Part shown: positions 1-64,000 of the stretch, one piece after another
Numbering within the stretch: position 1 is the stretch's first letter
How the letters are laid out: each line of letters opens with the position of its first letter
Assembly: GCA_964652615.1 (NCBI GenBank)
Contig: CAZZAT010000002.1
Location: 7,296-71,295 of the forward strand
DNA: 64,000 nucleotides
From: an uncultured Candidatus Saccharibacteria bacterium
GTDB taxonomy: Bacteria; Patescibacteriota; Minisyncoccia; Phycocordibacterales; Phycocordibacteraceae
Reading direction: 5' to 3'
Program-made: the position numbers and the translations under genes
The notes under the pieces: generated by a model
Told to the model about the DNA's origin: nothing
The model's input: only the letters and a program-made list of their open reading frames with translations
Databases searched by the model: none

Positions 1-471
1 GCGCACATCCGCACCCTCATCCTTACCTTGTTCTATCGCCACTTCCGCGCTGTCATCGATGGCGGCTTCGTATACATCGCACAGCCGCCCCTCTACAAGA
101 TTAAGCGCGGCAAAGAAGTGCACTATGCATACACGGACGAGGAGAAGTTTAAGATAGTAGGGAAAGATGCAGAGATAGAAACAGGAGAAGGAGAGGAGCC
201 GGAGGAGGAAGAGGAGGGTGCAGAAGAGGATACAAAGAAAAAGACCGCGTCCAAGAAGTTCTCCATTCAGCGCTATAAAGGTCTTGGAGAAATGAATGCG
301 TCAGAATTGTGGGAGACCACCATGGATCCAAAAGCACGTGTCTTGAAGCAGGTAGAAGTGGAGGATGCCGCCGAAGCAGATCGCATCTTTGATGTGCTTA
401 TGGGTACCGACGTTGCTTCGCGCAAGTCATTTATTCAATCAAACGCAAAGCTTGCGAATCTGGACGTGTAA
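1..471 (+). CDS. gyrB: DNA gyrase subunit B, C-terminal fragment (5' end outside window)
   Basis: The frame is open from nt 1 (AHIRTLILTLFYRHF...). It carries the conserved GyrB C-terminal motifs PLYKIKRGK, YKGLGEMN, LWETTMDP and DAAEAD, and includes an acidic insert. Confidence 0.9.
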   Translation, partial: AHIRTLILTLFYRHFRAVIDGGFVYIAQPPLYKIKRGKEVHYAYTDEEKFKIVGKDAEIETGEGEEPEEEEEGAEEDTKKKTASKKFSIQRYKGLGEMNASELWETTMDPKARVLKQVEVEDAAEADRIFDVLMGTDVASRKSFIQSNAKLANLDV

Positions 472-481
472 CATGACGAGC

Positions 482-512
482 CCCTCTTGCGAGGGGCTCT
501 GGGTTTTTAGGG
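482..512 (+). terminator. Intrinsic terminator downstream of gyrB
   Basis: Hairpin agcccctc-ttgc-gaggggct followed by ctgggttttt. Confidence 0.6.
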
Positions 513-629
513 CGTGCCGTGCGAGAAGGCGATCATGAAGGCAGCAATGCCTCCTGCAATTCCGACGTACAACACGGCGCGAGCGATGTGGCCGAGAAGC
601 GTGAGTTTCCCGTCTTTCGTCACAAGCAT
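507..629 (-). CDS. Small hydrophobic peptide (40 aa; MLVTKDGKLTLLGHIARAVLYVGIAGGIAAFMIAFSHGTP), absent from the ORF track because it is under 60 aa
   Basis: An ATG is preceded by AGGGAG at 6-7 nt spacing, with its own promoter-like element upstream and the stop inside a hairpin. The product has a single predicted TM helix. Confidence 0.3.
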   Translation of the reverse strand: MLVTKDGKLTLLGHIARAVLYVGIAGGIAAFMIAFSHGTP

Positions 630-655
630 AGGTTTCTCCCTGTTACCTGAATTTA

Positions 656-683
656 ATGATATCATAAATGAATATAAAGTCAA
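656..683 (-). promoter_or_regulatory. Putative sigma70-like promoter for the small ORF at 507-629
   Basis: On the minus strand, TTGACT (plus 678-683), a 16-nt spacer, then TATCAT (plus 656-661). Confidence 0.3.
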
Positions 684-720
684 GAAGAAACCGCCTCGGG
701 TATTCCGAGGCGGTTTCTTC
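684..720 (-). terminator. Strong hairpin (16-bp perfect stem) immediately downstream of the CARDB gene
   Basis: gaagaaaccgcctcgg-gtatt-ccgaggcggtttcttc, a perfect inverted repeat; on the minus strand it is followed by a T-rich stretch. Confidence 0.55.
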
Positions 721-729
721 GTTCTCCCG

Positions 730-1464
730 TTAGTCTATCTCAAGCTCGATAGAGCGGTCGTTGTTTCGCTCGTTAGACTCATCAACGCGGTCGTCGTAGT
801 CGACTTCAATGTCGATATCAATATCGCGATTCTCGCGAGGGTCTTCGATGCGAAGCGTGAAGTTCTGGTAGCCGTTTGGCATAAGGTAGCCGCCGTTGCC
901 GCGCACCGTATCCTCGCCCGTTACCTCTACCTGAACGCGCCAGCCGCTTGCGGCGTTGGTGCCAATGTTCTTTACGGTAAAGCGGACAGCGCCATCGCGG
1001 TTTGAAGGAACGGTATCATCTTCAACAAACGTCGAACCGCGGAAATAGCCTGCCTCAAGATCTGTTATGACAAGATCAGCGCGTCCGTAGAGTTCAGGTG
1101 TCTGCGGGTAATACACCGGAGTCTGGGGGTAATAGACTGGTGGGTTTGGAGAAACAGCAACGGGAGGCGTCACAACTTGTGGGCCACCTGTCTGTGGGGT
1201 GGAAGGAGTTTCTGGTGCAGGAGCCTCTTCCTCCTCTTCGACAGGAGCAGCAGGGGCCTCTTCCTCTTCAGGATTTTCCTCGTTGTCAGAAGAGAGAATA
1301 ACTGCAGAAGAAAGACGTGAAAGGGTTTCTGGAACGTAGCGTGCTGCGTAGATAGCAAGAAAGATGCCCGCTATGATGAGCGCGCCAAAACCAACGATAG
1401 CGAGGCCGTTTACGGCCGCTTTCTTCGTTTCTTCAGAGTTTGCCATACCAAAGGAGCGTACCAC
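730..1464 (-). CDS. Membrane-anchored CARDB-domain protein
   Basis: An N-terminal TM helix, a Pro/Glu-rich linker (PVYYPQTP repeats) and a C-terminal CARDB-like beta-sandwich (DLVITDLE...VKNIGTNAASG...ESNERNND). Confidence 0.7.
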   Translation of the reverse strand: MVRSFGMANSEETKKAAVNGLAIVGFGALIIAGIFLAIYAARYVPETLSRLSSAVILSSDNEENPEEEEAPAAPVEEEEEAPAPETPSTPQTGGPQVVTPPVAVSPNPPVYYPQTPVYYPQTPELYGRADLVITDLEAGYFRGSTFVEDDTVPSNRDGAVRFTVKNIGTNAASGWRVQVEVTGEDTVRGNGGYLMPNGYQNFTLRIEDPRENRDIDIDIEVDYDDRVDESNERNNDRSIELEID

Positions 1465-1534
1465 TGCAAGAGATACTTGTCAATAGCTACGAGAAAGCAG
1501 GGAGAGATGCTCTTGTGCTAGAGTAAAAAGCATC

Positions 1535-2185
1535 ATGGCTGAACAGAAGGGGTCAACTGCCTTTGAAAATGTCCTTCGCCGCAAGTGGAGCTTCCTTGCG
1601 CTCTTCACGCTTGTCTATTTCATCTCACTTTCTACACTTGCAGGCTTTGGCCTTGCGCCGTGGTCTTCAGAGCCTCCTTCATTTGTACCAAGCGAAGGGG
1701 AGACAGTAGTGGAGGGAAGTAATCCCATTGCGGTAGCACAGGGAGAATTGCCGCTTCGCATCGAGATACCAAAACTCGGCATTCGAACGACAGTTTCAAA
1801 CCCAACCTCTGCAGCTATCTCTGTCCTTGATGCTGAACTCACCAAAGGCGCTGTGCGCTATCCAGGTTCCGGTACTCCAGGGGAAGCAGGTAACGTCCTT
1901 ATTTTCGGCCACTCAAGCCAGCTGCCTGTGGTGCAGAATCAGGCGTACAAAGCATTCAACGACATCCAGAAACTGAACGCCGGAGATGTGATTTTTGTAC
2001 TTGGCGAAGAGCACGCCTACGTGTATGCGGTTGAGAGCGTGTCAGAAGCAAACACCGCATCAGACGCAGTGCCGCTTGCGGTCGATGGCGCAAAGCTTAC
2101 TCTTGCTACCTGCAATAACTTCGGCTCAAAAGAGGATAGATTTATCGTCGTTGCGAACTTGGTGAAGGTGGATGTGTTGCCGTAA
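1535..2185 (+). CDS. Sortase family transpeptidase
   Basis: An N-terminal TM anchor, a His-containing LIFGHS motif, the catalytic TLATC motif (sortase TLxTC) and the downstream conserved Arg. Divergent from the CARDB gene. Confidence 0.8.
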   Translation: MAEQKGSTAFENVLRRKWSFLALFTLVYFISLSTLAGFGLAPWSSEPPSFVPSEGETVVEGSNPIAVAQGELPLRIEIPKLGIRTTVSNPTSAAISVLDAELTKGAVRYPGSGTPGEAGNVLIFGHSSQLPVVQNQAYKAFNDIQKLNAGDVIFVLGEEHAYVYAVESVSEANTASDAVPLAVDGAKLTLATCNNFGSKEDRFIVVANLVKVDVLP

Positions 2186-2210
2186 AGATTTTTAGTAGAG
2201 GAGAGAATAC

Positions 2211-2237
2211 GCTTCTTTACAAGAAGCCGTTTTTCTT
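2211..2237 (+). terminator. Weak hairpin plus T-tract after the sortase gene
   Basis: gcttctt-tac-aagaagc followed by cgtttttctt. Confidence 0.35.
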
Positions 2238-2290
2238 ATACTGTCCAGTCGGAATCCTTCAACACTTCAACCTCGGAAAGGAGGACTCTA

Positions 2291-2995
2291 ATGAAGGATA
2301 GTGAACAAAACCAGAAGCTTTCTGGGTGGGTGAAGTTGAGTATCGGCATTGTTCTGGCACTCCTTTTTGGTGTTTCGTTCCAACTCGATCCTTTTGGAAC
2401 TGGAAACGGTCCAGAGGCACGAGTTGGAGGCATTCTTCCACAAATTCGTATTTGGATGGAAGAGCGCGAAACAGCAGAAAAAGAAAAACAGGAACGTGTT
2501 GAGCGAGACGTTGCTGAGGTTGTTGAGCCGGAGGCAAAAGCTACGCCACGCCCAAATCGAGCACGACGTGTTTCCACACAAAGAGAGCCGACACTACATG
2601 TCTTAAATGGGACATATGGCGACTTTGAAGCGACAGGCACGTTTGCCGATATAGGCACACACCGGCTCGCTCCTGGTTCACACGTATCAACTTCCATATA
2701 TCTGCCTTCGAGAAATGGAGTTGGGTCTGTTTCGATAGATTTTGGCCCGCGCAGAGTGGACGCAACTGGTATTTTCCATGCGAAACTGCCACGATACGTC
2801 CGAAATCTGCGAACGGGAGACTTCATCGATCTTGCTTCACGTCGCTATAGGCTTGTCATTTCAACTGATGACGAGAGATATCGAGGCTGTGGTGCTCGTT
2901 ACAACATTCTCGAGGAAGGCGACTCTACAGGCTGGTTTTATGGAGCAGACAGAATATTTTGTGCAAGAAATGAAGGGGTCCCCGACCTCTACTGA
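2291..2995 (+). CDS. Hypothetical membrane-anchored extracytoplasmic protein
   Basis: A strong SD (AAAGGAGG) and an N-terminal TM helix; no recognisable domain. Confidence 0.6.
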   Translation: MKDSEQNQKLSGWVKLSIGIVLALLFGVSFQLDPFGTGNGPEARVGGILPQIRIWMEERETAEKEKQERVERDVAEVVEPEAKATPRPNRARRVSTQREPTLHVLNGTYGDFEATGTFADIGTHRLAPGSHVSTSIYLPSRNGVGSVSIDFGPRRVDATGIFHAKLPRYVRNLRTGDFIDLASRRYRLVISTDDERYRGCGARYNILEEGDSTGWFYGADRIFCARNEGVPDLY

Positions 2996-2997
2996 AA

Positions 2998-3030
2998 CCT
3001 CCGGCGCATACGCGCCGGAGGATTTTCTAT
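2998..3030 (+). terminator. Intrinsic terminator
   Basis: cctccggcgc-atac-gcgccggagg followed by attttctat. Confidence 0.7.
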
Positions 3031-3045
3031 AGGATCCCGTAAGTA

Positions 3046-3074
3046 TTGACAATCGGTCATTATTGGTGTAGTAT
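3046..3074 (+). promoter_or_regulatory. Putative promoter for the gene at 3111
   Basis: TTGACA, a 17-nt spacer, then TAGTAT. Confidence 0.4.
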
Positions 3075-3110
3075 ATTTTCACAGTCGTACCCAACATAAG
3101 GAGGGAAGAA

Positions 3111-3635
3111 ATGGCTGAAGGTTCTAATTCATCGTACGGTTCCAAGATCGTCGCCATCATTACGACAGGGTTGATTGTCGTCGGCCTTATCGCTGCACTC
3201 GGATGGTATGTTCTGCCATTCATGTACAACGAAAGGATTCCGTTTGAGTCCGAAGCGGAGACTTCTTCCGTGCAGACTGCAACAGAAGCTTCAACATCTC
3301 CTGTCGTTGTTGTGCAGGTACCTCAACCACCGCAAGCTACAGTGTCCGCTCGGCAAGAAGTCAGAACAGCCTTCGCAGGCAACTCTGGCAATGCTGCTGT
3401 AGAAATGCAGCTTGGTGAACACTTGGGGAGCGGCGAAGTGCGTGCGTCCGATGTCGGAATCGACGTAGCAGGAACCATCGTCGACACGGGAACCGGTTAC
3501 CGCCACTACGGTCAGCCGGTTCGCCGTCCCAATGGCACGGTCTGTCGATCTCTGCCGTCAGGAGAAAGACAATGCGTTCCGGGGGTTTGCACTGCAGACC
3601 CTCAGTCAGGCCGACAAGTGTGCCGACCGACGTGA
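3111..3635 (+). CDS. Hypothetical membrane-anchored protein with a Cys-rich C-terminus
   Basis: SD AAGGAGGG, an N-terminal TM helix, and a C-terminal region with 6 Cys (CRSLPSGERQCVPGVCTADPQSGRQVCRPT). Confidence 0.6.
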   Translation: MAEGSNSSYGSKIVAIITTGLIVVGLIAALGWYVLPFMYNERIPFESEAETSSVQTATEASTSPVVVVQVPQPPQATVSARQEVRTAFAGNSGNAAVEMQLGEHLGSGEVRASDVGIDVAGTIVDTGTGYRHYGQPVRRPNGTVCRSLPSGERQCVPGVCTADPQSGRQVCRPT

Positions 3636-3650
3636 AGACACCTTAACTAA

Positions 3651-3686
3651 GGGCCAGAACACACGACGTGTTCTGGCCCTTTCTGT
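3651..3686 (+). terminator. Intrinsic terminator (12-bp stem)
   Basis: gggccagaacac-acgac-gtgttctggccc followed by tttctgt. Confidence 0.65.
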
Positions 3687-3691
3687 ACCTC

Positions 3692-3720
3692 TTGACATAT
3701 GTTTGCTAATAGTTTACAAT
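3692..3720 (+). promoter_or_regulatory. Near-consensus sigma70-type promoter
   Basis: TTGACA (3692-3697), a 17-nt spacer, then TACAAT (3715-3720). It lies about 105 nt upstream of the 3826 start, with a hairpin-rich leader in between. Confidence 0.5.
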
Positions 3721-3825
3721 ACTCTTTGTGTGGGAAGCTGTTTGCTTAGGAACGAAACGAGGCGTTTCCCAAGCAGTCAGCTCTCCGCTGGGAGAGTGTG
3801 TACAACAGAATGAAAGGAGGGGGCG

Positions 3826-4704
3826 ATGCTGAAGAAGCTCACCCTTATTCTGCTTGCGTTCGCGGGGATTACTTCTGCGACGCTTGCACCGGCAAACGCC
3901 GAGATTACGTGGACGACATGGGGGGAAGCCCCGTACGCTTCGTCGTACGACGAAGCGGTCAGGCGCCTCCCTGACGCGCTGCGTACTCTGAACATTCCGG
4001 AGTCTGTAAGGACTCTCTTTCTGGAAGAGGTGCGCCGCAATCCGCAAGGAGCGCGTGTGTATCTGACGCCAGGAAACCGCTTCACAGCAATGATGTCGGG
4101 TGGGCGTGCTCCGCACGCAATGCAAGACGTTGTTGTTGGACGCAATCCGGTTCGCCGGGGGGCTGTCCAAGCGGCTGAGGCACGCGAGTGGCGTGTGGAA
4201 TATCAGGGCCAGATCTATATCTTGGTTTTGCCGGAAATCTGTTTTAACTGGGCGTGGCGTCAAGAACCACGTCCGCAGGAGATTCCTGTTGAAGAACCAT
4301 GTGCGGTCGTCACGCTGACGATTGAGCAGGGACGAGGACAACTGCTTTTCGGCGGTCTCTCGCCCACAGCGTCGCCCCCGTCACGTTGTTTTGCTGTGAA
4401 GCAAGGCAGTGGTGAATGGGAAGCGCTTCCAGGCGGATGTATCGAATGCGTCCGCTGGCAACCGGTCTTAGCGAGACTTCCCGAATCTGCGGCTGCGGAC
4501 AGAAATGTCAGCATGCAAAGCAGAATCGTGATTCGCGCAACAACGGTACAAGTCAGAGTCCCGGTTTGGTTTGAATCCCACCACTTGGGTTTCTACTTGC
4601 TCGCGGAAGATGGCTTGTGTAGTTGGCTCGTTGTACAACCAACGGACTGGCGCTCGCATGCGTTCAGCTTCAGAGATTGGAGATGGCGGCCGCGAGGCCA
4701 CTAA
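3826..4704 (+). CDS. Secreted hypothetical protein
   Basis: SD AAAGGAGGGGG and a cleavable-looking signal peptide (MLKKLTLILLAFAGITSATLAPANA); no known domain recognised. Confidence 0.6.
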   Translation: MLKKLTLILLAFAGITSATLAPANAEITWTTWGEAPYASSYDEAVRRLPDALRTLNIPESVRTLFLEEVRRNPQGARVYLTPGNRFTAMMSGGRAPHAMQDVVVGRNPVRRGAVQAAEAREWRVEYQGQIYILVLPEICFNWAWRQEPRPQEIPVEEPCAVVTLTIEQGRGQLLFGGLSPTASPPSRCFAVKQGSGEWEALPGGCIECVRWQPVLARLPESAAADRNVSMQSRIVIRATTVQVRVPVWFESHHLGFYLLAEDGLCSWLVVQPTDWRSHAFSFRDWRWRPRGH

Positions 4705-4801
4705 ATCCCGTGTGGGACGACAGCGCATGCTGCTGTCGTCCCCCACGCTCTTTTTTGTACGGGCGTCCATTAATAGTAGTCGCACCGTTTATTAAAAAAT
4801 T

Positions 4802-6133
4802 ATGAACACCATTACTACCACTATGAAAAGTCCAATACTCGGCTATTCCGGTCTCTTTGGCATGCTTGTAGCGCTTGCGCTTGGCGTAGCGTTTGCTTTC
4901 GCGTCCGGTCTTGCAACCCCGCAACCTGCAAACGCGTACATCGCCGACTACGGTGATTGTTACGATTGTGGCGGATGGGAACAGGGCTACGACACGTACA
5001 TCCCGTACGACGACTATGGTTACGGATGGGAACAGGGCTACGACACGTACATCCCGTACGATGATTATGGCTACTATTGGGAGCAGGGATACGACACCTA
5101 CATTCCGTACGATGATTACGGGTACGACTACTACGACTACGGGTATTACGATGATTCGTACTACTACGACTACACCGACTACTACGCGTACGACTACTAT
5201 GACTACGGGTACTACGATTCGTACGACTACGACTGGTACTACGACTACGACTATGATTACGGCTGCTACAGCGGCTGCAATCCGCCCACCTTCGACTATT
5301 GTTCGAACATCCCAGGCAACCAGCCTGCAGGCTACAACTGCTACCCAGACAACGGCTGCCATAACCACTGCAACCCTCCGCACGACGAGTGTTCCAACAT
5401 TCCTGGCAACCAGCCTGATGGCTATGACTGCTACCCTGACCACGACACGGAACCCGTTTGTACGCTCTCTGCTGACGATAAGAACCTAGAGGAAGGGGAC
5501 TCAACAAAGCTTCGCTGGACGAGCGATAATGCAACGTCTGCAAGCCTTACCTCTTTCGGTTCTGTATCAACGGACGGCACTAAAACCGTATCGCCAACGT
5601 CTGATAAGACGTACACCCTTACGGTGCGCGACAATGATGGCGACACTGATACGTGTTCTGTAACCATTCGTGTCGAGGAAGAGGATGAAGATGAGGAGGA
5701 ACCATGGTGCCGCCTCACCGCATCTGACTCTCGTGTTGATGAAGGCGATCGCATTACCCTTGAATGGGATACGCGAAACGCAGACTACGCTTCTATCAAT
5801 CAGGGCATTGGCCGTGTTGATGAAGATGGCGGCGAAGAGCGCTTCACTATGGATGATGACGACATCACCTTCCGCATGACGGTTCGCAATAGCGACGGCG
5901 ACGAGGATACGTGTTCAACCACGGTTCGCGTTGACGAAGAGAACGATTTCTCTTCAGTCTCGTTCGAAGGTGAGCCGGTAAACAACCCTCCTGTGGTGTA
6001 CCTCTCGTCGCTGCCATACACGGGTATCGAAGACCTTTCACCTTCTATGATTGGCTTCCTCGCAACCCTTCTTGCCCTTATGGGTATGGGCGGCTACTAC
6101 TTCTTCGTGAAGCGTAAGCAGGTTATTGCCTAA
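4802..6133 (+). CDS. LPxTG-type cell-wall-anchored surface protein with a Tyr/Asp-rich repeat region
   Basis: A signal peptide; three tandem 17-aa repeats (GWEQGYDTYIPYDDYGY) followed by a long Y/D low-complexity tract; two Cys repeats (CNPPxxDxCSNIPGNQPxGYxCYPD); two approximately 80-aa Ig-like repeats; and a C-terminal LPYTG sorting signal with a hydrophobic segment and a KRK tail. Confidence 0.75.
   Translation: MNTITTTMKSPILGYSGLFGMLVALALGVAFAFASGLATPQPANAYIADYGDCYDCGGWEQGYDTYIPYDDYGYGWEQGYDTYIPYDDYGYYWEQGYDTYIPYDDYGYDYYDYGYYDDSYYYDYTDYYAYDYYDYGYYDSYDYDWYYDYDYDYGCYSGCNPPTFDYCSNIPGNQPAGYNCYPDNGCHNHCNPPHDECSNIPGNQPDGYDCYPDHDTEPVCTLSADDKNLEEGDSTKLRWTSDNATSASLTSFGSVSTDGTKTVSPTSDKTYTLTVRDNDGDTDTCSVTIRVEEEDEDEEEPWCRLTASDSRVDEGDRITLEWDTRNADYASINQGIGRVDEDGGEERFTMDDDDITFRMTVRNSDGDEDTCSTTVRVDEENDFSSVSFEGEPVNNPPVVYLSSLPYTGIEDLSPSMIGFLATLLALMGMGGYYFFVKRKQVIA
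4973..5125 (+). repeat. Three tandem 51-nt repeats inside the surface-protein gene
   Basis: Units at 4973-5023, 5024-5074 and 5075-5125 are near-identical (ggatgggaacagggctacgacacgtacatcccgtacga...). Confidence 0.85.
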
Positions 6134-6147
6134 CAAGCACACTAAAG

Positions 6148-6182
6148 AAAACCCCGAAGCAATACGCTTCGGGGTTTTCTTT
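6148..6182 (+). terminator. Intrinsic terminator after the surface-protein gene
   Basis: aaaaccccgaagc-aatac-gcttcggggtttt followed by cttttgg. Confidence 0.7.
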
Positions 6183-6197
6183 TGGTACACTCTACAC

Positions 6198-6488
6198 ATG
6201 GATACCCAAACGCTCCTCTACTACGGCGCCCTCGCTCTCTGGAGTGCCTTTATTGCCTATACGATTCTCTTCTCCTTCCGAAAGCAACAGAAGGAGACCG
6301 TACAAGCGCCCCCTCCTGCACTAGCGCCTGTTTCTTATGACGTACCGCGCAGCGTACCTTCTGTATATGAACCCACCCCCATCCCCGAGCATGCACGAGC
6401 ACTTGCTACTGATGGCTTTCGAGCCTTTCAGACAGGAGATGAACTCACCGTCGAAGATATTGTAAAGGGGCTTTCAAGAAACGAATAA
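6198..6488 (+). CDS. Small membrane protein (hypothetical)
   Basis: Begins MDTQTLLYYGALALWSAFIAYTILF downstream of the terminator; the listed ORF start at 6126 would run through the terminator. One TM helix and a Pro-rich tail. Confidence 0.45.
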   Translation: MDTQTLLYYGALALWSAFIAYTILFSFRKQQKETVQAPPPALAPVSYDVPRSVPSVYEPTPIPEHARALATDGFRAFQTGDELTVEDIVKGLSRNE

Positions 6489-6513
6489 ATCTCCCTTAGG
6501 GGAGATTTATTTC
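6487..6513. terminator. Bidirectional hairpin terminator
   Basis: aaatctccc-ttag-gggagattt, with A-tract and T-tract flanks. Confidence 0.6.
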
Positions 6514-6538
6514 CGCACAATTCTACACTTTTCCTAGT

Positions 6539-6754
6539 TTAGGAGAGCACATCAAGAGTGGCGTGGTTGTCTCGGCGAGATTTCAAGGCAATCTTGTGTT
6601 CACCCTCGGCATCGGCGTATGTGTATACCTTACCTTCCTCACCGTACATTTCAACGCGTCTCTTGAAAGTCTCGAGGTCGGGGATGTTGGAGTCTGCTCC
6701 CTCGGCAGTTACAAGGATTCCGGGGACATAATCTGGCTTTCCTTCAAATGGCAT
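6539..6754 (-). CDS. Hypothetical small acidic protein (71 aa)
   Basis: An ORF downstream of thrS on the same strand; weak SD; no domain recognised. Confidence 0.3.
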   Translation of the reverse strand: MPFEGKPDYVPGILVTAEGADSNIPDLETFKRRVEMYGEEGKVYTYADAEGEHKIALKSRRDNHATLDVLS

Positions 6755-6802
6755 GTGATATTAGGTTATTCCAATAACTGCACCTAATAAATCGTACTAT
6801 TT

Positions 6803-8062
6803 TTACTTGTGAGTGGTCTTACGGCTGTGTACATGTTCTAAGAACACATCAACGGTCATAGCGTCAAGTTTTCCTTCGTCGCGTCCCTCAACCGAAACCG
6901 TCTTCGCTTCAACTTCTGCATCTCCAACCACAAGGAGGTAGGGAACCTTCTCTTCTTTGCCGCTTCTAATCTTTTTTCCAAGCGATTCGTTTGAAGCATC
7001 ACACTCTACGCGTATATCCTTAGCGCGAAGCGTGTCTGCAACTTCTTTTGCATATGCAAGGTGTTTTTCAGAAACGGGAAGCACCTTTGCTTGTACTGGA
7101 GAGAGCCAGAGCGGAAATGCGCCTTTGTATTTCTCGATAAGGAAGGCCATAGTCCGCTCAATCGAGCCGATAGAGGAGCGGTGCACGACGAAAGTACGAT
7201 GCTCCTTGCCGTCCTCGCCTATGTACGAGAGATTGAACTTCACCGGAGAAGAGAGGTCGTACTGCACGGTAAACGCAGTATCTTCCTTGCCGTTGACGTT
7301 CTTCATCTGAATATCAATCTTGGGGCCATAGAAAGCGGCCTCGTCTTTTTCTTCAACGAACGCAACGCCGCGCTTGTGCATTGCTTCGCGAAGCAGTGTT
7401 TCGGCCTTCTCCCAGCCAGCATCATCCTTGAAGTACTTCTCGGTATTCGCGCGATCTCCAAGCGACAAACGATACGAATAGTCCTCGCCCATCTTGAGCC
7501 CGAGGACGCCGTTTGCGTATTCAATAAGATCGAGCGCCTTGTGTATCTCTTCAATAGCCTGCTCCTCGGAAGCGCAAATAATATGTGCGTCTGAAAGACA
7601 GAAACTGCGGACTCTTTGAAGGCCCATTAATTCTCCCGACTGCTCGTAGCGGTACAGCTTTGCAAGTTCTGCATAGCGGATAGGGAGTTCGCGGTAGCTG
7701 TGCGGCTCGCGAAGATAGAGTTCGAAGTGGTGCGGGCACGTCATCGGACGGAGCATGAACTGCTCGTCTTCGTCGGTGATAGGCGCGTACATCGAATCTT
7801 TGTAGTGCGGGTAGTGGCCTGACTTCTCATAGAGTCCAAGCTTCGCCATGTCCGGCGTAATCACATGCTGATATCCGCGGCGTATCTCCTCATCGACGAT
7901 AAAGCGCTCAAGCTCGCGGCGTATTGTTGCACCCTTTGGCGTAAAAAGCGGCAAGCCTTTGCCGACAACATCCGAGAAGGCAAAGAGGTCGAGCTCCTTG
8001 CCAAGCCTCTTATGGTCATTCTCCTTTCCTTGGTTAGGTTCCATACCAGTCGAGAATAACAC
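6803..8062 (-). CDS. thrS: Threonyl-tRNA synthetase, minimal form (catalytic core plus anticodon-binding domain; no N-terminal TGS or editing domains)
   Basis: Class II aaRS motifs (HKRLGKELDLF, PMTCPHH, FVVHRSSIGSIER) and a C-terminal anticodon-binding domain; only 419 aa. Confidence 0.9.
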   Translation of the reverse strand: MLFSTGMEPNQGKENDHKRLGKELDLFAFSDVVGKGLPLFTPKGATIRRELERFIVDEEIRRGYQHVITPDMAKLGLYEKSGHYPHYKDSMYAPITDEDEQFMLRPMTCPHHFELYLREPHSYRELPIRYAELAKLYRYEQSGELMGLQRVRSFCLSDAHIICASEEQAIEEIHKALDLIEYANGVLGLKMGEDYSYRLSLGDRANTEKYFKDDAGWEKAETLLREAMHKRGVAFVEEKDEAAFYGPKIDIQMKNVNGKEDTAFTVQYDLSSPVKFNLSYIGEDGKEHRTFVVHRSSIGSIERTMAFLIEKYKGAFPLWLSPVQAKVLPVSEKHLAYAKEVADTLRAKDIRVECDASNESLGKKIRSGKEEKVPYLLVVGDAEVEAKTVSVEGRDEGKLDAMTVDVFLEHVHSRKTTHK

Positions 8063-8072
8063 ACAACGCGCT

Positions 8073-11000
8073 TTAGAGCGGCTTTACGTTCTCAAGGGCA
8101 AGCGATATTTCTCCATTTCTTGAGGAAACTTTTGCCTTTATCAGCATGCAATTGCCGGCCGATAGAAGCTTGGCATGTTCCTTGAAAAGGCGCGGGAAGG
8201 CCACTGCTTCAATAGATCCTGTCTTATCCTCAAGCTTTAGAAACGCCATCTTCTCGCCGCCCTTGGTGAGTATCGCGCGCGCCTCAGTAATAAGGACAGG
8301 GAGTATGAGTGTCATGCCGACCACCGGTTCTTCAAGGAGCGCTGCAATCGTCGTACCTGCTTTCGATGACTTCTCGGCATGCGCATCAAGCGGATGCCCG
8401 GAGACATAGATACCAAGCAGTTCTTTTTCCCATGCAAGCTTGTCGATAAGGGAGGTAACGGAGTCTGCAGAAGGCAGGGTAAGCGTGGGCGGGGCAACGG
8501 CGCCAAACAAAGAGTCTTGCGCTTGGGGTGCTGTTGCGTCCCGATGGAAAGTGAGCAGGGTCTCGATGTGCGCAATGAGATGCGAGCGTTCGCCAAGCGC
8601 ATCAAGCGCACCGCACTTAATCAAGGACTCAAGCGACTTCTTATTCAGATTCTTCGATCCGATACGAACGAGAAACTCCGAAAGGGAAGCAAACGGACCC
8701 CTCTCACGCTCTTGCATGATACTTTCTGCAATACCTTCGCCAAAGTTCTTAATTGAAGAGAGGCCGAAGCGTATCTTTGTTCCCGCATCAACGATGGTAA
8801 AGGTAGAGCGACTTTCGTTGACGTCTGGAGGAAGCACTGGTATCGAAAGGCGCTCGCATTCAGCGGCAAGCACGGCAATCTTCTCAACATCGCCCGCGTC
8901 TGCGGTAAGAAGAGCGGCCATGTATTCAACAGGGTAGTTGGCCTTCATATAGGAAGTCTGATACGCCACTTTGCCGTAGCTTGCTGCGTGTGAGTTGTGC
9001 ACAATGATGTCGTTTGCAATGAAGTTTTGAAGAACAGACACAGAGAGGTCGTAGGTCATTTCTTCTCCATCAGGTTCAATACTGCGGATTTCATCCCAAA
9101 ACACGTCGCTTCTTGCATGCTCGGCAAGCGTCTTTGAAGAGAGGGCTACAGCAGTTTTCTCAAGCACTGCACGCGTATATCCGCGCTTTCGTGTGTCTTC
9201 ATAGAAAAGGCGTTCTGAAAGATTTGTACATCGTGCAAGTTCTGCTATAGGCACTCCTTGCCGTGCAGCTTCTGCACGTATGTGTTCGAGTATCTGCGCC
9301 GGAACAGTATCTGCTGTTCCTCGTCCTCGTGCATTGGTCCGTACGGAACAAAGGCGCACCAAAAGTGCGAGCGAATCGCGTTTTGTTCCGATAAGGTGTG
9401 CGCCAGCAGTTTTTTCAAACCGTGTAAGATTTTCTATACCCGTAACGGTAACGGTATACCCGATACGCAAGCTCCCGCGATACCAAAATTGTTTACGATG
9501 TATCGTTGAAAGTATTGAAAGGCGAAGAAGTACATGCTGTACGTCGTGCGCAAGGTGCTTAGAGCTGGTCGCATAGAACACCTGCTGATTTTTGAGGGAA
9601 ATAGCTCCATCTCCCTGCCACATCTTCCCGAGCATGAGTGCAAGAGAATCGTTGTTCCAGGTAAGCACTGAATCAGGAATTTCTTTCTCTGTAGCGCGCT
9701 TCCCTCGAATACCAAGTCTCTCTGCCCATACAAGCATGCCATTTTGTTCTTTCTGGGTACGTCTGCCTACATATGCGCTTATAGCAGCTTTTGAACGATT
9801 TAAGGTCACTTGTGTGCCCGGGAAGCAGAGCGCTGCACGCGAGAAATCTGCAATCTCATTTTCCTGTGTCGAGTACATGTATAAACCATGCGGATGGCAC
9901 AGATTTCCCTCCGAGAGCAAATATCCAAGCGCTGCCGCTTCGTGTGCTGGGGCTGCACAGGATTCCGTTGGTTCGGGGAGATGGCGTGGAACAGCGATAC
10001 GTGCGCCAGCAGACAGCTCGCCAAGCGGGCGCCACCCTGCAAATGTGAGCAGAGGATGATTGTCTGTTGCACGAATAGTACGGCCGGAACGGGTGGTAAG
10101 GCGGAAGACACGCTTTACGCCATTTTCTCTAACCCAAGAGCCTTGTCCCTCTACAAGCTTCTGGCCTTTCGACAAAGCGAGTACGGGCACTTTACCTTTC
10201 GTTTCAATAAGGGTTTTCAGTGATGTGCGAGAACCTGTTTTTGGATTGTAAATACACGTATCACCCGTTAAGCACTTATTAAACCCATACGCTGCAAAGG
10301 GTTCGATAAGTTTCCAAAGCTCTTCCGCACGCTTTTGTGGGAGCTTTCCATGCTCTACAAAGCCACTAATAAGCTTCTCGCGTTCCGCTTCCATCACTTC
10401 CGGAATCTTCTTACCCATCGCTTTGCGGAGCATGTCTGCCTGAAGCCACGAATAGCCGCCAAGCGTAATCGAGGTCAAAAGCACGTCGTCTTGGTACACC
10501 AGAAGGCCGTAGGAAGCGTCGAGGTAGTCTTTCATGCGCTCATCCATATACGTAATGAGCTTCGGGTTTCGTTTGCGCTCGATGTACTGCGGGATGGTTT
10601 CGATAGGGCCGGGGCGATAGAGCGCCACCATAGCGTTGATGTCATGGATGGTTGTAGGCCGGAGTTCCTTCAGATACCGAGTCATGCCCGAGCCGTTTAA
10701 CTGGAAGGTGCCTTCTGTTTCTCCGCGCGCAAGCATGGCAAAAGTCTTCTCGTCATCAAGCGGCACGTTTTCAATATCAATGACGATGCCGCGCGTTTCT
10801 CGCACGCGCTCCACCGAGTCTGCGAGAATGGCGAGGTTCTTGATGCCAAGGAAGTCGAACTTCAAAAGGCCCGCATCCTCAATGGAATGCATATCGTACT
10901 GGGTGATAAGCTTGCCTGTTTTTTGGTCGGTCTGAAGCGAGGTCCACTCGGTCAGCGGCGTAGGGGAAATAACGACGCCAGCGGCATGTACGCCCGTGTG

Positions 11001-12491
11001 GCGGGCAGAACCTTCAATACGCCGTGCAAGATCAATAATTTCCTTCACATCATCATCTTCTTGGTAGAGCTGCTTCAACTCTTCTTCCATCGTAAGCGCG
11101 CGGTCAATAGTCATAGGGAATCCTTGAGAGCCAAGGGGAATGAGCTTTGCAATGCGATCTCCCGTGCCGTATGCGTGTCCCAAAGCGCGCGCAACGTCGC
11201 GCACTGCCGCTCGCGCAAGCATGGTTCCAAAGGTGCCTATCTGCGCAACGTGGTCTTCACCATACTTTCTTTTTGCGTACGCAATCATCTCGTCGCGCCT
11301 ATCGTCGGCGAAGTCCATGTCGATGTCGGGCGCTGACGGACGCTCGGGGTTCAAGAAGCGCTCAAACGGCAGCTTGTATTTCATCGGGTCTACGTTGGTA
11401 ATGCGGGCAAGATAGGTAACTAGCGATCCTGCAACCGAGCCGCGAATGGTGGTTAGGATGTGGTTTTCGTGAGCGAAGTTGAGAAGGTCGGATACAACAA
11501 GGAAGTAAGGCGCATAACCCTTTTGCTTGATGACCGAGAGCTCGTATTCAATGCGTTTTTCAACTTCCGGTGTCTTCTCCATGCCGCGTGCAGACAATCC
11601 TGCATAGGCTTTTGCCCGAAGTTCTTCGTCGTGGTCGCTAAATCCTTCAGAGACCGCAAGCGCAGGGAACACCCATTTGCCAAGTTCAAATTCAAGAGTG
11701 CAGCGCTCTGCTATTTCTCCTGAACGGTCGACTGCCTCTCCCATATCTTTGAACCATGCGCGCATATTCTTTTCGGATACAAACGAGAAGTCTTCCTTTT
11801 CGTTGTATCCTTCGCTTCCTTGCTGGATGCGCCGCAATACCGCACATGCTTCGCGGTCATCAGGGGAGAGGTAGTACACATCATGCTGCGCAACGAGCGG
11901 CACGCCGCTTTCTTGCGAGAGCTTCTTAATCTGTTCCATCTTTTGCGCGTGCCCTTCTACCGATGGGTGGTGCGTAATTTCAAGGAAGACATTTTCTTTT
12001 CCGAAGATGCTTTGCCAATGAGCAAGAGCGGCCGCAGCTCCTTTTGCGTCGCCTCGTGAAAGCAATTGTGACGTGTCTCCTGCAAAAGAAGGAATGAGCG
12101 CAATGAGTCCTTTCGCATGTTTTTGCAGAAGCTCGCGGTCCATGCGCGGGCGCTCAAAAAAGCCATCGGTATACGAAGCAGTCACAAGCGCAAGCAAGTT
12201 CTTATACCCTTCCTGATTTTCAACAAGAAGCACGAGGCGCGAGCGCTTTTCATCTCGGTCGTGCACTAATCGTGATGCGGGAGCGATATAGGCATCAACA
12301 CCAAGCACTGCTTTAATGCCCGCCTTCTTCGCTTCTTTATAAAACTCAATTGCGCCATGCAGGTTGCCTTCATCGGTTAGGGCAAGCGCTTCCATGCCTT
12401 CCTTTTTTGCAGCCTCGACAAGCTCAGGCACTTTCGGAAGGGCTTTTAAGAAAGAGTAGTGGCTGTGGGTGTGTAGGTGAACGAATGCCAT
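8073..12491 (-). CDS. dnaE: DNA polymerase III alpha subunit (DnaE) interrupted by an in-frame intein
   Basis: An N-terminal PHP domain (MAFVHLHTHSHYSF), a polymerase core and a C-terminal OB fold. The conserved GFNK|SHAASY motif is split by a 427-aa insertion. Confidence 0.9.
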   Translation of the reverse strand: MAFVHLHTHSHYSFLKALPKVPELVEAAKKEGMEALALTDEGNLHGAIEFYKEAKKAGIKAVLGVDAYIAPASRLVHDRDEKRSRLVLLVENQEGYKNLLALVTASYTDGFFERPRMDRELLQKHAKGLIALIPSFAGDTSQLLSRGDAKGAAAALAHWQSIFGKENVFLEITHHPSVEGHAQKMEQIKKLSQESGVPLVAQHDVYYLSPDDREACAVLRRIQQGSEGYNEKEDFSFVSEKNMRAWFKDMGEAVDRSGEIAERCTLEFELGKWVFPALAVSEGFSDHDEELRAKAYAGLSARGMEKTPEVEKRIEYELSVIKQKGYAPYFLVVSDLLNFAHENHILTTIRGSVAGSLVTYLARITNVDPMKYKLPFERFLNPERPSAPDIDMDFADDRRDEMIAYAKRKYGEDHVAQIGTFGTMLARAAVRDVARALGHAYGTGDRIAKLIPLGSQGFPMTIDRALTMEEELKQLYQEDDDVKEIIDLARRIEGSARHTGVHAAGVVISPTPLTEWTSLQTDQKTGKLITQYDMHSIEDAGLLKFDFLGIKNLAILADSVERVRETRGIVIDIENVPLDDEKTFAMLARGETEGTFQLNGSGMTRYLKELRPTTIHDINAMVALYRPGPIETIPQYIERKRNPKLITYMDERMKDYLDASYGLLVYQDDVLLTSITLGGYSWLQADMLRKAMGKKIPEVMEAEREKLISGFVEHGKLPQKRAEELWKLIEPFAAYGFNKCLTGDTCIYNPKTGSRTSLKTLIETKGKVPVLALSKGQKLVEGQGSWVRENGVKRVFRLTTRSGRTIRATDNHPLLTFAGWRPLGELSAGARIAVPRHLPEPTESCAAPAHEAAALGYLLSEGNLCHPHGLYMYSTQENEIADFSRAALCFPGTQVTLNRSKAAISAYVGRRTQKEQNGMLVWAERLGIRGKRATEKEIPDSVLTWNNDSLALMLGKMWQGDGAISLKNQQVFYATSSKHLAHDVQHVLLRLSILSTIHRKQFWYRGSLRIGYTVTVTGIENLTRFEKTAGAHLIGTKRDSLALLVRLCSVRTNARGRGTADTVPAQILEHIRAEAARQGVPIAELARCTNLSERLFYEDTRKRGYTRAVLEKTAVALSSKTLAEHARSDVFWDEIRSIEPDGEEMTYDLSVSVLQNFIANDIIVHNSHAASYGKVAYQTSYMKANYPVEYMAALLTADAGDVEKIAVLAAECERLSIPVLPPDVNESRSTFTIVDAGTKIRFGLSSIKNFGEGIAESIMQERERGPFASLSEFLVRIGSKNLNKKSLESLIKCGALDALGERSHLIAHIETLLTFHRDATAPQAQDSLFGAVAPPTLTLPSADSVTSLIDKLAWEKELLGIYVSGHPLDAHAEKSSKAGTTIAALLEEPVVGMTLILPVLITEARAILTKGGEKMAFLKLEDKTGSIEAVAFPRLFKEHAKLLSAGNCMLIKAKVSSRNGEISLALENVKPL
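8994..10274 (-). mobile_element. Intein (427 aa) with LAGLIDADG-like homing endonuclease domain in dnaE
   Basis: Spans aa 740-1166 of DnaE. It starts with Cys1 (CLTGDTCIY, block A), has a TxxH block B (TDNH), LAGLIDADG-like motifs (LGYLLSEGNL and LALMLGKMWQGDGAI), and ends in VHN followed by a Ser +1 extein residue. Codons verified: 10272-10274 revcomp tgc (Cys) and 8994-8996 revcomp aac (Asn). Confidence 0.8.
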
Positions 12492-12511
12492 ACCTTCAGT
12501 ATACTTTTTCC

Positions 12512-13105
12512 ATGAAATATCTGCTCGGTGTGGATGAGGCAGGCAGAGGACCGCTTGCGGGCCCTGTTGCCGTGGGGGTTGTTGCGGTTCAAGAAGGCTT
12601 TGACATCCTTGCTGCGTTTCCTGGCCTAAACGACTCTAAAAAGCTCTCCGAAAAGAAACGCGAAGCATTGTATGAACTATTGCTTGTAGAAGGTAAGAGG
12701 GGAACTGTGCGCGCAACGGTATGCTTTGGAAGCGAGAAGACTATCGATGAGCGGGGCATTGCATACGCTGTCTTTAGCGCGCTCTCGCGCGGCGTACGTT
12801 CGCTCGCACCTCGACCTGAAGAAGTGAAGATAGTTCTTGATGGCTCACTTCGCGCTCCGAAAGCGTATGCGCAAGAAACTATTATCGGAGGCGACGCTTC
12901 TGTACCTGCCATCATGCTTGCCTCTGTTGCGGCAAAAGTTGCGCGCGACCGTCTCATGCACAAACTTTCAGCGGCATATCCGCAGTATGGATTTGAGACG
13001 CACAAAGGGTATGGGACCAAGGCGCACTTTGCCGCTATTGAAGAACACGGGCTCTCTCCAATACACAGAAGAAGTTTCGTACATCTGGAAGAGAAGGGAA
13101 GATAG
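12512..13105 (+). CDS. rnhB: Ribonuclease HII
   Basis: MKYLLGVDEAGRGPLAGPV is the RNase HII signature; the ATG at 12512 lies downstream of the longer listed ORF and is divergent from dnaE. Confidence 0.85.
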   Translation: MKYLLGVDEAGRGPLAGPVAVGVVAVQEGFDILAAFPGLNDSKKLSEKKREALYELLLVEGKRGTVRATVCFGSEKTIDERGIAYAVFSALSRGVRSLAPRPEEVKIVLDGSLRAPKAYAQETIIGGDASVPAIMLASVAAKVARDRLMHKLSAAYPQYGFETHKGYGTKAHFAAIEEHGLSPIHRRSFVHLEEKGR

Positions 13106-13145
13106 GCGTATACTGCACGCTTTGTTCTTTTTGGGAGAAGTTTCC

Positions 13146-13406
13146 GTGCCTGAAAGCTACTACCAGCGGCGTGCCCGCATGCGCAAGGAGCTTGAAAGCA
13201 AAGGGGTGCCCTGCGCTTCGTGTCCGAAGTTCGCTCTTGTTACAAGACGCCACATGGTATTTTGTGAAGTAAACGCAGGTTCAGGGGATTCGCGGGTACC
13301 CTCTGAAATTAGCCTCATACAGGCAAAAGAGTGTCCAGGAGCAGAGCTTCGTGCTCTCTTTCTTGGCGCTCCCGCCCACTACAAAAGCCGCTCAGGGTCC
13401 TCCTGA
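13146..13406 (+). CDS. Hypothetical small protein (86 aa) with Cys residues (CASC...C...EC)
   Basis: A GTG preceded by GGGAGAAG; the stop lies inside a terminator hairpin; it is the in-frame tail of the listed ORF 12837-13406. Weak call. Confidence 0.25.
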   Translation: MPESYYQRRARMRKELESKGVPCASCPKFALVTRRHMVFCEVNAGSGDSRVPSEISLIQAKECPGAELRALFLGAPAHYKSRSGSS

Positions 13407-13425
13407 GCGGTTCTTCTTTGCTTTT
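13388..13425 (+). terminator. Intrinsic terminator
   Basis: ccgctcagg-gtcct-cctgagcgg followed by ttcttctttgctttt. Confidence 0.5.
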
Positions 13426-13460
13426 GGACACGAGAAAGGCTCTGTGGTAAGGTAGCCCTC

Positions 13461-13814
13461 ATGTCCGTACGAATGCGCCACACCAGCTCGCATACGAGAA
13501 ACCGCCGAAGCCACCATGCTTTGAAGAACCGCGTTATCTTGAAAAACGAGGACGGTACGTCACGCCTTCCACACCGCATCGACGAAGCTACCGGCATGTA
13601 CCGCGGCAAGCAGATTGTCGAAAAACGCATCGTCAAGGAAAAGAAGAAGGATCATGAGAAGCGCCTCGCAGAGCACAAGCATGAGCACCCTGAAGGCGAA
13701 AAGGCCCCTATTCATACCGAAAAGGTTGAGGATGCTCCAAAGAAAGCTGGCGTTCTCGGTCGCGTCATGAAAGACAGAGCTCGCTCACGAAGCGGCATGG
13801 GCGGAGGAGCGTAA
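13461..13814 (+). CDS. rpmF: Ribosomal protein bL32 with a long Lys/Glu-rich C-terminal extension
   Basis: N-terminus MSVRMRHTSSHTRNRRSHHALK and the HRIDEATGMYRGKQIV motif match bL32; a KKKDHEKRLAEHKHEHPEGEK tail follows. Confidence 0.8.
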   Translation: MSVRMRHTSSHTRNRRSHHALKNRVILKNEDGTSRLPHRIDEATGMYRGKQIVEKRIVKEKKKDHEKRLAEHKHEHPEGEKAPIHTEKVEDAPKKAGVLGRVMKDRARSRSGMGGGA

Positions 13815-13838
13815 GCTTTCTTTTCCACATACTGTGCA

Positions 13839-13869
13839 CAGGAACGCGCGCCAAAGGCGCGCGTTCCTG
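13839..13869 (+). terminator. Strong hairpin (14-bp stem) after rpmF
   Basis: caggaacgcgcgcc-aaa-ggcgcgcgttcctg; the T-tract is weak. Confidence 0.45.
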
Positions 13870-13889
13870 CTACCGTGTACTTTAGATAC

Positions 13890-14786
13890 ATGGCAAACAG
13901 GCACCTTGCACGCTCGGTTGTTCTTCAGACCCTCTTTGAGTGGGATAGTGTTTCTGTACCGGAAGCCGAGGTGCCTGCCATTTTAGAGCGAAACGCCGCA
14001 GAATTTGGAGGCTCGGATACGGATAAGCCGTTCATGCAGGAGCTTCTCTCCGGAGTGCTTGCAAAGCATACCGATCTTGATGCCATCATCGTTAAGGCAG
14101 CGCCTGACTGGCCCCTTGAACGCATCGCTCCCATAGACCGCAATATTCTGCGCATCGGCCTCTACGAACTTCTCTTTTCTGATAGAGCGCAAGTGCCTCC
14201 TAAGGTTGCTATTAACGAAGCGATTGAGCTTGCAAAAGTGTTTGGCGGAGACTCCTCCGGAAGATTTATTAACGGCGTTTTGGGTGCGGTATATAAAGAG
14301 CTTGGAGAACCAGGCAAAGACGAGCAAGGAAAGAAAGAGAAGCAATCGCGCAAAGAACTCCCGCTTGAAAATCTTGCAGGCGCTATTGTCTACGCATACC
14401 ACGACGGCCAATACTATCTCGCGCTCGTTCATGACGTCTTTGGACGCTGGACGCTTTCAAAGGGCCATATTGGCGAAGGAGTAGCGCCTAAAGACGGCGT
14501 TGCAAAAGTGGTTAAAGATGAGATAGGGCTAGAAGGGAAGGTACTAGAGCAAATTGGCGAGAATGAGTACGTTGCTTCGCATCCCGAGAAAGGAAAAGTG
14601 CGAAAGCATGTGTACTTCTTCCTCGTTGAAGCTCCGTATGAGACGCTCGAACTTAAAAAGAGCGGCGGCCTCGATGATGCGAAGTGGTTTCGGCTCCCCG
14701 ACATCCTCGCCCTTAACTTCTATGACGACATGCTGCCGATAGTTACTGCAGCGGTGCAGAAGCTTTTGGATAAGAGTAGTGCTTAA
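13890..14786 (+). CDS. nusB: Transcription antitermination factor NusB fused to a C-terminal Nudix-like domain
   Basis: The N-terminal approximately 150 aa match NusB (LARSVVLQTLFEWD, INEAIELAKVFGGDSSGRFINGVLG). The C-terminal approximately 140 aa have a Nudix-like fold signature (GHIGEGVAPKDGVAKVVKDEIGLEG, with a degenerate Nudix box). Confidence 0.7.
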   Translation: MANRHLARSVVLQTLFEWDSVSVPEAEVPAILERNAAEFGGSDTDKPFMQELLSGVLAKHTDLDAIIVKAAPDWPLERIAPIDRNILRIGLYELLFSDRAQVPPKVAINEAIELAKVFGGDSSGRFINGVLGAVYKELGEPGKDEQGKKEKQSRKELPLENLAGAIVYAYHDGQYYLALVHDVFGRWTLSKGHIGEGVAPKDGVAKVVKDEIGLEGKVLEQIGENEYVASHPEKGKVRKHVYFFLVEAPYETLELKKSGGLDDAKWFRLPDILALNFYDDMLPIVTAAVQKLLDKSSA

Positions 14787-14845
14787 AAGTTGCTTTTCTT
14801 TATAGCGTTAGCTATTCTCGATGTCGGTTACCAAGGGAGCGACCG

Positions 14846-15013
14846 ATGCAGGAACAGAAGCTTTCAGATCGGCTTCTTGAAGACGCGATTGTATACGAAG
14901 CGACCATGCAGCAGCATCTCGAACAGGAAGAGTTCGGCAAGGCAGAAATCTTCGAGTCCGCCCGAGACGAAACGTTTGATGCTGCGCTCGCGGCAGAGCG
15001 GCAAGGAACGTAG
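14846..15013 (+). CDS. Small acidic ORF (55 aa), not in the ORF track
   Basis: An ATG preceded by AAGGGAG, followed 12 nt later by a terminator; sequence MQEQKLSDRLLEDAIVYEATMQQHLEQEEFGKAEIFESARDETFDAALAAERQGT. Confidence 0.25.
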   Translation: MQEQKLSDRLLEDAIVYEATMQQHLEQEEFGKAEIFESARDETFDAALAAERQGT

Positions 15014-15025
15014 TAGATACAAAGC

Positions 15026-15052
15026 GAACGCGTACGAAATTCGTACGCGTTC
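15026..15052. terminator. Bidirectional terminator formed by a 27-nt palindrome between convergent genes
   Basis: gaacgcgtacgaa-a-ttcgtacgcgttc is a perfect inverted repeat with 13-nt arms. Confidence 0.55.
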
Positions 15053-15056
15053 ATTG

Positions 15057-15578
15057 TTACTTACCGCGCAGGTGCGGCACGCCTTCGACTCTTATTCGAA
15101 CCTGAACTCCGTTGTGTTCGGTCGGATACGTTCCTTCTGGGACTTCGCAATACAGCCAGATAGAGACGTAATAGCTCGTCCCGTTTCTGCCGATGCCGCT
15201 TCCCATAAAGCTGTTCTTCCAGGGTTCTTGGGTTTTGAACTTTTCATCCAGTTGGTCTCGCGCTGCCAGAGCTTCTTTTCTAGTCGCTGCGTATTGGCGG
15301 AGTTTCGGGAATATGAGCTTAACGACTGCGACACTGAATAGATAGCATATGAATGAAACAGCGAGAGGCGCAAACGCGACAAACGGCAGTCGCGAGAACA
15401 AAACTGCCACTGTGAGGATTAGCATCAGCGGAATGGCCCATATTGCTATAAGAACGCATTGGGCACCCGCTCGGTACCATTCGCCGTAAAGGACATTGTC
15501 TTTGTTCATTTCTTCAATGAGGCGGTATTGGCTGTTGAAGGGCCAGAACCAGTCATTGTATTGAGGGCGCAAATCCAT
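15057..15578 (-). CDS. Hypothetical membrane protein (2 TM)
   Basis: An internal ATG (MDLRPQYNDWFW...) is preceded by AAGGAGGAG. The longer listed ORF would overlap the rnc start. Confidence 0.55.
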   Translation of the reverse strand: MDLRPQYNDWFWPFNSQYRLIEEMNKDNVLYGEWYRAGAQCVLIAIWAIPLMLILTVAVLFSRLPFVAFAPLAVSFICYLFSVAVVKLIFPKLRQYAATRKEALAARDQLDEKFKTQEPWKNSFMGSGIGRNGTSYYVSIWLYCEVPEGTYPTEHNGVQVRIRVEGVPHLRGK

Positions 15579-15677
15579 ATGCTCCTCCTTTCCATGCGAA
15601 CGGTAGCATGGCTCCATGAGAGCACCAAGTCGCAGGCCCCGCTTTATTTTTACCCGCAAGTAGGTCATAGTCTTCGT

Positions 15678-16361
15678 ATGGATTTCGCCACATACGCTAA
15701 GAAGCTCGGGCTTTCCTTCGCCAACCTCGACTTGCTTGAGGAGGCTTTGACGCACCGCTCGTACTTGAACGAGCATAAGAGCGCAAAGGCGCACAACGAG
15801 CGCCTTGAGTTTCTTGGAGACGCAGTCCTAGAACTCTCCGCTACTCGCTTTTTGTTTGACACGTATCCAGATAAGCCGGAAGGGGATTTGACCTCGTATC
15901 GTGCTGCGCTTGTGAATACCTACTCTATTTCAGAAGTGGCAGAAGCGCTTGGTATAAACGACATGCTGCTTCTTTCAAAAGGAGAGAAGCGCGATACGGG
16001 CCGTGCGCGCCAGATAATCCTTGCAAACGCATTTGAAGCGGTTGTGGGCGCCCTGTATCTCGACCAAGGGTATGAAGCAGCAGACGCGTTTCTTGGTAAG
16101 CACCTCTATCCAAAACTCGAAGGCATCATCAAGAAAGGCGCGTACCAAGATGCGAAGAGTCGCTTCCAAGAAGCAGCACAAGACAAACAGAGTGTTACCC
16201 CAAGCTATAAAACCATCCGCGAAGACGGTCCCGATCATGACCGTGAGTTCACCGTTGGTGTGTATTTGAAAAATGAAGAAGTGGCGAGAGGTTTAGGGAA
16301 GAGCAAGCAGGAAGCAGAGCAGAACGCTGCTGCAGTTGCTCTTGACAAGAAGGGTTGGTAA
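15678..16361 (+). CDS. rnc: Ribonuclease III
   Basis: Carries the RNase III signature HRSY...NERLEFLGDAVLEL and a C-terminal dsRBD. Confidence 0.9.
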   Translation: MDFATYAKKLGLSFANLDLLEEALTHRSYLNEHKSAKAHNERLEFLGDAVLELSATRFLFDTYPDKPEGDLTSYRAALVNTYSISEVAEALGINDMLLLSKGEKRDTGRARQIILANAFEAVVGALYLDQGYEAADAFLGKHLYPKLEGIIKKGAYQDAKSRFQEAAQDKQSVTPSYKTIREDGPDHDREFTVGVYLKNEEVARGLGKSKQEAEQNAAAVALDKKGW

Positions 16362-16414
16362 GATATAATACAAAGCGAACCTCGGCGTTGTGTCGAGGAA
16401 AAGAGGGGGCCGAA

Positions 16415-16768
16415 ATGGGCTTTCTTGAAAATCTGAACTGGGTTGTCTTTGCTTCGCTTAGCGTTGGCGCCGCCCTCATCTCGTGGGGGTGGACGCTCAC
16501 GAAGGTGCTATCTTCGTCGGGTAAAACGTGGGCGGAACCCGGCTATCTTACGGTGCGCCTGCCTGCGCTCTGGATGCTCTGCACAACAATGGCGTTTGCC
16601 TTCGTGGTTCCAGCGGCGTATTTCGCGCTCTTTGTGGACTACGTCGTTCCTCGCGAGTACGTGCAGTATGTCGTCTTTGGCGCCATACTTTCACTTTGCG
16701 CGGCGCTTATGTTTGCACTCGGAGCACTCCTTGTGTTCTTGGCGCCAGACGAAGCAAAAACCTTATAA
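16415..16768 (+). CDS. Hypothetical membrane protein (4 TM)
   Basis: An ATG after AGAGGGGG; hydrophobic throughout. Confidence 0.5.
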   Translation: MGFLENLNWVVFASLSVGAALISWGWTLTKVLSSSGKTWAEPGYLTVRLPALWMLCTTMAFAFVVPAAYFALFVDYVVPREYVQYVVFGAILSLCAALMFALGALLVFLAPDEAKTL

Positions 16769-16775
16769 ACGACAG

Positions 16776-16806
16776 CGGGGATTCCTGAAAAGGAATCCCC
16801 GTTTTG
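16776..16806 (+). terminator. Intrinsic terminator
   Basis: cggggattcct-gaaa-aggaatccccg followed by ttttg. Confidence 0.65.
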
Positions 16807-16827
16807 CATACGGTATACTATTTCCTA

Positions 16828-19044
16828 ATGCTCAAGCGGCTCGAAATAGCCGGATTTAAGTCCTTTGCGCGCAAGACTGCGTTGGACTTTTCCTCTGCAA
16901 CAACCGCAATCGTGGGACCAAATGGTTCTGGCAAATCAAACGTTGCTGAAGCGTTTCGCTTCGCGCTTGGCGAACAATCCATGAAGAGCATGCGCGGCAA
17001 GCGAAGCGAAGACCTCATCTTCGCGGGTTCCCACGACACCGCGCGCCAGAATCGAGGAGCGGTGCTCATTACGTTTGATAACCGCAAGCGTATCTTCCCA
17101 AGACTCGATTTCGACGAGGTATCGGTTGAGCGCGTAGTGTATCGAGATGGTGCGAGCGAATACTCGATAAACGGTTCAAGAGTACGACTACGCGATGTGC
17201 AGGAGCTTCTTGCCTCTGCAAACATTGGTGAGACAGGGCACCACATCATTTCCCAAGGCGAGGCAGATCGCATCCTTCTTGCAAACCCCAAGGAGCGCCG
17301 CCTCATGCTTGAAGACGCGCTTGGTCTTAAGGTGTATGAATTTAAGAAGCAGGAGGCAATACGCAAGCTTGAGAAGACGCGTGAGAACGTAAAGGAAGTA
17401 GAGAGCCTTCGAAGAGAACTCGCACCTCATTTGAAGTTTCTTCAAAAGCAGGTAGAGAAGCTTGAGCGTGCAGAAGAACTCATACGAGGCCTGCAGGAAG
17501 CTGCTCGCGAATACTTCGCTATTGAAGAGCGATACCTTGATGATGAGCGAGAAATAAATGAGCGTTCAACGCGAGATGCACGAGAACGCCTTTCTGTTGC
17601 AGAGCAGGAACTGGGCGCTTTTTCAGATGAAACTTCAAGCGAGAGCGAAGGAATGAAGCGCATCGAAGGTGTGCGGCTTGCAGAGCGCGAGGTAGATCGT
17701 GCGCTTGGCGAGCGCGCGGAACTCTCCCGAGAAATTGGGCGCGTAGAAGGAGCTTTGTCTGAAGCAAAGCGCCGCAGCGCAGCCCTTGCGCGAGAGCCGT
17801 ACGTGAAAGTCTCTCGCGAGCATCTTGAAGCACTTCGCGATGAAGCGGAGAAGCAGGGAAGCATTGAGACGGATGAGCCGTCAGCGCTGAAGGCAGCGCT
17901 TCGAGGACTCAAGACAGCAGTTTCTGCATTCTTTGAACGCTTTGCGCTTCCTTCAGACGATTACCTAGCCGAAGAAGAACAGGCAGTCTTTCGTCTTGAA
18001 AGCGAAAAAGAAAAGCTTCTTGAGCGTGACCGCACCCTTGAAGCAAAAACAGAAGAAGCAAAGACAAAGCTTGAAAAAGCGCGCGAAGCACGTACTGCAT
18101 ACGATGAGACCGGCCGCGAAACTAAAGCGCGCATTCTCGAGCTTGCCGAGACTCGTGCAAAAGAAGAGTCTGCGCTTACCCGCGAAGAGGCGCGCGGAAA
18201 AGAGCTTAGCTATCTTCGCGAAGAATTGACAAGGGAGCGCGCTGAAGTCTTGGCGCTTGCCGGCAGCGCCGCATTTTCATACGAACCACTCGCTTCACTT
18301 CCACAAGAAGAGAGAAAAGTGCAGGAAGACCGTAAGCGTGCCATGGATCGCCTTAAGATCCGTATTGAAGAAGCGGGAGGTACCGGAGAAGAGGTGCGCA
18401 CTGAATATAACGACACAAAGAGTAGGGAAGAGTTTCTTGCGCGCGAGCTTGAAGACCTTCGCAAGTCTGCAGAAGGCCTTGAAGAGCTCATCACCAACCT
18501 CGATGAAGAACTCTCAAAATCATTTGCAGAAGGCCTTGCGAAAGTGAATGAGTCCTTCCGTGAGTTCTTTGCTCTTATGTTCGGCGGCGGCGGCGCAAAG
18601 CTCACCCTTGAAGATCTTTCGCCAAAAGCAAAAGAGGAAGAAGATCTTGATGAAGAGGAAGGAGAAGAGACTCCTGAACGCGTTGAGCGTCCGGGACTTG
18701 AGATAAGTGTGAACTTACCGAAGAAGAAGCTTCAGTCATTGATGCAGCTTTCAGGAGGCGAGCGAGCGCTCACCTCCATCGCCCTTATCTTTGCGATGAG
18801 CCAGGTGAACCCGCCGCCATTTCTTATTCTCGACGAAACAGATGCGGCGCTCGACGAAGCAAACAGCCGACGCTACGGCGATATGGTTGAACAGCTTGCA
18901 AAGAAGTCTCAGCTTATCGTCATTACACACAACCGCGAGACGATGAGCCGTGCTGGCATCCTCTACGGCGTTACGATGGGCGGGGATGGTATCAGCAAGC
19001 TTCTTTCGGTGAAGTTTGAAGAGGCGATGCAGGTGGCGAAATAG
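16828..19044 (+). CDS. smc: SMC-family chromosome segregation ATPase (short, about 739 aa)
   Basis: An N-terminal Walker A (GPNGSGKSN), extensive coiled coil, and a C-terminal signature LSGGERALTSIALIFAM plus Walker B LILDETDAALD. Confidence 0.8.
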   Translation: MLKRLEIAGFKSFARKTALDFSSATTAIVGPNGSGKSNVAEAFRFALGEQSMKSMRGKRSEDLIFAGSHDTARQNRGAVLITFDNRKRIFPRLDFDEVSVERVVYRDGASEYSINGSRVRLRDVQELLASANIGETGHHIISQGEADRILLANPKERRLMLEDALGLKVYEFKKQEAIRKLEKTRENVKEVESLRRELAPHLKFLQKQVEKLERAEELIRGLQEAAREYFAIEERYLDDEREINERSTRDARERLSVAEQELGAFSDETSSESEGMKRIEGVRLAEREVDRALGERAELSREIGRVEGALSEAKRRSAALAREPYVKVSREHLEALRDEAEKQGSIETDEPSALKAALRGLKTAVSAFFERFALPSDDYLAEEEQAVFRLESEKEKLLERDRTLEAKTEEAKTKLEKAREARTAYDETGRETKARILELAETRAKEESALTREEARGKELSYLREELTRERAEVLALAGSAAFSYEPLASLPQEERKVQEDRKRAMDRLKIRIEEAGGTGEEVRTEYNDTKSREEFLARELEDLRKSAEGLEELITNLDEELSKSFAEGLAKVNESFREFFALMFGGGGAKLTLEDLSPKAKEEEDLDEEEGEETPERVERPGLEISVNLPKKKLQSLMQLSGGERALTSIALIFAMSQVNPPPFLILDETDAALDEANSRRYGDMVEQLAKKSQLIVITHNRETMSRAGILYGVTMGGDGISKLLSVKFEEAMQVAK

Positions 19045-19047
19045 AGA

Positions 19048-19482
19048 ATGAGATACGGCAAAAGTCCCGAGACGCATGGCGGCGAAAAAGCGACTATAGT
19101 AGATGCGCACCTCGCAGCCCTCATCATGCGCGAGATTCCGCAGATACAGGGAATCGAGGTATTTGGAAGCCTTGCGCGGTCTGGGAAGGGAAACGATATC
19201 GACTTACTTCTTCTTACCGATGACGTACTTTCCATTCAATTTTTCAATGAATGTGAGAAAGATGTGATAACAGTATTGGGTGCCTCCTCTCCAAAAGAGC
19301 GCCGCCGCCGCGCGGCAGCAAAGGTGCTCGGTCCTGCGTTTAACAAAATATTGAAGAGCCTGACTTCCGCGAAGAAGGCGGACTTCGACGTGTTCCTTGC
19401 TCCTCCCGACTGGCGCGACAGGACGCCTTCTACCCATCCATTCTGGTCGCAGTTAAACAGGGATGCCGTGCGCATTGCGTAG
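19048..19482 (+). CDS. Minimal nucleotidyltransferase (MNT) domain protein
   Basis: Carries the MNT signature GS...ARG...(S/N)DIDLL: VFGSLARSGKGNDIDLLLL. Confidence 0.65.
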   Translation: MRYGKSPETHGGEKATIVDAHLAALIMREIPQIQGIEVFGSLARSGKGNDIDLLLLTDDVLSIQFFNECEKDVITVLGASSPKERRRRAAAKVLGPAFNKILKSLTSAKKADFDVFLAPPDWRDRTPSTHPFWSQLNRDAVRIA

Positions 19483-19513
19483 GCAGAAGGTTCATTTGGT
19501 ATACTCTTCCTCT

Positions 19514-20059
19514 ATGCAGGCAACCAACCTAGAAGGAAAGAATGTACCCGCAGTCGTCTTTAAGACACGAGTACGCGATGAGTCTGTCGGAGGAGATAAC
19601 CCCTTCCGCTGGCAGGACTTGTCGTCTGATGAGATTTTCAAAGGAAAGAAGGTGGTTTTGTTTGCGCTCCCTGGCGCATTCACTCCTACCTGCTCCTCAA
19701 CGCACGCACCTGGCTATGAAGCCAAGTACGAAGAGTTCAAGGCGCTTGGCATCGATTCTGTCATCTGTCTTTCAGTCAATGACGCATTTACGATGTATCA
19801 ATGGGCAAAGAACTTGAATATATCAAAGGTCTTCATGCTTCCTGACGGCAACGCCGACTTTACGAAAGCAATTGGTGCCTTGGTGAAGAAAGAGAACCTT
19901 GGTTTCGGAGACCGCTCATGGCGCTACTCCTTGTATGTGGAAGACGGCACCATCAAGAAAGCATTCATCGAGGAAGGCTTTTCAGATAACTGTCCGGACG
20001 ATCCTTTTGCCGTATCTGATGCAGATACGATGCTTAGCTACTTGAAGGAAGCAAACTAG
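19514..20059 (+). CDS. Peroxiredoxin, Prx5-like (type II)
   Basis: PGAFTPTCSSTHAPGY with the peroxidatic Cys. Confidence 0.8.
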   Translation: MQATNLEGKNVPAVVFKTRVRDESVGGDNPFRWQDLSSDEIFKGKKVVLFALPGAFTPTCSSTHAPGYEAKYEEFKALGIDSVICLSVNDAFTMYQWAKNLNISKVFMLPDGNADFTKAIGALVKKENLGFGDRSWRYSLYVEDGTIKKAFIEEGFSDNCPDDPFAVSDADTMLSYLKEAN

Positions 20060-20060
20060 T

Positions 20061-21269
20061 ATGGCTGCATTCGAGCATTTTAAGCACCACCTGAAAAAGG
20101 CGGCAGATTTGCTCGATCTTAGCGAGGGAGAGCGCATAAAGCTTGCGACACCCGACCGCGTCCTTAGAAGTGAACTCACCATACCGCTTGATGCGGGAGG
20201 CACTGCCTCATTTCCGGCATACCGCGTGCAGTTTGATAACCGGCGCGGTCCGTACAAGGGAGGGATACGCTTTCATCCTGATGCGGATGAAGACGAAGTA
20301 TCTGCGCTTGCAGCGATGATGGCGATAAAGTGTGCGGTTGTCGATATACCCTTTGGCGGAGCGAAGGGCGGCGTTGCCGTTAATCCTAAAAAGCTTTCAG
20401 AGCATGAGCAGGAGGAGCTTGCGAGAGCATATGTGCGTGCGTTTGCAGAACATCTTGGCCCTGCTATCGATATTCCTGCTCCAGACATCGCAACAAATGC
20501 GCACCTCATGGCCGTTATGAAAGAAGAGTATGAGCGTCTTGTGGGCGTACCGTCTCCTGCCGTTATTACCGGAAAGCCTCTTTCTGACGGCGGGATAGCG
20601 GGGCGCGAGAGTGCGACTGCCGCGGGTGCTGTTCATGTTCTCTCTGCACTTCTTGCGGACAGACATACAAGTGCCGCAGGGCTTCGTGTGGCAATACAAG
20701 GAGCAGGAAACGCTGGAGCCGAAGCTGCGCGTCTGCTCTCGCATATGGACATGCGCATTGTCGCGCTTTCCGACTCAAAAGGAACGCTTCTGCGAGAGGA
20801 AGGTATCGAGATACAAGAGACGCTTCGCATAAAAGAAGAGCAAGGGTCAGTCATTTGCGCTGGAGTACATGAAAACCCCGAAGCAGTACTCTCTACTCCT
20901 TGCGATATTCTTGTGCCCGCTGCGCTTGAAGAGCAGATTCACAAAGACAACGTTGAACACATACCTGCAGGCATTGTGCTTGAGATAGCAAATGGGCCCA
21001 TAACACCAGGGGCTGATGATGTGCTTTCAGCAAAAGCAGTTGCTGTCGTGCCAGACGTGCTTGCAAATGCAGGAGGCGTCACCGTCTCATACTTCGAGTG
21101 GCTTCAAAATACGAGTGGTGAAGCGTGGGACTCGATGCGTGTTGCCAGTCGCCTTGAAGAGACGATGAAAGATGCATATCGGGATGTTGCTGACTTTGCG
21201 CTTGATAGGGGAACGACACTTCGGGAAGCCGCATACGCTCTCGCGCTCCTTCGTCTGACCGAAGAATAG
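20061..21269 (+). CDS. Glutamate dehydrogenase, or a member of the Glu/Leu/Phe/Val dehydrogenase family
   Basis: YRVQFDNRRGPYKGGIRFHP...FGGAKGG and a Rossmann GAGNAG motif. Confidence 0.85.
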   Translation: MAAFEHFKHHLKKAADLLDLSEGERIKLATPDRVLRSELTIPLDAGGTASFPAYRVQFDNRRGPYKGGIRFHPDADEDEVSALAAMMAIKCAVVDIPFGGAKGGVAVNPKKLSEHEQEELARAYVRAFAEHLGPAIDIPAPDIATNAHLMAVMKEEYERLVGVPSPAVITGKPLSDGGIAGRESATAAGAVHVLSALLADRHTSAAGLRVAIQGAGNAGAEAARLLSHMDMRIVALSDSKGTLLREEGIEIQETLRIKEEQGSVICAGVHENPEAVLSTPCDILVPAALEEQIHKDNVEHIPAGIVLEIANGPITPGADDVLSAKAVAVVPDVLANAGGVTVSYFEWLQNTSGEAWDSMRVASRLEETMKDAYRDVADFALDRGTTLREAAYALALLRLTEE

Positions 21270-21274
21270 AAAAA

Positions 21275-21298
21275 CTGCAGGCTAGGGATAGCCTGCAG
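21275..21298. terminator. Bidirectional hairpin terminator
   Basis: ctgcaggct-agggat-agcctgcag, flanked by aaaaa and tttcg. Confidence 0.55.
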
Positions 21299-21303
21299 TT
21301 TCG

Positions 21304-21603
21304 TTAAGCGCGTTTTTTAGGGCGCGTTGCTGATTTTTCTGGAGCATTCTCGCTTTCTGCAAGAATTCGTTCCACTTCAGCATTTGCTTTTGCAAGAATT
21401 GATCTGCGCGTCTGCGCCATTTCAATAAGGACTTCTGCAAGAGAAGCTTCATGGGGCGCAAAGAGATGGATACGCTGTCCATCTGCGGCAAGCACTGCGC
21501 GTCCCCAATCATCTTCTGTGCTCCACGGCCCAGGATGCTTTTCGACAAGCGCATCAAGGAGTGGCATGAGAGCTCGGAGTCTGCGAGCATACGATACTGT
21601 CAT
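21304..21603 (-). CDS. Hypothetical protein (99 aa)
   Basis: ORF only. Confidence 0.4.
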   Translation of the reverse strand: MTVSYARRLRALMPLLDALVEKHPGPWSTEDDWGRAVLAADGQRIHLFAPHEASLAEVLIEMAQTRRSILAKANAEVERILAESENAPEKSATRPKKRA

Positions 21604-21744
21604 GTATACCTCCGTACATCTTTTAGAAGACTAGCGCTTTTCAGTGCCTCTGCAAGTTATGCACCTACGCGCATTTCTCCTGCGTAAAAGATTCTATACT
21701 TTCCTCCATGCCGCGTTTAGCGGCTAAGAAAAGGAGACGGGGAC

Positions 21745-21930
21745 ATGTATCCCGAACATCCTGAAAAAAGATCCGTAGTTGCTGAATGGCTCATACCGGT
21801 TTGCTTGTGGGTGTTTGGCGTCCTCCCGATGGGGTGGCTCGCCTATGAATCCTCCAAACCGCGCGAACTGTTTGCCGAGTACGGCAGCGGGGTAACGACC
21901 GAAGAAGCAACTATTGCTTCAAATGAATAG
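21745..21930 (+). CDS. Small membrane protein (61 aa)
   Basis: A strong SD (AAAAGGAGACGGGG); one TM helix. Confidence 0.35.
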   Translation: MYPEHPEKRSVVAEWLIPVCLWVFGVLPMGWLAYESSKPRELFAEYGSGVTTEEATIASNE

Positions 21931-21961
21931 CTCCTCGTCCGCGCGGCAGAACGCCGCGCGG

Positions 21962-23944
21962 TTATTTCTTCACTAGTTCAAAATCAAGCTCTCGCTCGGG
22001 AATGCGCGCTGCAGTGAGGCGCACCTGCACGCGGTCGCCAAGCGCGTATTCGGTCTTGGTGCGCTCTCCCACAAGACGGTAGCGCTTCTGGTCATGGACG
22101 TAGTAGTCATCGCCAATGGTTGTGATGCGCACCATGCCATCTGCACGCGTCTCATCAAGTTCGACATAGAAGCCGCGGTCGGTGACGCCTGATATGACTC
22201 CTGAAAACTCTTCGCCAATTCTTCCTGCGAGAAACTCCACTTGCTTCATCTTTATAGAATCGCGCTCGGCTTCAGCTGCCGCTACCTCGCGTTCAGACGA
22301 GCGAAGCGCAAGAGTATCAAACTCTGCCATTGCCCCCGTACTCATCGGCTGGTTTGAGACATAGTGCTTTAGCATGCGGTGCACCAACACGTCTGGATAG
22401 CGCCTAATAGGGGAGGTGAAGTGCGTATAGAAATCGAAGGCGAGACCAAAGTGCCCGATGTTCTTTGTTGAGTAGATGGCTTTTGACATAGACCGGAGCG
22501 TTGCCATTTTGATGAGGTATTCCTCGGGAGTTCCCTTCGCTTTTCCAAGAAGCGTATTGAGGGCAGGACCTGCAACGCGTCCGCCAGGGCCTACCGGAAG
22601 GTCGTATCCCATAACCTTCAAAAACGCAGAGAGATTCACGATGCGCTCTGCGTCCGGTGCGTCGTGTATGCGGTAGATAGAAGGATTGCCGCCGTTTCGC
22701 TTGCCTTGCTGCGCAAGCTCTTCGGCAACTGCTACGTTTGCGAGAAGCATGAAATCTTCAATGAGGAGATTGGTTTCTTTGCGTTCCTTGAGGTGCACGG
22801 CGATAGGCTTCCCTTCGTCATTAAGCTCAATTTTCACTTCTGCAGTATCAAATTCGACTGCGCCGTGCGCGATGCGGCGCGCGCGCATCTTGCGAGCAAG
22901 ATCGCGAAGGATGTTGAGCTCGGTAAGCATCGGCCCACTCTGTGCGTCAATCACTTCTTGCGCTTCTTCGTAGGCAAACCGCTTGTCAGAGTGGATGATG
23001 GTTTCTCCAAACCAGCGTTCTTTAATGGTTCCTTCTGCATCAAGAACAAACACAGCGCTCATAGCAAGACGGTCCACATTCGGGTTTAAGGAACAGTAGT
23101 TCGTCGAAAGAACATGGGGGAGCATGGGAATAGTGCGGTCAACAAGGTATACGCTTGTTGCGCGGTTGCGGCCTTCAGCATCAATAACTGATCCAGGACG
23201 CACGAAGAAGGAAACGTCTGCAATATGCACGCCCACCTCCACATCGCCGTTTGAAAGGGGGCGCACCGAAAGCGCATCGTCAAAGTCCTTCGCGTCAACA
23301 GGGTCTATCGTAAACGTCGTGATACCTCTAAAGTCGCGGCGCACGCCTGTTGAAGGCGTGCCATCCCATACCGCTACGCCTTTTGCTTCTTCTGCAATCA
23401 TCGCTTCGCCTGTTTCTTCGAGCTTTTTTGCTTCGGCAACAACTCCAGGAGGGAAGTCAGAGGAGAAGCCTTGAGAGAGCGCAAGTGCGCGCATCTCAAC
23501 GTCATGCACGCCCGCCTCTCCAATAATTTCTTCAACGGTGCCCCAGGGGAAGCGCGCATCTTTTTCCCAGCCGCCAAGCGCGAGCACCACCTTACTGCCA
23601 AGCGGAAGCTTCTCTCCCTTTGCAAAGAAGGGGACGTACATTTTCTTCCAATCAGGTACGAGAATGACCTCGCCCTCTTCAGGACCCTCGCCAGCAACGA
23701 GTTTTCCTACGAACTTCTCACGGCTTCGAGAGATAATGCGCGCCACTGCTCCAGTCTTTCGCTTTTTCCCTGTCTTTGGATCTACGGACTCTCCTGTCTC
23801 CTCTATCTCAACAATGTCTCCAGGGAAGGCGGTGCCAAGAGCATCTTCGGGGATGTAGATGTCTTCCTCACCTTCTTTGTACGTGAAAAACCCCTTGCCG
23901 GTGCGGGTAATGAGTATCGGTCCTTCGTGTGTTGCGCCCTTCAT
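21962..23944 (-). CDS. rnr: Ribonuclease R (RNB family exoribonuclease)
   Basis: An RNB catalytic domain (ITTFTIDPVDAKDFDDALS...HIADVS) and a C-terminal S1 domain. Confidence 0.85.
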   Translation of the reverse strand: MKGATHEGPILITRTGKGFFTYKEGEEDIYIPEDALGTAFPGDIVEIEETGESVDPKTGKKRKTGAVARIISRSREKFVGKLVAGEGPEEGEVILVPDWKKMYVPFFAKGEKLPLGSKVVLALGGWEKDARFPWGTVEEIIGEAGVHDVEMRALALSQGFSSDFPPGVVAEAKKLEETGEAMIAEEAKGVAVWDGTPSTGVRRDFRGITTFTIDPVDAKDFDDALSVRPLSNGDVEVGVHIADVSFFVRPGSVIDAEGRNRATSVYLVDRTIPMLPHVLSTNYCSLNPNVDRLAMSAVFVLDAEGTIKERWFGETIIHSDKRFAYEEAQEVIDAQSGPMLTELNILRDLARKMRARRIAHGAVEFDTAEVKIELNDEGKPIAVHLKERKETNLLIEDFMLLANVAVAEELAQQGKRNGGNPSIYRIHDAPDAERIVNLSAFLKVMGYDLPVGPGGRVAGPALNTLLGKAKGTPEEYLIKMATLRSMSKAIYSTKNIGHFGLAFDFYTHFTSPIRRYPDVLVHRMLKHYVSNQPMSTGAMAEFDTLALRSSEREVAAAEAERDSIKMKQVEFLAGRIGEEFSGVISGVTDRGFYVELDETRADGMVRITTIGDDYYVHDQKRYRLVGERTKTEYALGDRVQVRLTAARIPERELDFELVKK

Positions 23945-23949
23945 TTGTT

Positions 23950-24145
23950 TTACTCTAGCAGATTACCGGCCTTCTGCTATCATGCGCGTGTCCGTACGAA
24001 AGGCAGGCTTTCCTGAAGTAGGTCGTATCAAGTCGCGTTGCGCGATCGAGGAGGGAGCCGCTTCGGGTACCGACGGCCGTATCTGTAACGGTCCTGAGCC
24101 TTTGCTCAGGTGCGCCAAGCCTTCGGGTTTGGCGCACTTTTCTTT
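23950..24145 (+). ncRNA. Candidate small structured RNA or leader element ending in an intrinsic terminator
   Basis: Multiple nested hairpins and no convincing CDS. It ends in a 12-bp helix capped by a UUCG tetraloop, followed by ttttcttt. It is bounded by the rnr start and the rpsP promoter-like element. Confidence 0.2.
24110..24145 (+). terminator. Intrinsic terminator with a UUCG-capped stem
   Basis: gtgcgccaagcc-ttcg-ggtttggcgcac followed by ttttcttt. Confidence 0.55.
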
Positions 24146-24150
24146 CGGGT

Positions 24151-24179
24151 TTGACTGAAACCGCTTATTTTGGTACTCT
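24151..24179 (+). promoter_or_regulatory. Putative rpsP promoter
   Basis: TTGACT, a 17-nt spacer, then TACTCT, ending 9 nt before the rpsP ATG (short or absent leader). Confidence 0.35.
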
Positions 24180-24187
24180 CGCGGGAC

Positions 24188-24646
24188 ATGTTGATGATTC
24201 GCTTCCAGAGGATAGGCCGCAAGAACGACCCGGCTTTTCGCATACTCGTCCTCGAAAAGACCTCAAGCCCTAAAGCCGGCACCTATGTCGAGCAGGTCGG
24301 CACCTATAACCCAAAGACCAAAGACTTCAGCGCAAACGCCGAGGCTATTAAAGGCTGGATAGCAAAAGGCGCACAGCTCTCTCCTTCACTCCAGAACCTC
24401 CTCATTCGCAAGGGCGTTATCGAAGGTAAGAAGAGTGCGTCGGTCGTGAAGAAGAAGAATCTTGAGAAGAACATTGCAAAGAAGGCCGCTGAAGAGGCTG
24501 CGGCAAAGGAAGCTGCAGAGAAAGCAGCGGCTGATGCGGCAGCTGTTGAGGTAGTAGCAGAGGCTCCTGCAGAAGAGCCTGTAGCTGAAGCTCCGGCTGA
24601 AGAGGTTGCAGAAGTGAAGGAAGAAGAGGTTCCTGCTGCTGCGTAG
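24188..24646 (+). CDS. rpsP: Ribosomal protein bS16 with an Ala/Glu/Lys-rich C-terminal extension
   Basis: MLMIRFQRIGRKNDPAFRI matches the bS16 N-terminus; the listed ORF start at 24170 is a TTG, whereas an ATG sits at 24188. Confidence 0.85.
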   Translation: MLMIRFQRIGRKNDPAFRILVLEKTSSPKAGTYVEQVGTYNPKTKDFSANAEAIKGWIAKGAQLSPSLQNLLIRKGVIEGKKSASVVKKKNLEKNIAKKAAEEAAAKEAAEKAAADAAAVEVVAEAPAEEPVAEAPAEEVAEVKEEEVPAAA

Positions 24647-24697
24647 TAAGTGCGCCTTTGGCGCTGTGTGCTTAATGGCTGAACTGACTGAAACGAT

Positions 24698-25012
24698 ATG
24701 AATGAAAAACATCCAGAAGAACTCTTTCTTGAATACGTGGTAACGGCACTCGTTGACCATCCGGAAGACATTTCCATTACACGCACCGTCGACAATCTCG
24801 GCGTTCTCCTTACCCTTACGGTGCATAAAGATGACATGGGCAAGGTGATAGGACGCGGCGGTAAGCTTGCAACGCAGGCAATACGCCCTCTTCTTTCTGC
24901 TGTTGGCATGAAGCACAATGCGCGCGTTTCTTTGAAGATAAACGAGCCTATGGGCGGGAAGCGTGAACAGGAATTCAAGAGTCTTGAAGAAACGCTCGAA
25001 AGCCTGAACTAA
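24698..25012 (+). CDS. KH-domain RNA-binding protein (KhpA/YlqC-like)
   Basis: Has the GRGGK...AIR KH motif and sits in the conserved position between rpsP and trmD. Confidence 0.8.
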   Translation: MNEKHPEELFLEYVVTALVDHPEDISITRTVDNLGVLLTLTVHKDDMGKVIGRGGKLATQAIRPLLSAVGMKHNARVSLKINEPMGGKREQEFKSLEETLESLN

Positions 25013-25668
25013 TGCTTCGCTTTCACCTCATCACCCTTTTCCCTGAAGCGTGCGACGCCTATCTAAACGCATCCATACTGGGGCGCGCCAGAAAGAACAA
25101 GAAGATTAGCGTCTCGTATCAGTCTCCGCGCGACTATGTCGATAACAAGTGGGGGAAGGTAGATGAGCGTCCCTATGGCGGCGGTCCTGGCATGGTGATG
25201 CAAGCACTCCCTATCGTACGCGCTGCAAAGAAAGCGGTAGGAAGAAAGAAAGGGAAGAAGGCGTTTGTTTGGTTCTCGCCTTCTGCTCCTGCTTTTACCA
25301 ACAAGGAAGCAGACAAGCTCGCAGCGTTTGATGACATCGTTCTCATCTGCGGCCGCTATGAAGGTATCGATGAGCGTGCAGCAAAAATACTAAAGACCAT
25401 GGGCACTCTGAAGCGGTATTCGGTGGGCGAGGCAACTCTGACGGGTGCTGAAGTTCCTGCTATGGCACTCGTGGATGCGGTTTCTCGCAGACTTACCGGA
25501 GTCCTTGGAAAGGATGAGTCAGTAGAAGAGCGCAGAGTTTCAAGCGGAGAAGTATATACGCGCCCTGAAGAAATCGTATTTGAAAAGAAGAAGTATCGCG
25601 TGCCGAAAGTGCTCATTTCAGGACATCAGGCGAAGATAGAGGAGTGGAAGAAGGGGAGGAAGAGCTAA
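25012..25668 (+). CDS. trmD: tRNA (guanine37-N1)-methyltransferase
   Basis: ITLFPE, PYGGGPGMVM, LICGRYEGIDER and the SPOUT knot motifs; its start overlaps the upstream stop (TAATG). Confidence 0.9.
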   Translation: MLRFHLITLFPEACDAYLNASILGRARKNKKISVSYQSPRDYVDNKWGKVDERPYGGGPGMVMQALPIVRAAKKAVGRKKGKKAFVWFSPSAPAFTNKEADKLAAFDDIVLICGRYEGIDERAAKILKTMGTLKRYSVGEATLTGAEVPAMALVDAVSRRLTGVLGKDESVEERRVSSGEVYTRPEEIVFEKKKYRVPKVLISGHQAKIEEWKKGRKS

Positions 25669-25687
25669 CGTATTTCAAATAGAAAGA

Positions 25688-25714
25688 GGGGGCAGGTTTA
25701 TCCTGCCCCCTCAC
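25688..25714 (-). terminator. Hairpin terminator (T-tract on the minus strand) downstream of the Cys-rich peptide ORF
   Basis: gagggggcagg-tttat-cctgccccctc; a tttctattt run follows it on the minus strand. Confidence 0.5.
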
Positions 25715-25734
25715 TGGGTGTAGTCGAGGTTCGA

Positions 25735-25854
25735 CTACTTCTTTTTATTGCACTTCGAGCACTGTCCGCAGTGCCCGCAACCGCTACCGCGGTGCCCACC
25801 AGAGCCGTGTTTTGACCCTGGGTGATTGCATTTGCGGCCGCTACCTTTACCCAT
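25735..25854 (-). CDS. 39-aa Cys/His/Gly-rich peptide (MGKGSGRKCNHPGSKHGSGGHRGSGCGHCGQCSKCNKKK), not in the ORF track
   Basis: An ATG preceded by an AAGGA-like SD; it has 6 Cys and 4 His, including a CxxCxxCxxC run; its own terminator follows. Translated codon by codon from the sequence. Confidence 0.35.
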   Translation of the reverse strand: MGKGSGRKCNHPGSKHGSGGHRGSGCGHCGQCSKCNKKK

Positions 25855-25987
25855 AGGAACATTCCTTCTTTCTCGTATCCCTCGCGCTCAACTGTACCAT
25901 TAGAAATATGGAAAGCAAGGAGCTGTGTGTAGGTGTATCAAAACACAACTACAAAAACAGGACGTCCAAAGACGTCCTGTTCCAGTT

Positions 25988-26662
25988 CTACGCAATTTTC
26001 AGCGTCTCTTTATTGTAAGCATCCGCTCTTTCTCGCGCCGCTTTTCCTGCACGCTCGGAGCGAGCAAAATGCTCCTCGATAAAAGCTCTGCCAGCTTTAC
26101 GGCCAAGCCACCACATAAGAGCATCCACAGCTACTCGGTCACGAAGAGTCGTTTCTTCAGGGTCGTGCCAGCAAGAATTGAACGGAAGAACCGTTCCTGT
26201 ATGGCCATCCTTGCACTTTTCACTACATATGTGCGTGAAGTGCATAACCATGTCATGAGATTCCCGCTTAAACAGGAGCGAGAACACTCTTTCAGGATGT
26301 GCTTCTTTAGAGCGGTACGCATCCAAAAGAAAACTGTTCCCGATATTCGTGCCAAGCCACTGCACTGTTGTCGACACGAGAGCGATGTCTCTGCTGTTGT
26401 ACGGCCGACCTTTGAATTCGAAGTCAGGCTTGAAGCGTCCCGTAAGCGTTCCCATTCCTGGGAGGATGCGGTGGATAATAACTTCAAGAGGGGTCGGTTC
26501 GGGAGCGTCAACGCGATGCGCGCGCTCCCACTGCTTTGCGATAACTCGCTCCGCATTGAACCCTCCGTATTCGGGTTTAGGTTCAAAGGCAAGTCTCTCC
26601 ACGTAGCGGGGAAAGACGAAACCATAGGGAGCGAGCGATTTGGTCGCTAGCGGATGTCGCAT
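25988..26662 (-). CDS. Hypothetical protein (224 aa)
   Basis: ORF with His/Cys-containing motifs (HFTHICSEKCKDGH); no family recognised. Confidence 0.5.
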   Translation of the reverse strand: MRHPLATKSLAPYGFVFPRYVERLAFEPKPEYGGFNAERVIAKQWERAHRVDAPEPTPLEVIIHRILPGMGTLTGRFKPDFEFKGRPYNSRDIALVSTTVQWLGTNIGNSFLLDAYRSKEAHPERVFSLLFKRESHDMVMHFTHICSEKCKDGHTGTVLPFNSCWHDPEETTLRDRVAVDALMWWLGRKAGRAFIEEHFARSERAGKAARERADAYNKETLKIA

Positions 26663-26798
26663 GTGAATGTTCCTTTCTGCTTATCCGGCGGGACTATAGC
26701 ACAGAACAAAAAAGAGGCTATTGTACCAGCAAAAAAGCAAGTATTGCAGAACACACTCCTTTCTGTACAGTGCGGGAGGGAAACAAAAGGAGAAGACA

Positions 26799-27116
26799 AT
26801 GGAAGAGCCTGAAGTTCTATCCGATGAGCGGTTTGCCGAGTTGTTTGGTTTTTGTCCTGTACGTCACACGAAAGAGCAAAAAGAAAAGGCCAGAGAGGTT
26901 AACTTACTTCTTGACGCTGTCTCTGATGAGCTTTCGATACCTGATCGATACTTTTTCGAGATTACTAGAAGGGAGGAAGAATACACTCAGTTTCTTTCTC
27001 GCGTGATCAATTGCCCCGAAGACATTATACGGAGGGCGCAGCATATGCTGAAACCTGATTCTCCAGAAAGACGAAGCCTGGCGCTCATACAAGCCTTTCG
27101 GAAGGGCAAGCGATAG
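26799..27116 (+). CDS. Hypothetical protein (105 aa)
   Basis: The ATG at 26799 follows AAAGGAGAAG; no domain recognised. Confidence 0.5.
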   Translation: MEEPEVLSDERFAELFGFCPVRHTKEQKEKAREVNLLLDAVSDELSIPDRYFFEITRREEEYTQFLSRVINCPEDIIRRAQHMLKPDSPERRSLALIQAFRKGKR

Positions 27117-27120
27117 GTAA

Positions 27121-27151
27121 AGAACCAGCGTTAAAACGCTGGTTCTTTTCA
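27121..27151 (+). terminator. Intrinsic terminator
   Basis: aagaaccagcg-ttaaaa-cgctggttctt followed by ttc. Confidence 0.65.
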
Positions 27152-27167
27152 TATCCCCAACTCTCCT

Positions 27168-27196
27168 TGACGCCCTCGTATAGTGGGCATATACTC
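27168..27196 (+). promoter_or_regulatory. Putative rpoBC promoter
   Basis: TTGACG, a 17-nt spacer, then TATACT; a structured leader of about 150 nt lies between it and the rpoB ATG. Confidence 0.45.
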
Positions 27197-27351
27197 CTCC
27201 ATACCAGAACAGATTGAGTGGCGGCGGCACTCTGGCGGGCGACATACGAAGATTTTTAGAAGCGTCCCGGGAAACCGGAACGCGGCTCGTTGCGCACGAG
27301 CCCATTTGGCGTTTCCATGCCTCACTATTACTACACTGACGTATTCACCAC

Positions 27352-30300
27352 ATGAAGACCAACAAAGCCCTCCCGCAGAAGACCTTTGCTGCGTACCAGA
27401 AGCCCCGTGTTGCGTTCCCTGACCTCGTTGCCCACCAGCGCGATTCATTTGAATGGCTTGTGAAGGAGGGCCTTGCCGAACTCTTTAAGGAGTTCTCTCC
27501 AATACCAGACTACTCTGGAAAGAAGTTCGAGCTTCGCTTCGATGGCTTTGAGCTTGGTGAGCCTAAATGCGATATAGACTTCGCACGCGACAACATGCGC
27601 ACCTACGAAGTGCCGGTGAAGGCGCAAGTGACGCTCTTGAACAAGACGCTTGGAACCGAGAAGTCGCAGGACCTCTTCCTCGCTGATCTTCCTATGATGA
27701 CCCCGCACGGGTCCTTTATCGTATCTGGCGTTGAGCGCGCCATCGTCCCCCAGCTTGCGCGAAGCTTCGGGGCGTTCTTCATTTCTGAAGATATAAAAGG
27801 CAAGCAGTTCTTCGGTGCAAAAATCATTCCCGCACGCGGCGTCTGGATTGAAATAGACTCTGAAGCAGACGGCGCTATCTTCGTGAAGATAGACCGCAAG
27901 CGCAAGTTCCCAATCACCAACCTTCTCTCGGTATTTGGCGCAGGCGTTGGCGAAGAGCTTGCAAAGCACTTCAAGGGCGATAAGGTTGCGCTCGCAGCGC
28001 TTGCCGCAACCCGTGCGCACGACACAACTGAATCAGTCGAAGATGCATACGTTGAAATACACCGCCGCATGCGCGATGGGGATCTTGCTACCGCAGACAA
28101 CGCAAAGTCGTACGTTAAACAGCTCTTTGCTGCTGAACGCTATGACCTTTCTAAAGTAGGTCGCCACCGCTTGAACCAGCGCTTTGCGCTTCCTACCGAT
28201 GCAAAGGCTCTCAAAGAGCGCGCACTCACTCTCCCTGACCTTATCCGCATCGTCGCTGAAATCGCACGCTTGAACGTAACGCCAAACTCGGTTCCAGACG
28301 ATATCGACCACCTTGGCTTCCGCCGCGTTCGTTTCGTCGGGGAACTCCTACAGGCCCGCATGCGTGTGGGTATGTCGCGCATGAAGCGCAATATCCAAGA
28401 TCGCATGTCGACTATTGAGAGCGAGACCGCGCTCCCTATGGCGCTCGTGAACCCGCGTCCGCTTCAGGCATCTATTCGCGAATTCTTCACCGCAAACCAG
28501 CTCTCGCAGTTCATGGATCAGCAGAACATCCTTGCTGAACTTGAAAGCATGCGCACCCTCTCCGCTCTCGGCCCTGGAGGCCTTACCCGTGAGCGCGCCG
28601 GCTTTGAGGTGCGCGACGTGCATCCGTCGCATTACGGACGCCTCTGTCCTATTCACACACCTGAAGGAGCGAACATCGGCCTTATCCTTCGCATGGCGCT
28701 TCACTGCCGCACTAACGAATTCGGCGTCATCGAAACTCCCTACGCTGTCGTAAAGAAAGGCGTGGTAACAGAGGAAGTGGTGCACTTGAACGCTCTTGAA
28801 GAGGAGAACCAGATCATCGTGCACGCTGCAACGCCAGTAGATGAGAAGGGACGCATCGTTCCTGAAATGGTGGAGGCGCGCCGCAACGGTGAGCCAGCAG
28901 TTGTCTCACGCGATGAGGTTACCCTTATCGACGCTTCGACATACCAGATGTTCTCTGCTGCAACTGCAATGATTCCGTTCGTTGACCACGACGACGCAAA
29001 CCGCGCACTCATGGGTTCAAACATGCAGAAGCAGGCAACTCCTGTGCTTATTCCTGAAGCACCGCTTGTTGCTACGGGCATCGAAGAGCATGCAGCACGC
29101 AACACTGGCCGCCTCATCCTTGCTGAAGAAGCAGGCGACGTCACGTATGTTGATGCAAAGAAGATTATCGTCACGAACAAGGATAATAAGAAGAGGGAGT
29201 ACCGCCTTCAGGAACTCATTCAGACCAACCAGAACTCCGCACAGCGCCAGCGTCCGGCTGTCTCTACCGGCGACAAGGTGAAGAAGGGTGAAGTCTTGGC
29301 GGACGCTTCAAGTTCCGCACATGGTCAGATGGCGCTCGGGCAAAACGTGCGCGTCGCCTTCATGAGCTGGTCTGGCGCAAACTACGAAGACGCCATCATC
29401 GTCTCCGAGCGCCTTGTGCAGCAGTCTAAGTTCACCACTATCCATATCGAAGACTTCGAGTGCGCCGTGCGCGACACCAAGCTCGGTCCTGAAGTAACAA
29501 CGCACGACATTCCAAACGTCGGAGAACTTCGTTTGAAGAACCTTGATGAGGATGGCGTCATTCGTATCGGTGCAGAAGTGCGCCCTGGCGACATTCTTGT
29601 CGGAAAGGTAACGCCAAAGGGCGAGACCCAGCTTACTCCTGAAGAGCGCCTCCTTCGCTCTATCTTCGGCGATAAGGCAAAGGACGTGAAAGATACCTCG
29701 CTTCGCATGGAAGGCGGCAAGCGTGGTCGTGTCATTGGCGTGAAGGTTTTCTCACGCGAACAGGGCGATCAGCTTGAAAGCGGCATCATCAAGAAGATTG
29801 TCGTAACAGTTGCGCAGGTACGAAACGTCTCCGTGGGAGACAAGCTTGCCGGACGCCACGGAAACAAGGGCGTTATCTCCCGCGTGCTTCCTGCTGAAGA
29901 GATGCCATACGACAAGGATGGTAATCCGGTTGACGTTATCTTGACGCCCCTTGGCGTGCCGTCTCGTATGAACCTTGGTCAGATTCTTGAAATGCATCTT
30001 GGTCTTGCAGCAAATGCGCTTAACTATCAGGCAGTGGTTCCGCCGTTTGCAGGCGCAACCTCTGATGAAATTCGCGATGAGCTTGTTGCGGCGGGCTTTG
30101 ACCGTTCCGGCAAGATGCAGCTCTTTGACGGCCGTACCGGCGAAGCATTCGCACAGCCTATTTCAGTCGGATACATGTACATCTTGAAACTCCATCACAT
30201 GGTGGAGGACAAGATCCATATGCGCTCCATTGGTCCGTACTCGCTCATCACCCAGCAGCCGCTTGGCGGAAAAGCACAAAACGGTGGTCAGCGCTTTGGA

Positions 30301-30534
30301 GAAATGGAAGTGTGGGCGCTCCTTGGCTACGGCAGCGCCTATACCCTTCGCGAAATGCTTACCATCAAGTCTGACGATATCCAGGGCCGCTCGGCTACCT
30401 TCGATGCGATTGTGAAGGGCGAGTCGGTCGTGCATTCTGGCACCCCTGCTTCGTTCTCCGTACTTACTAACCAAATCCGCGGCCTTGCGCTTGATATCGA
30501 GCCTATGGAGCGTCCTAACGACGTTGACGCGTAA
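27352..30534 (+). CDS. rpoB: RNA polymerase beta subunit
   Basis: Full-length collinear RpoB conserved regions (for example GSFIVSGVERAIV, NMQRQA-like and the C-terminal motifs); 1060 aa. Confidence 0.95.
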   Translation: MKTNKALPQKTFAAYQKPRVAFPDLVAHQRDSFEWLVKEGLAELFKEFSPIPDYSGKKFELRFDGFELGEPKCDIDFARDNMRTYEVPVKAQVTLLNKTLGTEKSQDLFLADLPMMTPHGSFIVSGVERAIVPQLARSFGAFFISEDIKGKQFFGAKIIPARGVWIEIDSEADGAIFVKIDRKRKFPITNLLSVFGAGVGEELAKHFKGDKVALAALAATRAHDTTESVEDAYVEIHRRMRDGDLATADNAKSYVKQLFAAERYDLSKVGRHRLNQRFALPTDAKALKERALTLPDLIRIVAEIARLNVTPNSVPDDIDHLGFRRVRFVGELLQARMRVGMSRMKRNIQDRMSTIESETALPMALVNPRPLQASIREFFTANQLSQFMDQQNILAELESMRTLSALGPGGLTRERAGFEVRDVHPSHYGRLCPIHTPEGANIGLILRMALHCRTNEFGVIETPYAVVKKGVVTEEVVHLNALEEENQIIVHAATPVDEKGRIVPEMVEARRNGEPAVVSRDEVTLIDASTYQMFSAATAMIPFVDHDDANRALMGSNMQKQATPVLIPEAPLVATGIEEHAARNTGRLILAEEAGDVTYVDAKKIIVTNKDNKKREYRLQELIQTNQNSAQRQRPAVSTGDKVKKGEVLADASSSAHGQMALGQNVRVAFMSWSGANYEDAIIVSERLVQQSKFTTIHIEDFECAVRDTKLGPEVTTHDIPNVGELRLKNLDEDGVIRIGAEVRPGDILVGKVTPKGETQLTPEERLLRSIFGDKAKDVKDTSLRMEGGKRGRVIGVKVFSREQGDQLESGIIKKIVVTVAQVRNVSVGDKLAGRHGNKGVISRVLPAEEMPYDKDGNPVDVILTPLGVPSRMNLGQILEMHLGLAANALNYQAVVPPFAGATSDEIRDELVAAGFDRSGKMQLFDGRTGEAFAQPISVGYMYILKLHHMVEDKIHMRSIGPYSLITQQPLGGKAQNGGQRFGEMEVWALLGYGSAYTLREMLTIKSDDIQGRSATFDAIVKGESVVHSGTPASFSVLTNQIRGLALDIEPMERPNDVDA

Positions 30535-30545
30535 CTTCCACGACT

Positions 30546-33500
30546 ATGCCTACCTCACGAAACGATTCTGCAAAGCCGTTTGGCCGCCGTCCGCAGGGAC
30601 CCCGCCAAGACTGGAACGCATTGCGCCTTTCGCTCGCGTCTCCCGAGCGCATCCTTGAATGGTCGCGTGGTGAAATCACGAAGCCAGAAACCATTAACTA
30701 CCGCACCCAGCGCTCTGAAAAGCACGGACTTTTCGACGAAAAGATCTTCGGTCCTGAACGCGATTACGAATGCTACTGCGGTAAGTACAAGGGTATCCGC
30801 TATAAGGGCATCACGTGCGATAAGTGTGGTGTTGAAATAACCCGCTCCATCGTGCGCCGCGAGCGCATGGGCCACATCGAGCTTGTTACCCCTGTCGCAC
30901 ACATCTGGTTCTTGCGCTCCATGCCAAGCCGCATGGCGCTTGTCCTTGGTATTCCTTCGGGCGATCTTGAGAAGGTTGTCTACTTCGCTGGCTACATCAT
31001 CACGAAAGTGAATGAAGACGTGAAGAAGCGACTTCTCTCCGAGCTTGAAGGCGAGTACAAGACCAAGCACAAGGCAGCGAAAAACGACAAGGAGCGCGAT
31101 GCACTCAAAGAGCGCATGACGCTTGCAAAGGGTGAAATCGATTCCGTCATTGTCGGCAAGGTCTTCGATGAAATCGCCTACCACCGCTTCTCGGTGAAGT
31201 ACGGAACCTTGTTTGAGGCGAAGATAGGCGCGGAAGCCATTTACGATATTTTCCGCAACATTAACCTTGAGGACTTGAAGAGCACTCTTGAAGCCCGCTA
31301 CCAGAATGCAGCGTCTGCCGAGCGCGAGAAGCTTGCAAAGCGCATTTCACTCTTGGCTTCTATGATTGCATCGAAGGTGCGTCCTGAATGGATGTTCATG
31401 ACGAAGATTCCAGTTATTCCGCCAGCACTTCGTCCGATGGTCGCGCTTGATGGCGGCCGCCATGCAACGTCAGACGTAAACGACCTCTATCGTCGTGTGA
31501 TTAACCGCAATAACCGCTTGCGCAAGCTTCTTGATATTCATGCGCCAGAAGTCATCTTGCGCAACGAGAAGCGCATCTTGCAGGAAGCAGTTGACGCTCT
31601 CCTTGATAACTCTATTCGCAAGTCGGGAGCTTCAGGAGGTGCGCTCACCCCAAGCCAGCGCCGCCCGCTCAAGTCTCTTGCAGACTACCTGAAGGGTAAG
31701 CAGGGTTATTTCCGCCAGAACCTTCTTGGAAAGCGCGTCGACTACTCTGGCCGCTCCGTTATCGTCGTTGGTCCTGACCTTGAGCTTGATGAATGCGGTA
31801 TTCCAAAGCACATGGCGCTCGAGCTCTTCCGTCCGTTTGTTATTGCAGGCCTCCTTGAGCGCGAGCTTGCCTTCAACATCCGCGGTGCAGGACGCCTTAT
31901 CGAAGACAGCGTGCCTGAAGTCTGGGAAATTCTTGAAGAAAAGATCCAGGGCAAGTATGTCCTCTTAAACCGCGCGCCAACGCTTCACCGCCAAGGTATC
32001 CAGGCATTTCGTCCGCGCCTTATCGAAGGTGATGCTATCCAGCTTCATCCGCTTGTCTGTCCTGCCTTTAACGCAGACTTCGACGGCGACCAGATGGCTA
32101 TTCACGTGCCGCTTTCAGAAGAAGCGCAGTGGGAGGCACGCGAAGTGATGAGTGCAAACAAGAACATCTTGAAGCCAGGTTCTGGAGCTCCTGTTATTGC
32201 AACCTCGCACGATATCGCGCTTGGCTGCTACTGGCTTACGAAAGTCATTGAAGGAGCAAAGGGCGAAGGCTCGCACTTCCCATCGCCAAACGCCGCTATC
32301 CTCGCTCATGACTACGGCGCTGTCGATCTTCGCGCAAAAGTCTCTATCTTGCCGATGCAGGATAAGGCGAAGTACGCAGGCTTTGACGGAAAGATCTTCG
32401 AGACTACGGTTGGCCGCCTTCTCTTCAACACGGTTCTTCCTTCTGACTATCCGTACGTCAATGACGCTATTACGAAGAAAGTCTTCGGCAATATCATTAA
32501 GGACTGCATCGTCCGCTACGGTCTCGATCGCATTCCGGACATTGTGAACAAGATTAAGGAGTTCGGCTTCGAGTACGCAACAAAGTCCGGTATCACGTGG
32601 AGTTTGGACGACGTATCCGTTCCTTCCGAGAAGGAAGCAGTGGTTGCCGCAGCGCGCACCAAGGTAGAGCGCCTTGAGAATGACTTCAAGGAAGGTCTTC
32701 TTTCTGAAGAAGAGAAGCGCCGCATCGTCATTGAAACGTGGCACGGCACCAAGACTGAAGTCGAGAAGCTTGTCGATAAGGGATTGAACCCAAAGAGTCC
32801 GGTGTCTGACATCATCAGCTCTGGTGCCCGCGGTTCTATCGGCAACCTTACCCAGATGGTTGGTATGAAGGGTCTTATCCAGAGCACCTCAGGAGAGACC
32901 ATCGAGCTTCCTATCGTTTCATCCATGATGGAAGGCTTGAACCCGATTGAATACTTCATGTCGACCCACGGTTCTCGCAAAGGTTTGACTGACACTGCGC
33001 TTGGAACGGCACGCGCCGGCTACCTTACCCGCCGTCTCTTCGACGTTGCGCAGGACTCTATCGTCACTGAAGCTGACTGTGGTACGAAGAAGGGTATTAA
33101 CATCGGACGCGTTTCTGCTTCTGGTATCACGATTGACTTTGCTGAAGCAATACGCGGACGCGTACTTGCTGAAAGCGTTGGCGAGTTGAAGCGCGGAACA
33201 TACCTCTCTGCAGATGATGCAAAGGCACTTGCTAGCGATGAGAGCATCACGAGCGTTCCGGTGCGTTCTCCGATGAGCTGTGAGACACGCTTTGGTATCT
33301 GTGCAGCCTGCTACGGTATGGATCTCACCACGCAGGAAATCGTCGATCTTGGTGAAGCAGTGGGAACTGTTGCTGCTCAAGCAATTGGCGAGCCAGGAAC
33401 CCAGCTCACTATGCGTACCTTCCATGCCGGCGGTACCGCATCAGTTGGTGGCGACATCACCTCTGGTCTTCCACGCGTTGAAGAAGTACTTGAAAAGCGT

Positions 33501-34304
33501 ACACCGAAAGTGCCAGCAGTCGTTTCAAAGACTGACGGCATGGTGGTTGAAATCAAAGAAGAAGGACGCGAGAAGTACATCGTAGTTGCGCACGAAGCAG
33601 GGCAGAGCGCGAAGAAGTCCACGAAGAAAGCTAAGAACACCGAGGAAGCTATTGAGTACCTCGTCACGTATCCGCGCATGCCGCTTGTGAAAGCAGGAAG
33701 CGCAGTCAAAAAGGGCCAGCTCTTGACTGACGGTTCTGCAGATCTTGATGAGCTCTTTGAGTTCGCAGGACGTGCAGCAACCCAGGAATACATCATTGCT
33801 GAAACCTCTAAGATTTATGAACTCCAAGGAGCTTCCGTGTCCCGCAAGCACCTTGAAGTCGTAGTGAAGCAGATGTTCTCGCGCATGAAAGTAACGGATG
33901 TAGGAGACTCTGATTATTCGGTAGGGGATGTCCTTGAAGACTGGGAATACAACGAGGCAGTGAAGACAGCTGAAGCGGAAGGGAAGCTTCCGGTGAAGGC
34001 TCGCGAGATGGTGCTCGGTATCAAGGAGTCTGCGCTCTCGCGCCGTTCCTTCCTCTCCGCAGCATCCTTCGAGCAGACAACGAAGATTCTCATCGGTGCA
34101 GCCTTGAAGGGCTCTGTCGATACGCTTCGCGGTCTTAAGGAGAACGTTATCCTTGGTCGCCTCATTCCTGCTGGTACTGGCTTTGCAGGCTCTAAAAAGC
34201 GCACTGCTATCGAAGGCCTCCAGAAGGAGCGCGAGGCAGAGCGCATGGAGCGTGCTTCAGAAGATGCGCCTGTGGGTGTTACCGAGCTTGGTGCACGTCG
34301 GTAA
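30546..34304 (+). CDS. rpoC: RNA polymerase beta' subunit
   Basis: A zinc-binding CYCGKYKGIRYKGITCDKCG region, the NADFDGDQM catalytic motif, and a trigger loop or helix region; 1252 aa. Confidence 0.95.
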   Translation: MPTSRNDSAKPFGRRPQGPRQDWNALRLSLASPERILEWSRGEITKPETINYRTQRSEKHGLFDEKIFGPERDYECYCGKYKGIRYKGITCDKCGVEITRSIVRRERMGHIELVTPVAHIWFLRSMPSRMALVLGIPSGDLEKVVYFAGYIITKVNEDVKKRLLSELEGEYKTKHKAAKNDKERDALKERMTLAKGEIDSVIVGKVFDEIAYHRFSVKYGTLFEAKIGAEAIYDIFRNINLEDLKSTLEARYQNAASAEREKLAKRISLLASMIASKVRPEWMFMTKIPVIPPALRPMVALDGGRHATSDVNDLYRRVINRNNRLRKLLDIHAPEVILRNEKRILQEAVDALLDNSIRKSGASGGALTPSQRRPLKSLADYLKGKQGYFRQNLLGKRVDYSGRSVIVVGPDLELDECGIPKHMALELFRPFVIAGLLERELAFNIRGAGRLIEDSVPEVWEILEEKIQGKYVLLNRAPTLHRQGIQAFRPRLIEGDAIQLHPLVCPAFNADFDGDQMAIHVPLSEEAQWEAREVMSANKNILKPGSGAPVIATSHDIALGCYWLTKVIEGAKGEGSHFPSPNAAILAHDYGAVDLRAKVSILPMQDKAKYAGFDGKIFETTVGRLLFNTVLPSDYPYVNDAITKKVFGNIIKDCIVRYGLDRIPDIVNKIKEFGFEYATKSGITWSLDDVSVPSEKEAVVAAARTKVERLENDFKEGLLSEEEKRRIVIETWHGTKTEVEKLVDKGLNPKSPVSDIISSGARGSIGNLTQMVGMKGLIQSTSGETIELPIVSSMMEGLNPIEYFMSTHGSRKGLTDTALGTARAGYLTRRLFDVAQDSIVTEADCGTKKGINIGRVSASGITIDFAEAIRGRVLAESVGELKRGTYLSADDAKALASDESITSVPVRSPMSCETRFGICAACYGMDLTTQEIVDLGEAVGTVAAQAIGEPGTQLTMRTFHAGGTASVGGDITSGLPRVEEVLEKRTPKVPAVVSKTDGMVVEIKEEGREKYIVVAHEAGQSAKKSTKKAKNTEEAIEYLVTYPRMPLVKAGSAVKKGQLLTDGSADLDELFEFAGRAATQEYIIAETSKIYELQGASVSRKHLEVVVKQMFSRMKVTDVGDSDYSVGDVLEDWEYNEAVKTAEAEGKLPVKAREMVLGIKESALSRRSFLSAASFEQTTKILIGAALKGSVDTLRGLKENVILGRLIPAGTGFAGSKKRTAIEGLQKEREAERMERASEDAPVGVTELGARR

Positions 34305-34330
34305 GAGATAGCGGAGATATATACAAGAAT

Positions 34331-34357
34331 CGCGGCCACCTTTTTGAGGTGGCCGCG
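34331..34357. terminator. Hairpin after rpoC
   Basis: cgcggccacct-ttttg-aggtggccgcg. Confidence 0.45.
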
Positions 34358-34363
34358 GGTCGT

Positions 34364-34609
34364 TTAGTCTTTTCGTTGCCAGTGAGTCCACTGCATGTGG
34401 TGTCCAAGTGGCACGTACGTTGCGATCACGACGCCAAAAAAAGCGAGGACTGCACCCAAGGCTGCGGACGCGCCCTCTGCTTCGACGAAAAGTTTCGTGC
34501 CGAACAAAATCAGAAGGGTCGCCATGGCCGTCGATGCAAGTAAGGCCCATCGAGCCCAGACTGGAACCACTGCTTCTTTGTCGTCAAGAACAGCACTTTC
34601 TTCGGCCAT
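34364..34609 (-). CDS. Small membrane protein (81 aa, 2 TM)
   Basis: An internal ATG after GAGGAG; hydrophobic. Confidence 0.45.
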   Translation of the reverse strand: MAEESAVLDDKEAVVPVWARWALLASTAMATLLILFGTKLFVEAEGASAALGAVLAFFGVVIATYVPLGHHMQWTHWQRKD

Positions 34610-34727
34610 CAGATTTCTCCTCAATAAGCCGGTTAGTGAAGATTTAATAATACCATATATATTAATTTTATGCAAGTTCTCGTAAAACGCTAGCAGGGAT
34701 ACGCTAAACGCTATAAGCTATGCAGTA

Positions 34728-36389
34728 ATGGCCGACACCGCGCAGAAAATAAAGGAAAAGCTCTCCATCGTAGACGTGGTGTCACCCTACGTGAAGCTCG
34801 TCAAAGCAGGACGCTACTACAAAGGTCTCTCTCCCTTTAATAAGGAGAAGACCCCCTCTTTTTATGTAAACCCCGAGCGCGGCAGCTACTACTGCTTCTC
34901 CTCAAGCCAAGGAGGCGACCATTTCACCTTCATCGAAAAGATGGAAGGACTCGACTTCAAAGGAGCTTTGAAGGTACTTGCCGAGAAAGCGGGCGTACCG
35001 CTTGAGTACTCGGCAGGGAAGAAGAATACCGAGAAGACAGATCGTCTTCGAGAAGCGATGGCGCGCGCCGAAGCCTTTTACATGCGAAACCTTGATGAGA
35101 AAGGAGAGGCATATCAGTACGCTCTTTCACGCGGCCTCACCAAGGAAACCATTACTGCGTGGAGCATCGGCTACGCTCCTGATGGCTGGCGAACTCTCCT
35201 TGAAGAGCTAACCGCCGCAGGCTTCACCATCGAGGAACTCGTTGCCGCAGGCCTTATCAAAGAAGCAGACGGCAAGCAGGGCACCTACTACGACCGCTTC
35301 AGAAACCGCCTCATGTTTCCTCTAAAAGACAGCGCTGGCAGAACCGTCGCATTCTCTGGCCGAGCGCTTTCTCCTGAAGATCCGGCAAAGTATTTGAATA
35401 GCCCTGAAACAGAGCTCTTCAAGAAGTCAGAAGTTCTCTTTGGCATGCACTTTGCAAAAGATGCGATACGCACGAGGGGATTTGCGCTTCTTGTTGAAGG
35501 ACAGTTCGATCTCGTGCTCCTGCATCAGATTGGATTCGGGAATGCTATCGCCCTTTCAGGAACTGCTCTGTCAGACACGCACCTTTCGCTCGTCAAACGA
35601 TATGCGGACAATCTGATGCTTGCCTTAGACGGCGATCGCGCAGGTCTTGCTGCAAGCGCAAAGAACGCACACGCAGCACTTCGCTCCGGCATGCGCGTCA
35701 AGGCAGTCAGATTGCCGCTCGGGAAAGACCCTGCAGATCTTGCAAAAGACACTCCGCAAGACCTCACCCGAAGAATTAAGGAAGCAGAGCCCATTGTTGA
35801 GTTCTTCCTCTCGGTACTTGCTTCGTCTGAAAGCGATCAGCATCGGCTTGTCGTTGCATCAGAGCGACTGGTGCTTCCGCTTATCCGCGCCATGAAAAGC
35901 CCTATGGAGCGGGAGCACTTCGTAAGCGTGGTTGCCCGATCGCTTGGCTCATCTGCCGAAGCGGTGCGCGCCTCTCTTGGGAAGGCTGAACCCTCTCCAG
36001 AGGTACTGTCAAAAGAGGAGAGGGAAGCGGCTCTTCCGGAAGAAACATCGCGCGCGCTCCTCATTAGAGCCACGATTGCCTGCTATCCAGACACCCTCCT
36101 TGCGAAAAGGCTCAAAGAGGAGTACGCTCGTATTACTGGAGTGTCGCTTGAGGAGACCGAGGTCCCCGAGCGCTCCCTTTTTGAGGCGGGACTTCTCTTC
36201 GGAGAGACGCCAAGCGAGAGTGCAGGAGACGACTTACTAAACGCATTCGAGCGGACGGTACTCGCCGACCGTTTACGAGAAGCAACACATGCTCTGCGCA
36301 TAGCAGAGGCAGCTAAAGACGAAGACGGCATACACAAGGCACTTGCCGCGTGCAAAGACATTTCACAAGAACTCGCTCGTCTCGCTTAA
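34728..36389 (+). CDS. dnaG: DNA primase with a degenerate zinc-binding domain
   Basis: A TOPRIM domain ([10 protein letters not shown]...LDGDRAG). In the N-terminal ZBD, positions equivalent to CPFH/CFGCG read SPFN/CFSSS, so only one of the four CHC2 ligands remains. Confidence 0.9.
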
Positions 36390-36409
36390 CTACCATTACT
36401 TTCCGTACT

Positions 36410-37663
36410 ATGGCTAAAAAAACTACCAAGAAGAAAGCAAAAAAAGTCGCAAAGAAACCTGCGAAGGGCAAGAAGGCTATAAAGAAGAAGTCGGTAAAGA
36501 AGGCTGCCAAGCGCCCTGCAAAGAAAGTATTGAAGGGCAAGAAAGGCATGAAGGCAGTAGTTCGTGCAGGCGCACTCTCTGCACGCCAGAAGGCCAAAGT
36601 AGCGCAGGAGGATAAGGCGGAAGCCCTTATTCGCAAGGGACGCGATCGCGGCTACATAACGTACAGCGAAATCCTTCGCGAATTCCCGCACATCGAAGAG
36701 GACGTCTCCTTTCTCGATGAGCTCTATGAGCGCTTCTCAACCTGCGGTATCGACATTCTTGAAGGCGGTATGCTCGAGGATAATGCTGATGAGTATCTTG
36801 CAACAAGAAACATCAAAGGCCGCGACTCCGCTTCCTATGACTCCATCCAAATTTATCTTCGCGAAATCGGCCAGTACCCGCTTTTGACTGCGGCTGAAGA
36901 GCGCGAGCTCGCAAAGCGCATTGAAAAGGGAGATGATGAGGCGCGCAACATTCTTGCTCGCTCAAACCTTCGTCTCGTCGTCTCTATCGCAAAGAAGTAT
37001 GTGGGCCGCTCTCCTGACCTCACGCTTCTCGACCTTATCCAAGAAGGAAACCTTGGCCTCTTTAAGGCGGTTGATAAGTTTGATTGGAACAAAGGCTTCA
37101 AGTTCTCAACGTATGCAACGTGGTGGATTCGCCAGGCGATTACGCGCGCACTTGCAGACCAGTCCCGCACCATCCGCATTCCCGTGCACATGGTCGAGAC
37201 TATTGCTAAATACAAGCAGGTCTCTCGCCGCCTTGCCCAAGCGCTTGGACGCGACCCGCAGCCTGAAGAGGTTGCTATTGAGATGGGCCTTGAGGTGGAT
37301 AAGATTTATCAGATTGAGAAAATAAACCAAGATACCCTCTCTCTTGAAAGCCCCATCGGTTCAGATGACGACGAGAAGTCTTCTCTTGGCGACTTTATTG
37401 CAGACGATAAGATCCCGTCTCCGGTACAGGAGTCTTCGGAGCGTATCTTGACTGAACAGGTGCGAGATATTTTGGACGACCTCTCTCCCAAGGAGCGCAA
37501 AATTCTCGAGATGCGCCACGGCCTTATGGATGGCATCTATCACACCCTTGAGGAAGTGGGGCGCGAGTTCGGCGTTACGCGCGAGCGCATTCGCCAAATA
37601 GAAGCGAAAGCGCTTGAGAAGATACGCACGCACGAGAAGGCGCGGCGTCTCAAAAGCTATTAG
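36410..37663 (+). CDS. rpoD: Primary sigma factor (sigma-70 family) with a Lys-rich N-terminal extension
   Basis: Region 2.4 ([13 protein letters not shown]), region 3, and region 4.2 ([24 protein letters not shown]); it lies directly downstream of dnaG. Confidence 0.9.
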
Positions 37664-37708
37664 TTTCTCGTACTTGCAACTCCCCCGCGGTGGGGTAGGA
37701 TACGCTCT

Positions 37709-37728
37709 TGCCGTGCATTCGCACGGCA
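37709..37728 (+). terminator. Hairpin after rpoD (weak T-tract)
   Basis: tgccgtgc-attc-gcacggca. Confidence 0.3.
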
Positions 37729-37757
37729 GTCGTATTGCCTTATAAAAGGGAAGACTG

Positions 37758-38837
37758 ATGCAAACAGCACCCGTACGAAACCTACACAAAACCATGCGCG
37801 TCACAGATGAAATCCTTGAACGGTACCGCACGCAAAGCGCGGCGTTCATGTCGCCCGACCAAGCCGGCGCCCGCCGGTTCTACCGCTCGCAGCACCGCAC
37901 CGAAATAGCGGTGTTGAAGTGCATGGACGGCAGGCTCAACTTGGCGCTCATGACGAATACGCCGCCCGGCATTCTCTCGCCGTTTCGCACGATGGGAGGA
38001 AAGTTCAACATGGGGTGGCCGTGGTTTGGCGACCTCATCGATGAATGGGTGAAGCATGCGTGGGAGAAGCAGCGCAGCGCGGTCATTCTGGTGACCTACC
38101 ACTTTTCGCGCTCCCATAATTCGCATCTCGGATGCAAAGGATGGGGGTACGACCAAGCGGCTGCACAGGATGCGGCGCATGCGCTCGTGAACGACATTGG
38201 GCGCATCTATGGCGTCGGGCACGATGGCGTTCGCGCTATCGTAGTCGGTATTGAAACGGATGAAGACGCACTCGTTTTTCACGGAAATGGAACGCTCGAC
38301 TTGGCACAAGAGGCGGACACCGCTGAATTTGAGCTTCTCGAGAAGTTTCGCGTTCTTTTCCCTGGCATGGGACTTCAAGTTCTTTCCGATGTGTTTGAAC
38401 TCGTGAAAGGCAATATTGCGCATATCGCCGAGATTCGCGCCAAAAAGCGCGAACCTATCGACATGGACCATCGCGAAAACATCATCGGGGTGGGCCGCGG
38501 TTTCGATTCGCTCCATATGCCCAACCGAGCGCTCATCATCGGCCCCTTCGATCATGGGTGGCCAAACGAAGTGGCAGTCGCAGGAAAGATTGTTAAAAGC
38601 AATCTTGAAGCGGGCCGCATCAACGTCGAGGACGGCTTCCTTTTGCTGTGCTCGTCTGCGTTTCGCAAGGACCGCGGCACGGGCCTTGAACGGCACCGCT
38701 CTGAATTCCGAGCGAAGGAAATTGCGAAGTACGCTCAAAAGGCGCTTACCGAGGCAGTTCCCGATCTTACATTCGATGTCGTTATCGGCACTGTCGATAT
38801 GGATACTCGCGAACTCTACGTTCTCGAGCGGTCATAG
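37758..38837 (+). CDS. Hypothetical protein (359 aa) with a CxDxR ... HxxC motif pair
   Basis: VLKCMDGR at aa 52-59 and SHLGCKG at aa 122-128 resemble the zinc-site spacing of beta-carbonic anhydrase, but overall similarity is not established. Confidence 0.5.
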   Translation: MQTAPVRNLHKTMRVTDEILERYRTQSAAFMSPDQAGARRFYRSQHRTEIAVLKCMDGRLNLALMTNTPPGILSPFRTMGGKFNMGWPWFGDLIDEWVKHAWEKQRSAVILVTYHFSRSHNSHLGCKGWGYDQAAAQDAAHALVNDIGRIYGVGHDGVRAIVVGIETDEDALVFHGNGTLDLAQEADTAEFELLEKFRVLFPGMGLQVLSDVFELVKGNIAHIAEIRAKKREPIDMDHRENIIGVGRGFDSLHMPNRALIIGPFDHGWPNEVAVAGKIVKSNLEAGRINVEDGFLLLCSSAFRKDRGTGLERHRSEFRAKEIAKYAQKALTEAVPDLTFDVVIGTVDMDTRELYVLERS

Positions 38838-38902
38838 GCGGCAGAGCACTTCATTTGGAGCTGGCACCTTGGTGCCAGCTCTTTTTGCTACACTATGGCC
38901 GT

Positions 38903-39727
38903 ATGCCGCGACGCAAGAAGAAATATCCCATAACGCACTGGAGCTACTCCTCCTTGATGGCGTATTTGCGCAACCCTCTGGCGTGGTATAAGCACTACGT
39001 TCTTAAGATATACGACACGCCGCGCGGTCCCTCTGCCATTGTGGGCGTTGCAGGCCATCTTGCGCTCGAGCATTTCTATACCGGCTTTTCAAAAGAGCAG
39101 GCAATTGAGCAGGGGCTCGTCTATCTTCGCAGCGTTCCTGATTTTGAAATAAACTTCGGTGTTGCTTCAACGCGCCTCGCTAAAAAAGCAAAGCGCCTTT
39201 CCATGGAGCGCGACTATCTTCAAGCCATCGGCTTCTATCTCGCTCGTCCGCCGCGTCATCGCGTGCTTGCTGCAGAAGCGAAGGGACTTGCTAAAGTACA
39301 AGGCCTTCCGCTTCAGGTCAAAGCGGTCGCAGATCTTGTCGTCGAGTCGAAAGGAAACAAGGGATGCGTTGATGTTGTGGATCATAAGTTTGTCGAGACG
39401 TTTAGTAAGGCAAAGGGCGCAAAACCACTCTTCATGCTCCAAGCAGTCTTTAACTACTATGTCGTCTCCTCACTGTACGGGAAGCCGGTGAAGCGCTTTA
39501 TGGTCTATGAGTGCAAGAAGTCCAAAAACAAAGACGGGAAGCCCCAGCTTCGAAAGTACGTCCTCCACTATGACGACATGGCAGATGCCTTTGACGTCTT
39601 TCACCGGCTCGTGAAGGAAGCGAGCGCGGAAATAGCAACGCGCCGCACGTATCTTCCTAACCCTTCAGACATGTTTGAAGGAGAAGATTCGTTTGAACTC
39701 TACCGTCTTCGACTTACCGAAGACTAA
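38903..39727 (+). CDS. Putative PD-(D/E)xK nuclease of the Cas4/RecB-like family, without the C-terminal Cys cluster
   Basis: An N-terminal SYSSLxxYxxNPxxWY motif (cf. RecB-family SxSxLxxYxxCP); candidate motif II ADLVVE and motif III VVDHK; no C-terminal CxxC...C. Confidence 0.45.
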   Translation: MPRRKKKYPITHWSYSSLMAYLRNPLAWYKHYVLKIYDTPRGPSAIVGVAGHLALEHFYTGFSKEQAIEQGLVYLRSVPDFEINFGVASTRLAKKAKRLSMERDYLQAIGFYLARPPRHRVLAAEAKGLAKVQGLPLQVKAVADLVVESKGNKGCVDVVDHKFVETFSKAKGAKPLFMLQAVFNYYVVSSLYGKPVKRFMVYECKKSKNKDGKPQLRKYVLHYDDMADAFDVFHRLVKEASAEIATRRTYLPNPSDMFEGEDSFELYRLRLTED

Positions 39728-40407
39728 CGTACGCGCGAGATTGCCTCTTCAATGACTTGCTTCAAAGGCTCGTAGGGAAGAGCACCCGTTACGGGAATAG
39801 GGTCTGCGCCGCGAACCAAAATTACGATGTAGGGAGTGCCGCCAGCTCCTGCATCCTTTGCATTTTGTATATCGTTTGCAACACGCTCAACAAAACGGTC
39901 GCTCTCCATACACTGCGTAAACACATCTTGTGAGAGTCCGAGACTTGAAACTACAGCCCCATAGCCATTTGGATTGAACTGGTCGCTTCCAGGAGCTGCC
40001 TGCTGAAGCGCATCTATGAAGCTAAAGAAAAGAGGGTCGCCTCCTTGCTCTGCAACGCACTCGGCAGCTTCAGCGTGGAGTCCTGCGTTTGGGTGTACAG
40101 GAATGAGAGGAAGGTGGCGGTATACCCATGCCACTTGGCCTCCTTCACCATATTCGCTCATGAGCTGGGCCATGGTTGCTTGGAAGCTTTTGCAGTATGC
40201 GCAATCAATATCAGAGTATTCAACGACAATAACAGGAGCTTCTGGGTTGCCAATCATATGGTCGTCCGGAGAGACAGGACGCACGGATGCGGCTGCTTCA
40301 AGAGGTGATACCGACACATCGGTGCGCACGACATAAATAGCTATCGCAAGCAGGGCGCCAGCGATAAGGATGGTAATAGGGATGAGATACGGGTGGCGGT
40401 CATTCAT
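39724..40407 (-). CDS. DsbA/thioredoxin-fold thiol-disulfide oxidoreductase, membrane anchored
   Basis: An N-terminal TM helix and a CAYC active-site CxxC in a thioredoxin-like context. Confidence 0.7.
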   Translation of the reverse strand: MNDRHPYLIPITILIAGALLAIAIYVVRTDVSVSPLEAAASVRPVSPDDHMIGNPEAPVIVVEYSDIDCAYCKSFQATMAQLMSEYGEGGQVAWVYRHLPLIPVHPNAGLHAEAAECVAEQGGDPLFFSFIDALQQAAPGSDQFNPNGYGAVVSSLGLSQDVFTQCMESDRFVERVANDIQNAKDAGAGGTPYIVILVRGADPIPVTGALPYEPLKQVIEEAISRVR

Positions 40408-40434
40408 ATATGCAGTATATCGTCCCGTCTTTCT

Positions 40435-41013
40435 CTAGAGACCAAGCGTGTGGGTAAGGGCGTGGGTGTCGCCTGGCGCTTCCCACGAAGAAGTATCGAG
40501 TTTAATCTCACGCTTTTGCGAGAAGTCCTTGTATTTCACATGCCCATGCTCCTTCGCATAGTCATAGAGTTCTCTTGTGAGCCGCACATCTTCGATGCAG
40601 TACTCGCGCACTTTGTCGTAGAGCCCTTCGTCCCACCACTTCATTGCATCTAGGCCTGCCCCTTTCTTGCCTTTACCAAGCGTCGCTTCCGCAAGCGACT
40701 GAAGGCGTATGCGCCGTCCAAGCGACTTATATACCTCGGAGAGAAGGTCGAGCGAGCGAATCTTGGTGAGGTCGCCTGGGTAGTAGCGGTTTAAGAGGGG
40801 AATATCGAAGGTGTCCGAGTTAAAGCCGATAAGCATGTCTGCGCCCTCAAGAATAGGCCAGAGCTTCGGCAGATCCTCCATAAGGTATGAAGAGTATTCT
40901 CCTGTCGAAGAGTCGTGTACGCCAACCACCGTAAGCTCCATCTGGTTTACGTCGAGCCTGCCGCCAACGGCGGATGTCATCTTTGTTTCAATGTCGAAAG
41001 TAATCGCTCGCAT
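40435..41013 (-). CDS. DEDD-family 3'-5' exonuclease domain protein
   Basis: ITFDIET...LIGFNSDTFDIPLL...YCIEDVRLT matches the Exo I/II/III motifs. Confidence 0.65.
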   Translation of the reverse strand: MRAITFDIETKMTSAVGGRLDVNQMELTVVGVHDSSTGEYSSYLMEDLPKLWPILEGADMLIGFNSDTFDIPLLNRYYPGDLTKIRSLDLLSEVYKSLGRRIRLQSLAEATLGKGKKGAGLDAMKWWDEGLYDKVREYCIEDVRLTRELYDYAKEHGHVKYKDFSQKREIKLDTSSWEAPGDTHALTHTLGL

Positions 41014-41020
41014 ATCCGCA

Positions 41021-42286
41021 CTAGTGCCTTGCGATATAGGATGGAGCGTCTTTCACCTTGACTTCCTTTTCCTTGCTTTTCGTAAGCTCTTTCACGCGTA
41101 CTTTCTTTTTCTTCTGCTCCTCTTTACCAAACGCTATGAAGAAGGGAATGCCGCGACGTACCGCTTCTTTTACCTGATCGCCAAGTCCTTTCGTACCGGA
41201 AGCGACCATACTTGCTACGCCTTCCTTGCGAAGCGTCTCAGCAAAAGCTTGCGCGAGAGCCATATCGTCCTCATCAGGCACGCCTACATATACCGTAGGG
41301 GCGCTTGCACTATTCTTGTGAAGCTTGTGCGTCTCAAGAAAATCAAGAAGTGTCGTCACCCCTACCGCAAAGCCAACTGCAGGGAGCTCTTCGCCGCCGA
41401 AAAGGGAAACGAGTCCGTCATAGCGGCCGCCTCCAAGCAAGGCTCGTGGGTTTTCTGCATTTGTGTCGTACACCTCAAAGACGATGCCCGTGTAGTAGAG
41501 GAACCCGCGTACAACCGTAGGGTCAAAGACAACGTTATCCATGCCGCGTTCCTTGAAAGCATGTAAGAGACCCGCAAGCTTCTCGCGTTCCTCGATGACT
41601 GCTTCGTGCGCATCAGCTTCAATAAGTTCAAGCGGGTCAGTGCCGTTTCTGCGGTAGGGTGCGCGTGCAGTCTCGAATACATCAGCAGGCATCTTGTCTT
41701 TTCTATCAAGCACGGCGCAATACGCCGTTACTTCATCTTTTGAAAGGCCAAGTGCTTCGCACGCAGCATCCAAGAGCGCTCTCGAGTTTATCTTTATGCG
41801 AAAGTCTGCATTCTTTGCGCCATATGCTCGCAGAAGCTCGTAGGCAGTGACGACTGCTTCTCCTTCAGCTTGTGCGCCGCTAAAGCCCACAATATCCACG
41901 TCTATTTGATAGAACTCGCGCTCGCGCCCCTTTTGCGGACGCTCATAACGGAAGCGGTTGCCGATAGAAAACCAGCGAAGCGGGTAGACAAGCTCACGGC
42001 GCTTTCCCGCTACCATGCGCGCAAGCGTAGGCGTCATTTCAGGACGGAGCGTCACACGACGCTCGCCTCTATCAGTGAAGGTATAGGTCTGTTCATTCAC
42101 TATTTCCTCCGATGTCTTGCTTTCGTAAAGCTCCGCTCGTTCAAGCGGGGAGGCGTTGTATTCGGAAAAGCCGCGTAGTGTGAGCGTTTTGCGGGCAGTC
42201 TGGAAAATATCCTGCATGCGCGCCCAATCTTCCGGGTAGAAGTCGCGCACTCCTTTATACGGCTCAGTCGACAAATGCTCCTTCAT
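41021..42286 (-). CDS. hisS: Histidyl-tRNA synthetase
   Basis: RPEMTPTLARMVAG, REFYQIDVDIVG and GGGRYDGL motifs, plus a C-terminal anticodon-binding domain. Confidence 0.9.
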   Translation of the reverse strand: MKEHLSTEPYKGVRDFYPEDWARMQDIFQTARKTLTLRGFSEYNASPLERAELYESKTSEEIVNEQTYTFTDRGERRVTLRPEMTPTLARMVAGKRRELVYPLRWFSIGNRFRYERPQKGREREFYQIDVDIVGFSGAQAEGEAVVTAYELLRAYGAKNADFRIKINSRALLDAACEALGLSKDEVTAYCAVLDRKDKMPADVFETARAPYRRNGTDPLELIEADAHEAVIEEREKLAGLLHAFKERGMDNVVFDPTVVRGFLYYTGIVFEVYDTNAENPRALLGGGRYDGLVSLFGGEELPAVGFAVGVTTLLDFLETHKLHKNSASAPTVYVGVPDEDDMALAQAFAETLRKEGVASMVASGTKGLGDQVKEAVRRGIPFFIAFGKEEQKKKKVRVKELTKSKEKEVKVKDAPSYIARH

Positions 42287-42313
42287 ACGCCCTAGTGTAG
42301 CAGAAAGGGGAGA

Positions 42314-42886
42314 TTAAAGCCCCGCCCGAGCCGCCAAAGGACGCTCATTCTCATGCCTCGAGGCCTCCCGCAGTATCACATCTCGCACATGCTCGGGACG
42401 CGCAAGACCGGTCATGCGTATGCGGTTCACTTCAGCGCCCGCAGACTCAACCGATACGGTACCAAACCCAAAGATGGTATGGAAGAAGCCCGTGACATCC
42501 GTCTCTACGTTTTGCACACGATGCAAGAATAAGGAAGACACCTCGCGGCTCCAGAAACTCTTCTGGTTCACATCAATGATGCGCTCGGTCGTGACAATCC
42601 ATTTATCAAGATAGTAGTCGGTAAAGACACCAAACGCCCCCATCCATACAAAGAGCCAGTAGATGCCGACGATAAAGCGCACCCACGGGTTATCAAACGA
42701 AAGCGTCGCGGCGATATCAATAGTTGCTGACGGATTCATCTGCGCTATATACCTTCCCGCAGCAGGAATGAGATACGGAATGTAATCAAGGATGGCAAAG
42801 GGAATGAGCTTTCCCACAAGAATAAGCGGGTGCTTGCTTAGCTTCAGAATCACTTTCTCGCCTGCGTGAAGGTGTACGGTATCCAT
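42314..42886 (-). CDS. Bacterial PH-domain (bPH_2/DUF304, YdbT-like) membrane protein
   Basis: The start is coupled to the upstream small ORF (TAAcATG); two TM helices followed by a bPH-like domain (YYLDKWIVTTERIIDV). Confidence 0.6.
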   Translation of the reverse strand: MDTVHLHAGEKVILKLSKHPLILVGKLIPFAILDYIPYLIPAAGRYIAQMNPSATIDIAATLSFDNPWVRFIVGIYWLFVWMGAFGVFTDYYLDKWIVTTERIIDVNQKSFWSREVSSLFLHRVQNVETDVTGFFHTIFGFGTVSVESAGAEVNRIRMTGLARPEHVRDVILREASRHENERPLAARAGL

Positions 42887-42887
42887 G

Positions 42888-43130
42888 TTAGTGAAGGCCG
42901 CCGGTTGCAAAGACGAATATCCATATCGATACGGCAAAGTGCACGGCCATAGCAGGTACCGCAATCATGTTGTCGCGCGAGTACTTGAACCAGTGGTACA
43001 GCACTACGAGCGTAAATACGGCCCACCAGATGAAAACGATGGTAATAATGACCGCGAGTACCGCTTCAATGCTTGCAGCAGGGAACAAGGACAGGGGATT
43101 AGGAATGACCGGTACTGGCGCTTCAGGCAT
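42888..43130 (-). CDS. Small membrane protein (80 aa, YdbS-like partner)
   Basis: The start overlaps the prmC stop (TAATG); two TM helices. Confidence 0.45.
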   Translation of the reverse strand: MPEAPVPVIPNPLSLFPAASIEAVLAVIITIVFIWWAVFTLVVLYHWFKYSRDNMIAVPAMAVHFAVSIWIFVFATGGLH

Positions 43131-43846
43131 TAGGGATAGTATGCCACGAGAAGGCGGGGCCTGCCGTACTGGTCGGTGCGTATCTCGCCTCCTATAAGCT
43201 TGTGTGCCTCGTTTATATTCTCTATGTCGCACTCCATCCATAGTTCACCTCCTTTCAGGTACTCTGGCGCTTCCGACGCTATGGCACGTATCAAAGAAAG
43301 GCCATCCTCTCCGCCAAAGAGCGCTTCTTTTGGTTCAAAGCGCATAACGCTCTCGGGCAGTTCTCGTGAGGAAGGAATATAGGGAGGGTTGGTAGCAATA
43401 CTGTCGAACATCTCGCCCTGAAAGCTCTCAAAGAGATCGCTCACGCGCACCTCACTCCTTGAAGCATCGAGATTATTTCTTTCGATGTTTTCCTGTATCT
43501 GGCGGCAATGTAGAGGAGAGATTTCACCAAATGACACTCGCGCATTTGGACAGTGTTTCAGCACCGAAAGCCCTATGGCTCCCGAGCCAGCGCACAGATC
43601 AAGTACGCGAAGCGGCCGTTCTCCAATATGTGTACAGAGTTCTTCTGCCCACCATTCAGTCTCGGGACGGGGGATGAGCGGCTTTGACGCTAGCTCTATC
43701 GAAAGCCCTAAAAAGGGAATATGCCCTATGACATACGCCAAAGGCTCTCCAGCAGCAAGCCTTGCTTCGTCAGCTTTAGTCGCGTCTGGCTTCTCGAGAT
43801 ACAGGGCTTTTATATCGTCCATATCCATACGGTATACTACGAGCAT
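43130..43846 (-). CDS. prmC: Release-factor glutamine N5-methyltransferase (HemK/PrmC), short form
   Basis: A SAM-binding VLDLCAGSGAIG motif and the NPPY motif (IATNPPYIP). The exact start is uncertain because its start codon abuts the divergent gene. Confidence 0.8.
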   Translation of the reverse strand: MLVVYRMDMDDIKALYLEKPDATKADEARLAAGEPLAYVIGHIPFLGLSIELASKPLIPRPETEWWAEELCTHIGERPLRVLDLCAGSGAIGLSVLKHCPNARVSFGEISPLHCRQIQENIERNNLDASRSEVRVSDLFESFQGEMFDSIATNPPYIPSSRELPESVMRFEPKEALFGGEDGLSLIRAIASEAPEYLKGGELWMECDIENINEAHKLIGGEIRTDQYGRPRLLVAYYP

Positions 43847-44308
43847 ATGAAATCTGCATTTTGGAATATCGTATTTGGTCTTTTCTTTGCATTCATCGTC
43901 TTGAAGGGCTCATGGCTTTTGACGGACGGCGGACGCTCTCTGCCTGTCCTTTCGTTCTTTGAGCTTTCCTTGATGACGCTCGCTATTTTCCGCCTCGTGC
44001 GCCTTGTGAGCTATGACGTCATTACGAAATTCATCCGTGATGCGGTTGCGGGTGCTCCCAGAGATTCCTTCCTTGGCACCTTCTCGCAGCTCATTAATTG
44101 CCCATGGTGCACTGGCCTTTGGTTTTCGTTCTTTGTTGTCTTCGCCTACTTTGCGACGCCGGTTGCATTCCCGATAATCGTGATTCTCGCGCTTGCAGGC
44201 GTTGCTTCCTTTATTCAAATACTTTCGAACCTTGTAGGCTGGCATGCAGAAGGGAAGAAGCGCGAGGTGCTTGGTTCTTCAGAGCAGTCAGTAACAAAAT
44301 GTGGGTAG
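43847..44308 (+). CDS. DUF1360-family membrane protein
   Basis: Has the characteristic CPWCTGLW motif and 3-4 TM helices. Confidence 0.6.
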   Translation: MKSAFWNIVFGLFFAFIVLKGSWLLTDGGRSLPVLSFFELSLMTLAIFRLVRLVSYDVITKFIRDAVAGAPRDSFLGTFSQLINCPWCTGLWFSFFVVFAYFATPVAFPIIVILALAGVASFIQILSNLVGWHAEGKKREVLGSSEQSVTKCG

Positions 44309-44325
44309 CGCAATAACCTGTACGC

Positions 44326-44505
44326 ATGTCACACGAAACACCAGCCTGGAAGAAACGAGATATTCAAGTGCTTCTTGAAGGGTTGCGAGGGTCGGGGAGA
44401 ATAAGCGATGAGGAAGCACGTCAAATTGAGGAGCGGGCGCACCATGCAAATGACAACGAACTTGACGTTATTAAAGAAGCGCTTACAAAGCGAAACTCCG
44501 CATAA
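44326..44505 (+). CDS. Small ORF (59 aa), weak
   Basis: An ATG with no SD; followed by a terminator. Confidence 0.2.
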   Translation: MSHETPAWKKRDIQVLLEGLRGSGRISDEEARQIEERAHHANDNELDVIKEALTKRNSA

Positions 44506-44538
44506 GGGACTCGTGCGAACTCTGTATATAAAGAAAAA

Positions 44539-44563
44539 CCCCGCCGAAGCGGGGAATTTCTTT
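44539..44563. terminator. Bidirectional terminator
   Basis: aaaaa-ccccgc-cgaa-gcgggg-aatttcttt. Confidence 0.55.
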
Positions 44564-44573
44564 ACGGAGCTAC

Positions 44574-44909
44574 TTAATAGCCGCCGCCGTAGCCGCCGCG
44601 ATCATTACCGTAACCACCGCGGTTACCGTAGCCGCCTCCCTGACGGGGAGGACGCTCGCCCTGTGGGCGTGCAAGGGAAACCGAGAGCGAACGCCCATCG
44701 AAGTCCTTACCGTCCCAACGGTCGATAGCCGCCTGCGCCGAGGCCTCATCAGCCATTTCGACGAAGCCGAATCCGCGTGAGCGGTTCGTCATGCGGTCCA
44801 TAATAATGCTTGCGGACGTAACCTGTCCTGCCTCTTCAAAGGCAGTGCGAAGCTGGTCCTCGGTCGTGCTGTAGGGAATACCGCCGACGTAGAGTTTTGT
44901 GTTAGCCAT
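44574..44909 (-). CDS. RRM-type RNA-binding protein with a Gly/Arg/Tyr-rich tail
   Basis: RNP-2 LYVGGI, RNP-1 RGFGFVEM, and a C-terminal GGYGN repeat region. Confidence 0.85.
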   Translation of the reverse strand: MANTKLYVGGIPYSTTEDQLRTAFEEAGQVTSASIIMDRMTNRSRGFGFVEMADEASAQAAIDRWDGKDFDGRSLSVSLARPQGERPPRQGGGYGNRGGYGNDRGGYGGGY

Positions 44910-45062
44910 GAATCTTCTTTATCTGTAACCTCGCCGATACCGAACACTTTTCAGGTTTAGGCCGTGAAGCTCCTGCCACCCGCGAGTTAGGGTCATAATC
45001 CCACAGACTTCATAAAAAAGCAATGTTGTCGGCCGTTCCTGTGGATTACAGGGCCCAGATAC

Positions 45063-45090
45063 TTGACATTTTGTATATACATGATACTGT
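45063..45090 (+). promoter_or_regulatory. Putative promoter
   Basis: TTGACA, a 16-nt spacer, then TACTGT. Confidence 0.3.
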
Positions 45091-45115
45091 AGATTGCGGG
45101 AAAGGAGGTGAGCAT

Positions 45116-45337
45116 ATGAACAAAGCTCATCAATTGATTCGCAAACTGCATCAGTGGCCGTATCTGCTCTCAGGGGCAGGTGGCGGTTATGTAATCTTGC
45201 AGGGCTCGCAAACGGCCGACAGCATGACCGGCGGCGCCTTCATGCAGCTGCCCTTCGTTGGGCCGGCTGTGTGCTTGATCGGCGTGCTGGCTCTCTACTG
45301 TCTCGGGCGCCTTTGCTGGCCGCTCTTGACTCGCTGA
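45116..45337 (+). CDS. Small membrane protein (73 aa)
   Basis: A strong SD (AAAGGAGGTG) 6 nt before the ATG; a GGG-rich middle region and a hydrophobic C-terminus. Confidence 0.45.
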   Translation: MNKAHQLIRKLHQWPYLLSGAGGGYVILQGSQTADSMTGGAFMQLPFVGPAVCLIGVLALYCLGRLCWPLLTR

Positions 45338-45388
45338 TCAAACGCGAATCCCCGACGGGGTGTGTCCACTACGGGCGCACCCCGTTTA

Positions 45389-47779
45389 TTACATCCCCCG
45401 AATCATATCCTTTTCAATATCTGCAAACGTACCACCTACTTTCTTTCCCGGATTCAAGATATTCAAAGGATCAAAGATACGCTTCGTCTCTTCAAAGAGA
45501 GCCATCATATCCGGACCAAACATATGGGGCAGATAGGGCGTTCGTATGATGCCGTCATTGTGCTCTCCAGTGGTTGAGCCGCCATACTCCATCACCAACT
45601 CATATACGCGCGGGGAAAGTTCGAGGATAATTCTATGCGACTCTTCCTTTGCAAGATCCATAAGCGGGATGATGTGGAAGTTGCCGTTGCCGATATGGCC
45701 TGCAATGGTGTAGATGAGATCGTACTCGGCAAGGAGTTTGTTTAGGCGCGGCAGAAACTCGGGATAACTGTCTGGCGGTACAACAAAGTCATCGATAAAA
45801 GGGGCAGCGTATAAGCCCTTTAGGTTCTTGCGAAGCAGCGAGAAGCTCTCCCGTCGCACTATCCAGTACTTTTCTGCACCTGCCTCATTCTTTTTGACGC
45901 TCGTAGGAAGTCCCATATCGGCAAGCGCTGCTTTTGCTTCTTCCGCCTTGCGTACCGCCTCTTCAGGCGTATCTTCGGAGAACTCTGCCATGAGAACGAG
46001 CTTTGGTACGCCGCCCTGAAGCGCCATCATAACTTCTGGAATAAAAGAAATACCAAGGCGTGCGGCGCGTACAAAGCCCATCTGCGAGAGCATCTGCGGC
46101 AAGTACTTTAGGGCAAGCGAGAAAGTATGGTCGTCATAGGATTCAAATGATTCAGGATTTGATTTTAAGACCCTGCGTACAATTTCCGGCAAGGGCGCAA
46201 GGTCTTTCAAGAAGATGACGAGCATGGCGCGCGATGGTTGTGGCGTCACCAGTTTCAAGGTCATAGAGGTGGTGAGTGCAAGCGTTCCTTGCGCACCACA
46301 CAGGAGCTTCGCAAGATTGAAGGTTCCGTTCTCAACGTCAAAGACATTCCAGAGCGCATAGCCCGCAGAGTTCTTTGAGACGGTAGGTCGATGTGCCTCT
46401 ATGACCTCGCGATTCTTTACGATAAGGTCGCTCATCCTGCGATAGATATCACCCTCAAGGGTAGGGAGCTTCTTCTTTTCAAGAAGCTCGTCTGGCCCAA
46501 GCTCTCCAAAGGTTGCAAGCGAACCGTCTGAAAGCACCACCTCTGTTGAGACGACATAGTTCTCGGTCTTGCCGTATTCAAGGGTCCGCTCTCCGCCTGA
46601 ATTGTTGTTGAATATGCCTCCCATCGCAGCAATAGAGCGCGAAGCAGGGTAGGAGGGGAGGATGAGGTTTTTAGCGAGCGTTGCTTTCTCAAAGTCTCGG
46701 TAGTAGACCCCTGGTTCGGTTGTTGCCTGTCCTTTTTCAATCGTCCCAATATGGTTCATATACTTCGTAAACACGGCAACAACCGAACGGGTCAAAGGAC
46801 CGCCGCTCATATCAGTACCTGCGCTTCGTGCTGTTATCGACACTTCTTCTCCAGCACTCTTTGCGTCATGTATCTTTTTCACAAGCGCTCCCACTTCCTC
46901 CTTGTTCTTTGGAAACACCACAAGAGAAGGCGTGCGCTCAAACACGCTCGTATCGCGCGCGTATTTCTTGCGCACCTCAAGAGCATCTTCTGCTTCAATG
47001 CCAGCTTCTTGAAGCAAGGAACGAAGCGGGCTGCCGATAAGCTCCTCGATAAGTGCAGCGGTCTCTTCGGGGCCTTTAACCGCATGCGTTGTGATGCCGG
47101 TTGTCTTTACGATTTCGTCATTGCCGCCTGGAAAGAGAGCATCTCCCGTGTAGAGCATTTCAGAAACAGGGATGCCAGTCATTTTCGAAAGCTCCTCTAC
47201 GCCATACGCTTTGGTCATTCCTTCCTTTGTTATATCTATCGAACTCATTGCATTTACGCGTACCGAGAACCCTGGAAGCGCCTTTCGAAGTATCTTTGCA
47301 AGCGGTTCGCGCTTCTTCTTGTCAGGATCCCATGTTTGTTTTTCTTCAGGAGGAGCTTCTTGTCCCAACCCCGAGAACGTAATCTGTGCACCGCGATCTT
47401 CAATGCGCTCACCCCATACCTTTTCAGGGGGCGTATCCATGCCCGTTTTTTTGAGTCCGTCATCAAGAGCGGTAAGCACCTTTTCGCGCTCCTGTTTGGT
47501 AAAGCGGTGCGTATAGACGGTTTTCCATCCAGAGCCCGTGTACTGCAGGCACTCCGCAGCACTTACGGGGAAGAGATAGAGTTTTTCAAAGCGCGCAGTT
47601 TTCGGTATGGCAGAGATGAGCTGTGTTTCAATTTGCTCCCAAGAACCTCCGGTCATCACTGCGACCGGCATCTTTTCAAGAAGGCGGGCAAGCAAAGCGC
47701 CCATGTCTTTTTCAACAGGGGACTTGCTCTTTGCAAGCGTTCCATCAAGATCAAATATTGCTATGCGCGGCTTTTCCAT
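45389..47779 (-). CDS. Fusion protein: eukaryotic-type phosphomannomutase (HAD) N-terminal domain joined to an FAD-linked oxidase (GlcD/D-LDH-like)
   Basis: At the N-terminus, IAIFDLDGTLA and YTGDALFPGGNDEIV match PMM-family HAD motifs. At the C-terminus there is a PCMH-type FAD-binding domain (VVFPKNKEEVGALVKKIHDA...ARSAGTDMSGGPL) plus an FAD-oxidase C-terminal domain. The start was moved to M41. Confidence 0.7.
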   Translation of the reverse strand: MEKPRIAIFDLDGTLAKSKSPVEKDMGALLARLLEKMPVAVMTGGSWEQIETQLISAIPKTARFEKLYLFPVSAAECLQYTGSGWKTVYTHRFTKQEREKVLTALDDGLKKTGMDTPPEKVWGERIEDRGAQITFSGLGQEAPPEEKQTWDPDKKKREPLAKILRKALPGFSVRVNAMSSIDITKEGMTKAYGVEELSKMTGIPVSEMLYTGDALFPGGNDEIVKTTGITTHAVKGPEETAALIEELIGSPLRSLLQEAGIEAEDALEVRKKYARDTSVFERTPSLVVFPKNKEEVGALVKKIHDAKSAGEEVSITARSAGTDMSGGPLTRSVVAVFTKYMNHIGTIEKGQATTEPGVYYRDFEKATLAKNLILPSYPASRSIAAMGGIFNNNSGGERTLEYGKTENYVVSTEVVLSDGSLATFGELGPDELLEKKKLPTLEGDIYRRMSDLIVKNREVIEAHRPTVSKNSAGYALWNVFDVENGTFNLAKLLCGAQGTLALTTSMTLKLVTPQPSRAMLVIFLKDLAPLPEIVRRVLKSNPESFESYDDHTFSLALKYLPQMLSQMGFVRAARLGISFIPEVMMALQGGVPKLVLMAEFSEDTPEEAVRKAEEAKAALADMGLPTSVKKNEAGAEKYWIVRRESFSLLRKNLKGLYAAPFIDDFVVPPDSYPEFLPRLNKLLAEYDLIYTIAGHIGNGNFHIIPLMDLAKEESHRIILELSPRVYELVMEYGGSTTGEHNDGIIRTPYLPHMFGPDMMALFEETKRIFDPLNILNPGKKVGGTFADIEKDMIRGM

Positions 47780-47781
47780 AG

Positions 47782-49701
47782 CTAGTTCCAGGTAAGTGCT
47801 TTCATGATGCGCGAAAGAGAGGCAGTTGCAACGCCAACCACTTTGTCTGCACCTCCGTAGTACATAAAGAGGGTATCGCCACGAAGTACGAGGCCGCACG
47901 GAAAGACAACGTTTCCAATCTCACCCACTTTCTCGTAGTCAGTTTCAGGCTCAAATATTGGGTCTGCGCTTCGGGCAAGTACGGTGGTGCCGTGCTCATC
48001 AAGGAGTGCCGCACCCACGCGATAGCGGGAGCGATGTGAGACGCCATGATAGAGCATGAGCCAGCCGCCCTTCACTTTAACGGGCGGCGCTGCAATACCC
48101 ACCTTCGCTGCGTCCCAGAGCCCCTCTCGTGGTCCCATAATTTCAATACACTTTGAGACGCGCTTTCCAGAATGGAGATCAGGAAGCACATCTGCGCAAA
48201 TGCGCCTTGATACGCGGTGATACAGAAGATAGCCATCTTCCCGTTTCTCTGGCAGGAGCGCCAAGTCTTTATCATCAACATCATCCGGCGTCACAAGAAG
48301 CGGCTCCGTCCACTTGTCGAACTCTTTATTGCGGAACTCTTCGAGAGAGAGCGACGTAATGGCGCCAATAGGGGCATGCACGCCATCATAGGCGGTATAC
48401 GTCATATAGATGCGATCATCGATGACAACGGTGCGCGGATCCTCACACCCTGAATTGCCGTCCGGTTTTCCTTGCTTCATCTCAAAAGGAGCGCGCGGTC
48501 CATAGATAGGTACAGAAAGCCGCTCACTAATCTGGAGCCCATCTTCGCTTCGTGCATAGCCAACAGTGGAAGTATTCGGGTTGTCCATCGCTCTATAGAA
48601 AATATGTACGGAACCATCGAGCTCAAACGCTGCAGGATTAAAGACCAGCTTTTCTTCAAAGGTATTTTCAGGCTGCGGAGAGAGTATAGGGTTTCCGGGG
48701 AAGCGGACAAACAAAGGATCTTCTTTTGCAGTGAGTGCTTCAAGCAAGTCCGGCAAATGAAGTGCGGCCCGTGCGCATGTGGTATCGGCTGCGCCATAGT
48801 AGAGATCGAGCGTGTCTCCGCGCAGAAGCGCTCCGGAAGGGAAGACGATGTTTGGGATAAGGCCGAAGCGCTCATACACTTCTTCAGCTACCATGAAGGG
48901 GTAGGTTCGACTCTTTAAGATGCGCGGGTCCTCTAGATCAAGAAGAAGCGCCTCAACGCCAAACATACGCTCCTTTTCGTTGTAGTAGCGCTGGGTATAG
49001 GAATAGAGGAGAAGCCAGCCTTCATCTGTCTTTACGGGCGGCGCCCCTATCTCTACATGGTCATCATCGCTGCGGCGCAAGTTCGGCAGCGCATGCTCGC
49101 TCAAGTGCTCGTGCCACTCTCGCCAGAAGTCATGGTTCCAGAAATCTTCCATGTTTTTGACGCGCGCAATGCCAATGGTTGGACGCGGATGCTCTGGCGT
49201 GAAATCGGTATGCACTGTTACGAGCGCAACATACTCGCCATTAATCTTTTCTGGAAACAAAGCAAACGCTTTTGCATTAAAGGGAGTAAGCAGGTGGCGC
49301 TCATCAAAGTCTTCGCCGTTATGGGAAATAGCGAGCGCTGCCTTAATGTTGTCTGGTCCGTACGGGTGTCCGCCAAGAGCTGTGTAGGAAAGATACGTGA
49401 TGCCATCGATGATGGTTGCGCGCGGATCTTCGCACCCAAACGCTTCCCAGTCGTGCATAGGCGCTATGACCTGCCGATGGTGGGAGAAGTGCGTACCGTC
49501 TCTGGACTCTGCCATGCCTATCGTCGATTCAGGAGAAAAGGGCGCGATGATAGCCTGCGGGTTTGCAAGCGCGCGATAGTACATGCGCAGCTTTCCGTGC
49601 TCTTTCACCACTGACGGATTGAATGCAGCAAGCGCTTCCCATGGATGCTCGCGCCGTGGCGCAAGGAGCGGGTTTTCAGGATCTCGTTTGACGATAAACA
49701 T
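47782..49701 (-). CDS. Glycoside hydrolase family 130 protein with two tandem GH130 domains
   Basis: Two copies of the approximately 300-aa GH130 (DUF377) fold, each with AFNP...YRA, CEDPR and YYGGAD motifs. Confidence 0.8.
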   Translation of the reverse strand: MFIVKRDPENPLLAPRREHPWEALAAFNPSVVKEHGKLRMYYRALANPQAIIAPFSPESTIGMAESRDGTHFSHHRQVIAPMHDWEAFGCEDPRATIIDGITYLSYTALGGHPYGPDNIKAALAISHNGEDFDERHLLTPFNAKAFALFPEKINGEYVALVTVHTDFTPEHPRPTIGIARVKNMEDFWNHDFWREWHEHLSEHALPNLRRSDDDHVEIGAPPVKTDEGWLLLYSYTQRYYNEKERMFGVEALLLDLEDPRILKSRTYPFMVAEEVYERFGLIPNIVFPSGALLRGDTLDLYYGAADTTCARAALHLPDLLEALTAKEDPLFVRFPGNPILSPQPENTFEEKLVFNPAAFELDGSVHIFYRAMDNPNTSTVGYARSEDGLQISERLSVPIYGPRAPFEMKQGKPDGNSGCEDPRTVVIDDRIYMTYTAYDGVHAPIGAITSLSLEEFRNKEFDKWTEPLLVTPDDVDDKDLALLPEKREDGYLLYHRVSRRICADVLPDLHSGKRVSKCIEIMGPREGLWDAAKVGIAAPPVKVKGGWLMLYHGVSHRSRYRVGAALLDEHGTTVLARSADPIFEPETDYEKVGEIGNVVFPCGLVLRGDTLFMYYGGADKVVGVATASLSRIMKALTWN

Positions 49702-49704
49702 AGA

Positions 49705-50853
49705 TTAGGCAGTTGCGTAGGCAGGAGCGAGCATGCCAGAAACTTTTTGTGGCGCGACAAGCTTCCCGAGCAGTTTTGAAAGAGACGTTTGTGCCGTGCA
49801 GACAACCTGATCACCGCCTCCGTAATAGACGCGGAGCATGTCGTTTTCAACCGTTGCCCCGCATGCGTACACGATGCCTGGCTTCCCATGGTTTTCATAC
49901 CACGCATCCGGTTCAAGAACAGGCACCGGAGAACGCGCAAGCACCTTTGAAGGATTCAACAGGTCAAGCAGCAGCGCACCAAGCTTATAGCGATGCGGCT
50001 CGCGCGCATCATTTGCGTGATACAAAACAAGCCACCCATGCTTTGTTTTAAGGGGAGGAGGACCTGCGCCGCGTAGCTGTGAATCCCAGACGGTAGCATC
50101 AACGACAGGATTGTACGGACTCTCGATGCCCACATCATCTTTCAATTCTTCAAGATGTTCAACCAAGACGCTTTCTCGCGAGCCTGAATGCAAACTGTGC
50201 AAAAGCGAGAAGCGTCCCTGCATCTTTTGCGGGAACAGTACCCAGTTCTTGTGCACTTGTCCCTCGGGAGAAAGGTATGCTGGCTTCGTCCACTTCCAGC
50301 GCTTGTTCAAAAGATCATCAAGTGAAAGAGAAGTAACGGCAACACGAAGCGATCCCCATCCAGAGAATGCATTAAAGGTGAGGTAGACACGATTCTCTAT
50401 CACGACTGCGCGCGGATCTTCAACGCCCGCAAATGCGTAGCTTCCGCCAGACTCTGCAAGCCCCTCGTGTCCGGAAAATGCTTCGCGCCCCCCCGCATCT
50501 GTCTGGAGCGCAAATACAGGGTAGGGAGGACGTTCGTCTATATGTACGCCATCTTTACTTTTTGCATACCCGATACGTGAGACGCCGTCTGCGCCCACGG
50601 CTCTATAAAACATATGGGTGTGTCCGCCTGCGCGCACCACCGCAGGATTCATGACCCCGCCGCGCTCCCACGACTGTTCTCTGGCTTCGAGTATCGGATT
50701 CATCTCTTCGCGCGTAAGGCCAAGAGCACGAAGCAGGTCTTTAATGCGTTCAGGAAGCGAGAGTGCGCGTACAATCTTCCATACGCCGTACAAGAATATG
50801 CCGGTTGTCGTAAGAGCCCCAGCGAGTGCGAGATAGAAGAGAAAGAGTCCCAT
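49705..50853 (-). CDS. Glycoside hydrolase family 130 protein with an N-terminal TM anchor
   Basis: A single GH130 domain (MNPAVV...MFYRA, VEDPR, YYGGGD). Confidence 0.8.
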   Translation of the reverse strand: MGLFLFYLALAGALTTTGIFLYGVWKIVRALSLPERIKDLLRALGLTREEMNPILEAREQSWERGGVMNPAVVRAGGHTHMFYRAVGADGVSRIGYAKSKDGVHIDERPPYPVFALQTDAGGREAFSGHEGLAESGGSYAFAGVEDPRAVVIENRVYLTFNAFSGWGSLRVAVTSLSLDDLLNKRWKWTKPAYLSPEGQVHKNWVLFPQKMQGRFSLLHSLHSGSRESVLVEHLEELKDDVGIESPYNPVVDATVWDSQLRGAGPPPLKTKHGWLVLYHANDAREPHRYKLGALLLDLLNPSKVLARSPVPVLEPDAWYENHGKPGIVYACGATVENDMLRVYYGGGDQVVCTAQTSLSKLLGKLVAPQKVSGMLAPAYATA

Positions 50854-50856
50854 ACT

Positions 50857-51216
50857 TTAGGCAGCGCGCCCGAAGTCATCTTCGAGCCGCTCGATATCTT
50901 CTTCATTAAACTCACCAAACGCTATCTCAAGAACCGTAATGCCTTCAGGTCCTCCGGTGAGCCTATGCGCCATCCCTATCTTCACCAGTGTCTCATCACC
51001 CACCTGCAATGTACGTGCTTCACCCTCAAGCTCAAGCGTGCCGCTTCCGCGTATAACGCGCCAGAACTCTTCGCGTCCTCTGTGTCGCTGCAGCGAGAAG
51101 CGTTTATCCGGCGCAACATGCAGAAACTTCACGGTGCACTGCTCATTCTCTACAAAGCGCTCAAACGAACCCCACGGGCGCTCCTCTTTGTAATAGGTAT
51201 CTAAAGGGTGGGCCAT
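50857..51216 (-). CDS. Mannose-6-phosphate isomerase type II cupin domain protein
   Basis: ERPWGSFE, KVKFLHVAPDKRFSLQRHRGREEFWRV, GMAHRL and LEIAFGEFNEEDIERLEDDFGR match the PMI C-terminal cupin. The start is at M89, after AGGAGG. Confidence 0.75.
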   Translation of the reverse strand: MAHPLDTYYKEERPWGSFERFVENEQCTVKFLHVAPDKRFSLQRHRGREEFWRVIRGSGTLELEGEARTLQVGDETLVKIGMAHRLTGGPEGITVLEIAFGEFNEEDIERLEDDFGRAA

Positions 51217-51325
51217 GCTCCTCCTATAATACCGCATCCTCTCCCTATACTTCCCGTGGATTGCTCCATGAAAGTGAAAGGTATATAAAGGTCTCACACC
51301 TGACGCTAGCACTAGGAGGTTGGGT

Positions 51326-51799
51326 ATGGAAGAACGCACGAAGAAAGCAGCGACAGCTGTTGCTCGGGCACTTCTTGAAGATTCCGAGTTGAGTTTTTCG
51401 GCGGCTTGCGTAGCTGCAGAAATTGCATCTGGCACCCTGAAGCGATATGTAAAGCACGACACACCGGAAACCTTCCTCAAGAAGTGGGGAGGATCACTTG
51501 CTACTCCGGAACGGGTGAAGCTTGTTCTTCAAGGAACGTTGCGCAGACTGCACGAGATTGCAAGGCGAGCCGCTAAAGCAAAGGAGCGCGAAGAAGCGCG
51601 AGCGGCGGCAAAAGAAATACTAGTACCGCTGCCTAAGCCGCAGCGAGCGCTCGGAAGCCATGAGTGTCAGTGGGTGGTCAATCCGAAAGGTCCGGACTAC
51701 TACTGCACAGCAGCGGTTATGGGTTTGTACTGCGTGAAGCATGATCTGATAGCGCAACAGCAGGCCGAGCGTCGATTTAAGATTCTACGCACGGCGTAA
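51326..51799 (+). CDS. Hypothetical protein (157 aa)
   Basis: AGGAGG 6 nt before the ATG; a C-terminal Cys cluster (HECQWVV...YYCTAAVMGLYCVKHD). Confidence 0.5.
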   Translation: MEERTKKAATAVARALLEDSELSFSAACVAAEIASGTLKRYVKHDTPETFLKKWGGSLATPERVKLVLQGTLRRLHEIARRAAKAKEREEARAAAKEILVPLPKPQRALGSHECQWVVNPKGPDYYCTAAVMGLYCVKHDLIAQQQAERRFKILRTA

Positions 51800-51806
51800 C
51801 GAAATA

Positions 51807-51839
51807 AGGAGCACGCTTAGGCGTGCTCCTCCTTTTTTG
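51807..51839 (+). terminator. Intrinsic terminator
   Basis: aggagcacgc-ttag-gcgtgctcct followed by ccttttttg. Confidence 0.75.
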
Positions 51840-51856
51840 CTATACTGCCTCTCTCT

Positions 51857-52621
51857 ATGCCTCCAGCAATTGAAGTGAAAGGGGTTAAGAAGACCTATAA
51901 AAAGAGCGGGCGCTCTGCAACTGCTACCGAAGCTCTGAAAGGAGTGTCTCTTGCTGTGCCTTCAGGTGAGTTCTTTGCGCTTCTTGGCCCAAACGGCGCA
52001 GGCAAGACGACGCTTATTGGAATACTCACCGGCCTTGTTGAAAAGAGCGAAGGGGAAGTGCGCGTGAACGGCATTTCTATAGACGAAGACCCAGACACAG
52101 CAAAGACCTATATAGGTGTCGTCCCGCAGGAGATGAACTTCAACATCTTCGAGAAAGTCATTGATATTATTCTCGACCAAGCAGGGTACTACGGCATAGA
52201 GCGCAGCGTTGCGCTCCCGCGCGCAGAGCAGCTCCTGAAAGATCTTGGCCTTTGGGAGAAGCGAAGCGAGAAGTCGCAGAACCTTTCAGGAGGGATGAAG
52301 CGCCGCCTTATGATTGCGCGTGCTCTTATTCATGAACCAAAGATTCTTTTGCTCGATGAACCTACCGCAGGCGTTGATGTGGAGCTACGGCGCGGCATGT
52401 GGGAGTACTTGCGGCGCATCAACAGCGAAGGAACGACCATCGTCCTTACCACCCACTACCTTGAAGAAGCTGAACAGCTTTCGCGCCATGTTGCCATTAT
52501 CAATAAGGGGGAAGTGGTGGTTGATGAAGCAACGAAAGCGCTGATGGCGCGCCATGAAGGCAAGCGCCTCGAAGATATCTTCCTCGATATTATCGGTGAA
52601 GAGAAAACGACCATAGCATGA
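51857..52621 (+). CDS. ABC transporter ATP-binding protein (ABC-2 type)
   Basis: Walker A GPNGAGKTT, the LSGGMKRR signature and Walker B LLLDEPTAGVD. Confidence 0.9.
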   Translation: MPPAIEVKGVKKTYKKSGRSATATEALKGVSLAVPSGEFFALLGPNGAGKTTLIGILTGLVEKSEGEVRVNGISIDEDPDTAKTYIGVVPQEMNFNIFEKVIDIILDQAGYYGIERSVALPRAEQLLKDLGLWEKRSEKSQNLSGGMKRRLMIARALIHEPKILLLDEPTAGVDVELRRGMWEYLRRINSEGTTIVLTTHYLEEAEQLSRHVAIINKGEVVVDEATKALMARHEGKRLEDIFLDIIGEEKTTIA

Positions 52622-53391
52622 TGAAGAACCCCGCACTCGTTGGTTTGTATACGATGGTCCGCAAGGACACCATTCGCATTTTCCGTATCTGGTCGCAGAC
52701 GCTTCTGCCGCCCGTCGTGACAACCGCACTCTACTTTGCAGTGTTTGGCGGCTTTATCGGCAGCCAAGTCGATCCTATCGACGGCTTCTCCTATATGCAG
52801 TTCATCATGCCGGGACTCGTGATGCTCACCATCATCACCTCTGCATACATGAATACGGTTTCCACCTTCTACTTCTCAAAGTTCATCAAGACCATCGAAG
52901 AGCTTCTCGTCTCTCCGATGCCGTCATGGGCTATTGTCACAGGGTTTGTCTTAGGCGGCGTGGTGCGTGCTTTCTTAACAGGCTTTCTCGTCGTTATTAC
53001 CTCGCTCTTCTTCACACACCTCACTATTCATAGCCTTGTCTTTGTATTTGCTGCGGCATTTCTAACTGCACTCCTGTTCTCGCTTGCAGGACTCGTGAAT
53101 GGATTCTTTGCAAAGAGCTTTGATGCTATTAGCATCATTCCGACCTTCGTACTGACGCCCCTTACGTACCTTGGCGGCGTCTTCTACTCTATCGACCTTC
53201 TCCCAGAACCATTTCGCACCCTCTCTCTGTTTAACCCTATCCTCTATATGGTGGACGCGTTCCGCTACGGAATACTCGGCATTTCAGATGTGGGCGTGGG
53301 TCTCTCGTTTGCTGTGCTTGGCGGCCTTACCGTTCTCTTTTTCCTCATTACGCTCTTTATGTTTATTAAAGGAACAGGCTTCAAGAATTAA
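52618..53391 (+). CDS. ABC-2 family transporter permease
   Basis: Six TM helices; its start overlaps the ATPase stop (ATGA). Confidence 0.8.
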   Translation: MMKNPALVGLYTMVRKDTIRIFRIWSQTLLPPVVTTALYFAVFGGFIGSQVDPIDGFSYMQFIMPGLVMLTIITSAYMNTVSTFYFSKFIKTIEELLVSPMPSWAIVTGFVLGGVVRAFLTGFLVVITSLFFTHLTIHSLVFVFAAAFLTALLFSLAGLVNGFFAKSFDAISIIPTFVLTPLTYLGGVFYSIDLLPEPFRTLSLFNPILYMVDAFRYGILGISDVGVGLSFAVLGGLTVLFFLITLFMFIKGTGFKN

Positions 53392-53392
53392 A

Positions 53393-53426
53393 GACAAACC
53401 GCCCCTTTTGAGGGCGGTTTGTTGTT
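53393..53426. terminator. Intrinsic terminator
   Basis: caaaccgccc-cttttga-gggcggtttg followed by ttgtttt. Confidence 0.65.
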
Positions 53427-53708
53427 TTACGCAGGCCAGTGCCCATGTCGTATGTAGTAGCCAAGCCAGATAAGTCCGATACAAAACCAAACCAAAAGCA
53501 AGGCGACGAAATGGTGTGTTCGAAACTCATAGGTACCGTAGGATGTAGGCTGTCCCATAAGCATTGCAAAGGTAAGTCCACCGCCCACCAGTGCCGTGAG
53601 GAACATAATCAAAAGCGCAGAAGAGAAGAACCCTATCCCCACATACGCCAGTAACACCACGAGTACGAATACGCCTATAAAAAGGACATCTTTTGTTAAA
53701 ATACTCAT
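53427..53708 (-). CDS. Small membrane protein, paralog A (93 aa, 3 TM)
   Basis: Hydrophobic; shares a TY[EK][EF]...WIGY..RHG..P C-terminal pattern with the ORF at 53786-54061. Confidence 0.5.
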   Translation of the reverse strand: MSILTKDVLFIGVFVLVVLLAYVGIGFFSSALLIMFLTALVGGGLTFAMLMGQPTSYGTYEFRTHHFVALLLVWFCIGLIWLGYYIRHGHWPA

Positions 53709-53746
53709 GAGTACCTCCTCTGACGCGACTATACCCTCTCATTCTT

Positions 53747-53779
53747 AAAAAGAAAACAGACCGCCCATATAGGGCGGCC
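53747..53779 (-). terminator. Minus-strand intrinsic terminator
   Basis: ccgccc-atata-gggcgg; a ttttctttttaa run follows it on the minus strand. Confidence 0.5.
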
Positions 53780-53785
53780 CAAAGT

Positions 53786-54061
53786 TTACGTGACTGGAAG
53801 CGTGCCGTGTCGTGCGAGGTATCCGATCCAGACGACGCTGAACAGGCACCACGCAATTGCATTCACTGCAGCAATTTCTTTGTACGTTCTTCCGTCGTAC
53901 AAACCCTCGAAGGAAATAGCGAGGATAAACGATGCGAGAAAAAGTGTCGCAAGGAACACGACAATCGATTCTTCTGCGCTGTATCCAATGAATGCGCAGA
54001 ACAAAACGATGAAGGAGAGCACAGCGGCTAAGGGACCGCGTCTTTTGAGAGTAGCGTACAT
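53786..54061 (-). CDS. Small membrane protein, paralog B (91 aa, 3 TM)
   Basis: See paralog A. Confidence 0.5.
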   Translation of the reverse strand: MYATLKRRGPLAAVLSFIVLFCAFIGYSAEESIVVFLATLFLASFILAISFEGLYDGRTYKEIAAVNAIAWCLFSVVWIGYLARHGTLPVT

Positions 54062-54107
54062 GAGCTTTCCCTTTCTATTTTCGAATATACCGTGCGAGAA
54101 GATGATG

Positions 54108-54143
54108 GGCTAGTGGATAAAAAGAAAACGGGCCGCCCATGTG
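54108..54143 (-). terminator. Minus-strand intrinsic terminator
   Basis: cgggccgccc-atgt-gggcggcccg; a gttttcttttt run follows it on the minus strand. Nearly the same sequence as the terminator at 53747. Confidence 0.5.
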
Positions 54144-54159
54144 GGGCGGCCCGTCATGC

Positions 54160-54567
54160 CTATGCCGGCAAAAGTTGGCTTTTGAGAAACTTGTCGAGCA
54201 TTGCTTGCGATGATGCTGTCGTCTGCAGCTCAAGTCGAATCGCCGAGACAGCGCACTGCATGAGCTCGCCTGCAAGTTCGACGTCCCATGCGGTTCCAAG
54301 AGCAGGTTCTTTGTTGTGCGCGGCCGCAGAAAACGTATTTCTTCCATACGGGCCGCGAAGCATTGCTTGTACATCGATATACATCCACGAGTTTCCGTTC
54401 CTGATAGTGAACGTAATCGAGTCGACAGACACAATGTCACGCATGGGACGCATGCGGTTTATGAAAAGCCGCGCCGCTCCCATGATGCCTGCAATCGTTG
54501 TTGCTGGCACATCAAGGTATACATCCGCTTCGTGTGCACGGATGATGATATTGGGGCCAAGACCCAT
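54160..54567 (-). CDS. Hypothetical protein (135 aa)
   Basis: An ATG 6 nt after AGGAGG; divergent from nrdA. Confidence 0.55.
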   Translation of the reverse strand: MGLGPNIIIRAHEADVYLDVPATTIAGIMGAARLFINRMRPMRDIVSVDSITFTIRNGNSWMYIDVQAMLRGPYGRNTFSAAAHNKEPALGTAWDVELAGELMQCAVSAIRLELQTTASSQAMLDKFLKSQLLPA

Positions 54568-54834
54568 CAGTTCCTCCTAGAGCTACGTCTCCCGCCACCT
54601 TACGCCTCACCTCGTCTTCGTGTCAAACTTCATACAAAGGCCATCAAAGCAACCATATGCTGGATATTTTGAAGGGCATAGGTTGAAAGACTCTCAAAAC
54701 GTGTCGCAAGGAACCCTGTCCACAGTGCTTCATCTTCCCGACGGCGGTATCATAAACCTCCAAAAGCCCGTCTGGAAAGAAGCTCTTTGTCGCTCTTCTC
54801 CCAGTCGAATTATTGAGCCTAACTGTCGACCACC

Positions 54835-57720
54835 ATGCGCCAAATCAAGAAAAGGAACGGAGAAATAGTTGATTTCAATACCGAAAAGATTACGAATGCG
54901 ATGCGTAAAGCGTTCCTCTCCATGAACGTTGCGATTTCCGAGAGCCAACTCTCTGATATGACAGGCCTTGTGGTGCAAGACATAGGGCGCTCGTTCCCTG
55001 AAGCGACTCCATCAGTCGAGCATGTGCAAGACCGCGTAGAGCTCGCACTCATGCGTGCCGGTTTTCATGAAGTTGCGAAGCATTACATCGTTTACCGCTA
55101 CGAGCACACGAAGATTCGCGAGGTAGAGCGACAAGAAGTGCTCGAGAAGATAGAAGAGGAGGGACTCCACATCACCACACGAAGCGGTGCGCTTGAGAAA
55201 TATTCGGAAGAACCGATTCGCAAAGTGCTTGCAAAGTGTATTGCAGAAGAGCACGCATCAGTCATCGATGTTGATGCGATTATGGCGCAGCTGAAGTACG
55301 AACTCTACGAAGGTATTGCAACGAAAGACCTAATGAAAGCGCTCATCATGGTGGTGCGCTCCATGATTGAACGCGATCATGCGTACTCAAAGCTCGCGGC
55401 GCGCATTCTCCTTCGCCAGATTTATGAAGAAGTGCTCGGTAAAGATGTATCTGATAAAGAACTTGCCGCAGCGCACGCTGCTGCATTTCGTCCATTGCTT
55501 TCGCGCGGTGTCGACATAGGGCGCATCGATGAGCGTCTGCTTTCGTTTAATGTTGAAGCACTTGCTGAAAAGATGGATCTCTCGCGCGACCTCCACTTTG
55601 ATTACTTGGGACTTCAAACACTCTACGATCGTTACTTCGTGCGCGATGACTCTACCAAGAAGGTGATTGAAACACCGCAGATGTTCTGGATGCGCGTTGC
55701 TATGGGTACGGCAGTACTTGAAAAGGAAGAGGTGCGCGAGGCACAAACCGAGGAGTTCTATCGCATCATGAGCGATTTCTACTACACGCCCTCAACGCCA
55801 ACCCTCTTCCATGCCGGAACGCCAAAACCCCAGCTTTCTTCCTGCTATCTGAACACGGTGCCAGATGACCTTAACGCTATTTTCAAGAGCTATGCGGACA
55901 ACGCACAGCTCTCAAAGTGGTCGGGAGGCATTGGTACTGACTGGACCTCGCTTCGTGCTACGGGCGCCTTTATTAAAGGTACCGGCGTTGAAAGCCAGGG
56001 CGTCATTCCGTTCCTTAAGATCGCAAACGATGTAACGGTTGCCATAAACCGTTCAGGAAGACGCCGCGGGGCAGCCTGCGTATACCTTGAAGTCTGGCAC
56101 TATGACTTCCTCGACTTCGCAGAGCTTCGTAAAAACACAGGCGATGAGCGCCGCCGCACTCATGACATGGATACGGCAAGCTGGATTCCTGACCTGTTTA
56201 TGAAGCGGGTTCGTGAGGGAGGGGACTGGACGCTCTTTTCTCCAGATGAGACGCCAGAACTTCATGAGATATACGGTGCAGCGTTTGATAAGCGCTATAT
56301 GGAGTACGAGGCGATGGCAGAGCGCGGCGAGATAAAGCTCTTCAAGAAGATTCCTGCAGGAGACGTATGGAAGAAAATAATCTCTATGCTCTTTGAAACG
56401 GGCCATCCATGGATTACGTGGAAGGATCCTTCAAACGTGCGCAGCCCGCAAGACCATGTGGGAGTCGTGCATAACTCAAACCTCTGCACGGAAATAACGC
56501 TCAACACGTCCGCAAACGAAACAGCAGTCTGTAACCTAGGCTCTTTGAACTTTGCGAAGTTCGTAACACCTGATGCGTCCGGCAAGCTTCGTTTCGACCA
56601 TGAGCTCACCGCATCTGTCGTGCGCACCTCGATGCGCATGCTCGATAACGTTATCGATATCAACTACTATCCAACTGAAGACGCAAAGCGAAGCAACATG
56701 CGTCATCGTCCTGTAGGACTTGGTCTTCGCGGGTTGCATGACGCGCTCTACCTTCTTGATATCAACTTCGATTCAGAAGCAGCAGTGGAATTCTCCGATC
56801 AGAGCATGGAAGTGGTTGCGTACTATGCGATACTTGCTTCCTCTGAACTTGCGAAAGAACGCGGTACCTATGAGACGTACAAAGGTTCGAAGTGGGATCG
56901 CGATATCTTCCCGCAGGACACCTTGAACCTGCTTGAAAAAGAGCGCGGCGAAGCAATTCCAACGCCTCGCGGTGGGAAGCTCGACTGGTCGCCGGTGCGC
57001 GCGCATGTGCGCCAGTACGGTATGCGCAACTCAAACACTATGGCGATAGCACCTACCGCAACAACCGCAAACATCGTAGGCTGTATCCCGACGACCGAGC
57101 CTATCTACAAGAACCTGTATGTGAAAAGCAACCAAGCGGGAGACTTCGTTATTATCAACAAGTATCTCGTCGAGGAATTGAAGAAGCACAATCTCTGGAA
57201 TGTAGGCATCTTGAACCGCATCAAGTATGCCGACGGTTCGGTCCAAGATATTGAAGAGATTCCAGCTACGGTACGCGCAAAGTACAAGGAAGTGTTTGAA
57301 ATCGACTCGAAGTGGCTTATCGATGCAGCAGCGAGAAGGAGTAAGTGGATAGACCAGTCGCAAAGCTTGAACATCTTCTATGCAGGCTCGTCTGGTAAGG
57401 ATCTTTCCGACATCTACTTCTACGCATGGAAGCTCGGCCTTAAGACCACCTACTACCTACGTACCCTAGGTGCATCACAGGTAGAGAAGTCGACGGTCTC
57501 CACCGCAGAATACGGCTCAACCCACACCAGAGGCGCAAAAATCATGTCTGCGGCTATGGCATCAATTGAAACACCAGAAGCGTCTACTGCTGTCGATGAA
57601 GTAGCTCCAAAGGTTGCACTCCCTATTCCTTCTGGATTCACTGCAGAAGAATGGAATGCAAAGCTTGCGCGAGTAGCAGCAGGAGAGGAGAGCGGCACGT
57701 GCGAGAGTTGCGAGGGATAG
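54835..57720 (+). CDS. nrdA: Ribonucleotide reductase class I large subunit with an N-terminal ATP cone
   Basis: An ATP cone (IKKRNGEIVDFNTEKITNA), the RNR catalytic barrel motifs (NLCTEI) and a C-terminal CESC redox pair. Confidence 0.9.
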   Translation: MRQIKKRNGEIVDFNTEKITNAMRKAFLSMNVAISESQLSDMTGLVVQDIGRSFPEATPSVEHVQDRVELALMRAGFHEVAKHYIVYRYEHTKIREVERQEVLEKIEEEGLHITTRSGALEKYSEEPIRKVLAKCIAEEHASVIDVDAIMAQLKYELYEGIATKDLMKALIMVVRSMIERDHAYSKLAARILLRQIYEEVLGKDVSDKELAAAHAAAFRPLLSRGVDIGRIDERLLSFNVEALAEKMDLSRDLHFDYLGLQTLYDRYFVRDDSTKKVIETPQMFWMRVAMGTAVLEKEEVREAQTEEFYRIMSDFYYTPSTPTLFHAGTPKPQLSSCYLNTVPDDLNAIFKSYADNAQLSKWSGGIGTDWTSLRATGAFIKGTGVESQGVIPFLKIANDVTVAINRSGRRRGAACVYLEVWHYDFLDFAELRKNTGDERRRTHDMDTASWIPDLFMKRVREGGDWTLFSPDETPELHEIYGAAFDKRYMEYEAMAERGEIKLFKKIPAGDVWKKIISMLFETGHPWITWKDPSNVRSPQDHVGVVHNSNLCTEITLNTSANETAVCNLGSLNFAKFVTPDASGKLRFDHELTASVVRTSMRMLDNVIDINYYPTEDAKRSNMRHRPVGLGLRGLHDALYLLDINFDSEAAVEFSDQSMEVVAYYAILASSELAKERGTYETYKGSKWDRDIFPQDTLNLLEKERGEAIPTPRGGKLDWSPVRAHVRQYGMRNSNTMAIAPTATTANIVGCIPTTEPIYKNLYVKSNQAGDFVIINKYLVEELKKHNLWNVGILNRIKYADGSVQDIEEIPATVRAKYKEVFEIDSKWLIDAAARRSKWIDQSQSLNIFYAGSSGKDLSDIYFYAWKLGLKTTYYLRTLGASQVEKSTVSTAEYGSTHTRGAKIMSAAMASIETPEASTAVDEVAPKVALPIPSGFTAEEWNAKLARVAAGEESGTCESCEG

Positions 57721-57741
57721 CAAGGACTCTATACAAGAAAT

Positions 57742-57768
57742 CGGACCGCCCCCTAGTGGGGCGGTCCG
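57742..57768 (-). terminator. Hairpin terminator (T-tract on the minus strand)
   Basis: cggaccgcccc-ctagt-ggggcggtccg. Confidence 0.5.
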
Positions 57769-57773
57769 AAGTA

Positions 57774-58295
57774 TTACCGGATGAAGCAGAGTTCACCATC
57801 AGCCCTATCAGGACTGTCCATCCAAGCTTGGTACGCCATGCCAATAAGCATTTCAGCGACCATGCCGGAAATCATCTTGTCGAGCCATGGCTTTACGCCA
57901 GAGCACGCAACCACGATGCCGCCGCGCTTTACGCCGCCCCAAAACGGGGTGTCACCGCCCATAAGGAGGTGCGGCATGATGTCGGTCTGCTCGATGTTCT
58001 GGCCTTGCCAAAGCTGCAGCGCCTTCGATCGTGCGATTTCCTTGAATGGATACGGAAACTTTTGCGGATTTCCGTAGGACGCTTCGTGGAGTAGGGCAGG
58101 CTCGATGATTGCGCCTTTGGGCCAGAACGGCGCCTGCATCGATGCTTGGTTTTGTATATCCGGCACAAGCACCACGATATGTGCTTGCATGCGGTGAGGT
58201 TTCAAGCCGCTTGAAGGCGTCTCGAAGACGATGTCGCATACGGACGTAATGGCCCGCTCTGCCATGTTTTTTGTAAGGAACCGAGGAGTACTCAC
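57774..58295 (-). CDS. GlcG/HbpS-like (DUF336) protein
   Basis: GGDTPFWGGVKRGGIVVACSG resembles the DUF336 GG.P...GG..IG.SG signature; GTG start after AAGGAG. Confidence 0.45.
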   Translation of the reverse strand: MSTPRFLTKNMAERAITSVCDIVFETPSSGLKPHRMQAHIVVLVPDIQNQASMQAPFWPKGAIIEPALLHEASYGNPQKFPYPFKEIARSKALQLWQGQNIEQTDIMPHLLMGGDTPFWGGVKRGGIVVACSGVKPWLDKMISGMVAEMLIGMAYQAWMDSPDRADGELCFIR

Positions 58296-58366
58296 GTTTC
58301 TCTCCTTAAGCGCTCCATGCGCTGTGAGGGGATATAACCATTTGAGAAGAGGATAGTCAAAAGAAA

Positions 58367-58393
58367 CCGCCGCAGGCTGAAAGCCTGCGGCGG
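58367..58393 (-). terminator. Minus-strand intrinsic terminator
   Basis: ccgccgcaggct-gaa-agcctgcggcgg; a tttcttttgac run follows it on the minus strand. Confidence 0.5.
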
Positions 58394-58400
58394 GAAGTCT

Positions 58401-58862
58401 TTATGCGACCGATTTGCGCAGTATCGGAAGATCGAGCCGCAACAGACCGCCTCGGATTATTTGCACCTGTCTTTGGAAGTCTGGGTGCGTAATAGCCCGC
58501 TTTGTAAAGTCAGGATCTTTCACGTACATGTTTTTCCACGGAGTACACCATGCGGTGTATAAGAGACTTGCCGAAGCACCTGCTACCGGATACATGTCTG
58601 CAATTACGAGACTGTTTTCGCCGTCCTCTTCGAACGTGCGGCGCTGTAGTACGAGCCAGCTATGTTGCGAGCTCCTATCAAAGCGACCATCAACGACTTC
58701 GACATCGAAGATTCCTGCAAGCGCATGACATATGTGATGACAGGAAATCAGCGTCCCGTCGAGCAGGTTGTCGGGAAGGTTTTCTACCCGTGCTCGCATG
58801 TTCTTGAACATCTCGAAGTCTTCTCTCGAAATGTCCCCGTTTTCCACTGCATAAGGCGTCAT
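58401..58862 (-). CDS. Hypothetical protein (153 aa)
   Basis: ORF only. Confidence 0.45.
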   Translation of the reverse strand: MTPYAVENGDISREDFEMFKNMRARVENLPDNLLDGTLISCHHICHALAGIFDVEVVDGRFDRSSQHSWLVLQRRTFEEDGENSLVIADMYPVAGASASLLYTAWCTPWKNMYVKDPDFTKRAITHPDFQRQVQIIRGGLLRLDLPILRKSVA

Positions 58863-58928
58863 ATTCGCCCTCCTTTCTGTCCGTTTCGCATCCTACCCGA
58901 CCCGCCTTCGAAAGGGAAGTAAAATGCT

Positions 58929-59198
58929 ATGCTGTCCTTTATGGAAATGAGCCAAGAAGAAGCGATGCGCCTTGCGAGAGAGCGCATGAAAAGGGAAGCC
59001 GCTCTTCAGGGACGTCTCGCGATGCATCTTTATAAAGGGGAAGAGAACGCTCTCATGCGCTGGTCAGAGGATGTGCCGAACTCTCCTTCAGATAGATTCC
59101 GTGCGTATATTTCAGACCATCCTGAAGTAAATCTCAATGCCTCTTCCCCTGAAGAGTTAGAGGCAGTGCTTAAAGCTGCTGGTATCACGATTCATTAA
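58929..59198 (+). CDS. Hypothetical small protein (89 aa)
   Basis: GAAAGGGAAG upstream of the ATG. Confidence 0.4.
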   Translation: MLSFMEMSQEEAMRLARERMKREAALQGRLAMHLYKGEENALMRWSEDVPNSPSDRFRAYISDHPEVNLNASSPEELEAVLKAAGITIH

Positions 59199-59347
59199 TA
59201 TAGAGTAAATACAGCATATTTTTCATATGCCACAGAATGTGTCGTACTAGACGCTTTCCACATTGCGTAGAGGACCCTCTAGAGGGAAAATAGGGGGACT
59301 AACCCCGAGATTACGAACTCGAATTATTCCATAACCTGTACCTTCGT

Positions 59348-60382
59348 ATGCCCATCAATAAAGGAGCCCCAGCGGTCGACATTAATGCACGCCGCATTAT
59401 TAATGGAAAAGACGCTGACGTCATGCAGCTCTATCCCATGCGCTACAAGTTTGCGTGGGAAGCGTATATGGCTGGAAATGCCAACCACTGGCTCCCAACA
59501 GAGATTGGTATGCAGCGTGATATCGAGCAGTGGAAGAGTCCGACCGCTCTAACTCCAGACGAGCGCCGCGCATTTGAAACCGTACTTGGTTTCTTTACAA
59601 CCGCAGACTCTATCGCTGCAAATAACGTGGTGCTTGCCCTCTATAAGCACATCACGGCACCCGAGTGCCGCATGTATCTTCTTCGCCAAGGATACGAAGA
59701 GGCGATACACACCCATGCCTACCAGTACATCGTGGAGTCGCTTGGCATGGACGAGTCTCGCGTCTTCAATATGTACCGCGAGATAGACGCTATCTACCAG
59801 AAAGACAACATGGTGCTTTCTCTAAACGAAGGCATTTTTGATCCGGCGTTTAAGACAGGCACTCTAGAAAACGATCAGAAGTTCCTTGAGAACCTCATTG
59901 TCTTCTCGCTCGTCATGGAAGGCATCTTCTTCTACTCATCGTTTGCGGTTATGTTCGGCTTCCAGCGCCAGAACAAGCTCACGGGCTCTGCAGAGCAGAT
60001 CCAGTACATCATGCGCGATGAATCCCAGCACTTGAACTTCGGCATCAACATGATTAATGCCATCAAAGAAGACCAGCCAGAGCTGTGGTCGCCAGCCTTC
60101 CAGGCGCACGTCATTGATCTTATAAAGCGTGCGGTCGCCCTCGAATACACGTTTGCAACCGAAGTCTTCCCGAAGGGAATCTTTGGCATGAACGCACAGG
60201 GCTTCAAGCAGTACATCGAGCACATTGCTGATCGCCGTCTTGGGGCAGTGGGGCTTCCACCCCAGTACAAGGTAGAGAACCCGTTCACGTGGATGAGCGA
60301 GGCTGTCGACCTGAACAAGGAGAAGAACTTCTTTGAGACGAGAGTAACCGAGTACAAAGTGGGCGGCCAGCTCTCTTGGTAA
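59348..60382 (+). CDS. nrdB: Ribonucleotide reductase class I small subunit (R2)
   Basis: Di-iron ligand motifs (EAIHTHAY, MRDESQHLNFG) and the radical-site region FSLVMEGIFFYSSFA. Confidence 0.9.
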   Translation: MPINKGAPAVDINARRIINGKDADVMQLYPMRYKFAWEAYMAGNANHWLPTEIGMQRDIEQWKSPTALTPDERRAFETVLGFFTTADSIAANNVVLALYKHITAPECRMYLLRQGYEEAIHTHAYQYIVESLGMDESRVFNMYREIDAIYQKDNMVLSLNEGIFDPAFKTGTLENDQKFLENLIVFSLVMEGIFFYSSFAVMFGFQRQNKLTGSAEQIQYIMRDESQHLNFGINMINAIKEDQPELWSPAFQAHVIDLIKRAVALEYTFATEVFPKGIFGMNAQGFKQYIEHIADRRLGAVGLPPQYKVENPFTWMSEAVDLNKEKNFFETRVTEYKVGGQLSW

Positions 60383-60385
60383 GCC

Positions 60386-60412
60386 AAAAGCCCCGCCGCA
60401 GCGGGGCTTTTG
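60386..60412 (+). terminator. Intrinsic terminator
   Basis: aaaagccccgc-cgca-gcggggctttt. Confidence 0.75.
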
Positions 60413-60602
60413 CTATAGGTGCATGGTAGAAAAGGCTAGATTTTCGTAAAAAGGCCAGTTATCAAGGGCCGTAGCTCCCTTTATACAAAATCAACCCAGA
60501 AGATTTGATGAAGTCCCTTTTCGGGGGTGTTAATATATGGCTTATTTACTGCATATTATGGCATTTCTACTCTTGACATAAAGAATAAGAATGTCATGGG
60601 TA

Positions 60603-60631
60603 TTGACTTTTTGGCTTGATTTTGCTATCCT
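60603..60631 (+). promoter_or_regulatory. Putative promoter for the 3D-domain gene
   Basis: TTGACT, a 17-nt spacer, then TATCCT. Confidence 0.35.
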
Positions 60632-60666
60632 CTCCTGCAAGAGACGGCGAAAGCCGTTTCGTCTTT

Positions 60667-61281
60667 ATGCCAGTTATCACCGTAGCCCTTATGGGCTTTT
60701 TTGCTTTCGCAGGCGGCCCCGCAGCCCCCGTGGAAGCAATACCTGAAAGCGTCATGAGCGAGACGGCAGCAGAAGCTGCTATCGCGCTCCACGAGACGCC
60801 GGTGCTTGCGCGTAACTCGGTTGAAGACGTCTACACCGTTAAGCTCACCTCATATAACGCGGTGCCAGAGCAGACTGACAGTACGCCAGACGTTACTGCT
60901 TCGGGCCTTGCTACAAACCCTGAAGTCGTTGCTGCCCGTTCGGTAGACCTTAAGGGCGAGCTTCCGTGGGGTACCGTTATTGCCCTTACGCGTACTGCAG
61001 GCGACACGGAGAACTGCCGCTTTAACAAGGTAGAGCACCTCATTGGCTACCGCGTCATTGCCGACTCCATGCATTCAAGAAAGCGTAACCAAATCGACGT
61101 GCTTCTCGACCAGAAGGATACCGTCGAGGTGCATGGCAAGGAGACGAACCCTTCGGTTGCTCTTGGCGTATGTGATGAAGTGACGATGCGCGTTATCGGC
61201 CAGCTCCGCCTAAGCGATATTCCAAAGACGCAGGAGGAACTCCGCCGCATTGTTGAGGGCGACAAGTTCGCACTTCGCTAA
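60667..61281 (+). CDS. 3D-domain (YuiC/MltA-like) cell-wall-binding protein
   Basis: A signal anchor followed by a 3D-domain pattern (VKLTSYNAVPEQTDSTPDVTASGLATNPEVVAARSVDLKGELPWGTVIAL). Confidence 0.6.
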   Translation: MPVITVALMGFFAFAGGPAAPVEAIPESVMSETAAEAAIALHETPVLARNSVEDVYTVKLTSYNAVPEQTDSTPDVTASGLATNPEVVAARSVDLKGELPWGTVIALTRTAGDTENCRFNKVEHLIGYRVIADSMHSRKRNQIDVLLDQKDTVEVHGKETNPSVALGVCDEVTMRVIGQLRLSDIPKTQEELRRIVEGDKFALR

Positions 61282-61390
61282 AAGCATAACGACACCGGCC
61301 AAAAGGCCGGTGTCTTGCTTTATATAGAAAGTACGGTATGGTGCTTCTTGTATTCAGCTACGATGGCTGGTGCTAAGAGAGGTAGGAACT

Positions 61391-61567
61391 ATGATCTTTC
61401 GAGGTAACAGAACGACAACTCCTGCCGTGCGTGAGCTTAAGAAGCCGCGACGGAATTTCGGGCCGTACCGCCCCGCCTATTTACACAACGGCGAAGATGA
61501 GCGGCTCCGGCGCGAAATGGAGGAAGAACACATCTTGAGGTTTAGAGAGCGTACGCGCTCTTTGTAA
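61391..61567 (+). CDS. Small basic protein (58 aa)
   Basis: GAGAGGTAGG upstream of the ATG; a terminator follows. Confidence 0.35.
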   Translation: MIFRGNRTTTPAVRELKKPRRNFGPYRPAYLHNGEDERLRREMEEEHILRFRERTRSL

Positions 61568-61578
61568 GCCAGTCATCG

Positions 61579-61614
61579 AAAAAGGCGCCAGCAACCTGCT
61601 GGCGCCTTTTAGTT
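61579..61614. terminator. Bidirectional terminator
   Basis: aaaaa-ggcgccagca-acc-tgctggcgcc-ttttagtttt. Confidence 0.65.
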
Positions 61615-62484
61615 TTAATCAAAGAAATCTATGAGGTATTCGTCGAGTGTGCGCTGATCGAGGTCGTAGAAATGCTTGCCGTCATCATGGAGGTCATCGG
61701 CAAGCTCTCTGCCGACGAAACGCCAATGCCATGGCTCATAGACGTAGTACGCGTTTCCCTTAGGGTAGGAGAGGGCAAAGCCATACTTATGGCCGTTTTC
61801 GCTAAGCCACTTGAAGCCCTCGGAGTCTTCAAAGGAAGACGTCCAGCCGGAGCCTAGTTCTTCGGTAGTAAAATCAAGCGTAATGCCTAGCTGGTGCTCG
61901 GAGTACCCCTGGTCTGCGGAAAATGCGTTTGCGCCGCTGCCGTAGCGCACAAGATAGTTTCCCTTCAAAATTGCTTGTGTTTCAAATGAGCGGTAGGCAG
62001 AAACGACGCGAAGCGAGACGCCGTCGTCTTCCGCATCCTCGAGCAGGGACTCAAGGTGCGGCCAGACTTCCGTATGGAAATACTCCTCTTGGCCGCCGTA
62101 GGTCCACTTCGTAGGGATTTGCGTGAGACCAGAGGGGACATAGTTCTCATTCAAGAAATACACTTTCGAGTACTTCTGCAGCAGTTCGGGATCGGTCTTT
62201 GCGAGCTTATCAAGTCTTCCTACCGTGCCTGAAATATCTTGGATACGCTCTTCAAAAGCATCATTTCGCTTCTGCTCGGAAGCAAGCGCTTCAGAAAGCT
62301 CCTTATTGTCATACTGTGCCTTAACAAGCTCTGCTTCAAGAGACGCAGCAGTAGACGAGGCGTGGGAGAGCTCGCCTTCGGTTTTCGTAAGCTTTTCGTA
62401 CCCAAGGAAGAGCGCTCCGAGACTTCCAAGCAGAGCAACTCCGAGGACGACGAGACCATGCTTCGCTTTCATATACTCGGGCAT
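61615..62484 (-). CDS. D-alanyl-D-alanine carboxypeptidase (peptidase M15B, VanY-like), membrane anchored
   Basis: SAYRSFETQ, SEHQLGITLD and YEPWHWRFVG motifs. The listed ORF starts at a GTG that overlaps the upstream gene, so the start is placed at an internal Met and is uncertain. Confidence 0.7.
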   Translation of the reverse strand: MPEYMKAKHGLVVLGVALLGSLGALFLGYEKLTKTEGELSHASSTAASLEAELVKAQYDNKELSEALASEQKRNDAFEERIQDISGTVGRLDKLAKTDPELLQKYSKVYFLNENYVPSGLTQIPTKWTYGGQEEYFHTEVWPHLESLLEDAEDDGVSLRVVSAYRSFETQAILKGNYLVRYGSGANAFSADQGYSEHQLGITLDFTTEELGSGWTSSFEDSEGFKWLSENGHKYGFALSYPKGNAYYVYEPWHWRFVGRELADDLHDDGKHFYDLDQRTLDEYLIDFFD

Positions 62485-62501
62485 CCTAGCACATATTCCC
62501 C

Positions 62502-63125
62502 CTAGGTACGCGGATCTGACTTTTCCCACTCGATACGGTCAAGCGAGGAGCGCTCAAAAGAGGTTGCAGGACGGATGCGTCGTTTATTTATTTCGGGGAT
62601 AAGGGGGAAGTGGTTTGACGCGCGCAGCTGGTAGGCAAAATCCCAAAGCTCTCCATCGTGCGTGACCCATGCATAGGAGCGCGGCAGCCGAAAAGGTTTT
62701 GAGTATGCTCGCAACGTCTTTATTCCATACTCGAAGCTGAAGTACTCGTGGAAGTACGAGAGTGCAAGCTCGCGCAGCGTCTTATACACCGGATCGCGAT
62801 AGCGCAGCACCGCATGGTTTGTTTTTGAGAGCGCTCCCCAGTACCCATTTTCTTTAAAGAGAGCAACGGCATGGTCTTCATCGCCAGGGGCGGTATAGAA
62901 GTTCATAAGGAGAGCGGGGCGGCCATGGAAAGCGAGAACTGCTGCTCCAAACAAAGCCCCTTCAAGGCAGTGTATTTTTCGATGCTCCATAACCAGTCGC
63001 GGAGAGTAGCAGGTTTCTCCGCCCTTCTCGTGGTTTATTGGCAGCTCATCAAGAAAGTCTTGTATCTTCTCTGGTGTTTTGAGCTTTTGAAAGAGCGCTC
63101 GTTCTGCGCTTGTGAGTGCGTCCAT
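62502..63125 (-). CDS. Hypothetical protein (207 aa), possibly a papain-like Cys/His fold
   Basis: ORF; conserved-looking Cys (ETCYSP) and His (DEDHAV) residues; no family assigned. Confidence 0.45.
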   Translation of the reverse strand: MDALTSAERALFQKLKTPEKIQDFLDELPINHEKGGETCYSPRLVMEHRKIHCLEGALFGAAVLAFHGRPALLMNFYTAPGDEDHAVALFKENGYWGALSKTNHAVLRYRDPVYKTLRELALSYFHEYFSFEYGIKTLRAYSKPFRLPRSYAWVTHDGELWDFAYQLRASNHFPLIPEINKRRIRPATSFERSSLDRIEWEKSDPRT

Positions 63126-63194
63126 ATCTCTACGGTAGCACGGTGCATGTAAGAAACATGGCGCAGATGCGTCATAGTACGTATACTACCTACA

Positions 63195-64000
63195 ATGAAT
63201 CGCTTCGTACTTATCGCGCTTCTCTTTGCGCTTATGCTTCCTGCGCCTACGTCAGCTGCTTCGTTTGAAGTATCTGGCTGGATACCGTACTGGGCATCGT
63301 CAGACGGTACGCGTTCAGCACGCAAAAACCTTGATTCACTTACTGCAGTCATGCCGTTTTCACATACCGTTAAGAGCGACGGTACGCTAAACGATCTCGC
63401 AAAACTCTCAAAGAGCACATGGAAGCGCCTTATAAGCGATGCAAAGCGTGATGGTGTGCGTGTGACGCCTACCATCATGACAAGTGATGGTGCGCTGGTA
63501 CATACGCTTCTTTCAAATGAGAAGCTTCGTGAGAAGCATATTGAGGAAATAGTCGAGATGGTCCGCAAGGGAAAGTATGATGGCGTCGATATAGATTATG
63601 AGGGCAAGCGCTCTGCAAGTCGCCCCTACTTCTCCCTTTTTCTAAAAGAGCTTAAGGAAGAGCTCGATGGCAAGTTTCTTTCGTGCGCCATAGAAGCGAG
63701 AACGCCGCCAGATTCCCTCTACCGCACGGTGCCAGCAGTCATTGAATATGCAAATGACCTTAAGGAGATAGGGAAATACTGTGACCGCGTTAACGTCATG
63801 ACCTATGACCAGCAACGAGCAGACTTGAAGCTTAACGATGCACGCAAAGGTTCTCCCTACTATCCTGTTGCCGATCCTGAATGGGTGAAGAAGGTTATCG
63901 AGTACATGGCACGCGATATTTCAAAAGATAAGCTTGTCATAGGTGTTGCAAGCTATGGACGCGAAGTCGCGCTCACGGTTGCACCTGACTGGTTTCAGTC
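63195..64000 (+). CDS. Glycoside hydrolase family 18 domain protein (3' end outside window)
   Basis: Absent from the ORF track because there is no in-window stop. It has a signal peptide (MNRFVLIALLFALMLPAPTSAAS), GWIPYW, and the GH18 catalytic motif DGVDIDYE. The frame stays open to the window end; this was checked by manual translation. Confidence 0.7.
   Translation, partial: MNRFVLIALLFALMLPAPTSAASFEVSGWIPYWASSDGTRSARKNLDSLTAVMPFSHTVKSDGTLNDLAKLSKSTWKRLISDAKRDGVRVTPTIMTSDGALVHTLLSNEKLREKHIEEIVEMVRKGKYDGVDIDYEGKRSASRPYFSLFLKELKEELDGKFLSCAIEARTPPDSLYRTVPAVIEYANDLKEIGKYCDRVNVMTYDQQRADLKLNDARKGSPYYPVADPEWVKKVIEYMARDISKDKLVIGVASYGREVALTVAPDWFQ

Follow-up and report, generated by a model that had tools for sequence, protein, structure and literature searches.

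A NusB protein fused to a Nudix-fold domain in Paceibacteria-type Patescibacteria, encoded next to RNase III

Results

Organization of the nusB-nudix locus

The 64-kb stretch of DNA analyzed here (the window) contains a gene, designated nusB-nudix, in which an N-terminal NusB domain, a linker, and a C-terminal Nudix-fold domain are encoded in a single reading frame. The genes for the ribosomal protein L32 (rpmF) and RNase III (rnc) lie on either side of it, on the same strand, and the features of the locus are compiled in Table 1.

Table 1. Features of the nusB-nudix locus. Positions refer to the 64-kb window.
Feature	Position	Strand	Evidence and remarks
rpmF (ribosomal protein L32)	13461..13814	+	PF01783 at residues 6-55; upstream in 75/80 loci
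14-bp perfect GC-rich hairpin between rpmF and nusB-nudix	13839..13869	+	RNA folding
nusB-nudix fusion gene	13890..14786	+	298 aa; ORF list, sequence, both Pfam domains in one protein
NusB domain, residues 1-138	13890..14303	+	PF01029, TIGR01951, PDB phmmer, AF2
Linker, residues 139-157	14304..14360	+	Conserved GEPGKD motif, then variable K/E-rich stretch
Nudix-fold domain, residues 158-295	14361..14774	+	PF00293, PDB phmmer, Foldseek, dN/dS
Degenerate Nudix box, residues 192-214: GHIGEGVAPKDGVAKVVKDEIGL	14463..14531	+	Alignment to Aquifex Ap4A hydrolase, MutT, and RppH
rnc (RNase III)	15678..16361	+	Ribonuclease_3 and dsrm Pfam matches; downstream neighbor

In the window sequence, nusB-nudix forms one uninterrupted open reading frame from an ATG at 13890 to a TAA at 14784-14786, and neither a stop codon nor a frameshift occurs at the junction between the NusB and Nudix parts. 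Translation from an in-frame GTG located upstream, at 13875, would yield a protein of 303 residues, five more than predicted from the ATG. Since the homologues begin with the sequence MANRHLAR, in which M1 to H5 are invariant, the ATG at 13890 was taken as the true start. The original prediction had described the product as a NusB core followed by a charged linker and a Nudix-like part of about 140 residues, 298 residues in total, and the results from Pfam, AF2, and Foldseek agreed with this architecture.

The likely start of rnc in the window is the methionine codon listed in Table 1, while the mechanically called open reading frame begins at 15459. About 890 nt lie between nusB-nudix and rnc and hold an open reading frame on the opposite strand, an arrangement that is unusual among the related loci examined below; no homologues of this open reading frame were found in those loci. 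Because of this gap and the opposite-strand open reading frame, co-transcription of nusB-nudix with rnc is unlikely in the window organism. RNA folding of the segment 13812-13895, which includes the hairpin between rpmF and nusB-nudix, gave -37.5 kcal/mol (z=-7.2 compared to shuffled sequences). In 50 of 79 related loci, the 110 nt upstream of nusB-nudix contain a perfect hairpin with a stem of 9 bp or more, and the stem sequences are unrelated. The hairpin in the window is possibly a terminator, an attenuator, or a processing site. Rfam and tRNA scans of the 64-kb window gave no rRNA, tRNA, or Rfam match, and hence no rRNA leader or boxA. With no rRNA operon or boxA in the window, the connection of the fusion protein to rRNA rests on the homology of its N-terminal half to NusB and on the gene neighborhood.

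The N-terminal half is a genuine NusB

NusB is an rRNA antitermination factor that binds boxA RNA together with S10 (NusE) and is a subunit of both the rRNA and the lambda-N antitermination complexes. Few transcription elongation factors are as well conserved and as well studied as NusB, whose canonical form is a single domain of about 140 residues. In the window protein, the Pfam NusB family PF01029 was detected at residues 7-136 (E=9e-35, 120 bits, cut-off 23.1), and the NCBIfam nusB equivalog model TIGR01951 scored 125.5 bits (cut-off 88.35). Searches of the PDB using phmmer matched NusB proteins of E. coli, T. maritima, M. tuberculosis, and Aquifex at E-values from 1e-13 to 1e-19; E. coli NusB chains, including those of the antitermination complexes 5lm7 and 6tqn, aligned with the N-terminal 142 residues (E~1e-18). 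The AF2 model predicted an all-helical domain with six helices, the first at residues 4-21 and the last at residues 121-138, and block pLDDT values mostly between 79 and 97. Residues 7-136 are a genuine NusB. Both the equivalog-level match and the all-helical fold of residues 1-138 are shared with the NusB proteins of E. coli, Aquifex, and M. tuberculosis, whereas the fusion differs from canonical NusB by about 160 extra residues (linker plus Nudix) and by the position of its gene between rpmF and rnc.

In the 16S rRNA methyltransferase RsmB (Sun), a NusB-fold domain is linked covalently to an enzyme domain that acts on rRNA, and we considered whether the N-terminal half might likewise be a NusB-like RNA-targeting module, distinct from the NusB of the cell, that would deliver the Nudix domain independently of antitermination. 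RsmB uses its NusB-like domain in this way, and the RsmB models did match the window protein weakly. However, none of these matches exceeded 57 bits (cut-offs of 269-540), and they covered the N-domain only, so that the RsmB models remained far below threshold (57 versus 319 bits) while TIGR01951 scored above its own, and the top PDB matches were authentic NusB proteins. The NusB-like domain of RsmB is divergent and is not the NusB of the cell, and its partner is a methyltransferase instead of a Nudix domain; no methyltransferase domain was found in the window protein using Pfam. Furthermore, the 64-kb window contains neither a second NusB-like sequence nor a second Nudix, and the position of the gene is fixed across the lineage. 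A separate targeting module is therefore very improbable.

The C-terminal half adopts a Nudix fold and is flexibly tethered

The AF2 model of the fusion, built on 119 sequences, had a mean pLDDT of 85.5 and a pTM of 0.55. In view of this pTM value, the mutual arrangement of the NusB and Nudix domains is predicted not to be fixed. Residues 141-152 of the linker had pLDDT values below 50 and were predicted as disordered. Four linker residues (P141, G142, K143, and G147) do not vary among close relatives, and the GEPGKD motif was seen again in many divergent members, with the remainder of the linker varying in length.

The Pfam NUDIX family PF00293 was detected at residues 178-281 (E=1.8e-10); the full protein scored 41.4 bits and the C-terminal domain alone 43.7 bits, compared to a cut-off of 21.1 bits. 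The model placed an α/β domain at residues 159-295. Comparing this domain with the PDB using Foldseek revealed 519 matches at E≤1e-3, and all 50 of the matches listed were Nudix-domain proteins. The highest target TM-score was 0.87 (rmsd 2.5 Å), obtained with the Aquifex Ap4A hydrolase 3i7u, followed by the Thermus Ap6A hydrolase Ndx1 (1vc8) at 0.85. By E-value, the best match was the non-catalytic Nudix domain of NrtR bound to ADP-ribose (3gz8); BdRppH, Dcp2, and mycobacterial MutT1 were also found. A phmmer search of the PDB gave the same Ap4A hydrolase, 3i7u, as the top match (E=1.6e-6) and also retrieved the Nudix domain of AraR. A Nudix fold for the C-terminal part, as proposed originally, was thus recovered both by PF00293 and by the structural match to 3i7u.

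None of the curated Nudix subfamily models of NCBIfam reached its cut-off with the window protein or with relatives carrying a canonical box. The best partial matches were to the mycobacterial MutT1 N-domain and to RppH; the RppH equivalog NF001936, with a cut-off of 118 bits, scored 15.6-17.5 bits with the window protein and at most 39 bits with the canonical-box relatives. The small Ap(n)A hydrolases (Aquifex aq_158/3i7u, Thermus Ndx1/1vc8, and Chlamydia CT771) and RppH are the best sequence and fold matches of residues 158-295, with target TM-scores of 0.82-0.87, about 25% identity, and equal size and topology. The fused domain differs from them in being joined to NusB and in carrying the replacements E44→V, E53→V, R52→K, and E56→D (RppH numbering). 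A true standalone relative of 140 residues (P0215) has a canonical box and lies in an unrelated, metabolically rich, non-Patescibacteria context. The fused domain thus descends from small free-standing Nudix proteins resembling Ap(n)A hydrolases.

The fusion is widespread in Patescibacteria

All 120 close homologues listed (120/120) contain both Pfam domains, are about 300 residues long, and share 75-94% identity. The sources that name these proteins call them NusB and assign them to Paceibacterota, Parcubacteria, or Patescibacteria MAGs. Scanning species-representative genomes with a profile of the C-terminal domain retrieved relatives in at least 596 of them. Among the 80 best loci, those with names belong to the Patescibacteria (Kaiser-, Adler-, Lloyd-, Nomura-, and Yonathbacteria), many records being labeled only 'bacterium' and a few labels appearing to be wrong. 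Both halves lie in one stop-free open reading frame of 295-314 residues in 79 of these 80 loci.

Such a fusion could in principle result from a missed stop codon, from a frameshift, or from chimeric assembly of nusB with a downstream Nudix gene that is in fact separate, and two observations might be read in this way: the halves are in different frames at one locus of the 80 (L059), and the protein library contains many apparently standalone matches of about 100-180 residues. One of the latter that was sampled (P0135) was considered as a candidate for gene fission and rejected, as it is a fragment at a contig edge that is followed by rnc. The frame is continuous in the window and in the 79 independent species genomes, and the close homologues have both domains at full length, which makes an artefact a negligible prospect. 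Another apparent standalone protein (P0163) lies on a 1-kb contig and is uninformative.

A further search with the C-terminal domain, covering 1.84 billion cluster representatives, yielded 141 clusters at E<1e-10. An N-terminal NusB was visible in 60 of the best 150 clusters; many of the others are fragments. Even members whose Nudix halves are only 28-36% identical retain both the fusion and the synteny. The NusB-Nudix fusion is lineage-wide in Paceibacteria-type Patescibacteria and is real rather than an assembly artefact.

The gene order across the 80 loci is dnaE (on the opposite strand), rnhB, rpmF, nusB-nudix, rnc, and smc. In 78 of the 80 loci, rnc follows on the same strand; the gap has a median of 73 nt and is at most 150 nt in 57 loci. 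In three members of the low identity mentioned above (L086, L087, and L088), the RNase III gene comes directly after nusB-nudix, and in L086 the stop codon of the fusion gene overlaps the rnc start codon. The L32 gene is immediately upstream in L086 and L088; no L32 gene was called in L087.

The Nudix box of the window protein is degenerate

The box was aligned with those of the Aquifex Ap4A hydrolase and of E. coli MutT and RppH. In this alignment, G192 and V198 are separated by HIGEG, V198 and K206 by APKDGVA, and the motif continues as K206-V207-V-K-D210-E211-I-G213-L. The equivalent residues in RppH/MutT are E44 for V198, R52 for K206, E53 for V207, E56 for D210, and E57 for E211. The Nudix motif of RppH spans residues 38-60, and the numbering of the alignment agrees with this (PMC6061791). 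Two of the four signature glutamates are consequently replaced by valine, and two more signature residues are changed conservatively (R to K and E to D). The canonical pattern G-x5-E-x7-R-E-U-x-E-E-x-G-U found no match in the window protein when searched as a regular expression. The same holds for the milder degeneration predicted earlier, G-x5-E-x7-[KR]-x3-EIGLEG: G-x5 is not followed by a glutamate, and the box departs further from the canonical form than had been thought.

E211, D210, and the nearby D262 and D263 are present in the window protein. A reduced metal site with residual or altered chemistry may thus persist in the Nudix half, judging from these acidic residues. K191 and K239, which align with Q37 and Q95 of RppH, are invariant in the family. 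The residues E224 and E226 of an ENEY motif were considered as compensatory acidic residues and rejected, as they are equally conserved in members with a canonical box.

Box states and selection across the family

In 121 close sequences, the consensus of the box is G-x5-[P/A/S/V]-x7-R-V-V-x-E-E-x-G-L (G-x5-[PAS]-x7-R-[VI]-V-x-E-E-x-G-L for the clade when the related loci are included), and a glutamate at position 198 or 207 is present in none of them (0 of 121). A broader set of 120 proteins, all fused, was assembled from 79 species sequences (the query and 78 locus proteins) and 41 divergent cluster representatives. In this set, 27 of the 120 proteins keep a perfect G-E-RE-EE-G box. At position 207, the other fused proteins have V (48), I (13), K (10), A (9), G (4), and further residues. 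Conservation over the 120 proteins was 0.28 for E207, 0.50 for E198, 0.72 for E210, and 0.78 for R206, compared to 0.94 for E211, 0.96 for D182 and Y227, 0.98 for W266, and 0.99 for W187, T188, K191, and Y278. Low conservation of E207 and E198 alongside high conservation of W187, T188, K191, and Y278 indicates that selection holds something other than the canonical metal-binding triad.

In a rough NJ tree, canonical boxes are scattered on deep and shallow branches among many degenerate states. The clade of the query forms one group, and a protein with the box residues GERVEEG (L045) looks intermediate. On this tree, the simplest reading would be that an intact Nudix box is ancestral and was then lost repeatedly.

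Pairwise dN/dS values within the degenerate-box clade were calculated according to Nei-Gojobori. For the Nudix half, they were 0.024 (query and L001), 0.047 (L003 and L004), 0.004 (L007 and L008), 0.057 (L009 and L011), and 0.065 (L026 and L027). Over all pairs with an estimate, they ranged from 0.004 to 0.075 in the Nudix half and from 0.015 to 0.10 in the NusB half; dS is large in several pairs, making the ratios approximate, but the direction is clear. Purifying selection acts on the degenerate Nudix half as strongly as on the NusB half, with dN/dS values at or below those of the latter; the domain is not decaying.

Catalytic potential

We considered the possibility that the window protein is an active hydrolase, acting on the nascent transcript as an RppH-like 5' pyrophosphohydrolase, as a decapping enzyme for Np(n)N or NAD caps, or as an Ap(n)A hydrolase, with other acidic residues making up for the lost glutamates. 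Its nearest relatives of known structure, the Ap4A/Ap6A hydrolases, are active enzymes, and the fold matches include RppH and Dcp2. Acidic residues are well kept (E211 in 94% of the family, an aspartate or glutamate at 210, D262/D263, and E224/E226), perfect boxes exist in the 27 relatives, and purifying selection is strong. However, the residue equivalent to E53 is a valine, and RppH with the E53A substitution is catalytically inactive (PMC6061791). The positions of E44, R52, and E56 are changed as well. E207 has been lost in 72% of the family in many independent ways, which would be unexpected if hydrolysis were selected, and the presence of E224/E226 in canonical-box members means that these residues offer no compensatory novelty. 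Taken together, an active hydrolase domain in the window protein appears rather unlikely. The original prediction was that the domain could sense or cleave nucleotide-derived signals or RNA 5' caps at the transcription complex. Cleavage is unlikely for the window protein given V198, V207, K206, and D210 in place of E44, E53, R52, and E56, whereas it is plausible, from their boxes, in the 27 of 120 relatives with the canonical motif. To sense or bind at the transcription complex is a plausible role and the one we prefer for the window protein.

Discussion

The Nudix half of the window protein may best be described as a hydrolysis-impaired module for binding or structure that is tethered to the rRNA antitermination complex; we favor this description with somewhat less than even confidence. 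In the elongating RNA polymerase complex, the NusB half would dock on boxA of the pre-rRNA leader and would thereby hold the Nudix half beside the 5' leader of the nascent transcript. There, the Nudix half of the window protein may hold a ligand of the nucleotide-diphosphate type, such as the 5' tri- or diphosphate end or the capped end of the leader. Alternatively, it may be an extra protein subunit, similar to SuhB in E. coli. Either role would help to couple rRNA transcription to processing of the leader by the co-encoded RNase III. According to a published proposal, anchoring of boxA on NusB holds the leader close to RNAP, so that the leader-trailer helix cleaved by RNase III can form (PMC10250234). 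In relatives with a canonical box, the module probably hydrolyzes a nucleoside-diphosphate-X group at this site; candidates would be the 5' triphosphate or an Np(n)N cap, or else free Ap(n)A. Two signature glutamates, including the equivalent of E53, were replaced in the clade of the window protein, and the R-to-K and E-to-D changes are additional in the window protein itself.

A sensor comparable to NrtR or AraR would be a different kind of binding module: the Nudix domain would bind a free metabolite (ADP-ribose, Ap4A, (p)ppGpp, or similar) and tune NusB and antitermination allosterically. The structural match to the ADP-ribose-bound Nudix domain of NrtR, which had the best Foldseek E-value, and the retrieval of AraR in the sequence search are consistent with this. 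Within the NrtR family, loss of hydrolysis accompanies perturbation of the Nudix signature, ADP-ribose is still bound, and some members have an intact signature (PMC2330246). NrtR and AraR thus resemble the fusion in two respects, namely a Nudix domain joined to a transcription-related module and perturbed signatures beside intact ones within one family (PMC2330246). In contrast, NrtR combines an N-terminal Nudix domain with a winged-helix DNA-binding domain, whereas the fusion combines a C-terminal Nudix domain with an RNA-binding elongation factor, and there is no sign of ADP-ribose specificity in NusB-Nudix. The NrtR model NF050029 did not match the window protein, in which only the NusB and NUDIX domains and no winged helix were found. 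The linker is flexible and variable in length and no inter-domain interface is predicted, so that there is no obvious allosteric route; a ligand-specific motif was not identified, and the conserved neighbors are genes for rRNA and ribosome functions rather than for a metabolic pathway. On balance, we consider a metabolite sensor unlikely.

Returning to a module tethered to the antitermination complex, the closest parallel for a structural role would be SuhB of E. coli, in which the fold of a metabolic enzyme has been recruited to the NusB-containing complex transcribing rRNA. The enzymatic activity of SuhB is probably not its primary function, and Nus factors are genetically linked to RNase III (PMC4807359). 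SuhB differs from the domain described here in having an inositol monophosphatase fold and in being a separate polypeptide that forms a dimer; by analogy, the Nudix domain may have a comparable role. A bolder extension would make the Nudix domain of Paceibacteria an integral, largely non-catalytic subunit of the machinery that transcribes and processes rRNA; it would either replace SuhB as a scaffold or capture the end of the nascent pre-rRNA leader, be it a 5'-tri/diphosphate or a cap. We put this forward as a speculation that is rather unlikely. If it were true, the leader would be tethered to RNA polymerase for RNase III processing, and an enzyme domain would have been turned repeatedly into a reader of RNA ends, with the canonical-box lineages still hydrolyzing the end.

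Neither the NusB nor the Nudix domain is new, and public databases already contain the fused proteins under the name NusB, a label that hides the extra Nudix domain. In the literature on NusB, Nudix, and the Patescibacteria/candidate phyla radiation, no description of a NusB-Nudix fusion was found. The occurrence of the fusion next to RNase III in at least some 600 species points to an undescribed physical connection of the antitermination complex with the chemistry of nucleotides or RNA 5' ends. It could help to show what part the antitermination complex plays in rRNA maturation in organisms with minimal genomes. The range from intact to degenerate boxes within one orthologous fusion provides a natural series from an enzyme to a binding or structural module (pseudo-enzyme).

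Hairpin between rpmF and nusB-nudix

A perfect hairpin was found in the interval separating the gene for ribosomal protein L32 from nusB-nudix, with the arms CAGGAACGCGCGCC and GGCGCGCGTTCCTG enclosing an AAA loop. RNA folding of positions 13812-13895 gave a z-score of -7.2 relative to shuffled sequences, and no T-run was present on the 3' side of the stem. Lying directly 5' of the gene for an antitermination factor, this element could act as a terminator or attenuator for rpmF, or as an RNase III site. Of 79 related loci, 50 carried a perfectly paired hairpin with a stem of 9 bp or more within 110 nt 5' of nusB-nudix; the stem sequences were unrelated to one another, and many of the hairpins finished 20-40 nt short of the start codon.

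Features of the window and of two divergent related loci (L086 and L088)
Feature	Locus	Coordinates	Strand	Size	Description
DnaE	window	8073-12491	-	1472 aa	translation
rpmF (L32)	window	13461-13814	+	117 aa	L32p profile match
Hairpin	window	13839-13869	+	14 bp	perfect, GC-rich; flanked by the rpmF stop codon (13814) and the nusB-nudix start codon (13890)
ORF	window	15057-15578, possibly to 15794	-	~173 aa	between nusB-nudix and rnc
SMC_N-family protein	window	16804-19044	+	746 aa	downstream of rnc
SMC_N-family protein	L086	6054-8612		852 aa	downstream of rnc
SMC_N-family protein	L088	6624-8714		696 aa	downstream of rnc

Neighboring genes

The L32p profile covered only residues 6-55 of the window L32, the rest of the protein being a C-terminal extension rich in K, E, and H. 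Among relatives, the length of the L32 tblastn match differed.

The opposite-strand ORF downstream of nusB-nudix encodes hydrophobic, membrane-like segments; it had no Pfam match, and none of the 80 related loci yielded a homologue. In most of those loci nusB-nudix and rnc are less than 150 nt apart. This ORF looks like a lineage-specific insertion that splits the nusB-nudix/rnc operon.

An intein-like insert seems to be present in the window DnaE, whose translation includes the stretch ...NKCLTGDTCIY... to ...IIVHNSHAAS...; the DnaE of the divergent relative L087 has 1103 residues. Bacterial SMC proteins are typically about 1200 aa long, and the far smaller sizes of the three SMC_N-family proteins suggest that their coiled coil is shortened.

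Irregular loci and other architectures

Only one of the best 80 loci, L059, has its NusB and Nudix halves in separate reading frames; the gene could contain a frameshift or a sequencing error, or be a pseudogene. The reading of L061 was 404 aa long, and its N-terminal extension is probably a product of start-codon choice in the analysis. The record titles of several metagenome-assembled genomes (L001, L003, L004, L011, L021, and others) carry "Candidatus Saccharibacteria" or "Bacillota"; because their Paceibacteria-type nusB-nudix loci are 75-92% identical to Paceibacterota and Kaiserbacteria loci, these labels look, on sequence grounds, like taxonomic mislabels.

Besides plain NusB plus NUDIX, other predicted architectures, which may be genuine or products of gene mis-calling, occurred with the same Nudix subfamily among proteins related to the C-terminal domain: Sigma70_r4, DnaA_C HTH, and NUDIX (P0219, 379 aa); an Endonuclease V fragment and NUDIX (P0149); an unknown 316-aa N-terminal region followed by NusB and NUDIX (P0208, 577 aa); and a double NUDIX (P0252).

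Follow-up and report, generated by a model that had tools for sequence, protein, structure and literature searches.

The short interval between trmD [25012..25668 (+); Pfam tRNA_m1G_MT] and a gene for a 224-aa protein without a Pfam domain [25988..26662 (-)] raises the question whether a gene for a very small Cys- and His-rich peptide lies between them, as was proposed in an initial annotation of this 64,000-nucleotide stretch of DNA (referred to here as the window). The open reading frame concerned (frame A) is located on the minus strand at 25735..25854, starts with ATG, ends with TAG and encodes 39 amino acids (MGKGSGRKCNHPGSKHGSGGHRGSGCGHCGQCSKCNKKK); its coordinates, start, stop and translation all proved correct. 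Besides Met1, the predicted peptide (3.94 kDa, pI about 10, net charge about +9) consists of 11 Gly, 7 Lys, 5 Ser, 5 Cys, 4 His, 2 Arg, 2 Asn, 1 Pro and 1 Gln, and after Met1 it contains no acidic, aliphatic (A/V/L/I) or aromatic (F/W/Y) residues. Six Cys residues had been reported, and recounting gave five (positions 9, 26, 29, 32, and 35). The four His residues (positions 11, 16, 21, and 28) and the CxxCxxCxxC run (residues 26-35) are present as described. Cys and His together provide nine potential metal ligands in 39 residues, and H11, H16, H21, and C26 follow one another at a spacing of five residues.

The window and the fetched loci (1.59 Mb of DNA) contain 15,662 ORFs of at least 30 aa, and of these frame A alone has no hydrophobic residue, the next-lowest hydrophobic content being 6%. 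The CxxCxxCxxC run by itself is not rare in six-frame translations, in which five other cases, mostly CC-rich junk, were found in about 0.7 Mb (the first 89 loci), and an open frame of 39 codons is not significant by itself either. The Ser residues in the GSG motifs are encoded by both AGC and TCT, which hints at selection acting on the peptide. An AlphaFold model of the peptide showed no secondary structure and had a pLDDT of 55; as a hydrophobic core is absent, the free (apo) peptide is expected to be disordered and the pLDDT to be low. No signal peptide was detected in the peptide, which is therefore predicted to be cytoplasmic, and no tandem repeats were found.

A Shine-Dalgarno (SD)-like AAGGA [25863..25867 (-)] is located 8 nt before the ATG of frame A, which is the first ATG after the upstream stop. 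The layout AAGGA-N8-ATG is identical for the 224-aa gene, and AAGGAGG-type sites are found upstream of a subset of the genes in the window. At the other end, an intrinsic terminator [25676..25712 (-)] begins 22 nt past the stop codon of frame A and consists of an 11-bp stem (25712..25686) with 9 G-C pairs, followed by TTTCTATTT (-25.2 kcal/mol, z = -4.7). Both the SD and the terminator with its T-tract on the minus strand, which the initial annotation had assigned to the peptide gene, are thus borne out. A second hairpin with a T-tract lies on the plus strand [25720..25748 (+), hairpin 25720..25738; -11.2 kcal/mol, z = -4.0] and, in our assignment, is probably the terminator of trmD. This element extends over the 3' end of frame A, covering the stop codon and the four codons before it, and the complement of its T-tract encodes the C-terminal NKKK. 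The 224-aa gene has its own terminator [25947..25987 (-); -22.5 kcal/mol, a 12-bp inner stem followed by UUUUUG], so that the peptide ORF does not simply share its transcript. With about 89% of this genome coding, the 210 nt that separate two convergent terminators suggest that something functional is located there.

A candidate promoter for this unit is an extended -10 motif, TGGTACAGT [TGnTACAnT; 25891..25899 (-)], located 37 nt upstream of the peptide ATG. Five copies of the pattern TGNTACANT are present in the 64-kb window, against 3.6 expected, so that the total is not enriched, and the argument for a promoter rests on the placement of the copies and not on their count. All five copies are located upstream of gene starts and oriented toward them, and none was found in the coding sequence of the window. 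With roughly 11% of the window being non-coding (as estimated from a crude gene map), it would be very unlikely for all five copies to be in promoter positions by chance. The fourth and fifth copies precede the 224-aa gene and the peptide ORF. For the latter, TTGCTT [25913..25918 (-)], 16 nt upstream of the -10 hexamer, was read from the sequence as a possible -35 element; it agrees with TTGACA at four of six positions and scores under the threshold of the promoter scan. The transcript predicted for the small unit runs from about 25884 to 25676 and is about 209 nt long. The other three copies [6183-6200 (+), 38886-38905 (+), and 42302-42284 (-)] appear to be of a leaderless type: each is separated by 6-8 nt from an in-frame ATG, the genes concerned being, respectively, an ORF at 6198 (+), a PD-(D/E)XK nuclease gene (38903 +) and the gene for HisRS (42286 -). 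Two of these three are preceded by the terminator of the upstream gene. Judged from this arrangement, the mRNAs of these three genes are probably leaderless, and the start of the PD-(D/E)XK gene is probably 38903 and not the TTG at 38855.

In public gene calls, the DNA of frame A is read in another frame. Both NCBI and Logan (P0009) call an overlapping ORF of 54 aa [frame B, MFLWVKVAAANAITQGQNTALVGTAVAVAGTADSARSAIKRSSRTSTTPSEGAG; 25698..25862 (-)], and an exact look-up of the frame A peptide in the protein collection returned no entry. The description of the peptide gene as unannotated thus applies to frame A itself, but not to the locus, at which frame B has been called. The region of frame A displays a period-3 signal (chi2 = 23.2) that was reached by none of 5000 dinucleotide-preserving shuffles, and no signal was found at periods 2, 4, and 5. 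This value exceeds that of 96% of same-length pieces of real genes and belongs to the top 1% of the intervals scored in stretches left uncovered by the crude gene map, among which the region ranks second of 20. Four other such stretches have a comparable period-3 signal (chi2 21-25); those around 12520, 43003, 53920, and 63439 (chi2 22-25) may be uncalled small genes or may reflect misplaced gene ends in the crude longest-ORF map.

To compare the two frames, we used a synonymous-codon score, on which amino-acid composition has no influence. This score is +0.177 ± 0.146 per codon in real genes, versus -0.21 and -0.15 in open shadow frames. For frame A it amounts to +0.014 per codon, the best value of the six frames and about 1.1 sd under the mean of real genes. 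The score of frame B (-0.279 per codon) is about 3 sd under that of real genes and resembles that of a shadow frame, and frame B repeatedly uses AGT, the codon of 6% of the Ser residues encoded by the genome. For the codons of frame A, the likelihood ratio of a real gene versus a shadow frame is about 1.6, and the codon evidence favouring frame A is weak. General (full) codon log-odds are -9.2 bits for frame A versus -0.25 bits for frame B, the negative value for frame A being caused by a peptide made almost wholly of Gly, Cys, His, Ser, and Lys. The codons of frame A have no T at position 2, and because of this frame B is free of stops across the overlap. None of the 38 codons of frame B in the overlap begins with T, which has a probability of about 0.003 for a normal protein of this genome (T-initial fraction 0.145).

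The alternative that frame B (MFLWVKVAAANAITQ...) is the genuine gene, with the Cys/His peptide as its shadow, has in its favour the choice of frame B by the gene callers of NCBI and Logan, log-odds that are less negative than those of frame A and an enrichment of G in first codon positions like that of ordinary genes. Its shadow-like score with recurring rare AGT codons and its lack of T-initial codons argue against it, as does its position in the unit: the ATG of frame B directly abuts the SD and its TAA stop lies within the loop of the terminator hairpin, whereas frame A has optimal SD spacing and a stop ahead of the hairpin. Furthermore, neither a transmembrane segment (maximum KD19 1.05) nor a Pfam domain was found in frame B, and the search for homologues returned frame B alone. 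We consider it very unlikely that frame B is the gene; judging by these features, it is probably a gene-caller artefact resulting from a miscalled shadow frame. Frame A is the better coding candidate, with modest positive support for frame A alone.

To place the locus among related genomes, trmD was used as an anchor. The DNA belongs to a Parcubacteria/Paceibacterota bacterium near Candidatus Adlerbacteria, the best matches to trmD (64-73% identity) being in MAGs with these names, and synteny was compared for 80 loci. More than 20 relatives share an invariant gene order, RNase R-rpsP-KH-trmD...rpoB. The interval from trmD to rpoB (25669-27351 in the window, in which rpoB starts at 27352), however, ranges from 164 nt to 2.6 kb (loci L010-L048) and contains different genes in each genome; by eye, these include an MsrA/MsrB-like gene in L026 and a PemK-type toxin-like gene in L016. 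In this clade, the trmD-rpoB gap forms a hypervariable slot for cargo genes. The frame A ORF is absent from this slot in more than 20 related genomes, and a blastn search with 25669-25950 gave no nucleotide similarity to relatives, while a control segment of trmD matched more than 30 of them. Conservation of the DNA as a noncoding element without the ORF, which the initial annotation had named as the pattern contrary to a peptide gene, is not what these genomes display: the DNA itself is absent from them. An exact look-up of neighbouring proteins returned further copies of the locus (SRR15237804 and SRR15237806, runs of one study); all of these are 100% identical and therefore offer no substitutions for a dN/dS-type comparison.

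Conserved synteny of the peptide ORF with the 224-aa gene, another expectation of the initial annotation, was not observed either. The family of the 224-aa protein is very small (8 homologues; 8 clusters), and the genes of these homologues are found in five distinct contexts with no such ORF nearby. The family has an invariant H144-x-C146-x3-C150 motif as well as many other invariant residues, and the terminator hairpin of the 224-aa gene is weakly conserved after the homologue in L002. A scan of the genome collection with the 224-aa protein returned nothing. The AlphaFold model of this protein is mostly helical (pLDDT 70) and has no fold match in PDB, and for these reasons its structure is uninformative on the peptide. 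For an ORF on the plus strand further along the slot, which is listed from TTG 26721 (131 aa), a more probable start is ATG 26799 (105 aa; 26799-27116), which is preceded by an AAGGAG site. The Logan gene calls agree with this start, and no family match was found for the 105-aa ORF.

The profile and tblastn searches that had been advised for the peptide did not reveal any relatives. An hmmscan against Pfam-A (E ≤ 1) gave no family, PF02069 (SmtA/BmtA) included, and a search of NCBIfam, the successor of the TIGRFAM models, gave no match (E ≤ 1; TIGR03601 and the SCIFF model included). The PDB sequences contain no match to the peptide. A word-indexed search of 5.8 billion protein clusters, for which the query was padded with one Lys, yielded no candidate, and a full phmmer search of 1.84 billion representatives yielded no match at E ≤ 0.001. 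No match was found by tblastn in phages and plasmids, although a large part of the query may have been hidden from this search by the low-complexity filter. The degenerate DNA pattern for G-C-G-H-C-G-x-C-x-x-C was found in at least 120 stretches of metagenome contigs and five times in viral contigs, in all cases in Cys-rich ORFs unrelated to the peptide. At the RNA level, Rfam 15 gave no match in the window at gathering thresholds, the best sub-threshold matches in 25600-26050 (E ≥ 0.57) being on terminator hairpins, and no tRNA or tmRNA was found. By these searches, the peptide is a lineage-restricted orphan.

The pattern scan of the metagenome also returned an ORF of about 79 aa (KGDYHMCWSWGNGCGHCGGCGGCGNNGWGWNSCGNNGRNSYRRGFNDG), which among the matches listed was present in L091, L094, L098, about 30 others and the viral contig L214. 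It is found mostly in contigs labelled human gut, is rich in Cys, Gly, Asn, and Trp, is highly conserved across samples and is unrelated to the frame A peptide. Its product could be a bacteriocin-like or modified peptide.

The sequence signals, the frame comparison and the lack of homologues are observations, and transcription, translation and metal binding are inferences. We tentatively propose that frame A is a real, lineage-restricted gene for an orphan metallothionein-like metal-binding microprotein, an explanation that we hold as plausible rather than probable. The usual extended -10 promoter of this genome would drive a transcript of about 209 nt, with the SD in a 5' UTR of about 30 nt and the strong intrinsic terminator at its end. 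This transcript would encode the 39-residue peptide, predicted to be cytoplasmic and to be disordered when metal-free, which would offer nine soft or borderline ligands (C9, H11, H16, H21, C26, H28, C29, C32, and C35). Most likely, the peptide would chelate between one and three ions of Zn(II) or Cu(I) (or Ni/Co), and in the manner of a metallothionein it may buffer, store or chaperone metal. One Zn(II) or a small Cu(I) cluster could be bound by the Cys4 run and a further ion by the His pentad, and the Lys-rich ends may also keep the peptide on nucleic acid or ribosomes. The public gene callers would have picked the wrong frame owing to the atypical amino-acid composition of the peptide.

The composition of the predicted peptide fits that of a metal-binding peptide. 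Its Cys content of 13% (5/39; 23% including His) is low for a metallothionein, as metallothioneins usually contain 15-30% Cys in CxC/CxxC arrangements. The broad compositional definition of metallothioneins as proteins of low mass without aromatics covers the peptide, at 3.94 kDa and without F, W or Y. As in SmtA/BmtA (PF02069) and MymT of Mycobacterium, a small size and a predicted cytoplasmic location are combined with Cys and His ligands and the lack of an aromatic core. Classical metallothioneins have Lys and Ser beside Cys, and the peptide shares with bacterial metallothioneins the CxxC/CxC-type clusters and Lys, Ser, and Gly beside Cys; like them, it would chelate metal through thiolate and imidazole groups. 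It differs from SmtA in having 5 Cys (13%) versus 9-10, in lacking a PF02069 match and zinc-finger-like fold elements, in being far more basic and in having no relatives; no smtB/arsR-type regulator adjoining the peptide gene was seen among the neighbouring genes. Hpn and Hpn-like of Helicobacter are a second comparison, being likewise tiny, cytoplasmic and lineage-restricted low-complexity peptides that are rich in His, Gly, and Cys and have no stable fold. Hpn is thought to store Ni/Zn, consists of His for about half and is acidic or neutral, whereas the peptide has 4 His, a strongly basic character and a Cys4 run and has no known sequence similarity to Hpn. The haloarchaeal CPxCG zinc-finger microproteins resemble the peptide in being smaller than 70 aa, in having paired CxxC as the sole recognisable feature and in often being unannotated. 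In CPxCG proteins two separated pairs with ordinary residues between them form a zinc ribbon, whereas the four Cys of the run in the peptide are contiguous and set in a Gly/Ser/Lys background.

Several other explanations of the locus have to be weighed against a metal-binding microprotein. Frame A could be a chance open frame in the spacer between the convergent terminators of the 224-aa gene, the small unit and trmD, perhaps transcribed but not under selection; a young proto-gene fits the same description. The lack of conservation of both peptide and DNA in relatives and the lack of homologues anywhere are consistent with this, as are the probability of about 0.15 per frame of finding 39 open codons by chance, the negative general codon log-odds, the occurrence of one CxxCxxCxxC per 64-kb window, which is not far above the six-frame background, and a C-terminal NKKK that merely reflects the T-tract of the probable trmD terminator. 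However, chance would have to bring together a promoter motif, a properly spaced SD, the first ATG, a stop before the terminator, period-3 composition and a unique amino-acid composition, and a spacer of 210 nt is long for a streamlined genome. We regard a chance frame as rather unlikely. The same transcript might instead act as a small regulatory RNA of about 200 nt, non-coding or dual-function, with an incidental ORF. The unit is sRNA-sized and has a promoter motif and a terminator, and the predicted transcript is highly structured (z = -5.5), the ORF portion alone, with its perfect GCACUG/CAGUGC hairpin, having z = -2.5. The folding energy of the transcript, however, comes largely from the two terminator hairpins, Rfam gave no match even at permissive thresholds and the DNA is not conserved in relatives. 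Moreover, a regulatory RNA leaves unexplained both the period-3 composition and the accessible, correctly spaced SD-ATG followed by an ORF that fills the transcript. A regulatory RNA is unlikely on this evidence.

Two further alternatives accept that the peptide is made and assign it another role. A basic zinc-knuckle microprotein with a structural role, resembling a nucleocapsid or a small ribosomal protein, bound to RNA, DNA or the ribosome and not acting as a metal buffer, would agree with a net charge of about +9, with the absence of acidic residues, with a Cys4 cluster that could fold around one Zn and with a gene located between the rpsP-KH-trmD and rpoBC operons. It is difficult to reconcile with relatives that have the same operons but not the ORF, and no match to a zinc-ribbon ribosomal protein or a knuckle family was found. 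The spacing in zinc ribbons and CCHC knuckles is also unlike the tandem CxxC of the peptide. We consider this role quite unlikely. The initial annotation had also mentioned a precursor of a modified peptide; ribosomally made, it could be of the thiazole/oxazole heterocycloanthracin-like or the radical-SAM thioether type with the maturation genes elsewhere in the genome. The peptide resembles heterocycloanthracin/TOMM (TIGR03601) precursors in its Cys-Xaa-Xaa periodicity, in its Gly/Ser/Cys-rich low complexity and in being mis-called by gene finders. Distant and unannotated precursors have a precedent in a Cys-Xaa-Xaa repeat bacteriocin precursor that is encoded 1.27 Mb from its maturation operon and was missed in public annotation (Haft 2009, PMC2674419). 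Such precursors have 50-70 residues, and 88 in the case of BA_2677 (Haft 2009, PMC2674419), versus 39 in the peptide, which has four repeat units only, shows no match to the leader region, comes from a different phylum and is encoded in a small Parcubacteria genome. Its N-terminal half is rich in GSG and His, without a recognisable hydrophobic leader, versus the conserved leader of TOMM precursors. No cyclodehydratase, dehydrogenase, radical-SAM, protease or exporter gene is present among the Pfam-annotated genes within about 20 kb, and none of the TOMM cyclodehydratase, dehydrogenase, and scaffold genes is among the Pfam-scanned genes of the 64-kb window. The SCIFF/ranthipeptide type found no support either, as the model did not match and the flanking genes have no radical-SAM domain. 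With neither a nearby maturase nor a leader nor a family match (NCBIfam, E ≤ 1), a modified-peptide precursor is highly improbable. We reject a leader peptide or attenuator, as no gene follows the terminator on that strand, and an amphipathic antimicrobial peptide, as hydrophobic residues are absent.

A more specific version of the metal-binding explanation would be that the peptide is a recently born or very fast-evolving minimal metallothionein (Cys5His4), the gene for which would be strain-specific cargo of the hypervariable trmD-rpoB slot in an ultra-small genome of the Parcubacteria and would be systematically mis-framed by standard gene finders; we regard this as doubtful. If it were true, more metal-binding microproteins may hide behind shadow-frame calls of 'hypothetical protein'. 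Provided that the peptide is produced and binds metal, it would rank among the smallest metal-buffering proteins known and would be, to our knowledge, the first in a bacterium of the Candidate Phyla Radiation (CPR); a literature search on CPR metallothioneins and small Cys-rich proteins returned no papers. In addition, it would give an actual example of a microprotein rich in Cys, His and Gly whose shadow frame is annotated by composition-driven gene callers. As a single orphan locus, its present value is that of a cheap and well-defined candidate for experiments and not that of a finding.

Three other genes elsewhere in the window were noted. The gene for ribosomal protein S16 [24170-24646 (+)] encodes a long, low-complexity C-terminal tail that is rich in Ala and Glu (AAEEAAAKEAAEKAAADAAAVEVV...), the S16 product being 150 aa according to the Logan gene calls. 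Part of a protein of 359 aa [37758-38837 (+)] weakly matches (E = 5e-7) the catalytic domain of CsoSCA, the carboxysome-shell carbonic anhydrase, and a match of this type is unexpected in a Parcubacteria genome. The gene for DnaE, the DNA polymerase III alpha subunit [8073-12491 (-)], contains an intein with a LAGLIDADG homing-endonuclease domain.

Follow-up and report, generated by a model that had tools for sequence, protein, structure and literature searches.

A conserved GH130 operon in Patescibacteria with one predicted phosphate-binding site and a possible role in beta-1,2-mannoside turnover

The window analysed here is a stretch of 64,000 nt from a contig (CAZZAT010000002.1) of an uncultured Candidatus Saccharibacteria bacterium, in which family membership, residue patterns and synteny were read directly. 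Four adjacent genes, all on the minus strand, were reproduced at 45389-51216 by the list of open reading frames and by Pfam and NCBIfam scans, as an earlier note on this DNA had described them. They are separated by gaps of only 2-3 nt and follow each other, from the first gene, as a cupin of the type-II PMI kind, a membrane-anchored GH130 protein, a tandem GH130 protein and a HAD domain fused to an FAD-linked oxidase (Table 1). In our best explanation, these four genes are one translationally coupled operon. The cupin ATG at 51216 is preceded by the RBS AGGAGGAG. No sigma-70 consensus was found by a promoter scan of the intergenic region upstream of the operon, and searches for tRNA genes and Rfam families over the window gave no matches. 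Beyond this region lies a divergent ABC-2 pair, whose permease matches NF011648 (YadH-type) with 332 bits against a cut-off of 225 and whose ATPase is DrrA/NodI-like. With a PF01061 permease, a separate ATPase and no solute-binding protein, the pair has the features of a type V exporter, which agrees with the earlier statements that no sugar importer is adjacent and that the neighbouring ABC system is of the export type. Assignment to the Wzm/Wzt or TagGH polysaccharide exporters was not supported: NCBIfam puts the pair with YadH/DrrB/NodJ, and no PDB homologue was found. Synteny hints at what the pair may carry and at a possible functional tie to the GH130 genes.

Table 1. Features of the GH130 operon and its surroundings, in positions of the window
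Feature	Coordinates	Strand	Basis
Stand-alone type-II PMI-like cupin, 119 aa, first operon gene	50857..51216	-	PF01050, TIGR01479
Single GH130, TM-type, 382 aa, variant phosphate site	49705..50853	-	PF04041, E 6e-36
N-terminal membrane anchor, aa 3-25 of the single GH130	50779..50847	-	hydropathy
Tandem GH130	47782..49701	-	PF04041, E 2e-95
Domain A of the tandem GH130, aa 1-326, A-type, putative non-phosphorylase variant	48724..49701	-	residue patterns
Domain B of the tandem GH130, aa 327-639, canonical beta-1,2-mannoside phosphorylase signature	47785..48723	-	residue patterns
HAD-IIB alpha-phosphohexomutase domain (PgmH/PMM family)	47015..47779	-	PF03332, 4BND match
FAD-linked oxidase domain fused to the HAD (D-lactate/glycolate/D-2-HG dehydrogenase family)	45389..46984	-	PF01565 + PF02913
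Intergenic region between the cupin operon and the divergent p157 gene	51217..51325	.	read from sequence
ABC-2 exporter ATPase, divergent from the operon	51857..52621	+	PF00005
ABC-2 exporter permease, divergent from the operon	52618..53391	+	PF01061

Three GH130 domains, two of them fused in tandem, had been proposed, and PF04041 recovers all three. The tandem protein matches the family in two stretches, with hmmsearch envelopes 1-332 and 326-639. Its AF2 model (pLDDT 93, pTM 0.90) is a five-bladed beta-propeller, and Foldseek aligns it to 9FJ8 and 7FIP with TM 0.87-0.90. AF2 and Foldseek were applied to the tandem protein, while the single GH130 was assigned to the family by sequence, its best PDB matches in the sequence search being Teth514_1788/1789.

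Which of the three domains could be a phosphorylase? GH130 phosphorylases are defined by an Arg/His pair that binds phosphate, R168/H231 in UhgbMP and R202/H261 in Uhgb_MS (Li 2020, PMC7660257). This pair was considered together with the Asn/Asp of the -1 subsite and with the Asp that serves as catalytic proton donor, which is D104 of UhgbMP and D137 of Uhgb_MS, and conservation was counted over 144 homologues of the tandem protein and 21 of the single one. The catalytic Asp, the Asn and the C-terminal Asp are kept in all three domains, and to this extent the active sites are what the earlier note expected. In domain B, D421, R496, H552, the E420/K478 pair and D619 are invariant (R496 with H552 in 144/144), K533 stands at the R242 position as in Teth514_1789, and the identity to Teth514_1788/1789 is 37%. 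In domain A the sugar-binding and catalytic residues are invariant as well, including the catalytic D92 and the E91/K144 pair, though the phosphate ligands are replaced. A Thr takes the place of R202 (T165 in the phmmer alignment, T162 with MAFFT and hmmalign, thus a Thr either way), H215 that of R242, and S234, present in 140/144 homologues, that of H261. Domain A also has two invariant carboxylates, D166 and E217, and its residues 164-174 form an inserted L2-like loop in the MAFFT and hmmalign alignments. The single protein keeps, in the numbering style of Uhgb_MS, the Asn, R47, E136, D137, K184, H261 and the C-terminal Asp; its own catalytic D146 and the E145/K202 pair are invariant. Its R202 column holds Ser, and one of Ser, Asn, Gly or Thr in 21/21 relatives, with the His kept; the Arg of R242 is shifted by one residue, and 'NKD' has become 'KNW'. 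Since both of these domains have lost two or more phosphate ligands while retaining the residues for mannose binding and acid catalysis, they probably do not carry out phosphorolysis. Judged by these patterns, the A-type and the TM-type are two conserved active-site variants that were previously unclassified, and domain B alone of the three still looks like a phosphorylase. The earlier note had itself named the lack of phosphate-binding residues as a ground against its reading; as the Arg/His pair is incomplete in two domains, that ground now holds for two of the three.

The likely linkage was read from the positions of Y103/R150 of UhgbMP in the +1 subsite, where Y/R goes with beta-1,4 and E/K with beta-1,2 linkages. 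The alignment gives the E/K pair, not Y/R, in all three domains, so that mannan, mannobiose and the Man-GlcNAc of host N-glycans are unlikely substrates. A beta-1,4 or N-glycan reading was rejected on this pair, and the host glycans or mannan once suggested as the source are probably not what these domains act on.

How does the locus compare with known systems? The nearest solved relatives of all three domains are Teth514_1788/1789 of Thermoanaerobacter (31-37% identity, TM 0.87-0.90). They have in common with the window the E/K pair and the catalytic Asp, and with domain B the same phosphate ligands. In their cluster, too, several GH130 paralogues lie side by side and are tied to mannose-phosphate enzymes. 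Unlike them, two of the three window domains have no complete Arg/His pair; there is also a fusion of two domains, and the third carries a membrane anchor. A PMI-like cupin and a HAD mutase accompany the GH130 genes of the window, whereas the Thermoanaerobacter cluster holds a Man-1-P guanylyltransferase and a GT4 (PMC4264767), along with a GH5 and an SBP-dependent importer. A second comparison is with the GH130_3 beta-1,2-mannosidases BT3780 and BACOVA_03624, in which the basic phosphate ligands are replaced and carboxylates stand in the site (PMC4599007); BT3780 has its base E227 at the phosphate-Arg column and a second Glu, E268. Like these enzymes, domain A retains the catalytic Asp and both residues of the beta-1,2 signature, the Glu of the E/K pair and the Lys. 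However, its score against 5A7V of GH130_3 (49 bits) is far below that against 9FJ8 (148 bits), its E227/E268 columns hold Thr/Ser in place of Glu, its carboxylates D166 and E217 are elsewhere, it has no apparent signal peptide and it is fused to a putative phosphorylase. A GH130_3-type mannosidase was therefore rejected for domain A, and the differences point to an independent loss of the phosphate site. Finally, in GT108 MTP1-7 and Uhgb_MS the residue equivalent to R202 is the switch between GT and GP (PMC12814180, PMC10913872). The Leishmania MTPs, which are mannogen enzymes, and Uhgb_MS, a bifunctional GH130 GP/GT, have the five-bladed propeller and the predicted beta-1,2-mannoside chemistry in common with the window, and their paralogue sets split synthesis from phosphorolysis, which makes them a conceptual model of an endogenous beta-1,2-mannan cycle. 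The window variants have Thr/Ser at R202, not His. Membership in GT108 was rejected: phmmer gave no PDB match to the MTPs at E<=1e-3, and the Foldseek match to MTP2 (E 1e-9) is at 13% identity.

The membrane anchor noted earlier at the N-terminus of one GH130 protein was found again. Residues 1-25 of the single GH130 are uncharged and hydrophobic (Kyte-Doolittle 1.94 over 19 aa), and aa 26-42 contain 5 positive charges (K26, R29, R36, K38, R42) and 2 negative ones. By the positive-inside rule, the catalytic domain is predicted to be cytoplasmic (C-in). A TM helix is also present in the single GH130s of four other loci (L004, L006, L013, L032), and in other relatives the N-terminus is a poly-Lys tail or an extra domain, without a secretion signal. 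A cytoplasmic location without signal peptide is a further mark of GH130 phosphorylases in Li 2020; of the window proteins, the tandem one has no hydrophobic N-terminus, and the single GH130 begins with the 25-aa uncharged stretch that is the predicted anchor.

The fourth gene begins with a HAD domain (residues 1-250) that matches PF03332 (PMM, 34 bits, cut-off 22.4) and HAD-IIB, with TIGR01484 above its cut-off. It had been described as a eukaryotic-type phosphomannomutase. It is indeed a HAD of the PMM family, but of the PgmH type: the closest characterised relative is the L. lactis alpha-phosphoglucomutase 4BND (135 bits, E 2e-38, full length), against at most 58 bits (E 1e-14 or weaker) for true PMMs. 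The homology to PgmH and to PMM1/2 covers the full HAD-IIB length with all catalytic motifs in common, and the alignment to 4BND contains the DxDGT nucleophile, the motif III Lys, GDxxxGGND and the C2B cap. The cap arginines R134 and R141 of PMM2, which bind the sugar phosphate and were taken as the mark of the eukaryotic type, are Gln and Lys here, exactly as in the L. lactis enzyme. That enzyme is reported to be glucose-specific (Neves 2006); the window mutase may prefer either mannose or glucose phosphates. The rest of the gene (residues ~266-796, 530 aa), missing from the earlier note, is an FAD oxidase with PDB matches to LctD, glycolate oxidase and D-LDH. The window HAD differs from PgmH by this fusion, which occurs in the window and L048 only. 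Six relatives have a stand-alone 249-aa HAD gene, and the FAD oxidase is a separate downstream gene in L004, L006 and L049, 3-4 kb away in the first two.

The cupin matches PF01050 with 70 bits (cut-off 23.6) and aligns to positions 359-466, the C-terminal region, of TIGR01479 (GMP_PMI); a sequence search gave no solved homologue. In a comparison with the cupins of 15 relatives and the full-length ManC of L033, the motif RPWG..K..SLQxHxxRxExW..H..E..G..ExD..D.YGR is largely invariant, with at least 80% conservation at the remaining positions. The full C-terminal signature is thus common to the window cupin and to bifunctional ManC/AlgA (GMP-PMI), from which it differs in standing alone, without the guanylyltransferase domain. 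The earlier assignment to the PMI type is upheld, as there was no alignment to another cupin family, and PMI activity (Man-6-P <-> Fru-6-P) may be expected from the signature. Some ManC cupin domains are reported to have no PMI activity.

Is this arrangement kept in relatives? Synteny was counted over 28 non-redundant loci. The gene order recurs in them, and the family matches are far beyond chance. In 26/28 loci the single GH130 gene stands upstream of the tandem one. A cupin gene is close by in 16/28 and missing from 12/28, and 8/28 have an adjacent HAD gene. The GH130 trio is kept at 45-85% identity across many Parcubacteria lineages, in a stable chromosomal position. A distant protein (P0122) is a natural triple fusion of TM-type, A-type and GP-type domains in the order of the window. 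The conserved synteny, the 2-3 nt spacing and this fusion argue that the genes work together. Exporters adjoin the module in only 6/28 loci and are of generic types (YadH/DrrAB/NodIJ-type, MsbA-like): the divergent ABC-2 layout is found also in L048, a homologous ABC-2 pair in L012 is co-directional with gaps <35 nt, and in L014, L018 and L025 the module is directly followed by MsbA/ChvA-like exporters. None of the 28 loci has an importer, a solute-binding protein or a secreted glycanase. Outside the CPR, L051 has genes for a UDP-Glc DH, an epimerase, a BcsA-like GT2 and a Man-1-P guanylyltransferase, whose end is overlapped by the start of a triple GH130 gene, and the order in L033 is GT4, GH130, ManC, ..., ABC-2. 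The literature searches gave no paper that ties mannoside phosphorylases to CPR, apart from a brief reference to GH130 in the genome of a Microgenomates bacterium.

What might the module do? Tentatively, and as the best explanation of the whole, we propose that the cell uses it to make an endogenous beta-1,2-mannoside, as a reserve or an exported glycan, and to mobilise it again, and not to scavenge host glycans. The products of the operon would form a module in the cytoplasm, tethered to the membrane, in which beta-1,2-mannosides, mannose-1-phosphate and hexose-6-phosphates are interconverted. Domain B would reversibly convert beta-1,2-mannoside and Pi to alpha-Man-1-P, the HAD of PgmH/PMM type would interconvert hexose-1-P and hexose-6-P, and the cupin would interconvert Man-6-P and Fru-6-P. 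The A-type, with its gained invariant carboxylates, would most likely act by hydrolysis or transglycosylation, and the TM-type would most likely position the system at the membrane or use a different donor or acceptor. Characterised beta-1,2 GH130 phosphorylases are readily reversible and make beta-1,2-oligomannan (PMC4264767, PMC12814180). The reversible steps, the lack of an adjacent importer, the stable Parcubacteria locus, the exporters and the GDP-mannose/GT context outside the CPR favour an endogenous mannoside; the membrane topology, the direction of flux and the source of the substrate are the parts that we infer. Some points count against this proposal. We know of no beta-1,2-mannan from any CPR bacterium, importer genes may lie elsewhere in the genome, the neighbouring exporters are generic and found at 6/28 loci only, and the HAD and the cupin are each absent from many loci. 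The closeness of the mutase to an alpha-PGM, the reports of ManC cupins without PMI activity and the catabolic or salvage reading of the Thermoanaerobacter enzymes weigh the same way.

The earlier note had instead described catabolism, with beta-mannosides from outside the cell passing through Man-1-P, Man-6-P and Fru-6-P into glycolysis at no cost in ATP. On paper such an ATP-free route to Fru-6-P is possible, since domain B, the mutase and the PMI-like cupin make a formally complete set; a hydrolase-like A-type could help finish off oligomers, and a pyruvate kinase gene lies near the module in L049. This catabolic role is the one published for GH130 phosphorylases of Bacteroides, and for the Thermoanaerobacter homologues a related role in catabolism or salvage of imported oligomannan has been proposed (PMC4264767). 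We nevertheless regard the route as rather unlikely here. The phosphorylase signature is in domain B only, with two of the three domains lacking a phosphate site, the E/K signature makes beta-1,4-mannan and Man-GlcNAc improbable substrates, and beside the absence of uptake genes from all 28 loci the adjacent transporters are all of exporter types. The trio is also well kept at its stable locus, although few beta-1,2-mannosides occur in nature. The reversibility of the reactions, the missing importer, the membrane tether and the links to exporters and GDP-mannose/GT genes thus keep the catabolic direction and the exogenous source from being established.

It is quite improbable that the GH130s mainly supply Man-1-P in a GDP-mannose salvage of the kind proposed for Thermoanaerobacter, recycling beta-1,2-mannosides so that a guanylyltransferase encoded elsewhere can make GDP-mannose for glycans while the cupin and mutase only balance the pool. 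GH130 genes do adjoin a Man-1-P guanylyltransferase gene in L051, L033 and Thermoanaerobacter, the CPR cupin and the C-terminal domain of ManC are homologous, and L004, L049 and L050 have GT2, GT4, BacA and PAP2 genes at a distance of a few kb; but no guanylyltransferase domain was found in the window or in the CPR flanks examined, and a source of beta-1,2-mannoside would still be needed. Very improbable is adjacency by genome compaction without a pathway, with the GH130 trio as one unit, the HAD as a housekeeping alpha-phosphoglucomutase and the cupin as no PMI: the HAD is closest to alpha-PGM, it and the cupin are both often absent from the locus, and its fusion to an unrelated FAD oxidase, a mere downstream neighbour in other genomes, means that deletion can create fusions or adjacency at this locus, but the cupins of 16 loci (37-57% identity) lie on the same strand either upstream or downstream of the GH130 genes, which suggests selection for linkage, the spacing is tight, and ManC-type domains recur beside GH130 genes outside the CPR.

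The proposal of endogenous turnover can be taken one step further, to a form that we hold to be distinctly unlikely. Parcubacteria might synthesise a beta-1,2-mannan of their own and turn it over, as a bacterial counterpart of Leishmania mannogen or as an exported envelope glycan, by a nucleotide-sugar-independent, phosphorylase-driven route from fructose-6-phosphate. If so, the PMI cupin, the PgmH-type mutase and GH130 would act in this order, the TM-type would be a membrane-tethered primer or hand-over enzyme, domain B would be a reversible polymerase/phosphorylase, the A-type would trim by hydrolysis or transglycosylation, and the adjacent ABC-2 transporter would export the product. Little has been learned so far about carbohydrates in CPR/Patescibacteria, whose metabolism is minimal. 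A conserved three-domain GH130 system with apparently one phosphate-binding site, wired to mannose-phosphate enzymes and repeatedly found beside exporters, suggests that these episymbionts have an unrecognised endogenous beta-1,2-mannoside, serving as reserve or surface glycan, or else a specialised scavenging system. The A-type and TM-type patterns fall outside both published GH130 classes, the phosphorylases with their R/H pair and the hydrolases with their Glu base. The two variants are targets for enzymology and for the engineering of beta-mannoside synthesis, and they bear on how phosphorylase, hydrolase and transferase interconvert on the GH130/GT108 scaffold.

The window is a housekeeping region with a GC content of about 52% from a Patescibacteria (Parcubacteria/Paceibacteria-like) genome; it encodes rpoB/C, dnaG, rpoD, dnaE, RNR and aminoacyl-tRNA synthetases, and the focal proteins are closest to homologues in MAGs labelled Kaiserbacteria, Paceibacterota, Minisyncoccia and Parcubacteria. 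The four head-to-tail genes and the domain calls of the earlier note were reproduced with ORF, Pfam and NCBIfam analysis, as was the nearby ABC-2 ATPase and permease pair. The gene junctions are TAA-agt-ATG, TAA-tct-ATG and TAG-ct-ATG. Translational coupling is indicated by these gaps of 2-3 nt, at which there are no separate ribosome-binding sites, and a strong AGGAGGAG site precedes the cupin, the first gene of the operon. An ORF of 157 aa between the operon and the ABC-2 genes is missing from the syntenic relative L048, and the terminator that ends it lies only ~26 nt ahead of the ABC ATPase start.

Coordinates of the operon, of other features in the window and of genes at related loci
Sequence	Feature	Position	Strand	Remarks
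Window	Four-gene operon	45389-51216	-	
Window	Cupin	50857-51216	-	Pfam, NCBIfam
Window	Single GH130	49705-50853	-	Pfam, NCBIfam
Window	Tandem GH130	47782-49701	-	Pfam, NCBIfam
Window	796-aa protein, HAD and FAD-linked oxidase	45389-47779	-	Pfam, NCBIfam
Window	157-aa ORF	51326-51799	+	No family match
Window	Hairpin terminator	51807-51830		Strong, bidirectional; stem 10-11 bp, then T-run
Window	DnaE, DNA polymerase III alpha, 1472 aa	8073-12491	-	Intein at residues ~756-1166 with LAGLIDADG homing-endonuclease domain (Pfam Intein_splicing, LAGLIDADG_3)
Window	303-aa ORF	13875-14786	+	Unusual fusion of NusB (aa 12-141) and NUDIX hydrolase (aa 183-286)
Window	359-aa protein	37758-38837	+	Weak match (30 bits) to CsoSCA_cat, the carboxysome shell carbonic anhydrase catalytic domain; unexpected for CPR
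L012	Long single GH130	8147-9973		
L051	Triple-fusion gene (P0122)	8001-10916		
L004	BacA/PAP2/DedA/GT gene region	4895-8725		
L049	BacA/PAP2/DedA/GT gene region	1058-3938		
L050	BacA/PAP2/DedA/GT gene region	1-2341		

Are all three GH130 domains phosphorylases, as the route first proposed would imply? The best matches of the single GH130 and of the N-terminal (A) and C-terminal (B) halves of the tandem protein are Teth514_1788 and Teth514_1789 (31-37% identity), followed by Lin0857 and Uhgb_MS, and GH130_3 beta-1,2-mannosidases and beta-1,4 enzymes score far lower. AlphaFold modelled the tandem protein with high confidence (pLDDT 93, pTM 0.90), and the model superposes on 9FJ8, 9GPH and 7FIP with TM of 0.87-0.90. 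Residues assigning mechanism and linkage were mapped on 144 tandem and 21 single-GH130 homologues; in the published criteria, a phosphorylase has the proton donor and an R/H pair, and a hydrolase combines the proton donor with a Glu base in place of the Arg (PMC7660257, PMC4599007, PMC12814180). All three domains have, without variation, the catalytic Asp, the Asn of the -1 subsite, the C-terminal Asp, the +1 Arg and the Glu/Lys pair characteristic of beta-1,2 specificity. At the phosphate site (Uhgb_MS numbering), domain B has Arg at R202 and His at H261 in 144/144 homologues, with Lys at R242 as in Teth514_1789, a canonical phosphorylase site. Domain A has Thr, Ser and His at R202, H261 and R242, with invariant D166 and E217 nearby. 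The single, putatively membrane-anchored (TM-type) GH130 has S/N/G/T at R202 in 21/21 homologues, keeps the His at H261, and has the R242 Arg shifted by one residue, 'NKD' becoming 'KNW'. The partner of R202 in domain A is T165 by phmmer and T162 by MAFFT and hmmalign, no Arg either way; in the latter two alignments residues 164-174 are an inserted L2-like loop bearing D166. Judged by the published criteria, domain B is the sole predicted phosphorylase of the three, and the residues of domain A and the single GH130 would place them in neither class, so that the proposal fails for two domains and stands for one. Li et al. (PMC7660257) tabulate 15 meta-nodes, and neither pattern is among them. 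The conservation of these substitutions, and a constraint on domain A almost as strong as that on domain B (mean identity 59% and 64%), mark the A-type and TM-type domains as functional variants and not decaying copies. A further signature, NREDK[NS]R.K.GQD, recurs among the homologous proteins P0121-P0270, with the phosphate Arg kept and the phosphate His replaced by Gln (or Tyr/Asn); it also has no counterpart among those meta-nodes.

An exhaustive search with domain A followed by signature typing of the matches recovered tandems of A-type and phosphorylase-like (GP-type) domains, stand-alone A-type proteins and one GP-A protein. The 971-aa protein P0122 joins TM-type, A-type and GP-type domains in one chain, matching the gene order of the window. 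Such architectures, together with the gene order at related loci, argue that the three domains are one system. Of 28 non-redundant loci encoding the tandem protein, 26 have the single GH130 as the adjacent upstream gene in the same orientation, and the other two have too little flank. A PMI-like cupin gene of the same orientation is present within 3.5 kb in 16 loci (13 upstream, 3 downstream), and 8 have the HAD mutase immediately downstream. At five Parcubacteria loci (L009, L010, L012, L019, L026) the upstream 'single' GH130 has ~610-625 aa. Its extra N-terminal domain of ~280 aa has a weak BLAST link to GH130 and no Pfam match, and these loci would therefore have four propeller-like domains each.

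The cupin bears the entire type-II PMI signature (RPWG, SLQxHxxRxExW, H, E..G, ExD, D.YGR), each position of which is invariant or conserved to at least 80% in the cupins of 15 relatives and in the C-terminal domain of a full-length ManC. Assignment to a non-PMI cupin family is thus contradicted and PMI activity is predicted, as had been proposed; no solved homologue was found for the cupin. The HAD domain has complete catalytic motifs and belongs to the mutase family named before, but its closest match is Lactococcus lactis alpha-phosphoglucomutase (4BND, E 2e-38) and not any phosphomannomutase (E 1e-14 or weaker). PMM2 R134/R141 are replaced by Gln/Lys, as in L. lactis PgmH, and the domain is predicted to be a PgmH-type hexose-1-P/6-P mutase. 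The C-terminal two thirds of the same protein, omitted before, is a FAD-linked oxidase of ~530 aa (D-lactate/glycolate/D-2-hydroxyglutarate dehydrogenase family). The in-frame fusion is limited to the window and L048 (70% identical), and the oxidase is a separate downstream gene in L004, L006 and L049 (3-4 kb away in L004 and L006); the fusion is therefore lineage-specific. It probably arose by deletion of intervening genes and probably has no connection with mannose.

On paper, domain B, the mutase and the cupin suffice for the proposed route from mannoside through Man-1-P and Man-6-P to Fru-6-P, but two GH130 domains are not phosphorylase-like, the mutase is PgmH-type, and the linkage acted on is likely beta-1,2, as read from the residues. 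Each step would be reversible, and beta-1,2 GH130 phosphorylases readily make oligomannan from Man-1-P (PMC4264767, PMC12814180). Then in which direction, and on what, would the route run? The context points, tentatively, to the cell turning over a beta-1,2-mannoside of its own making: exporters adjoin the genes and guanylyltransferase and glycosyltransferase genes accompany them in two other loci. Both the window and L048 have the ABC-2 pair in divergent orientation, whereas that of L012 precedes the cupin and GH130 genes in their own direction, with gaps <35 nt; in L014, L018 and L025 the gene next downstream of the tandem GH130 encodes an MsbA/ChvA-like exporter. In L051, apparently not from a CPR organism, the triple-fusion gene begins inside a Man-1-P guanylyltransferase gene, 23 nt short of its end, and the latter gene shares an operon with UDP-glucose dehydrogenase, epimerase/dehydratase and BcsA-like GT2; the Hyphomicrobiales locus L033 has the order GT4, GH130, ManC and, further on, ABC-2. 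The exporters are generic (YadH/DrrAB/NodIJ-like) and found in only 6/28 loci, and this evidence is suggestive, not decisive. In relatives of 59-61% identity (L004, L049 and L050), the GH130 pair is preceded at a distance of a few kb by BacA (undecaprenyl-PP phosphatase), PAP2, DedA/VTT-domain and GT2/GT4 genes, which may be a tie to the envelope lipid-carrier cycle or a coincidence of compact genomes.

Catabolism of exogenous beta-mannosides, the model of the earlier note, keeps its enzyme families but is less likely than a self-made mannoside. The lack of an adjacent sugar uptake transporter was noted correctly, and none of the 28 loci was found to encode an importer, a binding protein or a secreted glycanase. 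Mannan and Man-GlcNAc, suggested as substrates, do not fit the E/K signature of the three domains. The single GH130, whose N-terminus has 25 residues without charge, is predicted to be membrane-tethered and C-in, and its relatives have poly-Lys tails or an extra domain and never a secretion signal. What is more, the trio is kept at 45-85% identity over many Parcubacteria lineages, and closer relatives keep the same downstream neighbours (RRM, DUF1360, MTS, bPH, HisRS), also against scavenging. Salvage of Man-1-P for GDP-mannose is improbable, and mere adjacency of the genes would be more improbable still.

Of the known systems, the Thermoanaerobacter Teth514_1788/1789 cluster comes closest. 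Compared with it, the operon and its relatives, which we tentatively read as turning over a self-made beta-1,2-mannoside, have two new active-site variants, tandem and triple GH130 architectures, a predicted membrane anchor, and a different wiring to PMI, mutase and exporter.
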